Part shown: positions 1-20,000 of the stretch, piece by piece | Layout: every line of letters starts with the position of its first letter | How positions within the stretch are numbered: the stretch's first letter is position 1 | Virus record (IMG/VR): IMGVR_UViG_3300020294_000004 | Direction: 5' to 3' (one strand) | DNA from: an uncultured virus (IMG/VR IMGVR_UViG_3300020294_000004) | Taxonomy: Duplodnaviria > Heunggongvirae > Uroviricota > Caudoviricetes > Crassvirales | DNA: 20,000 nt | Made by a program: the position numbers and the translations under genes | The notes under the pieces: model-generated | The model's input: the letters and a program-made list of their open reading frames with translations, nothing else | What the model was told of the DNA's origin: nothing | Database searches by the model: none

Positions 1-308
1 ATATATTTTTTATTATTGTTTTTACAAAATATTTCTGCTGATTGTATTAATGTTTCAATAGCTTCTTTTCTATCTTTTTCTTTATATTTTGGATTAGATA
101 TAATCCATTCTAATAAAACAGCTGCAGAGTTTGTAAAATACAAAAAACCCGCAACTATAGGTGTATTATTTTTTTCTATTATTAATCCACCTGTTCCATT
201 GTCAGGTAAAAAATCTTTTGGAGGATTAACCCAACTAGGCCAAGCATCCCACCAAGATACTAATGTATCCCAATCATTTTCTGTAAGTTTACGTATATTA
301 AATTTCAT
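1..308 (-). CDS. GNAT-like (acetyltransferase-fold) protein, 3' end truncated by the window edge
   Basis: Not in the ORF track because its stop lies outside the window. Hand translation from ATG 308: MKFNIRKLTENDWDTLVSWWDAWPSWVNPPKDFLPDNGTGGLIIEKNNTPIVAGFLYFTNSAAVLLEWIISNPKYKEKDRKEAIETLIQSAEIFCKNNNKKY, open to position 1. The N-terminal 'IRKLTENDW' and 'LEWIISNPKYK...ETLIQSAE' follow the GNAT pattern. It starts 9 nt after the upstream gene's stop. Confidence 0.7.
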   Translation of the reverse strand, partial: MKFNIRKLTENDWDTLVSWWDAWPSWVNPPKDFLPDNGTGGLIIEKNNTPIVAGFLYFTNSAAVLLEWIISNPKYKEKDRKEAIETLIQSAEIFCKNNNKKY

Positions 309-317
309 TTAATTTGT

Positions 318-1790
318 TTAATATGCAGATTCTACATAATCTGATGAAGCTGCAAAAAGTTCTTTCATACCTCCTGGATCTGTTAAAGTATCAGTAGATA
401 TTTTAACTGTTGCAAAATATCCTTTAATACCTGTCATTTTATTACCAAATATAATTTCTCCAGGAGCTGCCGTACTATTGTTTACTAAATTAGCCATATA
501 TTTATTTTCTTTTCTAGTAAACCCAGCATAATTAACTGGTGGTACAAGTGGTTTTGTATTGGCTGTAATTGGTGTAGTAGTAGTATTAACAAATGTATTA
601 CCATGATTATCATATGAACCTTCGTTAAAACTATATATAAAACTAACACTATCGTTAGTATTTACTGTACTAAAATTGTCAAAATCAATATTAGTATATC
701 CTATACCTGTAGAATCTGATATAAAACTATCTACCTGCCAACCATTACTACCTTCGTAATTTATTGTTTTAAATACTTTAGATACACTTACATTAGGATT
801 AAAAATAAATTCTATTGAAGCTTTACTCTGTGTACCATAAAAATTACATCGAGGTTGTGTATCTATATAATGTTGATATAAACCAGCTGTATCTGTACTA
901 CCAACAACAGATGGTCCTGTTGTATAAAACTTATTTCTTAAACTTAACATCATACCAGGTTTATAACTATATAAACTAGTCCAACCTTGTACTGTTTCAT
1001 CAAAAGATAGTGTTTTATATTCTATTCCAGTGTTAGAAGGTTGTATAGATAAAACATATTGTTTATTATATATATCCCAACCACCTTGTAGTTTACCTGT
1101 ACCTAATGTACCAAATTGATCTCTAAAGAAATCAATCATACCATAGTTAGATATTTCTGTTAAACCATCTTGTGATAGTCTCATTACAGCATTTCTATCT
1201 TTATCAGTAAAATATTTTCTTCTACCATATACAGCAAAGCTTTCAGGATTTTTACTTATACCAAAGTTACCTACATAAGCTTGTATTTGGCCTATTACAT
1301 TAGGCCCAGATGTTATAGTTGCATTACCTTCTGCAGAATAAATAGCATCTTTATCTATTAACGCTCTACTTATTTTCTTTTCTTGGAATATAATTAAGTT
1401 AGTGTCTTCTGCATAAATTTTTTGTATACTACCATTTGCAGGGTCTACACTTTTAATTATATCTTCACCTACAGAAAATACATTGGTGTCATTTATACCT
1501 GTTCTTGAATTAAATATACCTGAGTAAATAAGCGAGTTAATTCTAAATGAAGCATTAGGACTATCTTCTACTAAAAATGCTTTAACTCCTTGGCCAACAT
1601 AAGTATTGTTATATCCACCTCTAATTCTTGCTTCTTCAACAGCCCAGTTATTCATGTTAGCAGGTAAAGTACCTAAAGTAGCATCACCTCTAGAGCCATT
1701 CCATCCTACAGCAGAAGGCTGTGTGCCATCTGTTGCGGTTTTACGAAGTATAAAACTATTAAAATATTTTACCTCTATAGTTGCTGCCAT
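318..1790 (-). CDS. Tail stabilisation/muzzle-like protein, C-terminal (beta-propeller-type) part
   Basis: 490-aa beta-rich ORF in the tail cluster. Motifs GSIQKIYAEDTNLIIFQEKK, FGISKNPESFAVYG, YFTDKDRNAVMRLSQDGLTEIS and TLSFDETVQGWTSLYSYKP resemble, from recall, the C-terminal half of crAss-like stabilisation/muzzle proteins. Confidence 0.7.
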   Translation of the reverse strand: MAATIEVKYFNSFILRKTATDGTQPSAVGWNGSRGDATLGTLPANMNNWAVEEARIRGGYNNTYVGQGVKAFLVEDSPNASFRINSLIYSGIFNSRTGINDTNVFSVGEDIIKSVDPANGSIQKIYAEDTNLIIFQEKKISRALIDKDAIYSAEGNATITSGPNVIGQIQAYVGNFGISKNPESFAVYGRRKYFTDKDRNAVMRLSQDGLTEISNYGMIDFFRDQFGTLGTGKLQGGWDIYNKQYVLSIQPSNTGIEYKTLSFDETVQGWTSLYSYKPGMMLSLRNKFYTTGPSVVGSTDTAGLYQHYIDTQPRCNFYGTQSKASIEFIFNPNVSVSKVFKTINYEGSNGWQVDSFISDSTGIGYTNIDFDNFSTVNTNDSVSFIYSFNEGSYDNHGNTFVNTTTTPITANTKPLVPPVNYAGFTRKENKYMANLVNNSTAAPGEIIFGNKMTGIKGYFATVKISTDTLTDPGGMKELFAASSDYVESAY

Positions 1791-1823
1791 AACTTATTAT
1801 TACTTATTTATTTATCTTATTAC

Positions 1824-4800
1824 TTAGGTTATTACCCAATAAAAGTTAGATGGATTCTGAGGAAAACCAATTCCTGAAAGATCTGTTATTGTATTATTAA
1901 AAGTTATTCTATCATAACCATTAAAACTTTGCCACAACACTGTAGTTGTACTTGTATTTAAGGTAATATCTAACAATTGAGCATAAGGACTATCACCATC
2001 AAAAACTACTAATGAATCTGTAGAGCTTGTAACTGAATAAGATACGTTTTGTACTGCTGATACACCTGTTAAAAAATTAATTAAAGTTTGCCCACTAGAT
2101 GTGGTTTCAGAAAAATTAACAACAAATTCATTGTTACCTAGGTTACTCATGTTATATATGTTCATTTTACCATACTGAACACCACCTGCCGGCGTACTAC
2201 ACGGTAACCTTTGCGCATCACTTAGTGATCTAAAATTAGTTGCTGTATTAAGGGAACTATTACCAATACAAGGTTGAGCTGTTTGCATTAATTTTTTACC
2301 CGTATTACTAAATTGAGCAGTCCATTTTCTAACAAATGGTTGACCTGTTCTACTGTATGTTGATGTTGATGATGATGAGCTAGTAGGGTTTGGTGCACCA
2401 CCATTTTCTGAATTTGCATTTTCATTACCCCATACAACATTTAAATCATCATTATTAACGCCGCTGTATGAAAAATATTTATCACCTGTAGTACCAGGTA
2501 CATAAGCAGAAGTTAAAGCAGGATCAGTAAATAATTGTGATATATATCTAAAAGCCCACTCTCTTGCATATACTAATATACTAGGTGTTTGACAAGCTGC
2601 CATTTCTCTTGTGTCATATGCTTCACTTATTCTATATTCATACGATACAGGATTACTAACACTTGTTGTTTTTGTAGCTACTCCTAACTGGTTTACATAT
2701 GTATTTAATAGTTGTTCAGGATTATAAAAATCTCCATAACTTAAATAAACTTGTTGATTTTTAGTTGCTTGATTATAAGACATATACTGTGTAACTTCTA
2801 CATTACCACTAAATACACCTGGACATGTATTAAATTGAGAAAAAGTAGGTATAATCTTATTACCTGCATTAAAACCAGGCGTATTAAAAGGTGGAGCTGA
2901 TGCTAAATCTGATTTTATATTATCTCCATAAGGGTATCTTACAACTAATCTATATTCTCCATATCTATCTGGAGCGCTTGATGGTGCTTGACCGTTACTT
3001 TCTCTGTAAGCTGAATTTCTACCTATAGCAAATATTTTTCTACCTGTTGTATTAACAGCAATATTACCACTGTCTTGCTGGCCTGTATATGTACACTGAA
3101 AAGCGTCATTAACATTGAAAAAATTATCTGAATCTCTTGCTGCATCTGCTTTGTCTATAATACCTGTGTTTCTAAACAATGAACCTAAAGACGTTGTTAT
3201 ATTTTCATTGTTTATTTGTGTACCACCAAATTTAATTAGTTTACCTTCAACATCATACGCATCAGACCAAGGATCATTACCATTTTCTCTATACTGAAGT
3301 TTAGTTGGCCATATAACTGATGGCTGATACCTTCCAGAACCACCTGTTGGTATATCTAAGTAATTAGTTAATTCATAATCTATAACTATATATGCTGTTC
3401 CAGATTTTAATCCAACAGCAGGTGTTCCACCTTGAGCGCTTGAGGTTTGATCATTTCTTTCTCCTGCCGCAGATCCAGCTAAACCATTTCTAATACCTGA
3501 ACCAGGTCTTATATTAGCATTTCTATTTGTGTTATAAAAATTCCAAGAGTCTAACATTGCTGAAACAGGGCAATCACTAACACTTGTAGTAAGATCAAAT
3601 ACAGAACCTCCTGTAGTAGGATTAGCCGCAAAACCTTCAAATTTAGGTGTTAAACTTCCTACATTTTGTTGCCAACCAATAGTGTCTGGATCATAAAAAC
3701 CAGGACTAGTAGATTGACCCCAACCAAAAATAGATGATTCAGAACCTAAATTAATAGCTACATTTTTAGCAGCAAAAAAGTCAGTGTTTAAAACATCAGA
3801 TTCATAACCATTACTACCATTTATTGTAAATGAACACGTTGTAGTAGGGTTTCCATTAGGTAAAGGGTATGTTGTATCTACAGCACCTGCGTCTGTCACA
3901 GCTACTGTTATAGGGTAACTTACATTTAACAAACCAGATTCATCTTTTATTGTTGCAGAACCATTACTACCTGTTACAATTTTTATTTCTGGTAAACCAT
4001 CAGTTGGAGAAGCAGGTATTGTAGGTGCAAAACCACTTGTTTGATTTAAACCATATGCTATACCCCATGTAAGATCATCATATTGTTTAGATGTGTCCGC
4101 TGTACCATTTACAGCATTTAATGTAAATAAATCAGTAATACCTGCGTCTGTTCCTACAACACCTGTTGCTGGACAGTTTTGTATTATAGGTGACTTATTT
4201 AACAGTCTTTGATCAAAAGTTAATATTGTTTTAGTTCCAAAATTAGGATTTGTTGATGCATTACCATCTAAATTTTCTACTTCAAATGTAAAAGTAAAGC
4301 TATCATTATCTATAGATTGTTCACCAAAATAAAAATAAGAGTTATTTATAAATATTTGGTAACTAACAGGTGAAGCATTTGCATTTCTTACTAATTTAAA
4401 TTTATTAGAAACATCTTCACCATTGTTGTTAACAACTTGAAAACCAGGTTGTTGTGTTGTGGGCATTGTAGTGCCTGATGTAGCAACTGCTCCTGATATG
4501 TTACTGTTTTGTACTACTGTTTTTAAACCTGCTGCATCTTCTGTATAAGGAAAAAATGGTTTAGCTACAGCTGTAGCATAACTTCCTGAATAACTTACAT
4601 TAGGAGATTGTCCAGGTGCTATATCTTCAAATAAATTAAATGTCCAACTTGATGGTGGATTACTACTTGTATCTGTAGTAAATCCTTTTATACCTGCTGT
4701 TGTTTGTATTGCTTCATTTAACTCAGCTATTGTACCTGTTGTAGAAGTTTCCCAATATATATCTAGTCTAGATTCAGTAGGTATTGTTTCATATATACTT

Positions 4801-7346
4801 AACCAAGTATTAACAGCTGTTGTACCTGATGCAGGAACTGTAGAACCAACAGGTTGAGTTATAGATACTCTAGCCATTGATGGATTAGAAGCTGTTTGAT
4901 ATATAGATCCAAACTTTATATTCGTAGTGTTATCAAATAAATCATTTTGATCACTAATTGTAGCAACTGTATCAGGTAAAGCAATATTTGTAGCTGTATT
5001 TATAGGGTTAAACTGATAGTTATCTAAAGGTTGAGCTATTGAAGAGGGTGCTACTCTACCAAATAAACGAACAGAACTTCTAAATTGTTTTTGTTCTGGA
5101 CCTACTTCTGTAAGATCTCTTGGTACTTTATTTATATTATCGTTTAATAAAGTTATATAAGATACGGATCCAGCTACATCTGGATCAGCTGTAACAGGAG
5201 GATAAAAATTCATTAAACCAGGTAAATACACATTATAATAATCTTGTTCTGTTTGTTTAACTACTATTTTATAACTGTACCAACCTAACGGATTATAGCT
5301 TGCACTTGTTGGATCACCATTATATAAACCTGGCCAACCATTTTGTGTATTAGCTTGAAACTCAGGAACAATAGCATTAAATAATACTTTAATAGAATCA
5401 CCTGGCCATGTATTTATATTGTTATCTGCATTATTAGTACTAGATACAGTATTATAAGGAAAATATATTGTATCACCTAATAAAGTTAAATTATCTTCAT
5501 CTGTTCCTTGGCTTGTTGCTGATGATAATATTGTAGTAGATGATCTACCATATTTATCAGATAATACAACCCCTACTTGATAGTTTCTATTTTGTTTAAT
5601 AGTGTGCATTGGATACTCCCTAGATGATGTTTTATATAGTGGAGCAGGCACCGTAGGATCATCTGTTACAAAATTTGTGTATTTTTCTGATACAGCAACA
5701 TTATAATTTAAAGTTTCTGGTGGTGTATGTTTATTTTGAAAGTTACTATATACTACCCTATTACTTATTATTTCTTGACCTAAAGCTCTTACCGGTGATT
5801 TATCATATACTCTTATTAGTTCACTTTCAGGTAAAGTTTTATAAGGTTTAGTACTTTGATAGTTATAAGGTATAACATTACCTGCACCACCTAGCTCTGC
5901 ATAACCACCAGTACCCTCCCAAGAAATAGCATCTACTACTTGAACAGCTAATGCATCAGACTCTTTATAAAGTATTTCTATTTCTTCAATTTTTAATTTA
6001 GTAAATAATTCATTAGCTGGTACATGGTTGTTGTTTTCATCTAATGGTGTAGGTATTTGTAATATAATATTATTAACTTTATTTTCCATAAAATCAACAA
6101 CTGTACTTCTGAATGTAGATTGTTCATCAGTAGTCATACCTGTAGGAGTTGTGTTATTTAAAAAATAACCATCTTGTTTAGGTATAAAAGCAGCCTGCGT
6201 AAAAGGTGCCATAATAGAATATTCACCTGTATCGTATTTAAATCTATAACTAAATTTTACAAACTTATCTTCTAAAAAATCAGGATCTCCATTAAACTTA
6301 GGGTTGTAATTAGGATTTGTTGTTAAACCAGGATAATCAGAGTTATATGTTCCGCCTGGATTCATTTTACTACTAGCATCTAACATACTGGTTACATAGT
6401 AGTTAGGTGTAGATATATTGGTAAGAGTATTCTGATTAAAATATATAATAGTACCAGAAGGTATATCTTGAGTTACAGTAGCTAAAGGTGTACCAGCTGC
6501 TATATTAGCAACATCAATTATAGTCATTTGATTACCATTAGCAAAGCTTTGTAATACTGAATTAGCTGGTATACCAGGTACAGTTGCACCATTTGCATCT
6601 ACAGCTGTAATAGTAGATCCTACTAAAGTTTTAGGATCTGTTCCTAATGTTGCAGCAATACCTAAACGATTATTAGATGTTATTAATATAGTACTGCTTC
6701 CTGTAGATGTTATGCCATCTGTAACAGCTGAACCTCCATTAGGTAAAAATGTTGACTCTCTTTTGTAATATAAATTTATAGGTTGAAAAGGAGCATATGT
6801 TGCAACCGATATTTGGTCTTCAGTTGTATAATAACCTGCTTCTTTTGTTATATCTATTCTTCTTGGTTGGTTTCTATTGTCTGTCCAAAATAATATGTTT
6901 TCTAATAAATTAACACCAATAATAGGTTTGTTTTTAGAAAAATTTAAAAAGGCTCCACTTAGTAATTGAATAGAAACACCTGTAGCTACATTATAAACAT
7001 ATACATAGTTGTTAGCTGTAGAAGAATAATTAAGTGATTGAGGTGTATAAGTATAACTAGCTGTGTTTAATGTTTCGTCATAGTCAGTTAGAAATATATA
7101 TATGTTCGTACTTACTTCGTCTGTGTAAAAACCAATAGTTTCTAAGTCACAATTACAACCACTTATACTTTTATAGTCTTGTATTTCTATATTACCTAAT
7201 ACATTTTCTAACGCTCCAACGTCGGCACCTTCTGATTTACTTACTTGTATATTAATTCCTTCACGATACTCACCATTTGGTAATAGCCTGGCATCCAGGT
7301 CTTTATTCATTTTGGACTTAATAAAAGCATTTTTAACTTCTGCCAT
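1824..7346 (-). CDS. Large tail protein: stabilisation/muzzle-like N-terminal part plus a long Ser/Thr/Gly/Asn-rich extension with a cadherin/Ig-like domain
   Basis: 1840 aa. The N-terminus (KMNKDLDARLLPNGEYREGINIQVS..GALENVLGN, LFWTDNRNQPRRI, FSYRFKYDTGEYS, YQVGVVLSDKYGRSS) is typical of crAss-like stabilisation proteins. It directly follows the ring-protein genes. Confidence 0.7.
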   Translation of the reverse strand: MAEVKNAFIKSKMNKDLDARLLPNGEYREGINIQVSKSEGADVGALENVLGNIEIQDYKSISGCNCDLETIGFYTDEVSTNIYIFLTDYDETLNTASYTYTPQSLNYSSTANNYVYVYNVATGVSIQLLSGAFLNFSKNKPIIGVNLLENILFWTDNRNQPRRIDITKEAGYYTTEDQISVATYAPFQPINLYYKRESTFLPNGGSAVTDGITSTGSSTILITSNNRLGIAATLGTDPKTLVGSTITAVDANGATVPGIPANSVLQSFANGNQMTIIDVANIAAGTPLATVTQDIPSGTIIYFNQNTLTNISTPNYYVTSMLDASSKMNPGGTYNSDYPGLTTNPNYNPKFNGDPDFLEDKFVKFSYRFKYDTGEYSIMAPFTQAAFIPKQDGYFLNNTTPTGMTTDEQSTFRSTVVDFMENKVNNIILQIPTPLDENNNHVPANELFTKLKIEEIEILYKESDALAVQVVDAISWEGTGGYAELGGAGNVIPYNYQSTKPYKTLPESELIRVYDKSPVRALGQEIISNRVVYSNFQNKHTPPETLNYNVAVSEKYTNFVTDDPTVPAPLYKTSSREYPMHTIKQNRNYQVGVVLSDKYGRSSTTILSSATSQGTDEDNLTLLGDTIYFPYNTVSSTNNADNNINTWPGDSIKVLFNAIVPEFQANTQNGWPGLYNGDPTSASYNPLGWYSYKIVVKQTEQDYYNVYLPGLMNFYPPVTADPDVAGSVSYITLLNDNINKVPRDLTEVGPEQKQFRSSVRLFGRVAPSSIAQPLDNYQFNPINTATNIALPDTVATISDQNDLFDNTTNIKFGSIYQTASNPSMARVSITQPVGSTVPASGTTAVNTWLSIYETIPTESRLDIYWETSTTGTIAELNEAIQTTAGIKGFTTDTSSNPPSSWTFNLFEDIAPGQSPNVSYSGSYATAVAKPFFPYTEDAAGLKTVVQNSNISGAVATSGTTMPTTQQPGFQVVNNNGEDVSNKFKLVRNANASPVSYQIFINNSYFYFGEQSIDNDSFTFTFEVENLDGNASTNPNFGTKTILTFDQRLLNKSPIIQNCPATGVVGTDAGITDLFTLNAVNGTADTSKQYDDLTWGIAYGLNQTSGFAPTIPASPTDGLPEIKIVTGSNGSATIKDESGLLNVSYPITVAVTDAGAVDTTYPLPNGNPTTTCSFTINGSNGYESDVLNTDFFAAKNVAINLGSESSIFGWGQSTSPGFYDPDTIGWQQNVGSLTPKFEGFAANPTTGGSVFDLTTSVSDCPVSAMLDSWNFYNTNRNANIRPGSGIRNGLAGSAAGERNDQTSSAQGGTPAVGLKSGTAYIVIDYELTNYLDIPTGGSGRYQPSVIWPTKLQYRENGNDPWSDAYDVEGKLIKFGGTQINNENITTSLGSLFRNTGIIDKADAARDSDNFFNVNDAFQCTYTGQQDSGNIAVNTTGRKIFAIGRNSAYRESNGQAPSSAPDRYGEYRLVVRYPYGDNIKSDLASAPPFNTPGFNAGNKIIPTFSQFNTCPGVFSGNVEVTQYMSYNQATKNQQVYLSYGDFYNPEQLLNTYVNQLGVATKTTSVSNPVSYEYRISEAYDTREMAACQTPSILVYAREWAFRYISQLFTDPALTSAYVPGTTGDKYFSYSGVNNDDLNVVWGNENANSENGGAPNPTSSSSSTSTYSRTGQPFVRKWTAQFSNTGKKLMQTAQPCIGNSSLNTATNFRSLSDAQRLPCSTPAGGVQYGKMNIYNMSNLGNNEFVVNFSETTSSGQTLINFLTGVSAVQNVSYSVTSSTDSLVVFDGDSPYAQLLDITLNTSTTTVLWQSFNGYDRITFNNTITDLSGIGFPQNPSNFYWVIT

Positions 7347-7351
7347 TTAAT

Positions 7352-8575
7352 TTAGTTTTTAAGCCATTTAGATTTACCTCTCATAATCTGAATAAACTCG
7401 TTAGATTTTATATTAGATAATCTTATTTTTGCGTTTCTTAATTTTGCACTTTTTTCTTGTTTAAGTCTTCTTATTATATATTCAGGTTGATTTATTCTAC
7501 TAGCTAGTATAGCGTGACTTAAATAAGCATATACTGCTTCTTCAGCTAATTTTGGTACACGCATATCTTGATCATATGCAAGACCATCTGAAATATATTC
7601 TAAAACAATTAATTTTTCTTTTAGATCACTAGAAAAAGAAAACTTACCATCTCTATCATTAATAGTAAACCAACCATTCATTTGTGCTCTTTCAGGCTGT
7701 AAACCATACATTTGGCCATAACCATATAAACCATAACCAAAATAACCATATAAACCATCAGATATAAGTCTACCTGCTATATCATCTCTTACTTCTTTTA
7801 ATATCTCTGTGTTTTGATCTCTATATCTTTCTTCTGTTAGCGATGTGCCAGTTAAATTACTACCGGAATTATCTTGTGTAGCAATACCACTAGTATCTTG
7901 AATAGGTTTACTATATGGATTAGTAGTCAATGAGTTAGGGTATATAATGTGTTTTATACCATTTTGATCTATCCAAGAAACATTAACATAATTAACATAG
8001 TCTTGAGGTATTGGCACACTTAAACTAGGTGGTATAGTTAACTCTTGAGATTTAATACTTTTTAATGTATCATAACTAAATTCTTGTAAAGCTCTTTTAG
8101 TATGAAAAATAACATCTGTTCTTTTAACACTAGGTATTAATTTTCCAGCCCCTACATAAGCTACTAAAAAGTTTGTTACAAGCTCTGCAACTCTTATATA
8201 TGAATAACTATTATAATTTTCTTGTACAACTTTACCTAACGCATCTTTATTACCATAGTTACCACCTCCTTGAGTTAAAAGCTGAATAACTACATAAGTA
8301 CCAGCTGCTTGTGATGGTAATGTAAAAGTATTATTTACTACAGTGTAAGTTGTTGTGTATTCTGTAAAAGTACCTGTAGCTCCACTTGCACTTGTATATA
8401 ATCTAAAATTGTTATCATTATATGCTTCTTTTGTAGGATCAGAACTTCCAAATTTTATATCTGTATCAAAAGTAGCTTTAAAAACAGTTTGATTTGTAGT
8501 AGCAATAAAGATTTGACTTCCTGCATAATATTGTGCGTTTGTCTCAGTAATTAAACCTCCATTTGGTTGTGACAT
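7352..8575 (-). CDS. Tail ring/tubular (adaptor-type) structural protein with an N-terminal beta-rich extension
   Basis: 407 aa. Motifs KRALQEFSYD, PQDYVNYVNVSW and IVLEYISDG..VPKLAEEAVYAY fit the ring/P22 gp4-like adaptor pattern. Position between MCP and muzzle genes. Confidence 0.6.
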   Translation of the reverse strand: MSQPNGGLITETNAQYYAGSQIFIATTNQTVFKATFDTDIKFGSSDPTKEAYNDNNFRLYTSASGATGTFTEYTTTYTVVNNTFTLPSQAAGTYVVIQLLTQGGGNYGNKDALGKVVQENYNSYSYIRVAELVTNFLVAYVGAGKLIPSVKRTDVIFHTKRALQEFSYDTLKSIKSQELTIPPSLSVPIPQDYVNYVNVSWIDQNGIKHIIYPNSLTTNPYSKPIQDTSGIATQDNSGSNLTGTSLTEERYRDQNTEILKEVRDDIAGRLISDGLYGYFGYGLYGYGQMYGLQPERAQMNGWFTINDRDGKFSFSSDLKEKLIVLEYISDGLAYDQDMRVPKLAEEAVYAYLSHAILASRINQPEYIIRRLKQEKSAKLRNAKIRLSNIKSNEFIQIMRGKSKWLKN

Positions 8576-8581
8576 AGTTTA

Positions 8582-9340
8582 TTATATTTTTTCGTTCTGT
8601 TCATTAATAGCAACTTGCTGTGAAGCATCTTGTACTATTTGTGGATCTCTTATTATAACTCCAGCATATTTTAAAATTTGAAGTATAGTATTTGTTTGTT
8701 CTGACTCATGTAATTCAAAATTACGTGAACCTGTTGGTGCATTAGTTGGATTATAATCAGCATTGTTATATATATACTGACCTAAAGTACCTACATCAAA
8801 ACCCCATATTGGATCATTAGGTTTTTTAATATAATCTAACTGTATATCACCATTAGTAACTATAGTTGTTGGTTTAACATATAGTTTATTATCCTCATAT
8901 AAATATATAGGAAAAGTTGTTGAAGGTTTTGTTAACAAAGATTTGTCTACTTGATAAAACTCTTGTCTATCTAATCTTTGTACTTCTGTTTCATTATTAT
9001 ATAAAACTGTACCAAGCCTATAAAGCTCTACAGTATTACCATATGAATCTGAAGTTGGTGGTACCCAATAAGAAAGGTTACCTGAGGTGACATAAGAAGC
9101 ATCACCGAAAGTTTTAAATATAGCTATTTTTTCATCTAAATTTTTCACTCTATCAGCATAATCTGTATCTGTTTGTGGAACACGTATTTGCTGATTCATA
9201 TCTTCAAAATATTTTTCAAATATTTCTAGTTGTACTTGTGTTCCTATACTATTAAATTCAGTAGGTGTTATATAACCTCTTTGTTCTTTATTTAATATAA
9301 GTAAAACAGTTTGGTATACCGTATTTACATTTATAGCCAT
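8582..9340 (-). CDS. Head-tail adaptor/ring (tail tubular-like) protein
   Basis: 252 aa. Helical N-terminus (VLLILNKEQRGYITPTEFN..QVQLEIF), LDYIKKPNDP, and a C-terminal helix FELHESEQTNTILQILKYAGV. Syntenic with crAss-like ring proteins. Confidence 0.6.
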   Translation of the reverse strand: MAINVNTVYQTVLLILNKEQRGYITPTEFNSIGTQVQLEIFEKYFEDMNQQIRVPQTDTDYADRVKNLDEKIAIFKTFGDASYVTSGNLSYWVPPTSDSYGNTVELYRLGTVLYNNETEVQRLDRQEFYQVDKSLLTKPSTTFPIYLYEDNKLYVKPTTIVTNGDIQLDYIKKPNDPIWGFDVGTLGQYIYNNADYNPTNAPTGSRNFELHESEQTNTILQILKYAGVIIRDPQIVQDASQQVAINEQNEKI

Positions 9341-9355
9341 GTGTATTTTTTATTA

Positions 9356-9386
9356 TAATAAAGGAGGCATTACACCTCCCTTATTA
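9356..9386 (-). terminator. Intergenic stem-loop, putative intrinsic terminator or RNA-stabilising hairpin
   Basis: Minus strand reads TAATAAGGGAGGT-GTAAT-GCCTCCTTTATTA: a 13-bp stem including two G-U pairs, located just after the 256-aa gene. Confidence 0.55.
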
Positions 9387-9396
9387 GTATTACATA

Positions 9397-10167
9397 TTAA
9401 GAAAGTTTTTTCTCTATAGACTTGTATATATCAAGTCCTTCATCTGTCTTAAAAAATTGTGCCATTGCAGAATATGGATGTTCATCAAATGGTACAGTCA
9501 TTAGTTTTTTATTGTTAGATGCCCAATGAAAAGTTTTTTGATCTGAACTTAAAGTTATTATACCTGCTTCAGTTGCTTTTATTGCAAAGTTTCTTAGTTG
9601 CACATTTTCATCATTAGCTAAATCTAAGAACAATTTTGCATTCTTTTTAGCAAACACTAACAAATCTCTTTTAATTTCTTTAGAGCTCATCTCAGATACC
9701 TTAGATCCAACCTCTACTCTTAATATAGCTTCTGCTTGATCAATATCAATTGTTCTTGCCATATTTAAAGCATCTATTTCCATTTCAAGATCTATTAAAT
9801 CATCTTCAGCTTCTATTACTTCATCAACTTCTTTATATCTTTTGTTTTTTAAAGGATGATATAAAGATAATATTTTTTGAAGTGCTTGTTCTTTTTTATT
9901 TACATATAAAGAACCATCTCTAAATATTATATGGCCTAATGTTGCTTCTCCTTTTTGTTCATCTTTAAAAGGTGAATTTTGATTAGTGGCATATCTAATT
10001 TCTCTCTGTTCTTTATTTACAGTGTCATACCATAATAATGAATGTCTAGTTGTATGACGTGATGGTATTTTGTATGTTAATGGACTATAAGGTCCTGTTA
10101 AGACATATGTCCTATCTTTTACTTCCCAGCTATTTTTAACAGCTGATTTTTCAGTTTTTGTTTTCAT
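9397..10167 (-). CDS. Conserved phage protein downstream of MCP, probably virion-associated; function unknown
   Basis: 256-aa ORF with genome-typical codon use, between the MCP and ring-protein genes. Confidence 0.55.
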   Translation of the reverse strand: MKTKTEKSAVKNSWEVKDRTYVLTGPYSPLTYKIPSRHTTRHSLLWYDTVNKEQREIRYATNQNSPFKDEQKGEATLGHIIFRDGSLYVNKKEQALQKILSLYHPLKNKRYKEVDEVIEAEDDLIDLEMEIDALNMARTIDIDQAEAILRVEVGSKVSEMSSKEIKRDLLVFAKKNAKLFLDLANDENVQLRNFAIKATEAGIITLSSDQKTFHWASNNKKLMTVPFDEHPYSAMAQFFKTDEGLDIYKSIEKKLS

Positions 10168-10192
10168 GATATAATATAATTAAATAGTTAAT

Positions 10193-10231
10193 GTAAAGGC
10201 AGGAGCACCATTAAGATGCTCCTTTCTTTAC
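10193..10231 (-). terminator. Stem-loop immediately downstream of the major capsid gene, putative terminator/attenuator
   Basis: Minus strand reads GTAAAG-AA-AGGAGCATC-TTAAT-GGTGCTCCT-GC-CTTTAC: a 9-bp inner stem plus a 6-bp outer stem, 7 nt after the MCP stop. The U-tract is weak. Confidence 0.6.
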
Positions 10232-10238
10232 TAAAAAA

Positions 10239-11687
10239 TTAAATACCTTTGAATAATACAAAGTTATTTGCAGCTTGAGTTACTAAACATCTTTCTGATA
10301 GGAAGTTTACTTCCATAGCATCAAGATTAGAAGTGTAAGCACCTCCAGCTGATCCAGTTAACCAAGACTTCATACGTCTGTCTTCTGTTTGAGAAGCTCT
10401 ATATCTAACGTGTAAGAATGGTCTTCTAATGTTTGTACCTAAAATTTGGTCATAAACAGTTGAAGTACCAGCAGGGATTAATACTCCTTCAATTGATTGA
10501 GTACCATCAATAGCACCTCTTGTAGAAGCGTCATTTAAGTATTTCCAATCAGTTTTGTAGAAGTCATATGAACCTCTTCTGAAACCACTAAATCCAAGAT
10601 TTAAAGCCATTTCTTCTGAGTTTTCAAATAATCCATAAGCAGTACCACCATTGCTACCGTAAGATACATTAGATAACATGTTATCAAAGTCTAAAGCTGT
10701 AGATCTTTGTAAGAATAACATATTTTCTTCAATAGCACCTTGAGTATCTAGGTTTTTAAGTATTGCATCAAAGTCATCTAAACCAGAAGCCGCAGAAAAT
10801 CCTACTTCTACGTTACCTCTTGTAGAGATAGCAGCGAAAAGACCTTCAGTACCTTTGAAACCAGCAGCAAATGCATCACCAGCTCCAACGTTAACAGCTT
10901 TTTCACCTTCAACACATACCATTTCTAAATAATCTTCAAATCTAAGTCTTGTTTCAGACTCAGCTTTTAAATACCATAAATAACCTGTAGTTCCATCTTC
11001 TGTAGCAACTTCAACCCAACCTATTTGAGCCATATCAGATCCGTTTATTGTGTAAACATTTCTAATTATGATAGGTGAATTGTTATATTGTTGAAAAGCA
11101 GGAGTTACAGTTATCTGTGGTTGAACAGCTGTATTTCCAGTTATGTTACCTGCAGCAGCGTTAGATGTAGCAGCGCCTTTAACAAATTCTGAACCATATA
11201 CAAATATTTTAAATTTAGCTGCATTAATGCTAGCTAAAGTTGTAGCAGTATAAGGAGATACGTGAACGTGACCGTTTGCAGTATCTGACTCAGTTACAAC
11301 ACCTTTAAGCTCTGCACCTTGATCATCTAATAAAACTACTGTTGAACCGGGTGAAATAACATTTCTTGTTACACCTGGAGAAGTAGGAAGTGGAACAGTT
11401 ACTCTTCTTGTTCCGTTGTGAGTACAGTTATCATATGCAATATGTAATCTGTTTTGTTCTGACCAAACAACTTGATCTGAAGTCATAGGCATTTCAGCAC
11501 CTACCATACGTAAAAAACCAGAAAGAGTTCTGTTTCCATATCTTTCTACTTCTTGTTCGTATATTTCAGGTAGATATTGCTGAGCAAAATCATTATTACC
11601 ATCTGTAAAAGATAGGTAATTACTGGCTAATAGCTGCTGATTAGGAGCAGGAACTATTGAGCCAAATTGTGGAGTTAAAATTCCCAT
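10239..11687 (-). CDS. Major capsid protein (HK97 fold, crAss-like)
   Basis: 482 aa, after portal and scaffold, followed by a hairpin. N-terminal QQYLPEIYEQEVERYGNRTLSGFLRMVGAEMPMTSDQVVWSEQNRLH and C-terminal MEVNFLSERCLVTQAANNF resemble MCPs of this phage group. Confidence 0.85.
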   Translation of the reverse strand: MGILTPQFGSIVPAPNQQLLASNYLSFTDGNNDFAQQYLPEIYEQEVERYGNRTLSGFLRMVGAEMPMTSDQVVWSEQNRLHIAYDNCTHNGTRRVTVPLPTSPGVTRNVISPGSTVVLLDDQGAELKGVVTESDTANGHVHVSPYTATTLASINAAKFKIFVYGSEFVKGAATSNAAAGNITGNTAVQPQITVTPAFQQYNNSPIIIRNVYTINGSDMAQIGWVEVATEDGTTGYLWYLKAESETRLRFEDYLEMVCVEGEKAVNVGAGDAFAAGFKGTEGLFAAISTRGNVEVGFSAASGLDDFDAILKNLDTQGAIEENMLFLQRSTALDFDNMLSNVSYGSNGGTAYGLFENSEEMALNLGFSGFRRGSYDFYKTDWKYLNDASTRGAIDGTQSIEGVLIPAGTSTVYDQILGTNIRRPFLHVRYRASQTEDRRMKSWLTGSAGGAYTSNLDAMEVNFLSERCLVTQAANNFVLFKGI

Positions 11688-11704
11688 AATTTATTTATTT
11701 ATTT

Positions 11705-12985
11705 TTAATTAAACGTTTTTCTTTTTATTTTTAACTTTGAAGAATCAACACCACTAATTGCTTTTACTTTTAAACCATTTACAAATAATTCACCTGAAGC
11801 TGTTTTACGAGGTTCAGTTGTTATATTTTTAGATTTAGCCATCTGTTCTTTTAATGCATCAGTTTTACCTTGTTCATAAAAGTGATTAGCAATAGTATCA
11901 GCATTTCGTGCAGCAAATAAAGCTTTGTGGTATCCTTTAGCGTCAGTTACATCTCCTTTTTCATTTAAGAACGTCTTAATAAAGTTTGATATATTACTTT
12001 GACTTTGGGCCACTGATGAAGGGTCTTTAATACCATATCTGAATTTTTTTTCTCCTAATTTAAAATCAAAACCTTTGAATTCTTCGTTGAGAAGGTTTTT
12101 TGTTTCAGATACAAACCTTTCATGACTAGCTTCACGTGCTTTTTGTTCTTCATTATAGCGATTAAAAAAGTCATTAGCTTTTTGTTGGTCCTGTGTTATG
12201 CCGGGTCTCAACTTGATTTCGTCATAATACTTTGTTTTTAGGTCCTCTAAATAGTTTTTGGCTTTTGCTATCTCTTCTTTATAAGCAAGTTTTTTCTTTT
12301 TTATATCTCGCTCATCATCCACCTCAGTATCAAATCTAAAAGAATCTTCAATTATAAAGTTTCTTTCTTCAGCGTCTAAATGAGGTTTAGCTTGTTTATA
12401 ATATTCATGAAGTAATACATCATTATTTACGTTTGTATAATCAGCATTTAAACGGGCATAATCTTGTACGTCACCACCCGTTTCTTCCATGAATTTTATT
12501 AATTTTTCTATGTTTTCAGGTAACTTTTGTGTTTCAGTTTCCTGTGATATTTTTTCTTGTTTCGATGTGGTAGCGGTAGTTTCATCGCTTCCTGCCACTC
12601 TTGTCTTGTCAGTATTATCTTCTTCATCTGTTATTAATTGTAAAGGTGAATCAGATTCTTCTTTTATTTCTTCAGATTCTTTTTTATCTGTAACATCTTG
12701 AATGGTGTCTTGTACTTGTTCGTCCACCTTAGCGCTATCTCCGGCTTGTTCGCCCACATCCACCTTCTTTGTTTCTCCGACTGGAATGGCATCTTCTTTT
12801 GGTTTTTTAGTTAAATCTACTTTTACTAAATCAGGTATTATTTTTTCTTCACCTAATTGTTTTGGCTTAGTTACTTTTTTTATTTTAAAACTACCTTCTT
12901 CTTTTGGAGGTGTTGTATTTGTAGCTTGTTCTTGTTTAGTTTCTTTTACAGGTTCTTCAACCATTACTTCTTCTTTTTGTGACAT
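11705..12985 (-). CDS. Putative capsid scaffolding/assembly protein (426 aa)
   Basis: Located between portal and MCP. Acidic low-complexity N-terminal third and helical C-terminal part. The start is moved from the ORF-track 13024 to ATG 12985 (MSQKEE), because the extra 13 codons are AT-rich leader overlapping the portal stop. Confidence 0.65.
   Translation of the reverse strand: MSQKEEVMVEEPVKETKQEQATNTTPPKEEGSFKIKKVTKPKQLGEEKIIPDLVKVDLTKKPKEDAIPVGETKKVDVGEQAGDSAKVDEQVQDTIQDVTDKKESEEIKEESDSPLQLITDEEDNTDKTRVAGSDETTATTSKQEKISQETETQKLPENIEKLIKFMEETGGDVQDYARLNADYTNVNNDVLLHEYYKQAKPHLDAEERNFIIEDSFRFDTEVDDERDIKKKKLAYKEEIAKAKNYLEDLKTKYYDEIKLRPGITQDQQKANDFFNRYNEEQKAREASHERFVSETKNLLNEEFKGFDFKLGEKKFRYGIKDPSSVAQSQSNISNFIKTFLNEKGDVTDAKGYHKALFAARNADTIANHFYEQGKTDALKEQMAKSKNITTEPRKTASGELFVNGLKVKAISGVDSSKLKIKRKTFN
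12508..12627 (-). CDS. Putative overprinted microprotein (39 aa, +1 frame in scaffold gene): MKKIILTRQEWQEAMKLPLPHRNKKKYHRKLKHKSYLKT
   Basis: Hand translation from ATG 12627 to TAG 12510-12508. GC is 25/50 at 12561-12610 versus 14/60 at 12631-12690. Contains an NKKKYxRKxKHK motif reminiscent of ArfA-like basic tails. Confidence 0.6.
   Translation of the reverse strand: MKKIILTRQEWQEAMKLPLPHRNKKKYHRKLKHKSYLKT
12664..12792 (-). CDS. Putative overprinted microprotein (42 aa, +1 frame in scaffold gene): MPFQSEKQRRWMWANKPEIALRWTNKYKTPFKMLQIKKNLKK
   Basis: Hand translation from ATG 12792 to TAA 12666-12664. GC jumps at the ATG: 39/70 at 12721-12790 versus 23/100 at 12801-12900. A-rich leader. Resembles the MPFxSExQRRxMxAxxPExAxRW small proteins I recall as free-standing phage ORFs. 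Confidence 0.7.
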   Translation of the reverse strand: MPFQSEKQRRWMWANKPEIALRWTNKYKTPFKMLQIKKNLKK

Positions 12986-13010
12986 AATATAATAATATAA
13001 AATTAATAAT

Positions 13011-15428
13011 CTATTGTGGAGCAAACTGCTCTAAACCAAATCCATCTAAATTATCATTACCAGCACTTTCAAAATTTACAGGTAATGTATCATTTTGTCT
13101 TTGATTTATTAATTCACTCTCTTGAGTTCCTTGCATTTGTACGCGTTTGTCTTTTCTATCTTCTATTTCTGTTTCTTTTTGACGTTTTGTTTGAGATCTC
13201 ATTTCTTCAAGCTGTATGTTATATCTAAATTCTTCAGCCATTAATTGTTTTTTAATTAATGCTTCTTGTTCCATACGTTGTATCTCAAATTGAGATTTTG
13301 CTTGTTCTATTTGAACTTCGGTATCAGCTAATGCTTGGTTTTTTTGTACTTCTGCCATTGCAGCTTTTTCAGCTGACTGTGCATTGGCAGCTGCTTGAGC
13401 TTGTATATTTTCTAATTGTTGTGCTCTGTCTTTTTCTTGCTTTTGTTTTTGCCTTAACTTAAGCATTTGATTAGCAAGTTTAATATTTTTTATTTCTCTT
13501 AAATCTATTGCATCTTCTAAACCTATATTTTTAGCTTGTAATGCAATTTGTATACTTTGTTCTAGTTGAGCTTTTTCTTCTTCATCAGGTTCAAGTTCTA
13601 AAAATATACCAAAATCATGTAAAGATAATTTTTCAACTTCTTCTAATGTTGCTGTATTAAAACCATTTATACTGTTTATTAAAGACTGTTTAGTTGTTGG
13701 AAACTGTAACATATCTGATACTCTTAAACTAATATTTTCACAAACTCTTACAGTTAAATACATTAATGCTTGTAACACATGTCTTGTAGCTGTATTAGAA
13801 TTAGCAGCTGCAAGCTTTTGTAAACCAACTAAAGCATTTTTATCAGGCGTGCTACCATCTCTTGCTTCATTAAGCCCGGTTACATCTCTTATCATTTGTA
13901 AATAATATTGATAAGTTTGTATCATTGACTGTATTTTAGACATGCCTGAAGACGTCTGTAATTCTTGCACCGGTACTTTACCTCTATTTAAATCACCATC
14001 TTGAGTTAAAGATCTTCCTACTACACTACCTGTTTGAAAATACATATTTAACGCTTCAGCAGGATTATAATTTGTACCATTACCTAAATCAACTTCGGCT
14101 AACCCATCAACATCTAAATAAACACCATCAGGTACTAACCTTGATATTACTTGTTGTAGTTTTAAATGAGTTAATTGAATCATATCTGCAAATCCAACTG
14201 TTTTACTTACAATAGATTCTATACGGCCTTGATACATTCTAGGTGAACTAATAACGTAATTCATATTAACTTTAGTCGTATCACCAAAAGGCCTTGTCAT
14301 GTTTTCACTTAATTCCCATTTTAAAAGATTATTACCAAGACCTAAAACTTTAGCTCCAGTATATAATACTTCTATTGATCTTGATATTCTATTAAAGTTA
14401 TCACTAGGTGGTGGATTAAATGTATCTGGTTTTTCTAATGTTTTTTCTAAACCTTGTTCTGTTTGTTTTATTTTAAAAACTTGATCTTGATAAGTTTTAT
14501 ATTCAAAATATAATATTTGTACTTGATCTTTAGTGTCTTGGCCCCACCAAGTGTTTTCTAGATATGTATTTCTACCAGGGTATTTTTGTATTTCTTCTAA
14601 TTCTGAATCTGTTAAATAAGGAAATTGTCTTTTAACTTCTGATAATGACATACTTTTAACCTCACCTACATAATATATATCTTCAAAATTTGGATCATCA
14701 GTATATGAATATACTAAATTAGCTGGATTTACATAATCTATAGTTATTCCTTCAGATAAATTAAAATCAGTTTTAACACAACCTATACCTAAAACAGTTA
14801 GATCGTATGCTAATTGTTTTTTTACTTGATCATATTTATTATAGTCTAAAATATTATTTATAACTTCTTCTTCTGCTATTTCAACACTTTGTTTAAAGTT
14901 TAATTGTAAATAAAGATCTAATTCTTCTGTAGTTCCTGGTAAATCATCTGGTGATGCTGAAGCAAATAAATTAGCATTAGGGCCTAATTGAGCTTGTAAT
15001 GCTTCAATCATTTCTTTATTTTCAATATCTCTTATAGCATTTTGAGCAAATGTAGTTTTATTTTTTATAGCAAATGGATCTTGAGCAAAAGATTTTATTT
15101 CATAACCTTTTTGTGTCATACCATTTACTACTATATCTACAAACTTAGATAATATTGGTACAGGCTTCCAATCTAAATTTAAATAAGATAAATCACCATT
15201 TATAGCTAATTCATCTTTATATTTTTGTACTGGTTGTTCTCCTCTAGCGTAAAGTCTTAGTCTATTAAAATTTTGAAAATTATTAATATATCTATTTTGA
15301 CCACTAGAGTTTTTAAACCACTCATATTCAATTGCTTGGGCTACTTGTAAACCATACTCTTTTGACTTTTTCTCTTCTTCAGGTACCACCTGATCTGGAA
15401 AAGCACTGTTATAGTTAATATTAACCAT
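13011..15428 (-). CDS. Portal protein
   Basis: 805 aa, coupled to terL by a TAATG overlap. LDWKPVPILSKFVDIVVNG, IRDVTGLNEARDGS and a long Q/E/K coiled-coil C-terminal barrel are typical of podoviral/crAss-like portals. Confidence 0.88.
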   Translation of the reverse strand: MVNINYNSAFPDQVVPEEEKKSKEYGLQVAQAIEYEWFKNSSGQNRYINNFQNFNRLRLYARGEQPVQKYKDELAINGDLSYLNLDWKPVPILSKFVDIVVNGMTQKGYEIKSFAQDPFAIKNKTTFAQNAIRDIENKEMIEALQAQLGPNANLFASASPDDLPGTTEELDLYLQLNFKQSVEIAEEEVINNILDYNKYDQVKKQLAYDLTVLGIGCVKTDFNLSEGITIDYVNPANLVYSYTDDPNFEDIYYVGEVKSMSLSEVKRQFPYLTDSELEEIQKYPGRNTYLENTWWGQDTKDQVQILYFEYKTYQDQVFKIKQTEQGLEKTLEKPDTFNPPPSDNFNRISRSIEVLYTGAKVLGLGNNLLKWELSENMTRPFGDTTKVNMNYVISSPRMYQGRIESIVSKTVGFADMIQLTHLKLQQVISRLVPDGVYLDVDGLAEVDLGNGTNYNPAEALNMYFQTGSVVGRSLTQDGDLNRGKVPVQELQTSSGMSKIQSMIQTYQYYLQMIRDVTGLNEARDGSTPDKNALVGLQKLAAANSNTATRHVLQALMYLTVRVCENISLRVSDMLQFPTTKQSLINSINGFNTATLEEVEKLSLHDFGIFLELEPDEEEKAQLEQSIQIALQAKNIGLEDAIDLREIKNIKLANQMLKLRQKQKQEKDRAQQLENIQAQAAANAQSAEKAAMAEVQKNQALADTEVQIEQAKSQFEIQRMEQEALIKKQLMAEEFRYNIQLEEMRSQTKRQKETEIEDRKDKRVQMQGTQESELINQRQNDTLPVNFESAGNDNLDGFGLEQFAPQ

Positions 15429-17650
15429 TAATTTAGTATTTTTGAAGTTACTCCTTTATTATTATACTTTTTAAAGTCTAAAGGTAAATTATTTATAGTT
15501 CTTTTTACTGTTGGTGTATATCTGTTTTTATTACAAGCCATAATAGCTAAGCCAGAACTTATGGAAGCATCGTGTTTAGTTCTATTATTTATATTAAACT
15601 TAGCCCAGTCTTCTAGTGTTCTTTGAAAATACATATCACCATATCTTTCATTATTAAATCCAATAAAATTTTCAATATAATCTTCTATCGCAGCTGCATG
15701 TGCTTGTTTTATATCTTCACTTGAATTAGGTATACCACCTATTTCTCTTTCTGTAACAGATAATTTATTATATACTTTATCAGGACGATTCATAGAATAA
15801 CCTCTATAACCTCTTCTTTTTAAATAATATAATAATCTAGGTTTATTATTTTCTGCAAGTAATGGCATACCATAAAAAACTAAAGCCATTAAAACATCTT
15901 CAAAAAATATTTCTGCTGTTTGAGGTCTTGCAATATATTCTAAAAAAAATAAATTAGGTGGTACATCTTCCATTGAAAACTTAGTTAAACCATGTAAAGA
16001 AGCTTTTGAACCTCTACCATCAACTGTTCCTGAAATATCATATGGATCACAACCAAAAGCACCAGTATGATCGTTACCTGGATATTTAACACCATTTTTT
16101 ATAATATACTTGTTTTGTAAATTATCATTAGGTACCCAAGAAACTAAAAATCTACCATTATTATTAGGAATAAATATAACTCTACTATCTTTAATCCCAT
16201 TTTCCCATTGAAAATTACCTTTTGTAATTACATTTGTATTTCTTAAATCTTCATTATAATCAATTTGTTCATAAATTTTAGTTAGATTAAATAAAGATTG
16301 TTTTGCTTCATCTCTAAAAGCGTGTTTTTCTGTTCTAGGAAATTGTCTATAAAATTCATTTAAACCGTCTTGATCATTTTTTAAACCTTCAACTTCGTTT
16401 TCCCAGTGTGAGATAACGCCAATTTCAATGTTGGATCCGTCAATACTTTTGACCGGTTTTTTTGGAGTTTCGAATACAGGAAACCCATAAGTATTAAGGT
16501 ATCCTTCGTAGTTCCATTCCATAGGTATGAACAAACTATATAATCCTGAATTAGTCTGTCCGTTGCGGTTTCTTTTTGTAACATCTGACGCATCATATAA
16601 TTTTTTAAAATTATTACCTCCTTTATCTAAAGCATTAGATGTAGATCCCATCATACACCTACCTATAATTCTACTACCTAATCTTAGCGTTGTCTTCGTG
16701 ACCCTCCAGTTGTTGAGGATGTTATCTGGCCTCTCCCACTTGCCCGATTCATCGTGTGCGAGGAGTTTGAGTTTCTCCCCGTCGTATGAGTTGTCACCGG
16801 TATTCTTCCAGTCGATCGTGGTATCGAGCCCAACGAGTTCCTCGGGACGTTCATTCTGATCGATCTTACGCCTTGTGAACTTCGACGCGGGTACACGATA
16901 TGCAAGTTCCGTTTTGGGACGATCCATACCGTCCTGTATCGGTTTAAAAAAGAATGGGTAATTAACGGATATTGGTACCACTTTGTCTGTAAACATTTTC
17001 TTCGCATCTGCTCCAGTCTTTGATAATATCCCGTACCGTGAATCACTAGATATTGTTGCCTGGTGTACGAGTTCTGATGAGGCCATAAAAGAAAATCCCG
17101 ATCTTCTATTCTTGAGATAGCACATTCCATAGGATCTGGTATCAAGTTTACAGGCTTCCCAAAATATGAAAAAGATTCTATTGGCTTCTCTGAATTCCGC
17201 GTTGCCAACATCAATTTTTGTCCACTGCAAGTACATATAATGAGACCCAGTAATATAGCTAGGAATACCTTTGTTATAGAAACAAAAGCCTTCTTCACGT
17301 CTTTTAAACTCTTCGTCAATATAATCATACCAAGTATTTTTAAAATCTAATGATGTTTGGTTCCAATCAAAAACTGTTTTAAGTTTTGATAATTGTTTTG
17401 GGTACTCAAATATTTCCCAATATTGATCTGTTTTATTTACAGATCTTTTATATACATTTTCACTTAAAGGTAAAGCTATTTTTAAACCCTGTATTTCATA
17501 TATTTCACCTATTTTACCTGTTTTACTTATAACAACTACATCGTGTTCTTTGTTATAACCTGGTTCCCATTTTTTATACCTATTATTATTTTTTATAATT
17601 TTAGGTTTTATATGATTAGGTAAAATTTTATATAAAGTGTTTGTATACAT
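15428..17650 (-). CDS. terL: Terminase large subunit
   Basis: 740 aa. Walker A variant LKNRRSGFS, Walker B LLAHDESGK, coupling motif GSTSN, nuclease motifs GAFGCDPYD and HDASISSG. Directly upstream of the portal. Confidence 0.93.
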   Translation of the reverse strand: MYTNTLYKILPNHIKPKIIKNNNRYKKWEPGYNKEHDVVVISKTGKIGEIYEIQGLKIALPLSENVYKRSVNKTDQYWEIFEYPKQLSKLKTVFDWNQTSLDFKNTWYDYIDEEFKRREEGFCFYNKGIPSYITGSHYMYLQWTKIDVGNAEFREANRIFFIFWEACKLDTRSYGMCYLKNRRSGFSFMASSELVHQATISSDSRYGILSKTGADAKKMFTDKVVPISVNYPFFFKPIQDGMDRPKTELAYRVPASKFTRRKIDQNERPEELVGLDTTIDWKNTGDNSYDGEKLKLLAHDESGKWERPDNILNNWRVTKTTLRLGSRIIGRCMMGSTSNALDKGGNNFKKLYDASDVTKRNRNGQTNSGLYSLFIPMEWNYEGYLNTYGFPVFETPKKPVKSIDGSNIEIGVISHWENEVEGLKNDQDGLNEFYRQFPRTEKHAFRDEAKQSLFNLTKIYEQIDYNEDLRNTNVITKGNFQWENGIKDSRVIFIPNNNGRFLVSWVPNDNLQNKYIIKNGVKYPGNDHTGAFGCDPYDISGTVDGRGSKASLHGLTKFSMEDVPPNLFFLEYIARPQTAEIFFEDVLMALVFYGMPLLAENNKPRLLYYLKRRGYRGYSMNRPDKVYNKLSVTEREIGGIPNSSEDIKQAHAAAIEDYIENFIGFNNERYGDMYFQRTLEDWAKFNINNRTKHDASISSGLAIMACNKNRYTPTVKRTINNLPLDFKKYNNKGVTSKILN
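16381..16596 (-). CDS. Possible second overprinted ORF in terL (+1 frame, 71 aa)
   Basis: ORF track. Same frame as 16684-17328. GC is 66/180 at 16381-16560 versus 25/120 at 16201-16320. No recognisable motif. Confidence 0.35.
   Translation of the reverse strand: MMRQMLQKETATDRLIQDYIVCSYLWNGTTKDTLILMGFLYSKLQKNRSKVLTDPTLKLALSHTGKTKLKV
16684..17328 (-). CDS. Putative overprinted lipoprotein/membrane-anchored protein (+1 frame within the terL ATPase domain, 214 aa; alternative GTG start at 17298)
   Basis: 214 stop-free codons in the +1 frame of an AT-rich gene. Basic N-region, hydrophobic VFLAILLGLII, then CTC-SG (Cys32/Cys34). R/S/T/G-rich tail. GC is 94/180 at 16741-16920 and collapses right after its stop. 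Confidence 0.6.
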   Translation of the reverse strand: MIILTKSLKDVKKAFVSITKVFLAILLGLIICTCSGQKLMLATRNSEKPIESFSYFGKPVNLIPDPMECAISRIEDRDFLLWPHQNSYTRQQYLVIHGTGYYQRLEQMRRKCLQTKWYQYPLITHSFLNRYRTVWIVPKRNLHIVYPRRSSQGVRSIRMNVPRNSLGSIPRSTGRIPVTTHTTGRNSNSSHTMNRASGRGQITSSTTGGSRRQR

Positions 17651-17922
17651 TATCTAGATCTTCCTTCAGCAAAACCTCCAAAATTAGAAGCTTTAGTATT
17701 TTTATTAATAGAATTAATTATATTTTCTTCTTCTTCAATTCTTGATAGTATTTCAAAAGCATCAAATATAGCTAATTTTTTTGTAGCAGCAGCGTTTTTT
17801 AATCTGTCAGCTGATACATCATCTTCTGAATCTACAATTTTTTCTTTAGCTACTTTTATTAATTCTTCAACTGCTTTTTGCCCAGCTTGGATTATACGTT
17901 TTTTGGTTTTGTTTATTTCCAT
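17650..17922 (-). CDS. Probable terminase small subunit (90 aa)
   Basis: Small helical protein coupled to terL by TAATG at 17650. The start is revised from the ORF-track 18009 to ATG 17922 (MEINKTKKRIIQAG). Function is assigned by position and size only. Confidence 0.5.
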   Translation of the reverse strand: MEINKTKKRIIQAGQKAVEELIKVAKEKIVDSEDDVSADRLKNAAATKKLAIFDAFEILSRIEEEENIINSINKNTKASNFGGFAEGRSR

Positions 17923-18469
17923 ATTTAAATAAAATATCATTTGATTCCATACAGTATAAAAGTTCATTATCAATAACAAACTCAAATTCTCTATTACTTT
18001 TAAACCCAACTAGATCTCCTGTGTTAATTTTAAGGGCTTCTAACGTGCTGTTTGTATATTTTAATACTCCAGTATTTTTTATTAATTTGGTATCTTTATA
18101 TACATCTTTTTCTAATACTGGTTTTACAAAACAATAATCTGCGTTTGTTTTCCACCCTTTTTTATAATACATATAAATTTGAGATGGATGTGCAAAATAT
18201 AAATTGTCTTTAAAAAACTTAGTACTATTTACTGATTTGCCTTTTAAATTATAATACCTTCTAAATAAATTATGATGTACTATAACTTTGTCACCTTTTT
18301 TTATATTTGTTTTATAAGCAAGAGGTGCAGCAACTATTTCAGCATGTCTATTTATAAATTTATGATTTGATATACTTGAGTTAAGTATAAGTTCTGTGTT
18401 GTTGATTTTTAATTTATTATTATATCTTTCACCTATAGGTTTTATAATAAATTGATATATACTATTCAT
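17867..18469 (-). CDS. GroES/Cpn10-like co-chaperonin with two tandem domains
   Basis: 200 aa with two GroES-like units: FIIKP...AEIVAAP...IKKGDKVIV and YCFVKP...TGVLKY...INTGDLVGF..EFEFVIDNELLYCMESNDIL. Compare GroES vkvGDkVlf..gtevkidgeeylilresDIL. Confidence 0.65.
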   Translation of the reverse strand: MNSIYQFIIKPIGERYNNKLKINNTELILNSSISNHKFINRHAEIVAAPLAYKTNIKKGDKVIVHHNLFRRYYNLKGKSVNSTKFFKDNLYFAHPSQIYMYYKKGWKTNADYCFVKPVLEKDVYKDTKLIKNTGVLKYTNSTLEALKINTGDLVGFKSNREFEFVIDNELLYCMESNDILFKYGNKQNQKTYNPSWAKSS

Positions 18470-18696
18470 TAATATTCTAAATCATATTCAACCGATACTG
18501 CCATTTGAGAATTAAATTTTTTCCAAGGCAATACTTCATCATCTTTTTTTATAAAAATATTATACGATTGACTTTCTTCATCGCATAATATATGTGAAAT
18601 AGTATGACCGCCATACACTTGTTGACCTACAGCATAGTGCATAGCATCATTTTTATAATCAGATCCAATACTGATTTTTCTTATAACGTTACTCAC
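18469..18696 (-). CDS. Small hypothetical protein (75 aa, beta-rich, GTG start)
   Basis: The GTG overlaps the end of the upstream gene, and its stop is coupled to the GroES-like gene by TAATG. Confidence 0.6.
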   Translation of the reverse strand: MSNVIRKISIGSDYKNDAMHYAVGQQVYGGHTISHILCDEESQSYNIFIKKDDEVLPWKKFNSQMAVSVEYDLEY

Positions 18697-18955
18697 TTTT
18701 TTCTGTTTTTTCTTCTATAGGTGTGCATGTACCATCTTCTAAACTAATATTTACAGCACCATATTCTTTTTCTAATTCTACTTTAAACTCTTCTACTTTT
18801 TCCACAATACCGGCATACTTGTGAAGTAAACCATGTTTTTGTGTTTCTAAAAAACCCACATCTTTTAATATTTGAGCTATTTCTTCTTGTTGTTTTCTAA
18901 TAGTAGCTAGCTGGTCATCTGTAAGCTTATTAGCTTCTTTTATTTTTTTTGTCAT
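18689..18955 (-). CDS. Small coiled-coil hypothetical protein (88 aa)
   Basis: Heptad-like helix (LATIRKQQEEIAQILKDVGFLETQKHGLL...VEEFKVELEKEYG) followed by a short beta-hairpin-like VNISLEDGT. AT-rich leader. Confidence 0.6.
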   Translation of the reverse strand: MTKKIKEANKLTDDQLATIRKQQEEIAQILKDVGFLETQKHGLLHKYAGIVEKVEEFKVELEKEYGAVNISLEDGTCTPIEEKTEKSE

Positions 18956-18982
18956 TTGATTAAATTTAAATTAATAATTATT

Positions 18983-19594
18983 TTATAACAGCGCTATAAT
19001 TTCTGTTGCTGTTGTTTCTGTATCGCTTGTTAAGTTATATACCCTTGATACAGCAAAAGGTAAAATTGTACTTGCTGCTATACTTTTTACTACTATAGGT
19101 TGTGAGTCAGATGCTAACGTTAGTTTTATATCACCTGTACCACCTACATATAAAGCAGGTTTTTTCTCATTAAATATACCGCTTGGTCTATCTAAATCAC
19201 CACCAGCAATAGTAGCTGTAAGTGCTCCTGTTATTCCTGTTGAACCAAAAGCTAAATTTAATGAAGCTAAACTAAATTCTATTGTTTGTGCAGCAACACC
19301 AACATTTGGTCCTTGATTTACAACAGTAACACTAGTTACTGCTCCTGCTCCATCCGTGGTAACTAAAAAAGTAGCACCTAAAGTAACACCTCTTGGAGTA
19401 GTTACTGTTTCAATACTAGCAGCCCCAGGATATGTACCTCCAGTAGCATATACAATAGCAGTACTACTTGCTGGTAAACCAGCTATAGTGTTAGTAGATA
19501 AATTACTTAATATAGCTGCTTTGAGTGTTTTAGATTCTTGCAACTCTATTCCACCGGTTGCGAAATCACTTAAATTATTTTGATAATATCCCAT
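18983..19594 (-). CDS. Head-spike base-like protein (RcGTA Rcc01079-like) with an inserted Thr/Gly/Ala-rich domain
   Basis: The C-terminal ALYVGGTGDIKLTL...ILPFAVSRV...TTATEIIAL matches, from recall, the LYVGxxGxxxV...LPxxVxRVxxTGTTAxxIVAL pattern of that family. Confidence 0.6.
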   Translation of the reverse strand: MGYYQNNLSDFATGGIELQESKTLKAAILSNLSTNTIAGLPASSTAIVYATGGTYPGAASIETVTTPRGVTLGATFLVTTDGAGAVTSVTVVNQGPNVGVAAQTIEFSLASLNLAFGSTGITGALTATIAGGDLDRPSGIFNEKKPALYVGGTGDIKLTLASDSQPIVVKSIAASTILPFAVSRVYNLTSDTETTATEIIALL

Positions 19595-19596
19595 TT

Positions 19597-19977
19597 TTAT
19601 TTTACTTTGTCTTTTATTTTTTCATAAGTTCTAAGTCCACCTAATCCTAACATACCTAATAGTACAGTCATTAAATGTTCCATTTGTAGTGGTGGTGGTA
19701 CGTCTGTTGATTTTGTAATCCATATAAATAAATCACGAATAACAAAATTATATGCTAAAGCAAAACCACATATCCAACCTACAAAAGGTCGCCACCCTGC
19801 AACAAATAAAGTTCTATGCGAGGCTTCAACCATATTAATTTTTGTTTGTAATTCTATTAGTTTTTCTGGATCAAGCTCTTTACCTTTAATGGCTTCTCTT
19901 ATTTCCCAAGCTAAACCTCCAGCGACAGATTTTCTACCATCACCTCCTTTAAGAAGACCTAGTAGTAATTTCCACAT
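19597..19977 (-). CDS. Holin, 3-TM GTA-type family (GTA_holin_3TM-like)
   Basis: Signature INMVEASHRTLFVAGWRPFVGWICG and C-terminal LLGMLGLGGLRTYEK, with hydrophobic segments. Confidence 0.8.
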   Translation of the reverse strand: MWKLLLGLLKGGDGRKSVAGGLAWEIREAIKGKELDPEKLIELQTKINMVEASHRTLFVAGWRPFVGWICGFALAYNFVIRDLFIWITKSTDVPPPLQMEHLMTVLLGMLGLGGLRTYEKIKDKVK

Positions 19978-20000
19978 ATTTATTTTTTATAACCCATTTT

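Follow-up and report, generated by a model that had tools for sequence, protein, structure and literature searches.

Candidate nested genes in the +1 frames of the terminase and scaffold-position genes of an uncultured Crassvirales phage

Embedded ORFs and GC patches around terL

The window, a 20,000-nucleotide stretch from an uncultured marine Crassvirales virus, carries the genes for a large terminase subunit (terL) and a portal protein, a gene situated between portal and major capsid protein, and four ORFs embedded in the first and last of these (Table 1). An earlier note had reported the four ORFs, and we confirmed their coordinates, their coding-strand orientation and their frame: all are on the minus strand, and each starts one base (modulo 3) after its host frame, that is, in the +1 frame. 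The terL product matches phrog_6681 without a break (E 5.5e-162; residues 27-737 against profile positions 12-753 of 758), and because this match is continuous, the GC-rich patch within the gene is terL coding sequence and not an insertion. The third gene has no Pfam or PHROG match and owes its "scaffold" label to position alone; its first ~150 residues are of low complexity and 35-55% identical among relatives.

Table 1 Coordinates of host genes, embedded ORFs and related features in the window
Feature	Position	Strand	Remarks
terL (large terminase subunit, 740 aa)	15428..17650	-	phrog_6681 match; hosts ORF1 and the 71-aa ORF
ORF1, 214-codon +1 ORF	16684..17328	-	over terL codons 108-322
ORF1 residues ~23-36, hydrophobic run and C.C.G motif	17221..17262	-	terL codons 130-143
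GC3-rich terL patch	16690..17290	-	same extent as ORF1
71-aa +1 ORF	16381..16596	-	terL codons 352-424
terL core of strongest synonymous constraint	16475..16564	-	codons ~363-392
Portal gene (context)	13011..15428	-	phrog_6547, E 7.4e-137
Scaffold-position gene	11705..12985 (alternative start 13024)	-	between portal and major capsid protein; hosts the 42-aa ORF
MPF microprotein gene, 42 aa, MPFQSEKQRRWMW...	12664..12792	-	nested, +1 frame
39-aa +1 ORF	12508..12627	-	inside the scaffold-position gene

The earlier note had also assigned a GC-enriched patch to each ORF. In 200-base windows, GC content is 0.37-0.53 at 16600-17299 versus 0.205-0.25 in the flanks, 0.335-0.375 at 16300-16599, and 0.36-0.38 at 12600-12899 versus 0.255 in adjoining sequence. 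The 39-aa ORF has no distinct patch, its GC of 0.315-0.335 resembling that of its neighbours. Within terL the enrichment resides in third codon positions: GC3 reaches 0.40-0.73 over codons ~120-315, and most codons outside them have 0.03-0.17. We examined the length of +1 open runs by whole-gene synonymous permutation, using the window's genes alone. The terL runs of 220 and 81 codons were longer than expected (P<0.002 and P=0.004), the scaffold-position gene runs of 48 and 46 codons gave P=0.15 and P=0.01, and the portal gene had no unusual +1 ORF (longest run 29 codons, P=1.0). Among the other window genes only a 58-codon +1 run in a 490-aa gene stood out (P=0.04).

The +1 frame across the terL ATPase core

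We compared terL in 81 sequences, namely the window and 80 loci at 74-91% terL identity. In 60 of these the ORF1 frame runs without a stop for 150 codons or more, and in 29 it has none anywhere across terL codons 108-322; the +2 frame holds 14-40 stops in every sequence. Scattered +1 stops in homologues, which the earlier note had named as speaking against its reading, are absent over ORF1 from most relatives. Synonymous permutation within the interval, which keeps the GC patch's own codon composition, gave a null mean of 5.8-5.9 stops for the window, where none occurs (P<0.001), and a null mean of 3.8-8.0 with P<=0.003 in 15/15 zero-stop sequences tested. Resampling from background codon usage yielded 11.9-16.9 expected stops, and 0/1000 resamples reached the observed count in any of the seven ORF1 carriers tested (four with zero stops and three with 3-5). 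Over codons 161-262 the density of +1 stops per 100 codons is 0.0 in carriers and 3.9 in non-carriers, against 7.5 elsewhere in the gene. This depletion is peculiar to the +1 frame, the +2 and three antisense frames showing nothing alike.

These results bear on a different account, in which ORF1 is untranslated and a GC-rich terL tract was kept or exchanged for other reasons (such as recombination, a role of the DNA or RNA itself, or selection on codons across the ATPase core), the +1 frame being merely left open. GC-rich DNA does contain fewer stop triplets in all frames, and inside the patch the +2 and antisense frames have modestly fewer of them; however, the patch's own codon composition still predicts 4-8 stops in the one frame that is depleted. 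Moreover, relatives of equal or higher GC3 (L054, L055, L008 and L009 among the higher-GC ones) still have 9-11 +1 stops in the ORF1 interval, so the patch is not a tract from a higher-GC phage, as the earlier note had allowed it might be. The ends of ORF1 also argue for a coding frame: they cluster at a few terL codons (263, 294 and 322/324), and GC3 falls right after each. Clade by clade, GC3 of codons 295-321 is 0.68-0.69 where ORF1 ends at 322/324, 0.26 where it ends at 294, 0.25 where it ends at 263, and 0.19 where it is absent, a coupling that could in principle run inversely, the stop then being a product of the patch edge.

The terL wobble bases that encode the LL.LL.L..C.C.G motif of ORF1 are fixed in carriers only, which again argues against a frame merely left open. 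The Leu141 codon is xTG in 60/60 carriers and TTA in 13/17 low-GC non-carriers; the Thr134 codon is ACT in 60/60 carriers, and in the low-GC non-carriers (n=17) it is ACT in 9 and ACA in 8. Synonymous variability is reduced over terL codons ~101-160 (0.30-0.32 versus 0.36-0.43), and its observed/expected ratio dips to 0.68-0.78 over codons ~126-135, overlapping the C.C.G region. The reduction anticipated by the earlier note is therefore present in the first ~50 codons of ORF1 and gives way to raised differences in the rest: variability is elevated 1.2-1.7 fold over codons 161-320, and in close pairs the terL synonymous differences in the last ~160 codons of ORF1 are 0.257 versus 0.152 and 0.452 versus 0.269. 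Apart from openness and composition, these last ~160 codons show no signal of purifying selection. Synonymous sites that evolve faster than background in most of the patch, together with a tail predicted to be disordered, are points in favour of the untranslated account.

At the start of ORF1, the upstream +1 frame closes just ~6 codons before the ATG in many relatives, and five of the seven sequences with a +1 stop at codon 111 have a replacement ATG at codon 112. The ATG at terL codon 108 occurs in 9/16 non-carriers as well and is partly a by-product of a Tyr-Asp pair in terL. ORF1 is missing in 21/81 relatives and is therefore not essential; it has been lost or exchanged repeatedly among close relatives. 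One "absent" control (L034) keeps a significant 82-codon +1 run and another relative (L068) is partly stop-depleted (P=0.002), which fits recent loss of ORF1 but blurs the carrier and non-carrier classes. Close pairs that differ in ORF1 state are less alike in the terL patch than expected, as in L058/L068, by terL identity (0.874 in the patch versus 0.933 in the C-terminal part), which hints at exchange of the tract and on this point agrees with the untranslated account. Taken as a whole, we consider that account improbable.

The ORF1 product is predicted to consist of an N-terminal hydrophobic helix and a basic, disordered tail that is rich in Arg, Ser, Thr, Gly and Pro, fast-evolving, and of pI ~10-11. 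AlphaFold returned a mean pLDDT of 40.6, with residues 36-214 below 50. The one pointer toward a lipoprotein is a language-model cluster labelled "putative lipoprotein" (score 0.92), and the recognition score of the model for ORF1 is low (1435). The lipobox consensus is [LVI][ASTVI][GAS]C following the h-region of a signal peptide. We rejected a bacterial lipoprotein or Rz1-like o-spanin, since the ORF1 motif is L-[IT]-[ITM]-C-[TI]-C and its -1 residue is never G, A or S. The "envelope protein" of the earlier note stays putative, the hydrophobic N-terminus being short and the Cys motif outside that consensus. In composition, ORF1 is shifted toward C/G, Arg, Ser and Pro and away from Ile and Leu.

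The MPF frame and the two remaining ORFs

The 42-aa ORF encodes a conserved microprotein with the N-terminal motif MPFKSEKQRR, here called MPF. Its residues 3-27 match positions 17-41 of the 70 in phrog_1375 at a modest E of 3.3e-4, and 10/30 relatives match the same profile (best E 7.9e-6). Residues M1, P2, F3, Q8 and P17 are invariant in 30/30 sequences, and the peptide retrieves 415 short database proteins at E<=1e-3. In 74 of the best 80 viral loci MPF lies inside a ~400-codon gene and is read in its +1 frame. Over this region amino-acid identity is 0.53 in the +1 frame versus 0.41 in frame 0, and nucleotide diversity at +1 codon positions 1, 2 and 3 is 0.33, 0.32 and 0.44, the third being the most variable. 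The product is predicted to form a helical hairpin (pLDDT 84-90 over residues 1-20). The window's peptide has no Pfam match at E<=10. DUF3008, an Atlas lead with a score of only 0.83 that covered 15% of cluster members, was rejected, as it is absent among the families matched by any of the 30 relatives.

The earlier note had expected gene callers to miss such frames. Public gene-call collections nevertheless contain 158 representative proteins matching ORF1 and the 415 matches to the microprotein; two annotated distant relatives do list no gene inside terL, yet both also lack ORF1. MPF matches also fall in gaps between annotated genes of Prochlorococcus phage P-RSP2 and phage C75C1. RNA-library (metatranscriptome) contigs span no more than fragments here and may be DNA carry-over.

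Could the +1 frames instead be reached by programmed frameshifting, joining terL codons 1-~105 to ORF1 by a +1/-2 shift and MPF to the scaffold-position protein by a -1 shift near the A-rich 3' end of MPF? In the window, codon 36 of MPF carries an A_AAA_AAG heptamer in phase, the MPF motif heads proteins of 98-920 aa elsewhere (411 longer database proteins carry it, and proteins of 393 and 420 aa on two other viral contigs start with it), and some public gene calls are chimeras of terL with ORF1 or of the scaffold gene with MPF. However, an in-phase X_XXY_YYZ heptamer is found in only 50/98 distinct MPF ORFs, varying in place and type, and the chimeras are most simply indel errors in assemblies. 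The start residues of MPF are invariant and its stand-alone homologues begin at MPF, while the closed upstream frame and the replacement ATG of ORF1 likewise speak for internal starts. We regard frameshifting as highly improbable.

The earlier note counted all four ORFs as hidden genes. Conserved +1 frames among relatives uphold ORF1 and MPF; the 71-aa and 39-aa ORFs did not gain such support. The codon-shuffling null proposed there, clear for ORF1, hardly sets the 71-aa ORF apart from chance: within-interval permutation gave P=0.03 in the window and P 0.1-0.5 in 8/9 zero-stop relatives tested, three further tested sequences carrying one stop. In 79/81 sequences no stop interrupts the 71-aa frame from codon 342 to ~400-423 (~58-86 codons), L054 and L055 having a run of only 51 codons. 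This openness follows from the terL amino-acid sequence and is uninformative, because only 0.5-2.4 +1 stops are expected there. In L005, L006, L033 and L044 the first ATG of the ORF lies out of place, at codon 363-404, profile searches gave no family match, and two more distant phages have an open run at the site whose peptide is unrelated (elemovirus) or only partly similar. On the other side, this ORF overlaps the strongest synonymous constraint in terL, over codons ~363-392 (obs/exp 0.46-0.78, with 0.46-0.54 at its strongest), and a need to encode a third nested gene would explain it. The core is common to ORF1 carriers and non-carriers, and its nucleotides hardly vary, even at the rare codons TTG, TTC and TAC. 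We detected no RNA fold signal in the core (z -0.45) and no Rfam match at E<=1 over 11500-18000, so neither accounts for the constraint. A third real gene here seems doubtful to us.

The 39-aa ORF is probably a chance frame, judging from its distribution. A +1 run of at least 35 codons follows the MPF stop in 5/69 distinct scaffold genes, only two of which (L090 and L102) resemble the window's peptide. Among terL-anchored loci a matching 40-codon run is confined to the close relatives L004 and L007, and L065, L073 and L026 have shorter or longer +1 runs at a similar place.

Proposed origin of the nested frames and comparison with known overlapping genes

On the comparative evidence, we think it likely that the window carries two real nested genes, each overlapping a late gene for structure or packaging in the +1 frame. 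ORF1 translation would start at the ATG at 17328 within the terL mRNA and cross the terminase ATPase core. As the terL protein constrains codon positions 1 and 2 of its gene, and the free terL wobble corresponds to the second codon position of ORF1, selection on ORF1 may shift terL wobble bases from A/T to C/G; such a shift would remove +1 stops and hydrophobic residues and thereby create the GC3 patch. We infer that the product is a late accessory protein, whose helix may anchor or oligomerise and whose basic tail may bind a polyanion (DNA or envelope); it would be dispensable, because relatives have repeatedly lost or swapped it. MPF would start at its invariant first codons in an A-rich context, within an N-terminal linker where the scaffold-position gene is under little constraint, and the nested frame would bear most of the constraint in this overlap. 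The conserved frames, the selection signatures, the family to which MPF belongs and the predicted structures are results of the analysis; translation, initiation site, localisation and function of both products are proposals.

A broader reading, which we hold unlikely and offer tentatively, is that ORF1 arose de novo in the terL ATPase core for host interaction or counter-defence, with alleles exchanged, and that MPF is a portable module. If true, the ORF1 product would be a fast-evolving factor with diversifying selection acting on its basic tail, co-occurring marine Flavobacteriia-type phages would swap terL alleles with and without ORF1, and the GC3 patch would record, in readable form, how the gene was born, truncated and lost. 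MPF would then be an N-terminal module occurring free, nested or fused, possibly a capsid- or portal-targeting signal.

Overprinted and nested genes as such are already known; ORF1 and MPF would be new cases. In PhiX174, the external scaffolding gene D contains the lysis gene E in its +1 frame. The parallel lies in a same-strand +1 gene within a head-assembly gene and in an N-terminal hydrophobic segment of the product, and we claim no sequence likeness. With its 5-kb ssDNA genome PhiX174 is under strong pressure to stay small, whereas the window comes from a dsDNA tailed phage with listed relatives of ~60-61 kb, a holin of its own (window 19597-19977) and an endolysin (L083 10255-10620).

For Rz1 within Rz of phage lambda, the published account describes important regions of one protein lying over less important ones of the other (PMC5295617). 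The likeness is that a late phage gene contains a whole second gene, same-strand and +1-frame; MPF occupies its host's low-constraint linker, and the low-constraint tail of ORF1 covers the high-constraint core of terL. The hosts here are instead terL and the scaffold-position gene and not an i-spanin; ORF1 is a 214-aa protein with a basic tail, unlike the short proline-rich lipoproteins of Rz1 type, and its Cys motif departs from the lipobox. We claim no functional link between host and guest.

Published surveys report that viral overlapping genes are enriched in C, Arg, Ser and Pro, depleted in A/T, Ile and Tyr, and tend to predicted disorder and a narrow taxonomic range (PMC6195259; PMC8227390; bioRxiv 10.1101/229690). 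ORF1 agrees with this bias in its composition shift, its predicted disorder and its taxonomic range. Most documented overprinted genes belong to small RNA or ssDNA viruses, whereas ORF1 spans the terminase ATPase core of a tailed phage and has been repeatedly lost or exchanged among close relatives. MPF, finally, matches the phrog_1375 profile, and the invariant motif at its N-terminus recurs in hundreds of short phage proteins predicted elsewhere; it differs in being nested out of frame here, as in 74 of the closest 80 loci.

Open reading frames nested in the terL and scaffold-position genes

The window has a GC content of 31% and carries every large gene on the minus strand. It corresponds to the initial 20 kb of a contig of 37,045 bases, in reverse orientation; elsewhere this contig carries genes for ribonucleotide reductase, a MazG-like protein and an endolysin, along with large ORFs that lack an assignment. 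PHROG profiles identified terL, the portal gene and, in the position of the major capsid protein, a virion protein that is followed by further virion proteins, while the scaffold-position gene is named from its place between portal and capsid alone and matched no Pfam or PHROG family. Among named phages, the closest at the DNA level, sharing 65-72% identity in parts of terL, are one uncultured podovirus and the 'elemo' podophages of Flavobacterium. Marine or viral metagenome runs from nine studies dated 2013-2025, one of them possibly the source, contain near-identical DNA (a match to 80% or more of the words sampled from window positions 11600-18100), and this phage type is common and widespread in seawater. 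Directly upstream of terL lies a gene for a 200-residue GroES-like co-chaperonin (phrog_13932, E 6.2e-24), which shares about 140 bases with a 119-aa ORF that stops at the terL start and is without a family match. No small terminase subunit was identified.

Features of the window and of related loci
Feature	Position	Strand	Basis or remark
holin	19597-19977		
GroES-like co-chaperonin gene	17867-18469	-	phrog_13932
119-aa ORF	17650-18009	-	no family match
terL	17650..15428	-	PHROG profile, E 5.5e-162
ORF1	17328..16684	-	+1 frame of terL
71-aa ORF	16596..16381	-	+1 frame of terL
constraint core	16475-16564 (terL codons ~363-392)	-	synonymous obs/exp down to 0.46
portal gene	15428..13011	-	PHROG profile
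scaffold-position gene	13024/12985..11705	-	place between portal and capsid
MPF ORF	12792..12664	-	+1 frame of scaffold-position gene
39-aa ORF	12627..12508	-	+1 frame of scaffold-position gene
virion protein at major-capsid position	11687..10239	-	PHROG profile
490-aa virion-protein gene	318-1790	-	
MPF-headed long protein, locus L138	L138:2501-3760		
MPF-headed long protein, locus L157	L157:2501-3679		

We found that all four proposed embedded ORFs are present and that each is in the +1 frame relative to its host gene: a 214-codon ORF over terL codons 108-322 (ORF1), a 71-aa ORF further along terL, and, in the scaffold-position gene, the 42-aa ORF of an MPFKSEKQRR microprotein (MPF) and a 39-aa ORF. 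The earlier note had tied each to a GC-enriched patch and read them together as a hidden set of +1 genes. The patches are real for three of the four ORFs but not for the 39-aa ORF. As a gene set the proposal narrows to ORF1 and MPF, which are supported, whereas the openness of the 71-aa ORF is uninformative and the 39-aa ORF is treated as chance: of the 69 distinct scaffold-position genes, 5 show a comparable run, and the peptide is common to close relatives only. In terL the enrichment sits at third codon positions, where GC (GC3) is 0.40-0.73 over codons ~120-315, 0.23-0.40 over codons ~346-405 and 0.00-0.17 at most other codons. When synonymous codons were permuted across each gene of the window, the terL +1 frame alone was a clear outlier: its open runs span 220 codons (P<0.002) and 81 codons (P=0.004). 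In the scaffold-position gene, the 48-codon run had P=0.15 and the 46-codon run P=0.01, and elsewhere a marginal +1 run (58 codons, P=0.04) was seen in the 490-aa virion-protein gene alone.

ORF1 and its host gene terL

Searches of viral contigs recovered 599 terL relatives, and the best 80 of these (74-91% amino-acid identity) were codon-aligned with the window sequence; because relatives share kinship, counts among these 81 sequences are not counts of independent events. Consistent with a nested gene, 60 of the 81 kept the +1 frame open over 150 codons or more and 29 lacked any +1 stop across codons 108-322, while the +2 frame of the interval held 14-40 stops in all 81. ORF1 ended at codon 322 (20 sequences), 324 (9), 317 (3), 294 (16), 272 (2), 269 (2) or 263 (8), and was missing from the other 21. 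An ATG at codon 108 was present in 52 of 59 carriers but also in 9 of 16 non-carriers, because the terL Tyr-Asp pair tends to generate ATG; where a +1 stop fell at codon 111, an ATG stood at codon 112 in 5 of 7 sequences.

The earlier note had proposed a codon-shuffling null for +1 ORF length, and ORF1 was more open than such nulls predict. Permuting synonymous codons within the interval, which retains the patch's own codon usage, led to a mean expectation of 3.8-8.0 stops, and the open frame was significant in all 15 zero-stop sequences (P<=0.003). Runs in truncated carriers likewise exceeded this null in 5 of 5 tested (P<=0.003), and four of five non-carrier controls were unremarkable, the exception being locus L034, with a significant 82-codon run. 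Under background codon usage 11.9-16.9 stops were expected, and 0 of 1000 resamples reached the observed count in each of seven carriers tested. Two non-carriers, L068 and L034, were partly stop-depleted against this background (P=0.002 and 0.033), which fits recent loss, and they look like decaying ORF1 copies. The L034 remnant run, within terL codons 108-322, begins at an ATG. Stop depletion was limited to the +1 frame; no specific depletion was found in the antisense and +2 frames of the patch. Furthermore, GC by itself is insufficient to open the +1 frame, because four relatives with high GC3 throughout the gene and a comparable interval GC3 of 0.33-0.52 (L054, L055, L008 and L009) carry 9-11 +1 stops.

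The GC3 patch follows ORF1 extent. Over codons 295-321, GC3 was 0.68-0.69 in sequences whose ORF1 ends at codon 322 or 324, 0.26 and 0.25 in those ending at 294 and 263, and 0.19 where ORF1 is absent; over codons 264-293 the corresponding values were 0.61-0.66, 0.65, 0.20 and 0.12. An origin of the patch as a recombinant tract from higher-GC phages, the alternative raised in the earlier note, was rejected since the higher-GC relatives are without ORF1. An insertion, intein or intron in terL was also rejected, because the PHROG match is unbroken and the patch is the best-conserved stretch of terL at the amino-acid level. On the terL tree, ORF1 absence requires at least six changes on well-supported branches, and several well-supported sister pairs are opposite in ORF1 state. 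In these pairs the patch is somewhat more diverged in amino acids than expected, so it is possible that the tract was swapped between relatives. ORF1 was absent from two more distant annotated phages, and nothing was annotated inside their terL.

The expectation of reduced synonymous variability, measured here by simplified pair counts, held for the first ~50 residues of ORF1 and failed for the remaining ~160 codons. Over terL codons 101-160, synonymous differences were 0.30-0.32 among carriers versus 0.38-0.43 among non-carriers. Leu141 was encoded by xTG in 60 of 60 carriers (Cys in +1) and by TTA in 13 of 17 low-GC non-carriers; Thr134 by ACT in 60 of 60 (Leu in +1), against ACT in 9 and ACA in 8 of the 17; and Gln142 by CAG in 51 of 60, against CAA in 16 of 17. 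At codon 133, 12 of 17 low-GC non-carriers had a +1 stop and no carrier did. The conserved +1 motif here is LL[IT]LL[VAG]L[IT][TI]C[TI]C[SN]G. In the tail, terL synonymous variability was raised to 1.15-1.43 times expectation, and thus openness and composition are the only features visibly kept there. In close carrier pairs, tail synonymous variability was 1.7-fold the level elsewhere in terL, while non-carrier pairs had little excess. Wobble composition over the tail shifts from 0.44 to 0.27 for T, 0.39 to 0.30 for A, 0.07 to 0.23-0.29 for C and 0.08-0.10 to 0.20 for G, which turns the +1 translation from Leu/Ile/Val-rich with stops to Arg/Ser/Thr/Gly/Pro-rich. Across the 60 carriers the tail has a mean pI of 10.6 and a mean net charge of +15.8, and its composition agrees with the bias described for viral overlapping genes in PMC6195259.

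AlphaFold, run with 38 sequences, predicted a helix over ORF1 residues 2-43 (pLDDT 54-77 by block) followed by disorder; the mean pLDDT was 40.6. ORF1, the 71-aa ORF and the 39-aa ORF had no Pfam or PHROG match below E 0.01, and the single match of the ORF1 profile among PDB sequences (E 0.82) revealed no recognisable relative. Against 1.84 billion representative proteins the profile gave 158 matches; the seven inspected, namely the sole full-length match and six longer ones, proved to be either this embedded ORF again or chimeras that switch frame between terL and ORF1, and among these seven no stand-alone or distant homologue was recognised. Frame-switching chimeras, both scaffold-MPF and terL-ORF1, occur among public gene calls (P0003, P0136, P0137, P0140, P0150, P0155 and P0208); assembly indels are their likeliest source, and some may be natural frame-switch variants. 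Short pieces in metatranscriptome contigs (four RNA runs, three studies) match sequence of terL, the portal gene and the scaffold gene, in some cases with 0 differences, but they are uninformative on strand, starts and translation and may be DNA carry-over.

In the interval of the 71-aa ORF, the +1 frame was open from codon 342 (or 334) to ~400-423 in 79 of 81 sequences, L054 and L055 closing at codon 385. This openness is uninformative because the terL amino-acid sequence leads to only 0.5-2.4 expected stops (for the 10 tested sequences with zero stops, P 0.03-0.5; three further sequences had one stop), and the first ATG is shifted in several relatives. The interval contains a constraint core common to all 81 sequences, the strongest synonymous constraint in terL, in which the rare codons TTG, TTC and TAC are near-invariant. 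Neither a stable RNA fold signal nor an Rfam family was found for it, and it could represent either a DNA or RNA site or the central part of a third nested ORF.

The MPF microprotein family

Scaffold-gene homologues carried the second nested ORF as proposed: 40 terL-anchored loci cover 150 codons or more of the scaffold-position gene, and 35 of them have, in the equivalent position, an open +1 run 42-66 codons long; in 33 the ORF starts MPF. The peptides are recognisably one family: 30 of 30 sequences share M1, P2, F3, Q8 and P17. Compared over one stretch of 48 nucleotides, the +1 frame had a mean pairwise identity of 0.53, against 0.41 for the host frame and 0.39 for +2, and the third position of the +1 frame was the most variable nucleotide position. 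The window peptide matches phrog_1375 (E 3.3e-4), as do 10 of 30 relatives; MPF relatives were the only set also scanned with NCBIfam. A-rich sequence lies upstream of the MPF ATG in all relatives. AlphaFold predicted a helical hairpin (mean pLDDT 76; 84-90 over residues 1-20). Profile matches in the PDB were designed repeat propellers only, summing 8-9 stretches of 2.7-4.5 bits, and were discarded as spurious. A -1 frameshift from MPF into the host frame was rejected, its heptamer being present in 50 of 98 distinct ORFs and not conserved.

The family profile matched 415 short predicted proteins, the named ones all 'hypothetical', and in two annotated phages the match falls between annotated genes. 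Among the best 80 of 367 viral loci, 74 had MPF nested, in +1, within a frame of ~400 codons; of the other six, four were cut off near the match and two had the motif heading proteins of 393 and 420 aa. These two are unlike the window scaffold-position protein (E 0.54-1.7) and had nil or weak PHROG matches, and an 807-aa gene upstream of one of them was without a PHROG match. The motif is also found in 411 longer database proteins and, in other viral contigs, stands at the N-terminus of proteins 98-920 aa long (P0273-P0392), so it behaves as a portable N-terminal module. Among ten such longer proteins scanned, the sole recurring Pfam domain was DUF6321, of unknown function, in five.

Proposed overprinting at wobble positions

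Out-of-frame nested genes are well known from tiny viruses and from the lambda Rz/Rz1 pair. Our literature searches found no published nested out-of-frame gene across a terminase gene, and nothing relevant on DUF3008 or Elemovirus. If ORF1 is translated, it would show that a tailed phage can fit a second gene even into its most conserved enzyme core via wobble positions. The terL relatives form a natural series in which ORF1 is full length, truncated at at least three points, or lost. Within this series the state of the hidden gene can be read from the local GC3 patch, which gives a simple and testable way to screen AT-rich phages for similar genes. With MPF, a family comprising hundreds of microproteins that lack annotation gains a real gene.

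Judging from sequence, ORF1 and MPF would both be expressed by internal initiation on late mRNA. The ORF1 product may be an accessory protein that the phage can do without, combining an N-terminal hydrophobic helix with a putative polyanion-binding tail. Its variable tail lies over the most conserved terL residues and draws on terL wobble bases only, and MPF occupies a variable linker of its host gene. The ORF1 N-terminal motif, which overlies conserved terL residues, is an exception. In both supported pairs, strong constraint in one frame otherwise mostly lies opposite weak constraint in the other, as is described for Rz/Rz1 in PMC5295617.

Follow-up and report, generated by a model that had tools for sequence, protein, structure and literature searches.

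A gene of 42 codons, read in the +1 frame and enclosed end to end by a larger gene on the same strand, is very probably encoded within the window (the whole 20,000-nucleotide stretch of marine phage DNA analysed here), and comparison of homologous loci argues that selection maintains both of the overlapping frames. The overlap lies in a predicted disordered linker of a protein encoded at the scaffold position, between the portal and major-capsid-position genes, and the nested product belongs to a large family of viral proteins that share an N-terminal segment beginning Met-Pro-Phe or Met-Pro-Tyr, here called the MPF hairpin.

The nested ORF and its host gene

The nested ORF reads from an ATG at 12792-12790 to a TAA at 12666-12664 and starts 193 nt (64 codons plus one nucleotide) past the ATG of the host ORF. 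The original prediction had described a +1 ORF of 42 residues with three tryptophans, and just such an ORF is present, with W11, W13 and W23. It overlaps host residues 65-107; the host-frame residues across the overlap, DAIPVGETKKVDVGEQAGDSAKVDEQ, carry a net charge of -8 and are specified by codons that include GCC, GTC, GTG, GGC, AGC and GAC, the GC-ending codons that had been picked out as rare in this genome. The anomaly is measurable as a host-frame GC3 of 0.32 in the overlap versus 0.13 for nine genes of the window, and so is the jump in GC content that had been reported at the ATG, with values of 0.51 at 12700-12789 and 0.24-0.33 on either flank. GC content of the phage is about 30%, and the nested ORF sits on an island of 51% GC, the same value as that of the stretch encoding its N-terminal module.

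The label 'scaffold' for the host gene reflects position and shape only, namely the order of the portal and capsid-position genes around it and a protein that is predicted to be largely helical and elongated. In an AlphaFold2 model built from 61 sequences, pLDDT is below 50 at residues 1-58, 60-111 and 121-151, where helix is absent, and a helical core follows at 155-390 with long helices at 225-259 and 265-302; the suggestion that double coding falls in a disordered region thus agrees with the model. Relatives of the host protein are encoded in 596 of 600 pattern-matched viral stretches, and its Elemovirus homologue is annotated as a 'structural protein'. The host protein had no Pfam match above threshold, a weak 'tail assembly' family (E = 0.04) as its best PHROG match, no sequence match in the PDB, and no PDB fold match at E <= 0.001 when the scaffold model was used in the search. 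We infer the capsid role of the gene directly downstream from its position, and its product found no match among PDB sequences.

Table 1. Coordinates of the nested gene, its parts and the surrounding genes.
Feature	Position	Strand	Details and basis
Nested microprotein gene	12664..12792	(-)	42 codons plus TAA, +1 frame of host gene; ORF listing, homology, selection
Conserved N-terminal module (residues 1-28, MPF hairpin)	12709..12792	(-)	predicted helices 6-15 and 17-26
Variable basic tail (residues 29-42)	12667..12708	(-)	peptide alignment
Purine-only, A-rich leader without Shine-Dalgarno sequence	12793..12813	(-)	55 unique upstream sequences
A AAA AAG heptamer, in phase with nested frame	12679..12685	(-)	sequence
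Host gene, 426-aa protein, scaffold position	11705..12985	(-)	between portal and major-capsid-position genes
Predicted disordered N-terminal region of host protein (residues 1-151)	12533..12985	(-)	AlphaFold2, 61 sequences
Portal gene, directly upstream of host gene	13011..15428	(-)	phrog_6547 portal protein, E = 7.4e-137
Major-capsid-position gene, directly downstream of host gene	10239..11687	(-)	phrog_13704 'virion structural protein', E = 2.2e-88

Conservation of the nested frame

An open +1 frame of this length is by itself just mildly unusual. When the host frame was resampled synonymously 20,000 times, the chance of a +1 ATG ORF of at least 42 codons was 2.5%, and +1 open runs averaged 31 codons, so that it is homology and conservation that carry the case. 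Purine-rich sense strands often leave alternative frames open, as that probability of 0.025 illustrates, and a junk-like alternative-frame ORF of 214 aa lies within the terminase gene. It can accordingly be argued that the nested ORF is no gene at all, being either a frame left open by chance in DNA poor in T and rich in purines or the silent remnant of a former in-frame domain, with constraint on the scaffold or on RNA structure mimicking conservation of a peptide.

Occurrence was counted in the best 80 of some 600 or more scaffold loci, in which scaffold identity to the window extends down to 51%. A homologous +1 ORF of 37-57 aa with an ATG start, beginning MPF, is present at the same place in 67 of these 80 homologues, and the host frame is open and the nested ATG retained at every one of the 67. 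These contigs are not copies of one sequence, as they encode 57 unique nested peptides. The 13 other loci comprise one in-frame fusion, one decayed remnant and 11 that lack the ORF. In the decayed remnant (L023) the ATG is gone and TAG codons occupy two Trp positions, with the scaffold frame intact; a truly decayed copy thus looks quite different from the intact ones.

Nucleotide differences among 37 nearest-neighbour pairs are strongly asymmetric. We counted 196 that are silent in the nested frame and change the host protein, 43 of the reverse kind, 92 that alter both frames and 2 that are silent in both, against a mutational opportunity for the first three classes (silent in nested, silent in host, changing both) of 64:78:236. 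Because the disordered linker aligns poorly, the scaffold-protein alignment of this region is uninformative for diversity, and codon-position diversity was anchored on the nested-peptide alignment instead. It amounts to 0.369/0.345/0.476 at nested codon positions 1/2/3, which makes the host wobble position the one that varies least in the overlap; the corresponding values for host codon positions 1/2/3 in the scaffold core are 0.251/0.166/0.464. Of 2267 pairs, moreover, 90% show higher conservation of the nested peptide than of its host-frame counterpart (identity 0.50 versus 0.37). Retention of the ATG and of the +1 peptide in preference to frame-0 residues had been named as one of the checks on the original prediction, which comes through it intact. 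These substitution patterns indicate that the nested frame is under purifying selection and is more strongly constrained than the host frame. The excess of 196 to 43 differences over an opportunity of 64:78, the universal ATG, the variety of the peptides, the appearance of the decayed copy and the homology to annotated free-standing genes of unrelated phages described below leave the non-coding explanation extremely improbable.

The host frame has left its own imprint on the nested gene. With the nested peptide held fixed and codons drawn according to phage usage, the host frame was open in 0 of 5000 draws, and the same calculation for the 57 peptides gave a median openness of 0 and a maximum of 0.02. 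Nested third positions are 5% T and 52% G, compared with 45% T and 7% G in the genes of the window, and 22 nested relatives show the same pattern (6% T, 54% G). Third positions of 55 relatives that are not overlapped are 25% T, and the corresponding frame is open in only 4 of the 55; free-standing copies do not have the T-purged codon bias. Purging of T and enrichment of G at nested third positions keep the host linker both open and acidic, and the local GC island results from this codon purge.

The MPF hairpin family

Searches for free-standing homologues of the nested peptide, the other check that had been named, returned large numbers and so also favour the original prediction, and the stand-alone phage motif that it had put forward proves to be real. 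Annotated genes whose products start MPF/MPY-x-S-E/D-K-Q include gp48 of Streptomyces phage FlowerPower (72 aa), which adjoins a holin gene, and a 39-aa gene of phage 023Pt_psg01; unannotated MPF ORFs occur in phage C75C1 and in Prochlorococcus phage P-RSP2, where the copy sits among small early-region ORFs. The tblastn matches in unrelated phages begin at residue 1, and two of them are annotated genes. Across 24 aa the window peptide is 62.5% identical to FlowerPower gp48 and to the C75C1 ORF; it is 79% identical to the relative P0003 (E = 1.4e-8), and the window ORF matches the local HMM with E = 4e-21. M1, P2 and Q8 are invariant among the 57 nested peptides, as are M1, P2, F3, S5, Q8, P17, A20 and W23 among 25 free-standing relatives, and the window peptide has all of the family features: the M-P-F/Y start, S5, Q8, aromatic residues at 11 and 13, P17, A20 and W23.

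When 1.84 billion representatives were searched with a profile, 2273 matched at E <= 1e-3 and 296 at E <= 1e-10. The module occupies residues 1-30 in 146 of the 150 matches listed, which range from small proteins (47 of 80 aa or less, 31 of 81-150 aa) to 72 longer ones, and the C-terminal parts of these 72 form 14 clusters unrelated to one another. Altogether the module is carried by 1550 longer proteins, and a Pfam domain is absent from 119 of the 120 listed. Phrog_1375, a family of unknown function, aligns weakly to residues 3-27 (E = 3.3e-4), and the nearest Pfam-annotated neighbour in the ESM Atlas is a DUF3008 (PF11450) cluster (score 0.83, 15% of members). The window protein and 17 relatives had no Pfam match at E <= 10, DUF3008 included; among 30 long fused forms, Pfam gave nothing usable and PHROGs a single unrelated family of unknown function. 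The family profile had 0 matches at E <= 10 to PDB sequences, a cluster look-up of ten relatives yielded no informative names, and the long fused protein P0021 had no tblastn match among phages, its relatives not being found in viral contigs. MPF motif strings and any mention of the family were absent from the literature searched; reports on overlapping genes in phage scaffolding genes were restricted to phiX174-type systems and method papers, and a search on Elemovirus and Flavobacterium phages found nothing on a nested ORF.

Gene neighbourhoods of the 55 non-overlapped relatives are often those of virion genes. Thirteen follow a portal gene, 17 start at the stop codon of a gene for the phrog_3287 virion protein, two lie beside 'DNA ejection protein' genes and one beside a 'head assembly' gene. 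We considered phrog_3287 (734 aa) as a candidate portal and rejected it, its matches in cultured phages being annotated as 'phage stabilization protein', tail or virion structural protein.

The nested arrangement was not found in cultured phages (a collection of 50,697 records), and the Elemovirus and MW202828 homologues are without a nested ORF. A second, independent +1 nesting of an MPF ORF does occur, inside an ORF of at least 2787 aa on an unrelated contig. Since the MPF family is far wider than the scaffold family, the nested gene is likely to be an older small gene that was enclosed by the linker of its neighbour, rather than a product of de novo overprinting.

Probable translation of the nested gene

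The A-rich leader that had been noted ahead of the nested ATG is indeed present and contains purines only. In 55 unique upstream sequences A is found at -3 in 89%, at -5 in 95%, at -8 in 91% and at -11 in 96%. The host phylum of the phage is likely to be Bacteroidota, and one published account (PMC6847099) describes Bacteroidetes start sites that lack a Shine-Dalgarno sequence and at which initiation is favoured by A at -3. It is thus probable, judging from the leader sequence, that ribosomes initiate independently at the nested ATG on the structural-gene mRNA, using an unstructured, A-rich leader devoid of a Shine-Dalgarno sequence.

A different outcome would follow from a programmed -1 frameshift, in which translation starts at the nested ATG and slips in the A-rich tail to give a hairpin-scaffold fusion, beside the 42-aa protein or in place of it. 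The heptamer A AAA AAG at 12685-12679 is in register with the nested codons, slippage by -1 there would lead into the scaffold frame, and one locus (L041), at which the MPF module is joined in frame to the core of the scaffold protein, shows that a hairpin-core fusion can be encoded. Against this, a slippery heptamer in the right phase is present in just 17 of the 65 unique nested ORFs, so that frameshift fusion was rejected as a general mechanism; the heptamer is probably a by-product of Lys codons, from which the phase bias follows, and K-rich tails are found equally in free-standing relatives. The L041 fusion, moreover, is accounted for by a shift of frame by one base and is known from a single contig. 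We regard a programmed frameshift as very unlikely.

Gain, loss and exchange of the nested gene

The 12 of 80 loci that lack an intact copy are scattered on the scaffold-core tree; parsimony places 6 losses or gains of the intact copy on it, of which at least 2 are forced by well-supported branches of this quick tree. Locus L022 and its near-identical sister L024 differ by a clean swap of about 130 nt that spans the ORF. No second copy is present in the available part of a 40-kb record that is without the nested copy (the record is estimated to be 62% complete). The nested gene is therefore dispensable or replaceable in some lineages. Four divergent peptide subtypes can be recognised, requiring 11 changes on the portal tree and 12 on the scaffold-core tree (minimum 3, shuffled mean 25); the subtypes are shuffled equally with respect to both and give no indication of having been inherited together with either gene, portal and scaffold core showing no difference in this respect.

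These patterns bear on two alternatives to the function proposed below. One is that the protein is a cofactor of assembly with the portal or the scaffold as its binding partner, the hairpin tethering the two or nucleating the procapsid, and is essential rather than cargo. Synteny with portal genes in at least three lineages, the module-scaffold core fusion of L041 and the encoding of a basic peptide (+10) and an acidic linker (-8) by the same DNA all speak for it. The loci without an intact copy, together with the missing second copy in the 40-kb record, fit poorly with an essential assembly role, and the subtypes track neither the portal nor the scaffold core, so that we consider such a cofactor unlikely. 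A prediction of the complex between the portal (805 aa, 40-row alignment) and the microprotein, for which controls were not run, scored 0.00 and weighs neither for nor against binding.

The other alternative is a moron-like accessory gene for host interaction, encoding a small basic effector that acts on the host or on DNA, early or late, from a tolerant spot in a structural operon; counter-defence, exclusion and regulation of nucleic acids are example roles, and the product would be no part of the structure or of its assembly. Presence and absence differing between near-identical phages, the cassette-like swap of about 130 nt, subtypes that are shuffled against both flanking genes, relatives that adjoin a holin gene or sit in an early region, and the combination of a constant N-terminal module with highly variable tails are all in keeping with it. 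On the other hand, 30 of the 55 non-overlapped relatives directly follow a portal or phrog_3287 gene, and three more lie by ejection-protein (2) or head-assembly (1) genes. A purely accessory role is in our estimation doubtful, and it overlaps with the function that we favour because an injected effector would fit both.

Predicted structure and proposed function

AlphaFold2 predicts the microprotein with a pLDDT of 76.6 (84-92 over residues 1-20) and helices at 6-15, 17-26 and 31-40, so that the window protein is modelled as a two-helix hairpin followed by a basic tail. Its net charge is +10, and the 57 unique nested peptides range from +8 to +17 with a median of +11. The best matches in a BFVD fold search were uncharacterised homologues only (rmsd 0.5-1.5).

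We tentatively propose, as our best guess at its function, a virion-internal docking module with a polybasic tail. The product would be a hairpin of 28-30 residues folded around three aromatic residues and followed by a short polybasic tail, and the hairpin would serve for docking or targeting, carrying any sequence attached behind it into the interior of the procapsid or virion. The 42-aa form may then be the minimal cargo, a basic peptide that would associate with DNA or with the acidic scaffold linker encoded by the same DNA. We favour docking or targeting because the same hairpin is N-terminal in thousands of viral proteins that are otherwise unrelated in sequence, many of them encoded next to portal, tail-hub-like or ejection-protein genes; as in a capsid-targeting signal, a shared N-terminal segment precedes unrelated remainders, here in 14 C-terminal clusters. 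The original prediction had suggested a basic nucleic-acid-binding or capsid-cargo peptide co-expressed with the scaffold, and the gene neighbourhoods of the relatives are consistent with that suggestion. A bolder version, which we put forward as rather unlikely, is that the MPF hairpin is a portable loading tag of marine podophages, such that any carrier, from a polybasic peptide of 40 aa to a low-complexity protein of 800 aa, would enter the capsid and probably be delivered with the DNA.

Comparison with other embedded genes

The lysis gene E of phiX174 sits inside gene D, which encodes the external scaffolding protein, in the +1 frame; its product is a membrane protein, and the gene originated inside D and is not known beyond the microviruses. 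The arrangement described here is similar in that a short gene with a start of its own is enclosed in the +1 frame of a morphogenetic (scaffold) gene, so that one stretch of DNA would specify two products. It differs in that the MPF protein is predicted to be soluble and highly basic and has a family that extends well beyond that of its host gene, and in that the overlap lies in the disordered linker of a dsDNA podophage gene, with the nested frame the more constrained. In phage lambda Rz1 is embedded in the +1 frame of Rz; these spanin genes are partners in lysis, both carry membrane signals, and across phages they are found separated, overlapped or embedded. Complete +1 embedding in a tailed phage is common to both cases, and the MPF gene likewise occurs free, fused or nested, whereas it has no lysis features and a partnership with the scaffold protein is at most putative. 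Lambda Nu3, within C, and similar nested scaffold genes also yield a second product from within a head-assembly gene, but they use in-frame internal starts and produce a C-terminal fragment of the same sequence, unlike the MPF frame, which differs from that of its host and encodes an unrelated product. The capsid targeting sequence of T4 (IPI-III, Alt), of about 10 residues and cleaved by the prohead protease, offers by analogy a possible model for the proposed function, since it too is a short conserved N-terminus on otherwise unrelated proteins, in that case from inside the virion; the MPF module has no sequence likeness to it, and packaging or cleavage of MPF proteins is putative.

Implications

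The comparative signatures of this overlap are unusually clean for both frames, and they illustrate that a disordered linker can hold a second gene that is the more strongly constrained of the two. They also provide a mechanistic explanation for a local anomaly in GC content and codon usage. Small nested proteins of this kind are systematically missed because gene callers forbid long same-strand overlaps, and following up one of them has exposed a very large viral family that is without a Pfam model or a solved structure. It comprises 2273 representative clusters and over 1500 longer, fused forms, and a common role in targeting is suggested by the way in which one constant N-terminal module is combined with variable remainders. 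The findings further suggest that overlapping genes may arise by the enclosure of an older gene as well as by de novo overprinting. If the MPF hairpin is a loading tag, the family would mark a large and unrecognised set of virion-borne cargo, possibly including counter-defence effectors, and would exemplify an unusual route to gene overlap, in which a disordered linker engulfs an old gene and the small gene then dictates the sequence of the linker; engulfment of this kind would have happened at least twice, in the scaffold gene and in the ORF of at least 2787 aa.

A Nested Reading Frame in the Scaffold-Position Gene

The window holds the structural module of a tailed phage, approximately 30% GC, with all genes on the minus strand (see table). 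The product of its scaffold-position gene has no family that could be found in Pfam, PHROG or the PDB, and the name is a label taken from genome position and a predicted helical core, not from homology. Its only relatives in cultured phages are distant (∼32% identity over the core) and belong to Flavobacterium phages, Maribacter phages and one spring-water podovirus, which points to a Bacteroidota host. The source viral record is 37,045 bases long and is judged 57% complete.

Coordinates of features in the window and at related viral loci
Feature	Location	Strand	Remarks
Large terminase	window 15428..17650	-	PHROG profile phrog_6681, E = 5.5e-162
Portal	window 13011..15428	-	PHROG profile phrog_6547, E = 7.4e-137
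Scaffold-position gene	window 11705..12985	-	426 codons; between portal and capsid-position gene
Nested ORF	window 12664..12792	-	42 codons, three Trp
Capsid-position gene	window 10239..11687	-	PHROG profile phrog_13704, E = 2.2e-88
GroES-like co-chaperonin gene	window 17867..18469	-	200 aa; phrog_13932, E = 6e-24; just upstream of terminase
TTG ORF	window 17650..18009	-	119 codons; shares ∼140 nt with GroES-like gene
Terminase-internal ATG ORF	window 16684..17328	-	214 codons, alternative frame
1840-aa protein	window 1824..7346	-	matches part of phrog_14478
490-aa protein	window 318..1790	-	matches a different part of phrog_14478
Remnant of nested ORF	L023:2798-2935	+	scaffold frame open
Module-core fusion	L041:2773-3813	+	347 aa; same contig as L159
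Second nested MPF ORF	L127:5001-5135	+	44 aa
ORF enclosing it	L127:1769-10129		acidic, at least 2787 codons
Segments compared for replacement	L024:2118-2640 and L022:777-1300		∼130-nt replacement
Podophage MPF locus (example)	L094:3538-4188

Two of the window's other proteins match phrog_14478 ('virion structural protein', 1474 positions) and look as if they were one long virion protein, split or duplicated. The ORF inside the terminase gene has an Arg/Ser/Thr-rich translation and looks like a typical off-frame product.

The original prediction placed a microprotein within an acidic linker of the scaffold-position protein, and the ORF is present as it described. Its ATG lies 193 nt into the host gene, so that it is read in the +1 frame, and it overlaps host-protein residues 65-107, inside a region (residues 1-151) predicted by AlphaFold2 to be without structure, with pLDDT mostly below 50. 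GC content is 0.51 over the nested ORF as compared with 0.24-0.33 on each flank, and the GC-ending codons said to be rare in this genome are borne out by a host-frame GC3 of 32% in the overlap versus 13% in nine window genes. Synonymous resampling of the host frame gave a +1 ATG ORF of at least 42 codons in 2.5% of draws, and an open frame by itself is weak evidence for a gene.

Scanning IMG/VR with the scaffold protein gave 600 pattern matches, 596 of which encode relatives. The best 80 were kept, and replacement of the window's own contig (L005) by the window left 80 genes at 51-87% identity to the window's scaffold protein. A +1 ORF is present at the same place in 67 of these (57 unique peptides), starting M-P-F/L/I, with 37-57 codons and a Lys-rich tail at the end. 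AlphaFold2, with 57 sequences, predicts helices at microprotein residues 6-15 and 17-26 and, at lower confidence, a tail helix (31-40); the pLDDT of residues 1-20 is 84-92. The same DNA gives net charges of +10 for the nested peptide and -8 for the host-frame residues in the window, with medians of +11 and -7 over the 57 variants. One peptide subtype (L015, L040, L058, L081 and others) has two conserved cysteines, K-A-C-W ... W-D/N-C-K-K-W, where the subtype found in the window has its aromatic pattern; in another subtype the loop is three residues longer, A-M-L-L-S-K-N-x-K-T-V.

The 21 bases 5' of the nested ATG are nearly all purine, with A at -3 in 89% of 55 unique sequences, and Shine-Dalgarno motifs were found neither at this leader nor at the window's canonical starts. 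According to Baez et al. (PMC6847099), A at -3 promotes initiation and Shine-Dalgarno sequences are missing from Bacteroidetes mRNAs, which makes independent initiation at the nested ATG plausible. A fusion made by frameshifting is unlikely to be the general rule, as an in-phase slippery heptamer is present in only 17 of 65 unique ORFs.

A Widespread N-Terminal Module

The microprotein matches no Pfam model and matches phrog_1375, a family of unknown function, weakly (E = 3.3e-4). When 50,697 phage records were searched by tblastn, 16 of them matched at E <= 10, and the strongest matches began at query residue 1; annotated genes start exactly at the match in FlowerPower (gp48, 72 aa) and phage 023Pt_psg01 (39 aa), and the matches in C75C1 and P-RSP2 lie in unannotated gaps. 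We note that 023Pt_psg01 also has a GroES gene near its free-standing copy. A word-indexed search yielded two small proteins, one with 79% identity across an N-terminal alignment that covers 69% of the query, and a profile of these two and the microprotein, searched over 1.84 billion representatives, gave 2273 matches at E <= 1e-3 and 296 at <= 1e-10. The match starts at residue 1 in 146 of the 150 matches listed. Proteins of up to 80 aa account for 47 of the 150 and those of 81-150 aa for 31; the other 72 are longer and form 14 groups that share no similarity in their C-terminal parts. A further search, aimed at longer proteins, yielded 1550 at E <= 1e-3, and Pfam domains are absent from 119 of the 120 listed. 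No informative name was present in 10 clusters of relatives, no PDB chain matched the profile, and the motif strings were not found in the papers searched. Given these many residue-1 matches, and with no names, structures or literature attached to them, the first 28-30 residues, a predicted two-helix hairpin here called the MPF module, are a unit that commonly opens viral proteins and appears to be previously undescribed.

A profile made from free-standing members was used to find further viral loci. Of the best 80, scaffold homologues enclose 22, one is the contig of L041, one is probably a truncated scaffold, and one, L127, is on an unrelated contig of 51% GC, where an acidic ORF encloses the module in its +1 frame. 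This is a second, independent case of nesting, and its third positions are again T-poor (4/44). For the remaining 55, the neighbours scanned were the 74 plus-strand proteins of at least 190 aa. A portal gene (phrog_1216 or phrog_156) immediately precedes 13 of these loci. Another 17 encode long proteins, and there the MPF start falls at the stop codon of a gene for a phrog_3287 'virion structural protein'. Two more adjoin 'DNA ejection protein' genes and one a 'head assembly' gene. We rejected phrog_3287 as a portal, since it resembles 'phage stabilization protein' and tail proteins of cultured podophages. In another podophage lineage (L091, L094, L119 and similar) a phrog_1216 portal is followed by a 92-aa ORF overlapping the portal end, a 51-aa MPF gene, a small basic gene of 77-78 aa starting MPQVGKKKFPYTS or MPKVGKEKFPYTS, and an acidic Pro-rich protein of 380-440 aa without a family.

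Selection on the Two Frames

Three comparisons show that the nested frame is the more strongly constrained. Aligning the DNA on the nested peptide, with 66 unique rows and 28 columns, gives nucleotide diversities of 0.369/0.345/0.476 for positions 1/2/3 of the nested codons. The lowest value belongs to nested position 2, which is the host wobble position; across the scaffold core, host positions 1/2/3 have 0.251/0.166/0.464. Of 2267 pairs compared over 17 codons, 90% show higher conservation for the nested peptide than for the host-frame one (0.50 vs 0.37), as do 98% of 136 pairs over 28 codons. Finally, 37 nearest-neighbour pairs differ by 196 changes that are silent in the nested frame and alter the host, as against 43 of the reverse, with 92 changing both and two neither; the possible single changes in the window ORF number 64 nested-silent, 78 host-silent and 236 changing both.

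The host frame is also maintained. When codons for an unchanged nested peptide were sampled according to the codon usage of the phage, none of 5000 draws for the window left the host frame open, and over 57 peptides the open fraction had a median of 0 and a maximum of 0.02; in nature that frame is open at all 67 nested loci. At the third position, nested codons have T in 5% and G in 52% of cases, versus 45% and 7% in the window's genes. T there, before the frequent codons beginning AA, AG or GA, would create host-frame stops, and G would yield Asp, Glu, Gly, Val or Ala. The purge of T and enrichment of G at nested third positions explain the GC island and its 'rare' codons. In the 55 non-overlapped relatives, T occupies 25% of third positions (33% in neighbouring genes) and the equivalent frame is open in only four; the 22 nested ones in that scan have T at 6% and G at 54%.

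Loss and Exchange of the Nested Cassette

An intact nested copy is missing from 12 of the 80 scaffold loci. One of these, L023, retains a recognisable remnant in which the ATG is ATA, two Trp codons are TAG, and more Trp and Cys codons are altered, and it serves as a natural control for the appearance of lost constraint. The distant homologues in Elemovirus and MW202828 have shorter N-termini and no nested ORF. In the one remaining locus, L041, the module is in the scaffold-core frame, and the N-terminal scaffold segment is a separate 76-aa ORF ending in TAA just past the module; a one-base frame change explains this arrangement, which occurs in a single contig and may be either genuine or the result of an indel in the assembly.

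Several observations speak against an essential assembly role for the nested gene. Its absences are scattered on a quick scaffold-core tree (six parsimony changes, at least two forced by well-supported branches), and a 40-kb record lacking it shows no second copy within the sequence available. L022 and L024 have near-identical genes save for a ∼130-nt swap exactly spanning the nested ORF, a clean replacement that indicates cassette-like recombination inside the scaffold gene; the replacing segment resembles the linker of lineages without the ORF. Four peptide subtypes require 11 changes on the portal tree and 12 on the scaffold-core tree of the same 49 loci (minimum possible 3, shuffled mean 25), so the cassette recombines independently of both neighbours. 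The pattern is as compatible with an accessory role, or one in host interaction, as with a cargo role.

Implications

The nested gene is very probably real; the function we propose for it is tentative. Internal proteins of T4 carry a capsid targeting sequence, and a constant N-terminal module joined to unrelated remainders, encoded among virion genes, likewise has the architecture of a targeting signal. By this analogy the MPF module may be such a signal, a reading we prefer but with low confidence.

In phiX174, gene E lies inside the scaffold gene D, and in lambda Rz1 lies inside Rz; these are the closest precedents. The present case differs from both in host gene class and phage group, in that the nested frame dominates a host segment that is disordered, and in that a second host gene, unrelated to the first, shows the same arrangement. 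It differs further in that the nested gene belongs to a family extending far beyond the host gene; this implies that an older gene became enclosed there, as opposed to arising de novo.

Follow-up and report, generated by a model that had tools for sequence, protein, structure and literature searches.

The 39-codon open reading frame ORF2, located on the minus strand at 12508..12627 of the window (the whole 20,000-nucleotide stretch of DNA analysed here), is very probably a genuine protein-coding gene overprinted in a longer head gene, here termed gene X, to judge from comparison with its relatives. The nested form of ORF2 is unreported by gene callers, even though selection has preserved it in hundreds of contigs from marine phages; with selection being measurable on both frames, ORF2 and gene X represent an unusually clean example of dual coding. 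The profile comparisons described below suggest that its small, basic product belongs to a superfamily comprising the ribosome-rescue factor ArfA and the Pfam family DUF7230, an assignment that we consider likely though well short of certain.

According to the ORF list, ORF2 starts with an ATG at 12625-12627 and terminates with a TAG at 12508-12510, its 39 aa product being MKKIILTRQEWQEAMKLPLPHRNKKKYHRKLKHKSYLKT, with a mass of about 4.7 kDa, a pI of 10.67 and a Lys/Arg content of 13 of 39 residues. It is read in the +1 frame relative to gene X (11705..12985, minus strand; 426 aa), commencing 358 nt into this gene. A second nested gene, the 42-codon ORF1 (12664..12792, minus strand; MPFQSEKQ...), occupies the same +1 frame, and the two are separated by an AT-rich spacer of 36 nt (12628..12663, minus strand) that contains two +1-frame stops immediately upstream of the ORF2 ATG. 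An earlier note on this DNA had placed ORF2, its frame and the stop-containing spacer exactly at these positions, and had also described separate GC patches, which are evident from the GC contents of ORF1 (0.426), the spacer (0.278) and ORF2 (0.375), that of gene X being 0.318. The suggestion in the same note that the two ORFs form a nested two-gene cassette is borne out in so far as both are conserved, while ORF1 was found to be far more widespread than ORF2 among gene X relatives.

The ORF2 product consists of a short N-terminal segment followed by a Pro-containing hinge and a basic tail. An AlphaFold2 model of the peptide, obtained with an alignment of the ORF2 family (alignment A4; mean pLDDT 79), predicts a short helix at residues 8-15 (RQEWQEAM; 12583..12606, minus strand) with the basic tail after it, in agreement with the ArfA-like layout previously proposed. 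Within this helix, every member of the nested clade has W11, and E10 and A14 are nearly invariant across the whole family. The tail, encoded by codons 21-34 (HRNKKKYHRKLKHK; 12526..12567, minus strand), carries the Y-x-R-K-x-K-H motif, and residues N23, K25, K26, Y27, R29, K30, K32, H33 and K34 are invariant in 12 nested sequences. The core of the microproteins of this family may be written as LTxxEWxxA[LM]KxPxPHRNKKKYxRKxKHK. The 3' end of ORF2, coding for KHKSYLKT, overlaps the stretch encoding ETQKLPENIE, where the conserved C-terminal domain of gene X begins.

Gene X encodes a putative scaffolding or head structural protein, based on its position and its relatives. It is placed between the portal gene (13011..15428, minus strand; phrog_6547, E 7.4e-137) and the putative major capsid gene (10239..11687, minus strand; phrog_13704 virion structural protein, E 2.2e-88), an order which agrees with that of Maribacter phage Panino and Flavobacterium phage elemoA; in the latter, the gene X homologue is annotated as 'structural protein'. 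The N-terminal part of the gene X protein (approximately 170 aa) is acidic and poorly conserved (residues 1-170 have a pI of 4.56 and 43 Asp or Glu residues) and carries both ORF1 and ORF2, and is followed by the conserved C-terminal domain. A protein search yielded 596 relatives of gene X, while a PHROG profile search and a blastn comparison to deposited phages returned no match. The portal protein matched 87 phage records, and all 86 of those with a named host infect Flavobacteriia; the phage is a marine crAss-like phage whose hosts probably belong to this class. The option that the true start of gene X is situated downstream, which would render ORF1 and ORF2 intergenic, was rejected as the frame is open throughout in all complete relatives, and an open frame extending from a conserved N-terminal motif to the C-terminal domain would be very unlikely to occur by chance. 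No tRNA or tmRNA genes were detected within the window.

Synonymous recoding of gene X residues 120-160 left the +1 frame open over 39 codons in 7346 of 20000 recodings, and such a frame began with an ATG in 6071 of 20000. In a single genome the open +1 frame of ORF2 is not beyond chance (30-37% of recodings), and the caveat expressed in the earlier note, that Lys-richness is to be expected from the +1 reading of such acidic sequence, holds for a single sequence. Once relatives are compared, ORF2 is far beyond chance. Among the relatives compared, in which gene X protein identity decreases to about 55-60%, the ORF2 start, its length and the N-K-K-K-Y-x-R-K-x-K-H motif are kept, in line with the conservation that the earlier note had singled out as a check.

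The pattern of substitution in the region points in the same direction. In 71 unique sequences, a set that was collected using the ORF2 peptide itself and is thus biased toward conserved copies, parsimony changes in the ORF2 region (36 sites per class) numbered 334/149/122 at gene X codon positions 1/2/3, as opposed to 1125/732/2668 in the C-terminal domain of gene X, which served as control (265 sites per class). Position 3 of the gene X codons therefore changes least and position 1 most, the reverse of what is seen in the C-terminal domain, and the ORF2 region follows the +1 frame in its periodicity. Pairwise differences in a set of loci chosen by means of the gene X protein alone were distributed similarly (1038/578/509). 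Mean pairwise identity amounted to 0.752 for the ORF2 peptides, 0.494 for the gene X-frame peptides and 0.524 for the +2 frame, the nucleotide value being 0.744. Conversely, when the ORF2 peptide was held fixed and its codons were synonymously recoded, the gene X frame was open in 87 of 20000 cases (0.4%); since this frame is open in 76/76 complete relatives, both frames are constrained. Three features expected of dual coding, i.e. a conserved start and length, purifying selection in the +1 frame and maintenance of the host frame, were observed.

The distribution of ORF2 is patchy. Among the 80 loci selected by the gene X protein alone, the homologous segment was present in 15, being intact in 13 (one of which is the window's own record) and broken in two, while ORF2 was missing from the remaining 65. 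Panino and elemoA, which are cultured relatives, likewise lack it, and broken copies were noted at three loci (L007, L049 and L166), the lesion in L007 being an ATG-to-ACG change that is silent in the gene X frame (GAT-to-GAC); ORF2 can thus be dispensed with in some lineages. When the peptide alignment was used as query, a search identified 510 ORF2 relatives among 599 matched viral stretches, and in the set chosen by the peptide all 80 fetched loci possess an intact ORF of 35-42 codons nested in the gene X frame. The nested form was not found in cultured phages, as judged by searches of deposited phages and by inspection of Panino and elemoA: tblastn with ORF2 against deposited phages gave no match at E<=1, and tblastn with P0066 gave irrelevant weak matches only.

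The neighbouring ORF1 is likewise conserved, and more widely than ORF2. It matches phrog_1375 (E 3.3e-4), its MPF start motif is present in 139 of 156 gene X homologues, and M1, P2 and Q8 are invariant in 123 unique sequences. Changes in the ORF1 region at gene X codon positions 1/2/3 amount to 301/219/218, and synonymous recoding of ORF1 left the gene X frame open in just one of 20000 cases. A Pfam search with 14 ORF1 peptides gave nothing above the cut-off, the best match being Choline_sulf_C with 22.3 bits (cut-off 27).

ORF2 homologues also occur as stand-alone genes. An exhaustive profile search retrieved 51 proteins at E<=1e-3, nine of them at <=1e-10, and 11 stand-alone members of the family were located on MAG contigs, where their neighbours, in so far as these matched PHROGs, are of phage-type families, including adjoining DnaB-like helicase genes. 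The cultured Flavobacterium phage immuto possesses an annotated, stand-alone homologue of 49 aa, immuto26A_124. Thirteen of 43 family members match phrog_6310 and eight match phrog_18092; in protein databases the relatives of ORF2 are solely unnamed or 'hypothetical' small proteins, and NCBIfam models gave nothing relevant for 29 family members. A word-based protein search with a 40-aa query (including one extra upstream residue) produced no candidate of 22-70 aa. Two 562-aa members of one homologue cluster were regarded as a clustering artefact, the one inspected, P0061, being an unrelated membrane protein. A feature search of the ESM Atlas, which provides leads only, placed unnamed clusters on top, an ArfA-carrying cluster at rank 11 (0.91) and a DUF7230-carrying cluster at rank 18 (0.90).

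The relationship to ArfA was assessed with profiles built from 12 nested copies (A1), a broader set (A2), 14 close relatives of Escherichia coli ArfA (A3), the ORF2 family (A4) and 11 ArfA proteins of which 10 are phage-encoded (A5). Employing hhalign, A4 aligned with ArfA of Pseudoalteromonas phage J2-1 (P0225) at a probability of 80.4% (E 1.3e-5, score 28.7, 36 columns), the alignment spanning 36 of 39 residues and reaching the N-terminal half, albeit with gaps, while its comparison to A5 gave a probability of 48.5% (E 1.8e-4, score 25.4). None of 300 composition-preserving shuffles reached either score, their maxima being 17.6 for J2-1 ArfA and 15.0 for A5. The similarity of the ORF2-family profile to phage ArfA thus exceeds what composition accounts for and depends on residue order. 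In both HMMER and hhalign alignments, the Y-x-R-K-x-K-H of ORF2 is in register with the ArfA tail, including the K-H pair.

The profile comparison to ArfA suggested in the earlier note was accordingly positive for these phage forms, and weak for the canonical ones. The Pfam ArfA model PF03889 (gathering score 25.5 bits), which assigned 89.5 bits to E. coli ArfA and 29.6-72.5 bits to phage forms used as controls, matched neither the window peptide nor any of the 51 relatives at E<=10. The hhalign probability was weak for E. coli ArfA (8.4%) and for A3 (4.6%), and 21.3% when the nested clade (A1) was compared to A5; BLASTP of ORF2 against E. coli-type ArfA gave no alignment. In a profile search of the PDB, ArfA chains made up four of the six matches of A2 at E<=10, with non-significant E values of 0.36-0.61, and A1 gave no matches at E<=10. 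The alignments to E. coli ArfA, A3 and A5 cover the tail only, some 20 basic residues account for most of the likeness, and no significant similarity was seen between the N-terminal half of ORF2 and the part of canonical ArfA that recruits release factors. The K-G-K-G-S loop is absent from ORF2, where N-K-K-K directly precedes Y27, just as the earlier note had remarked of GKGS, whereas the GKGS loop is nearly invariant in the 11 ArfA sequences. J2-1 ArfA also lacks GKGS, its tail being K-T-K-Y-R-R-K-K-K-H-K, and it passes the thresholds of both PF03889 (41.3 bits, cut-off 25.5) and the DUF7230 model PF23876 (28.6 bits, cut-off 27).

DUF7230 is a Pfam family of 42 positions and unknown function, and our literature search found it mentioned, under either name, in no paper. 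It is colinear with the ORF2 family, both being approximately 40 aa in length and sharing the core H-[RK]-N-K-K-K-Y-x-R-K-x-K-H-K at model positions of about 13-37; in relatives that begin at the family N-terminus, residue numbers equal model positions, e.g. 12-32 to 12-32 of 42. A comparison to small phage families of this type had been advised in the earlier note and gave a divided answer: 31 of 51 ORF2 relatives match DUF7230 below threshold (best 25.0 bits, cut-off 27), while the window peptide itself is unmatched and no member of the ORF2 family reaches 27 bits. Several nested copies match as well, with 15.4-16.1 bits for nested relatives, the E values of relatives and nested copies together ranging from 2e-5 to 0.3. 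In the E. coli K-12 chromosome, the only candidate for the DUF7230 model lies within arfA.

In its dimensions and layout ORF2 resembles the ArfA forms of phages, which measure 39-51 aa and include ATN93434.1 of Pseudoalteromonas phage J2-1 and BAMBUS_05560 of Brevundimonas phage Bambus, in addition to unannotated ORFs in Pseudomonas phage pf16 and Roseobacter phage CRP-212; the short N-terminal segment, the Pro-containing hinge, the basic tail and a stop soon after this tail are common to them. Unlike ArfA, ORF2 has no GKGS loop, its segment from helix or hinge to tail is about eight residues shorter, its N-terminal consensus is LTxxEWxxA, it is encoded inside another gene and it does not reach PF03889. 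A search for short ArfA genes carried by phages returned 17 matching records, some of which are bacterial contigs and some of which are weak, with Pfam-confirmed examples among them, and gp30 of pelagiphage HTVC027P is described as a highly expressed ArfA (PMC12753301). A genome survey (PMC11633108) reports ArfA in Gammaproteobacteria, some Betaproteobacteria and a few Bacillus only, and detected none among 1,956 FCB-group genomes, whereas relatives of the phage carrying ORF2 infect Flavobacteriia. ArfT of Francisella (about 40 aa) and BrfA of Bacillus are also very small proteins that recruit release factors, and further, as yet unidentified, factors of their kind are anticipated, according to a review (PMC8012679), which also describes such factors as adapted to their own species; these two are stand-alone cellular genes, unlike the nested ORF2.

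We propose that ORF2 was overprinted in the N-terminal linker of head gene X, which is acidic and under loose constraint, and that its family would constitute a GKGS-less relative of the short phage ArfA proteins and of DUF7230. The ORF would presumably be translated by internal initiation on a late structural mRNA, as no internal promoter motif was found: the Bacteroidetes-type -7 motif TANNTTTG has no minus-strand site within 12628-13011, and its 38 sites over the whole window (34.5 expected) correspond to chance level. The missing Shine-Dalgarno sequence at ORF2 is uninformative because the annotated genes of this phage are also devoid of such sequences. Were ORF2 to work in analogy to ArfA, its basic tail, K-H motif included, would move into the vacant mRNA entry channel of a ribosome that had stalled where a truncated mRNA ends at its 3' side; a release factor would then be engaged by the short N-terminal strand and helix, and the freed ribosome would become available for late phage protein synthesis. 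The K-H motif of ArfA and BrfA touches the mRNA entry channel, as reported in the same review (PMC8012679). We infer ribosome binding, release-factor recruitment and rescue from this analogy, with declining assurance: the proposal up to and including ribosome binding seems to us evenly poised, binding of the peptide to the mRNA channel taken by itself has about an even chance of being correct, and the role of a true rescue factor is a possibility that we regard as somewhat doubtful. ArfA shortened to 40 residues is stated to lose rescue activity (PMC8012679), and a complex prediction of ORF2 (with A4) and RF2 of a Flavobacteriales MAG, which gave a score of 0.00 and was performed without controls, counts neither way.

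All evidence that ORF2 is a real gene would apply equally if its product were not a rescue factor and the tail served some other end by binding ribosomes, rRNA or nucleic acid, a reading that we consider rather unlikely though deserving of attention. The peptide might then block the mRNA channel of host ribosomes in the course of translation shut-off or hijacking, act in anti-defence, or serve as a counter-ion for DNA or for the acidic gene X protein. The high pI of the peptide and the low pI of the linker, the tail-only alignments, the N-terminal half that lacks significant similarity to the recruiting part of ArfA and the varied contexts of the stand-alone homologues, including replication modules with DnaB-like helicases, are compatible with such roles. 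Against this, the alignment to J2-1 ArfA extends beyond the tail and the exact register of the ArfA motif, K-H pair included, goes further than mere basicity, while the occurrence of stand-alone genes far from head genes argues against any role tied to head protein X.

The likeness to ArfA could also be convergent, as +1 reading of Glu-rich DNA yields Lys-rich peptides; the family would in that event, whatever its function, have no common ancestry with ArfA, having been born de novo in the linker and become stand-alone later. The frequency with which recoding leaves an open +1 frame with an ATG given the gene X peptide and the weak statistics obtained with canonical ArfA speak for this origin, and there is precedent in ArfA, BrfA and ArfT, which have common features including the K-H motif despite independent origins, as set out in PMC8012679. 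We nevertheless judge convergence improbable, given that J2-1 ArfA, with its passage of both thresholds in spite of lacking GKGS, is an intermediate, that shuffled controls never came near the observed scores, and that a canonical, Pfam-threshold ArfA is itself nested in CRP-212, from which it follows that nesting does not imply de novo birth. That ORF2 is no gene, its frame being open by chance and its conservation merely mirroring the constraint on gene X, is highly improbable and already largely refuted by the comparative data, for the unsurprising openness in a single genome, the overlap of its end with the start of the conserved domain and the existence of broken copies are outweighed by the reversed codon periodicity, by a +1 peptide far more conserved than that of gene X and by stand-alone homologues that have no overlapping host gene.

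If the proposed ArfA-like function of ORF2 is correct, the known range of release-factor-dependent rescue would widen to Bacteroidota phages, although no ArfA was detected in cells of that group (PMC11633108). A minimal rescue peptide of approximately 35-40 residues without the GKGS loop would furthermore indicate what in ArfA is indispensable and by what means phages maintain a supply of usable ribosomes at the late stage of infection.

Small basic ORFs that occupy another frame of an acidic or flexible stretch of a large gene are a feature of dual-coding phage genes in general, and ORF2 conforms to it; among the titles and abstracts listed in a literature search on overlapping and scaffold genes of crAss-like phages, nothing on nested genes in head genes was seen. 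In Roseobacter phage CRP-212 the ArfA gene lies within the acidic C-terminal portion of gp38, in the +1 frame, and unlike this canonical ArfA, ORF2 represents a divergent, GKGS-less family which has a second conserved nested gene, ORF1, as its neighbour and is known from contigs numbering in the hundreds. With gene X of flavobacterial crAss-like phages from the sea and gp38 of CRP-212 as the two cases of ArfA-type nesting, we tentatively raise the prospect, which at present appears unlikely, that ArfA-type microproteins are phage genes of a hidden class, recurring in the +1 frame of acidic, disordered segments of large phage proteins. Phages would in such circumstances bring rescue into hosts devoid of an ArfA of their own (Bacteroidota and Alphaproteobacteria), and the GKGS-less ORF2/DUF7230 branch would constitute a new minimal rescue factor. 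Recurrent ArfA-like ORFs in acidic linkers would suggest a general way in which acidic linkers and basic peptides that bind ribosomes come to be encoded by shared DNA, and other phage genomes can be screened for it.

ORF2, a frame of 39 codons at 12508–12627 on the minus strand, starts 358 nt past the ATG of gene X and is in the +1 frame relative to that gene. Its position and frame agree with the description in the earlier note, and so do the first nested ORF (ORF1) at 12664–12792, the GC patch of each ORF and the 36-nt spacer, which contains +1 stops. As seen in a single genome, ORF2 is not beyond chance: when host residues 120–160 were recoded according to the codon usage of the phage, 7346 of 20000 trials kept the +1 frame open and 6071 had it open with an ATG at the start, so that the decision depends on relatives. 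Shine-Dalgarno sequences are absent from all annotated genes of the window, whose upstream regions are AT-rich; those of ORF1 and ORF2 resemble them in both respects, and no Bacteroidetes-type promoter motif was found upstream of ORF2 within gene X. AlphaFold2, supplied with the 43-sequence family alignment (A4), predicted that residues 8–15 of the ORF2 peptide form a helix, that its P-x-P hinge is extended and that its tail contains short helical turns (mean pLDDT 79). Within the record of the window, the nested copy is the sole member of its family.

Relatives were chosen in two ways. A search with protein X, which yields a sample unbiased as to ORF2, returned 596 relatives among 600 matched viral stretches, the best 80 of which were fetched. 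The acidic N-terminal part of gene X varies among them in both length and sequence, and a segment homologous to the ORF2 region was present in 15 of the 80 loci, the other 65 carrying unrelated linker sequence with many +1 stops and no ORF2 segment. Within the homologous segments ORF2 was intact in 13 of 15, the window's own record included, always with 39 codons and the same ATG; in one of the remaining two (L007) the ATG is replaced by ACG and an internal stop is present, and in the other (L049) three stops break the segment. Among 13 sequences (the window and 12 others), pairwise differences at host codon positions 1, 2 and 3 numbered 1038, 578 and 509, and variable columns 28, 18 and 15 of 40 each, a pattern for which the chi-square p of ~0.01 is merely indicative because the sequences share kinship.

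The second search employed 12 nested ORF2 peptides (alignment A1) and gave 510 relatives among 599 matched viral stretches, of which 80 were fetched, a sample biased to conserved copies. All 80 loci contained an intact ORF of 35–42 codons (two begin three codons earlier), and in all 80 the frame one base upstream was the long gene X frame, of 390–436 codons in the 76 that do not run off the contig. The start and motif were conserved in relatives; for the motif, the earlier note had proposed this check. Parsimony changes, counted on 71 unique sequences over a tree from the gene X C-terminal domain, amounted to 334/149/122 at host positions 1/2/3 of the ORF2 region (36 sites per class), against 1125/732/2668 in the C-terminal domain itself (265 sites per class); per site, the ORF2 region evolves like normal coding sequence in the +1 reading. 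Mean pairwise identity was 0.752 for the ORF2 peptides, 0.494 for host-frame peptides, 0.524 for the +2 frame and 0.744 for nucleotides. In synonymous recodings that held the nested peptide fixed, the host frame was open in 87 of 20000 for ORF2 and 1 of 20000 for ORF1, and both frames must therefore be maintained in true dual coding; the same counts led us to reject a mis-annotated intergenic region. We hold with high confidence that ORF2 is a real overprinted gene.

Homologues also occur outside gene X. An exhaustive profile search over 1.84 billion representative proteins gave 51 matches at E ≤ 1e-3, and for nine E was ≤ 1e-10; most are 40–60 aa long with the common core [LI]xLTxxEWxxA[LM][KR]xPxPHRNKKKYxRKxKHK; where the source databases name such proteins at all, they call them hypothetical. 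A 49-aa homologue is annotated in the cultured Flavobacterium phage immuto, and 13 and 8 of the 43 aligned family members match phrog_6310 and phrog_18092, respectively, both families of unknown function. When prokaryotes were scanned with one genome for each species, 19 loci emerged, every one of them on a MAG contig. The nested form within crAss-like head modules accounts for five, one of which (L166) is interrupted by a TAG at the position of the invariant Trp, while 11 are stand-alone small genes, found for example directly upstream of DnaB-like helicase genes and near lysin or tail genes, and every PHROG family matched by their neighbours was phage-type. The remaining three encode 63–64-aa proteins having just the tail in common with ORF2 (L176:3872-4066, L179:3872-4066 and L178:1414-1605, the contigs of the first two being 178 kb and 432 kb); here a G-x-H-K-N-K-K-K-Y-S-R-K-x-K-H-K tail follows an unrelated N-terminal half, and a phrog_21942 gene adjoins in L176 and L179. 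Apparently, the basic tail is a module that is combined with different heads.

In four proteins from the profile search (P0035, P0042, P0007 and P0052) a gene X-like acidic N-terminus runs in-frame into the ORF2 tail (…LKLPTPHKNKKKYSRKQKHK…); natural fusions of the two frames, variants with a frameshift or errors in sequencing could each account for them. Six others (P0002, P0003, P0004, P0031, P0038 and P0046) read into or begin from a recurring stretch, …SYIY..N.GYG…, and the …GGSNPSP… of P0003 is suggestive of a translated tRNA 3' end. Such recurring flanks of stand-alone homologues could reflect a conserved DNA element beside the gene, possibly a hairpin or a tRNA gene.

The earlier note had likened the ORF2 tail to that of the ribosome-rescue factor ArfA, and profile comparison upheld this in part. 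Direct tests were negative or weak: neither the window peptide nor any of its 51 relatives matched PF03889 at E ≤ 10, BLASTP gave no alignment with E. coli ArfA, and hhalign assigned a probability of 8.4% against that protein and 4.6% against 14 of its close relatives (78–92% identical). A PDB search with the broader family profile (A2) returned six sequences at E ≤ 10, of which four were ArfA (E 0.36–0.61), the alignment being in register over N-K-K and, after a gap of three residues, over Y-x-R-K-x-K-H.

The link is clearer through intermediates. DUF7230 (PF23876), a family of 42 positions, received sub-threshold matches from 31 of the 51 relatives (best 25.0 bits against a cut-off of 27); searched over the full E. 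coli K-12 chromosome, its model gave a sole candidate, which lies inside arfA (E 0.96), and DUF7230 is the second Pfam match of E. coli ArfA (E 0.11). A tblastn search of a phage collection with E. coli ArfA gave 17 records, bacterial contigs and weak matches included; short ORFs were taken from ten, and all four scanned against Pfam passed PF03889 (pf16 72.5 bits, J2-1 41.3, CRP-212 33.3, RXM 29.6). The protein of Pseudoalteromonas phage J2-1 also passes PF23876 (28.6 bits), is without the GKGS loop and has a tail closely similar to that of ORF2. Against it, A4 with the window peptide first gave an hhalign probability of 80.4% (E 1.3e-5, 36 columns), and against 11 diverse ArfA proteins (A5) 48.5% (E 1.8e-4, 22 columns), the narrower A1 reaching 21.3% against the latter. 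Since Lys/Arg richness is able to fake such scores, the A5 columns and J2-1 residues were each shuffled 300 times; the top shuffled scores were 15.0 and 17.6, far below the observed 25.4 and 28.7, which ties the similarity to residue order rather than composition. As it rests mainly on about 20 residues, common ancestry with ArfA is likely, short of proof, and we consider it reasonably probable that ORF2 belongs to the ArfA/DUF7230 kind, as a new variant that lacks GKGS.

According to PMC8012679, when a ribosome has stalled on truncated mRNA the C-terminal part of ArfA occupies its mRNA entry channel, where the K-H motif common to ArfA and BrfA makes conserved contacts, while its N-terminal part recruits RF2. 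In ORF2 the Y-x-R-K-x-K-H register is kept, K32-H33 being invariant in the nested clade, and we therefore propose that its product may be a minimal ArfA-like peptide, which would be made late in infection alongside head proteins, probe empty mRNA channels and help to free ribosomes that have stalled on degraded messages. High expression has been reported for the ArfA gene of a pelagiphage (PMC12753301), and ArfT is about 40 residues long (PMC8012679). By this analogy ribosome binding and rescue are plausible. Against full rescue count the missing ArfA-type N-terminal consensus, the shorter linker, the loss of the gene in some lineages and the reported inactivity of ArfA truncated to 40 residues (PMC8012679). 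A survey (PMC11633108) restricts ArfA to Gamma- and some Betaproteobacteria and a few Bacillus and found it in none of 1,956 FCB-group genomes; under an ArfA-like mechanism the phage would thus bring its host a function absent there.

Every long ORF of the window lies on the minus strand, and together they are the structural block of a crAss-like podovirus: large terminase (15428–17650, phrog_6681), portal (13011–15428, phrog_6547), the 426-aa gene X (11705–12985, matching no PHROG or Pfam family) and a capsid-type structural protein (10239–11687, phrog_13704), beyond which lie more structural proteins, including one that carries a crAss muzzle C-terminal domain. A gene for a 200-aa GroES-like co-chaperonin (17867–18469, minus strand; phrog_13932, E 6.2e-24) immediately precedes the terminase gene, an arrangement also present in Maribacter phage Panino and Flavobacterium phage elemoA; farther upstream is a holin with three TM segments (19597–19977, minus strand; PF11351, phrog_3427). 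Both cultured relatives possess gene X, annotated 'structural protein' in elemoA, but neither ORF1 nor ORF2. Deposited phage records matching the portal number 87. One is an uncultured Caudoviricetes record; the remaining 86 name a host, which in each case belongs to the Flavobacteriia (Flavobacterium in 68, Cellulophaga in 15, Tenacibaculum in 2 and Maribacter in 1). The parent viral record is 37 kb, with an estimated completeness of 57%.

A second nested gene, ORF1 (MPFQSEKQRRWMW...), shares the minus strand and the +1 frame with ORF2 and is far more widely conserved. Its MPF start motif occurs in 139 of 156 gene X homologues, and M1, P2 and Q8 are invariant among 123 unique sequences. At host codon positions 1, 2 and 3 it shows 301, 219 and 218 changes, compared with 1930, 1245 and 4485 for the control. 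It matches phrog_1375 weakly (E 3.3e-4) and no Pfam family.

In Roseobacter phage CRP-212 (MZ892988.1), the ORF passing the ArfA threshold is an unannotated frame of 41 codons (L186:289-414), in the +1 frame within the acidic C-terminal region of CRP212_gp38, an annotated gene of 3.6 kb. This gives a second example, independent of ORF2, of overprinting by an ArfA-type gene on an acidic stretch. Acidic linkers give Lys-rich frames in the +1 reading and tolerate change, which may be the reason such gene pairs arise or persist. Phage ArfA genes are frequently overlooked or misnamed: that of Pseudomonas phage pf16 (L187:295-438) is unannotated and overlaps an opposite-strand CDS, the match in Ralstonia phage RsoM2USA is antisense to an annotated CDS, and gp99c of Salmonella phage Arash is annotated 'ribosomal protein L2', yet has an ArfA-like sequence inside.

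Follow-up and report, generated by a model that had tools for sequence, protein, structure and literature searches.

A probable overprinted gene with a candidate envelope-directed product inside the large terminase gene of uncultured marine phages

The large terminase gene (terL) of many uncultured marine phages very probably contains a second, selected coding gene in its +1 reading frame. In the window, that is, the whole stretch of 20,000 nucleotides analysed here (uncultured Crassvirales virus, IMG/VR IMGVR_UViG_3300020294_000004), this nested open reading frame (ORF) occupies 16684..17328 on the minus strand and comprises 214 codons, starting with ATG, plus a TAA stop. Comparison with related phages demonstrates that it is a conserved and selected feature and no accident of one sequence. 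The reading which we regard as probable on the whole is that of a +1 gene overprinted on terL, with an exported or membrane-anchored product and a predicted late role at the envelope. Of its parts, targeting of the product to the envelope, as suggested by its composition, appears about evenly balanced, and any one named role would at best be doubtful.

The host gene (15428..17650, minus strand; 740 amino acids) encodes the terminase large subunit, based on its match to a PHROGs profile (phrog_6681, E 5.5e-162). Offset by 322 nt, the nested ORF reads in the +1 frame of terL and covers TerL codons 108-322, starting before the putative Walker A motif (KNRRSGFS, 17090..17113, minus strand) and ending past the putative Walker B motif (LLAHDE, 16748..16765, minus strand). 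Its ATG (17326..17328, minus strand) is derived from the TerL codons for W-Y-D (tgG TAT Gat) and is found here in 52 of 60 ORF-bearing sequences. The last +1 stop before it in a stop scan of terL is a TAG at TerL codon 101 (17347..17349, minus strand); in relatives, the last upstream stop lies at codons 56-113. Along the window terL, +1 stops number ten in codons 1-107, zero in codons 108-321 and 30 in codons 322-740, and the ORF is ended by five of them at codons 322, 324, 329, 333 and 341 (16629..16686, minus strand). GC content reaches 0.46-0.47 at 16600-17049 compared with 0.24-0.30 in the flanks, and GC at third codon positions (GC3) is 0.57 in terL codons 241-330 versus 0.09 in the remainder of the gene; the GC3-rich patch at codons 241-322 (16685..16930, minus strand) corresponds to the polar cationic ORF tail. 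An antisense ORF (16527..16859, plus strand) was set aside as a by-product of this patch, because antisense frames show no depletion of stops. These data bear out much of the initial annotation, including a 214-aa +1 ORF over the putative TerL ATPase core with its coordinates, frame and ATG start, the N-terminus MIILTKSLKDVKKAFVSITKVFLAILLGLIICTCSGQK, an alternative GTG start at 17298, an R/S/T/G-rich tail, the terL codon run ATC CTC AAC AAC TGG AGG GTC ACG, the location of both KNRRSGFS and AHDESGK inside the ORF span, and four further +1 stops after the TAA (codons 324, 329, 333 and 341). The holin gene that it placed about 2.3 kb upstream is also present (19597..19977, minus strand; phrog_3427, E 7e-26; PF11351, E 8e-10); located upstream of the packaging genes, it serves here as context only.

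A tblastn search with TerL yielded 87 phage records, in which every match covers at least 80% of the query, and the distribution of the nested ORF was investigated in 109 terL sequences (the window and 108 of more than 600 matching IMG/VR stretches), divided into a first set of 81 and a further set of 28. At the corresponding place, an open +1 frame of 150 codons or more was present in 60 of the 81 and 13 of the 28, i.e., in 73 of 109 terL genes, all from uncultured marine phages, and the nested ORF was missing in the other 36. Interruption of the frame in close homologues, which the initial annotation named as an outcome that would speak against the ORF, was not observed: it is open in the eight closest sequences (L001-L007 and the window; the L007 contig begins at TerL codon 114). 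By contrast with these, five cultured outgroup phages have 10-17 +1 stops at the place of the ORF and GC3 without a regional rise. The ORF-bearing sequences represent at least 29 lineages separated by more than 0.30 at synonymous third positions (median divergence 0.46, saturation 0.57). In 58 of 60 ORF-bearing sequences, an ATG follows the last upstream +1 stop and precedes the hydrophobic segment of the ORF; of the remaining two, one is from a contig that begins within the gene, and the other offers TTG alone. In addition, 156 unnamed library matches are metagenomic gene calls of this ORF.

The proteins encoded by the ORFs of relatives share 35-53% identity with that of the window, and C32 and C34 are invariant in all 49 aligned proteins. 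ORF length ranges from 155 to 219 codons and falls into three end classes, namely short (stop at TerL codon 263), middle (294) and full (317-324). The long ORF tail of lineage L037/L048 is compositionally unpolished. Absent, short, medium and full-length forms coexist in natural populations, and the nested gene appears to be dispensable, being absent or decayed in about one third of relatives and having several alternative stops. No compensating gene was detected in ORF-less relatives: of 32 clusters of neighbouring genes located up to 10 kb away, none tracked ORF status (lowest p 0.057). We read the gene as lineage-restricted and as having arisen de novo in a single clade of marine phages that are uncultured; the cultured relatives of this clade infect Bacteroidota.

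Absence of stops from the +1 frame was evaluated by synonymous shuffling of terL. When whole regions were shuffled with the TerL protein and regional codon usage preserved, 4-8 +1 stops were expected versus none observed (P <= 0.0025 in each of 11 full-length sequences). More conservative shuffles, restricted to blocks of 54 codons, gave a sum of 79.3 expected stops over 27 sequences versus 0 observed, although six of the 27, taken singly, did not reach significance (P 0.08-0.40). The four other alternative frames were not depleted (observed/expected 549/493, 179/179, 266/275 and 438/401). The same avoidance can be seen in individual codons: inside the ORF, NTA codons for Leu, Ile or Val account for only 1 of 815 cases before a codon starting with A or G, where a +1 stop would result, versus 387 of 716 before a codon starting with C or T, where NTA is harmless, whereas outside the ORF or in ORF-less sequences the proportions are 55-61% and 64-72%, respectively. 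Selection therefore holds the +1 frame free of stops in a frame-specific and codon-context-dependent manner.

Beyond keeping the frame open, selection steers the synonymous sites of terL towards an N-terminal segment that is hydrophobic and has a conserved Cys, and towards a cationic region after it that is predicted to be disordered. The hydrophobic segment with the adjoining CTCSG (ORF residues 21-36; 17221..17268, minus strand) is a candidate signal-peptide h/c-region or membrane anchor, as judged from hydropathy, codon choice and an AlphaFold model. Within it, T-ending NCN codons are fixed in ORF-bearing sequences (219 of 219); further along the ORF, their share drops to 19% in the middle part and 3% in the tail, versus 68, 46 and 37% in the same three regions of ORF-less sequences. 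The Cys34 codon (17227..17229, minus strand) depends on TerL Leu141 being TTG or CTG, and NTG was found in all 59 ORF-bearing sequences compared, versus 3 of 19 ORF-less ones, 13 of which have TTA, giving Tyr in +1. Similarly, Tyr140 is encoded by TAC in 55 of 59 ORF-bearing versus 4 of 19 ORF-less sequences, and the residue before Cys34 is Thr rather than Ile in 55 of 59. It should be pointed out that the TerL sequence leaves no choice for Cys32 and for part of the hydrophobic segment; the earlier caveat that this stretch is largely imposed by TerL YITGSHYMYLQW was correct, and the third positions that are free within it are fixed toward keeping Leu and Cys.

The compositional footprint of each form of the ORF ends at its own stop codon. 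GC3 of class E263 is 0.34/0.35 and then 0.20 past the stop, that of class E294 is 0.40/0.44/0.65 and then 0.26, and the mean for class E322/324 rises to 0.65-0.68 before dropping to 0.29. No reduction of terL synonymous divergence was seen in the overlap, a weak test given near-saturated sites and differing composition: the ratio of synonymous third-position difference inside to outside the overlap was 1.23 for 465 ORF-bearing pairs versus 1.00 for 190 ORF-less pairs. Per-column codon entropy was slightly lower in the overlap (0.73 vs. 0.81). Constraint on most of the second protein therefore concerns its composition and not its sequence, although some individual codons are constrained site by site.

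The terL gene itself is mosaic, as sister pairs differ sharply between its 5' and 3' halves. ORF status changed at least seven times on a flank tree and at least three times on a region tree (FastTree; the region tree is poorly resolved). A single origin of the ORF found no support, its status being scattered on both trees alike, and the order of gains and losses is unreadable because of recombination within terL, through which the nested ORF appears to have been shuffled among lineages. The initial annotation had raised the possibility of an imported GC-rich module; mosaicism of terL agrees with this, but such a module does not explain codon choice, which is frame-specific and context-dependent. 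A related explanation is that the ORF is an untranslated by-product of a GC-richer ATPase segment spread by recombination, with the +1 frame open since GC-rich DNA is poor in stops. The mosaic gene, the repeated changes of ORF status, the correlation between GC3 and frame openness, the unreduced synonymous divergence of the overlap and the predicted disorder of the product are all consistent with it. However, it is quite improbable, because four other frames of the same DNA lack the depletion seen in frame +1, NTA drops from 54% where harmless to a single case where it would create a +1 stop, T at third positions shows opposite biases within 600 nt (always used in the hydrophobic segment, rarely in the tail), and chance is rejected even by shuffles that preserve regional codon usage. 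Moreover, two sequences (L054 and L055) are GC3-rich in this region (0.46-0.67) and yet have 11-12 +1 stops. Another alternative, a programmed +1 frameshift that would fuse the TerL N-terminus (about 100-125 residues) to the +1 frame without a start of its own, might be suggested by the +1 frame being open for up to about 50 codons before the ATG in some relatives, by a T-run (GGT TTT TGG) preceding the hydrophobic segment, and by two metagenomic gene calls (P0014 and P0033) that join the TerL N-terminus to the ORF. This seems highly improbable: the ATG is almost always kept (58 of 60), and where a stop occurs at codon 111 a new ATG is found at codon 112; upstream +1 stops occur at varying places up to codon 113; the T-run is imposed by TerL F-W and equally common in ORF-less sequences; and the two fusions are indels at the DNA level and hence no proof of ribosomal slippage.

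The nested product of the window has a pI of 10.97 and a tail charge of +21, and for the family as a whole the mean tail charge is +18 and the pI about 10.8, with 46% S/T/P/G/Q/N and an RS/RG-like C-terminus. Residues 1-21 form a Lys-rich flank with a net charge of +4, and the 25 residues after the hydrophobic segment carry a net charge of about +1. Hydropathy has its maximum at 2.5 (Kyte-Doolittle 19-residue mean), and the three top 19-residue windows all lie at residues 14-34, the remaining protein being polar and charged block by block. The AlphaFold model contains a helix at residues 2-43, with pLDDT below 50 in the rest (mean pLDDT 41.7), and the region of about 120-180 residues after the hydrophobic segment is predicted to be disordered and strongly cationic. 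Searches with the ORF product gave no significant family match in Pfam (best E 0.075, below cutoff) or PHROGs (best E 0.18) and no match in NCBIfam, PADLOC or PDB profiles. The nearest ESM Atlas clusters are unnamed or, in one of three (0.92), auto-named 'putative Lipoprotein', a low-recognition result that is a lead only. In RNA-labelled libraries from two studies, short near-identical Logan contigs match segments of terL, the ORF among them, but these contigs reveal neither strand nor start nor reading frame, and DNA carry-over is possible. The Bacteroidota -7 promoter motif is TAnnTTTG. A search for a promoter specific to the ORF gave a negative result, as 24 of 58 ORF-bearing sequences and 11 of 17 ORF-less ones have this motif in the 200 nt upstream, and third-position conservation upstream of the ORF is no greater in ORF-bearing sequences.

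In the overprinted-gene reading, translation would initiate internally on the late terL mRNA at the W-Y-D-derived ATG. The Lys-rich N-flank and short hydrophobic core could then act as a Sec signal or signal-anchor, with the N-terminus in and the C-terminus out, by which the cationic disordered region would be put at the envelope and act late in infection. Candidate roles may include a lysis aid or destabilisation of the outer membrane, or masking of the cell surface against more phage adsorption. Both topology and function are inferred here from composition alone.

It is also conceivable, at a low probability, that the product is a cytoplasmic polycation that binds nucleic acids (in DNA condensation or packaging, or RNA), whose hydrophobic N-terminus would serve oligomerisation and not export. 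The tail charge, pI, polar composition and RS/RG-like C-terminus described above would suit this role, and a protein encoded in a packaging gene would be made during DNA packaging; on the other hand, codons strongly maintain a Leu-rich segment with Lys on its N side and only about +1 after it, which fits export or anchoring, and the phage has three small, very basic proteins elsewhere. The initial annotation favoured another identity, that of a lipoprotein cut by signal peptidase II with a spanin-like role. As an outer-membrane spanin comparable to Rz1 in Rz, the product could account for the basic flank and hydrophobic core, the Cys34 held by codon choice in 59 of 59 sequences, the Thr preceding it, the polar region without predicted structure, the automatic lipoprotein name and a plausible late co-expression with terL. 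The lipoprotein-like traits are indeed there (basic n-region, hydrophobic h-region and invariant Cys), but the canonical lipobox, [LVI][ASTVI][GAS]C, occurs in none of the 49 aligned ORF proteins, in which the Cys context is L-[IT]-[IT]-C-[TI]-C-[SN]-G, and the signal peptidase II claim was not supported. Nor was the spanin claim. Comparison with the u-spanin type (T1 gp11-like, an N-terminal lipoprotein signal plus a C-terminal transmembrane domain) failed, as the remainder of the protein is polar and lacks a lipobox; the u-spanin architecture is absent because there is one hydrophobic segment only. The o-spanin type failed as well, since no i-spanin gene hosts or adjoins the ORF: its host is terL, with no lysis gene around or beside it, and the holin lies about 2.3 kb away. 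The endolysin of the same genome is located at G000 30255-30620. The gene directly after it encodes a lipoprotein whose lipobox (LSSC) is canonical, and 1.3 kb upstream of this lipoprotein lies the gene for a protein that combines two hydrophobic segments with a helix-like stretch. The earlier remark that no spanin is recognisable accordingly holds for the window and probably not for the phage. Considering also that the ORF is gone from one third of relatives with the same neighbour genes, the lipoprotein/spanin explanation is unlikely.

The overprinted gene may be compared with several known systems. PhiX174 E, a 91-aa protein embedded in the scaffold gene D of a 5-kb ssDNA phage, is the sole lysis protein of that phage. 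The nested ORF resembles E in being overprinted in an essential morphogenesis gene, in its proposed late expression from the host-gene mRNA, and in a basic C-terminal part with little structure behind a predicted N-terminal membrane segment; it differs in that its phage is large, has dsDNA and encodes both holin and endolysin, and in appearing dispensable in nature. With lambda Rz1/Rz (a spanin pair; PMC5295617) it shares the same-strand nesting of a whole +1 gene in a longer phage gene, as well as an N-terminal export signal (predicted here) and a polar region with little secondary structure. Rz1, however, has about 60 aa and a canonical lipobox and lies inside the gene of its functional partner in a lysis cassette, whereas the nested ORF encodes 155-219 aa without a canonical lipobox and overlaps the ATPase core of the terminase, a long way from the endolysin. 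PhiKT gp28, termed a 'disruptin', is described in the abstract as a 56-aa cationic protein with a predicted amphipathic helix, encoded by a free-standing gene, that disrupts the outer membrane at lysis, implying that lysis accessories need not resemble spanins (bioRxiv 10.1101/515445). Like it, the nested product is strongly cationic, lacks homologues and could act on anionic envelope lipids; unlike it, this product is about four times longer, with a cationic part that is predicted to be disordered and an N-terminal hydrophobic segment (the abstract on gp28 mentions no signal sequence; 10.1101/515445), and it does not qualify as a disruptin. More generally, the younger member of an overlapping pair has been characterised, in summary, as lineage-restricted, composition-biased and disorder-rich (PMC8227390, PMC6195259, bioRxiv 10.1101/229690), and overprinted genes are reported to be detectable by codon-permutation tests of ORF length (PMC6188560). 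The nested ORF shares restriction to a lineage, compositional bias and predicted disorder with such de novo overprinted viral proteins, and differs from them by its overlap across putative ATPase motifs and by the side-by-side occurrence of absent, short, medium and full forms. The open-access literature searched yielded no report of a nested gene within a large terminase gene.

In tiny ssDNA and RNA phages, long genes nested on the same strand are a textbook phenomenon, whereas in large dsDNA phages nested genes are known mainly in lysis genes and are dropped by annotation pipelines. Besides, terL is the most conserved phage gene and a standard phylogenetic marker of tailed phages. Dozens of independent natural lineages support the present finding, as do internal controls (ORF-less relatives and other reading frames), and it would offer a clean natural system for the study of de novo gene birth, which shows how far the synonymous sites of an essential enzyme can serve a second protein. 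It is also a warning that this marker may hold a strong non-neutral synonymous signal and internal recombination. More tentatively, it is possible that a gene is seen here in birth, its forms being successive 3' extensions followed by codon polishing, and its product a new class of late envelope effector. If the forms are indeed successive extensions, they would provide a stepwise record of how an exported, cationic and disordered protein was built over an undamaged ATPase. The nested ORFs would also add a new, so far unannotated phage protein family that is abundant in marine viromes and may be directed to the envelope.

The open reading frame nested in terL, the large terminase subunit gene, was found exactly as the initial annotation had described it in coordinates, strand, length, start and frame: it occupies 16684-17328 on the minus strand, comprises 214 codons from an ATG, and lies in the +1 frame relative to terL over TerL codons 108-322. 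Along the terL of the window, +1 stops number 10 in codons 1-107, 0 in codons 108-321 and 30 in codons 322-740, five of these 30 within a 20-codon span that starts with the TAA of the ORF. GC content peaks at 0.46-0.47 within the ORF (0.24-0.30 around it), and GC3 is 0.57 in codons 241-330 and 0.09 in the remaining gene. A second stop-free +1 stretch of 82 codons was observed at TerL codons 341-423 (about 16380-16629, minus strand); as it is also the longest open +1 run in many relatives without the nested gene, the sequence of TerL probably accounts for it. An antisense ORF of 110 aa inside the GC-rich patch (16527-16859, plus strand) was set aside as a probable by-product of composition, the antisense frames of relatives showing no stop depletion.

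Examination of the +1 frame in related terL genes, which the initial annotation had proposed as a test, was based on 80 loci from viral contigs (TerL protein identity 74-91%), whose codons were threaded on the protein alignment. In 60 of 81 sequences (the window counted), an open +1 stretch of at least 150 codons occupies the same position. The stops that end it cluster in discrete classes, by TerL codon 263 (8 sequences), 269 (2), 272 (2), 294 (16), 317 (3), 322 (20) and 324 (9), and the 21 sequences without the ORF have 8-17 +1 stops in the region. With a second sample, obtained with another query (28 further terL genes, 13 of them ORF-bearing and 15 ORF-less), the ORF is present in 73 of 109 sequences; the nested gene is dispensable, with 36 of 109 relatives lacking it. 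No compensating gene was found in ORF-less relatives among 32 clusters within 10 kb (lowest p 0.057). Five cultured outgroup phages have 10-17 +1 stops in the region and no regional GC3 rise. The median difference between ORF-bearing sequences at synonymous third positions is 0.46 (saturation 0.57), and since they fall into at least 29 lineages separated by more than 0.30 at these positions, near synonymous saturation, the open frame has been maintained many times over.

The tests against chance relied on permutation of synonymous codons within the region, which keeps the TerL protein and the region's codon usage. Under this shuffle 4-8 +1 stops are expected and 0 were observed (P <= 0.0025 in 11/11 full-length sequences), and five truncated forms were likewise depleted of stops or had an over-long open stretch. 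Three of four ORF-less sequences were not depleted; the ORF-less locus L008 had fewer stops than shuffled sequences (P 0.01), its open stretch not being over-long (P 0.09). A stricter shuffle within 54-codon blocks of 27 full-length sequences gave 0 observed versus 79.3 expected +1 stops, individually significant (P < 0.05) in 21 of the 27, and no depletion in the four other alternative frames (observed/expected 549/493, 179/179, 266/275 and 438/401). The most transparent statistic for +1 stop avoidance is context-dependent codon choice: within the ORF, 387 of 716 Leu, Ile and Val codons followed by C or T have A at the third position, which is harmless there, versus 1 of 815 followed by A or G, where it would give a +1 TAA or TAG. 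Outside the ORF or in ORF-less sequences the contexts differ little (55-61% vs 64-72% A-ending). The nested ORF is confirmed to lie far beyond chance.

An alternative raised by the initial annotation is that the frame is open merely because a GC-rich segment was imported. The mosaic part of this idea stood: flank-tree sisters can be 88-95% identical in the 3' half of terL and 65-80% in the 5' half, and ORF status is scattered, requiring seven or more changes on the flank tree and three or more on the region tree, so that the segment with the ORF has been spread and removed through recombination, loss or a combination of the two. The data are nevertheless not accounted for by composition on its own, as stop depletion is frame-specific and context-specific, and two related loci (L054 and L055), in spite of a high GC3 throughout the region (0.46-0.67), contain 11-12 +1 stops. 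Sharp changes of nucleotide identity along terL were also seen between the sister loci L056/L066, L058/L068, L030/L035 and L027/L046 (identity of 96% near both ends, for example, drops to 75-82% in between), and recombination breakpoints lie inside terL, a standard phage marker gene.

The third-position bias, in addition, reverses direction along the ORF, against simple import. Among terL codons of the form NCN, in which a third-position T creates a +1 Leu codon, T was used in 100% (n=219) of cases in the hydrophobic segment of ORF-bearing sequences versus 68% in ORF-less ones, in 19% versus 46% in the middle and in 3% versus 37% in the tail, while the terL flanks showed 46-64% in both groups. 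TerL Leu141 is TTG or CTG in 59/59 ORF-bearing sequences, giving Cys in the ORF, and TTA in 13/19 ORF-less sequences, giving Tyr in the +1 frame, neither alternative being a +1 stop; Tyr140 is TAC in 55/59 versus 4/19, and Thr134 is ACT in 59/59 versus 11/19. The GC3 rise stops at each class's own stop codon, with 0.34-0.35 inside the ORF and 0.20 after the stop in class 263, 0.40, 0.44 and 0.65 inside and 0.26 after in class 294, and 0.36, 0.45, 0.65 and 0.68 inside and 0.29 after in class 322/324. This boundary alone adds nothing, being expected under both readings, whereas the directional codon choices do. In two loci, L037 and L048, the nested frame is open to codon 317 with a GC3 of just 0.26-0.28 in codons 241-330, and the tail (TerL codons 264-317) is more hydrophobic; it may be a recent extension before compositional adjustment, or a recombinant.

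Of the 60 ORF-bearing sequences, 58 have an ATG after the last upstream +1 stop and ahead of the hydrophobic segment; it is at TerL codon 108 in 52 sequences, and where a +1 stop occurs at codon 111 it follows directly at codon 112. The window's predicted protein (24.7 kDa, pI 10.97) begins with a Lys-rich flank (+4 over 21 residues), continues with a single hydrophobic segment (Kyte-Doolittle 2.5) and the motif C-T-C-S-G, carries a net charge of about +1 over the following 30 residues, and ends in an increasingly cationic, S/T/P/G/Q/N-rich region with a net charge of +21 (family means: tail charge +18, pI 10.8). Because of this charge distribution around a short core (about 12-14 residues) and the small residues after it, the N-terminus resembles a Sec signal peptide or a signal-anchor that would leave the C-terminus outside. 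AlphaFold with a 49-sequence alignment predicted a helix at residues 2-43 (pLDDT 52-76), and all residues from 36 on were below 50. The product had no family match in Pfam, PHROGs, NCBIfam, PADLOC or PDB. When 1.84 billion representative proteins were searched with a profile, 156 matched, none longer than 374 aa among the 150 listed; nine clusters checked are unnamed or "hypothetical protein", and the matches are the same nested ORF as called by metagenome gene finders. In four inspected gene calls (P0014, P0015, P0032 and P0033) the TerL and nested frames are joined, in either order, which implies single-base indels in the contigs, either assembly errors or defective variants.

Three results speak against a conventional gene conserved in sequence: synonymous divergence of terL is not lowered in the overlap (inside/outside 1.23 for 465 ORF-bearing pairs and 1.00 for 190 ORF-less pairs), per-column codon entropy is slightly lower (0.73 vs 0.81 in the same columns of ORF-less sequences), and the ORF proteins are 35-53% identical to that of the window, TerL being about 90% or more conserved in the same region. 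Thus what selection seems to preserve past residue 40 is an open frame and a polar, non-hydrophobic, cationic composition, not a particular sequence. Two sources (PMC6195259; bioRxiv 10.1101/229690) describe such a pattern for young overprinted proteins.

The window comes from an IMG/VR phage record of 37 kb. On its minus strand, the holin gene (19597-19977; phrog_3427, PF11351) is followed by several small genes, terL (15428-17650; phrog_6681, E 5.5e-162), the portal gene (13011-15428) and virion genes, including one with a crAss muzzle-protein C-terminal domain (318-1790; PF25729, E 4e-12). This domain ties the tail module to crAss-like phages, whereas TerL groups with Flavobacteriia podophages; its closest cultured relatives are from Flavobacterium, Cellulophaga, Maribacter and Tenacibaculum phages (32-45% identity), and that of one uncultured podophage is 62% identical. 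A 119-aa ORF without family match (17650-18009, minus strand), whose last base is the terL start base, is by position a candidate small terminase subunit; its listed TTG start overlaps a GroES-like gene, which makes an internal ATG the probable true start. Upstream of the nested ORF, neither a promoter motif specific to it nor conservation of synonymous sites was found, and its translation would therefore come from terL mRNA. In RNA-labelled libraries of two marine studies, portions of terL, the ORF among them, are covered by short near-identical contigs, which carry neither strand nor frame information.

The proposal of a spanin-like lipoprotein was not borne out: a canonical lipobox occurs in 0/49 ORF proteins (residue -1 is Thr or Ile), the gene sits outside any lysis cassette, a second membrane segment is absent, and better candidates exist elsewhere. 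As Cys34 is selected, the Cys may matter in the mature protein, and an atypical lipoprotein is possible. In the same phage's DNA beyond the window (L087, G000), the endolysin gene (L087:10255-10620) is directly followed by a 92-aa ORF (L087:10631-10909; G000 30631-30909) with MKK, a hydrophobic core, the lipobox LSSC and no PHROG match, a candidate outer-membrane lipoprotein or o-spanin. A 137-aa protein encoded near the endolysin, 1.3 kb upstream of this ORF (L087:8926-9339), combines two strong hydrophobic segments, a charged stretch that is helix-like by eye, and a C-terminal end rich in Cys (CTCGKESCKCEGK); it could be a second membrane protein of the holin or i-spanin type. Both are better spanin or holin-type candidates than the nested ORF. 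The endolysin is preceded by three consecutive small ORFs (L087:9342-9626, 9574-9771 and 9890-10270), very basic and K/R/G/S-rich, which have weak PHROG matches, all to function-unassigned families, and look like disordered polycations. The holin gene lies upstream of the packaging genes, at the contig start, and the endolysin gene about 30 kb away, after the virion module, so the lysis genes are not in one cassette. A lysis-accessory role for the nested product is conceivable; a report on phiKT describes a cationic "disruptin" able to replace spanins (bioRxiv 10.1101/515445).

The nested ORF is best read as a real, lineage-restricted, dispensable overprinted gene, whose putative product would be exported or membrane-anchored, disordered and cationic. 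No description of this protein family was found in the open-access literature searched. Overprinting itself is known, as in Rz1 within Rz and phiX174 E within D, whereas what is unusual here is where the gene lies, how long it is, and the series of forms it takes at the population level. On this reading the nested gene arose within a clade of uncultured marine phages, in which it has since been truncated, extended, lost and recombined.
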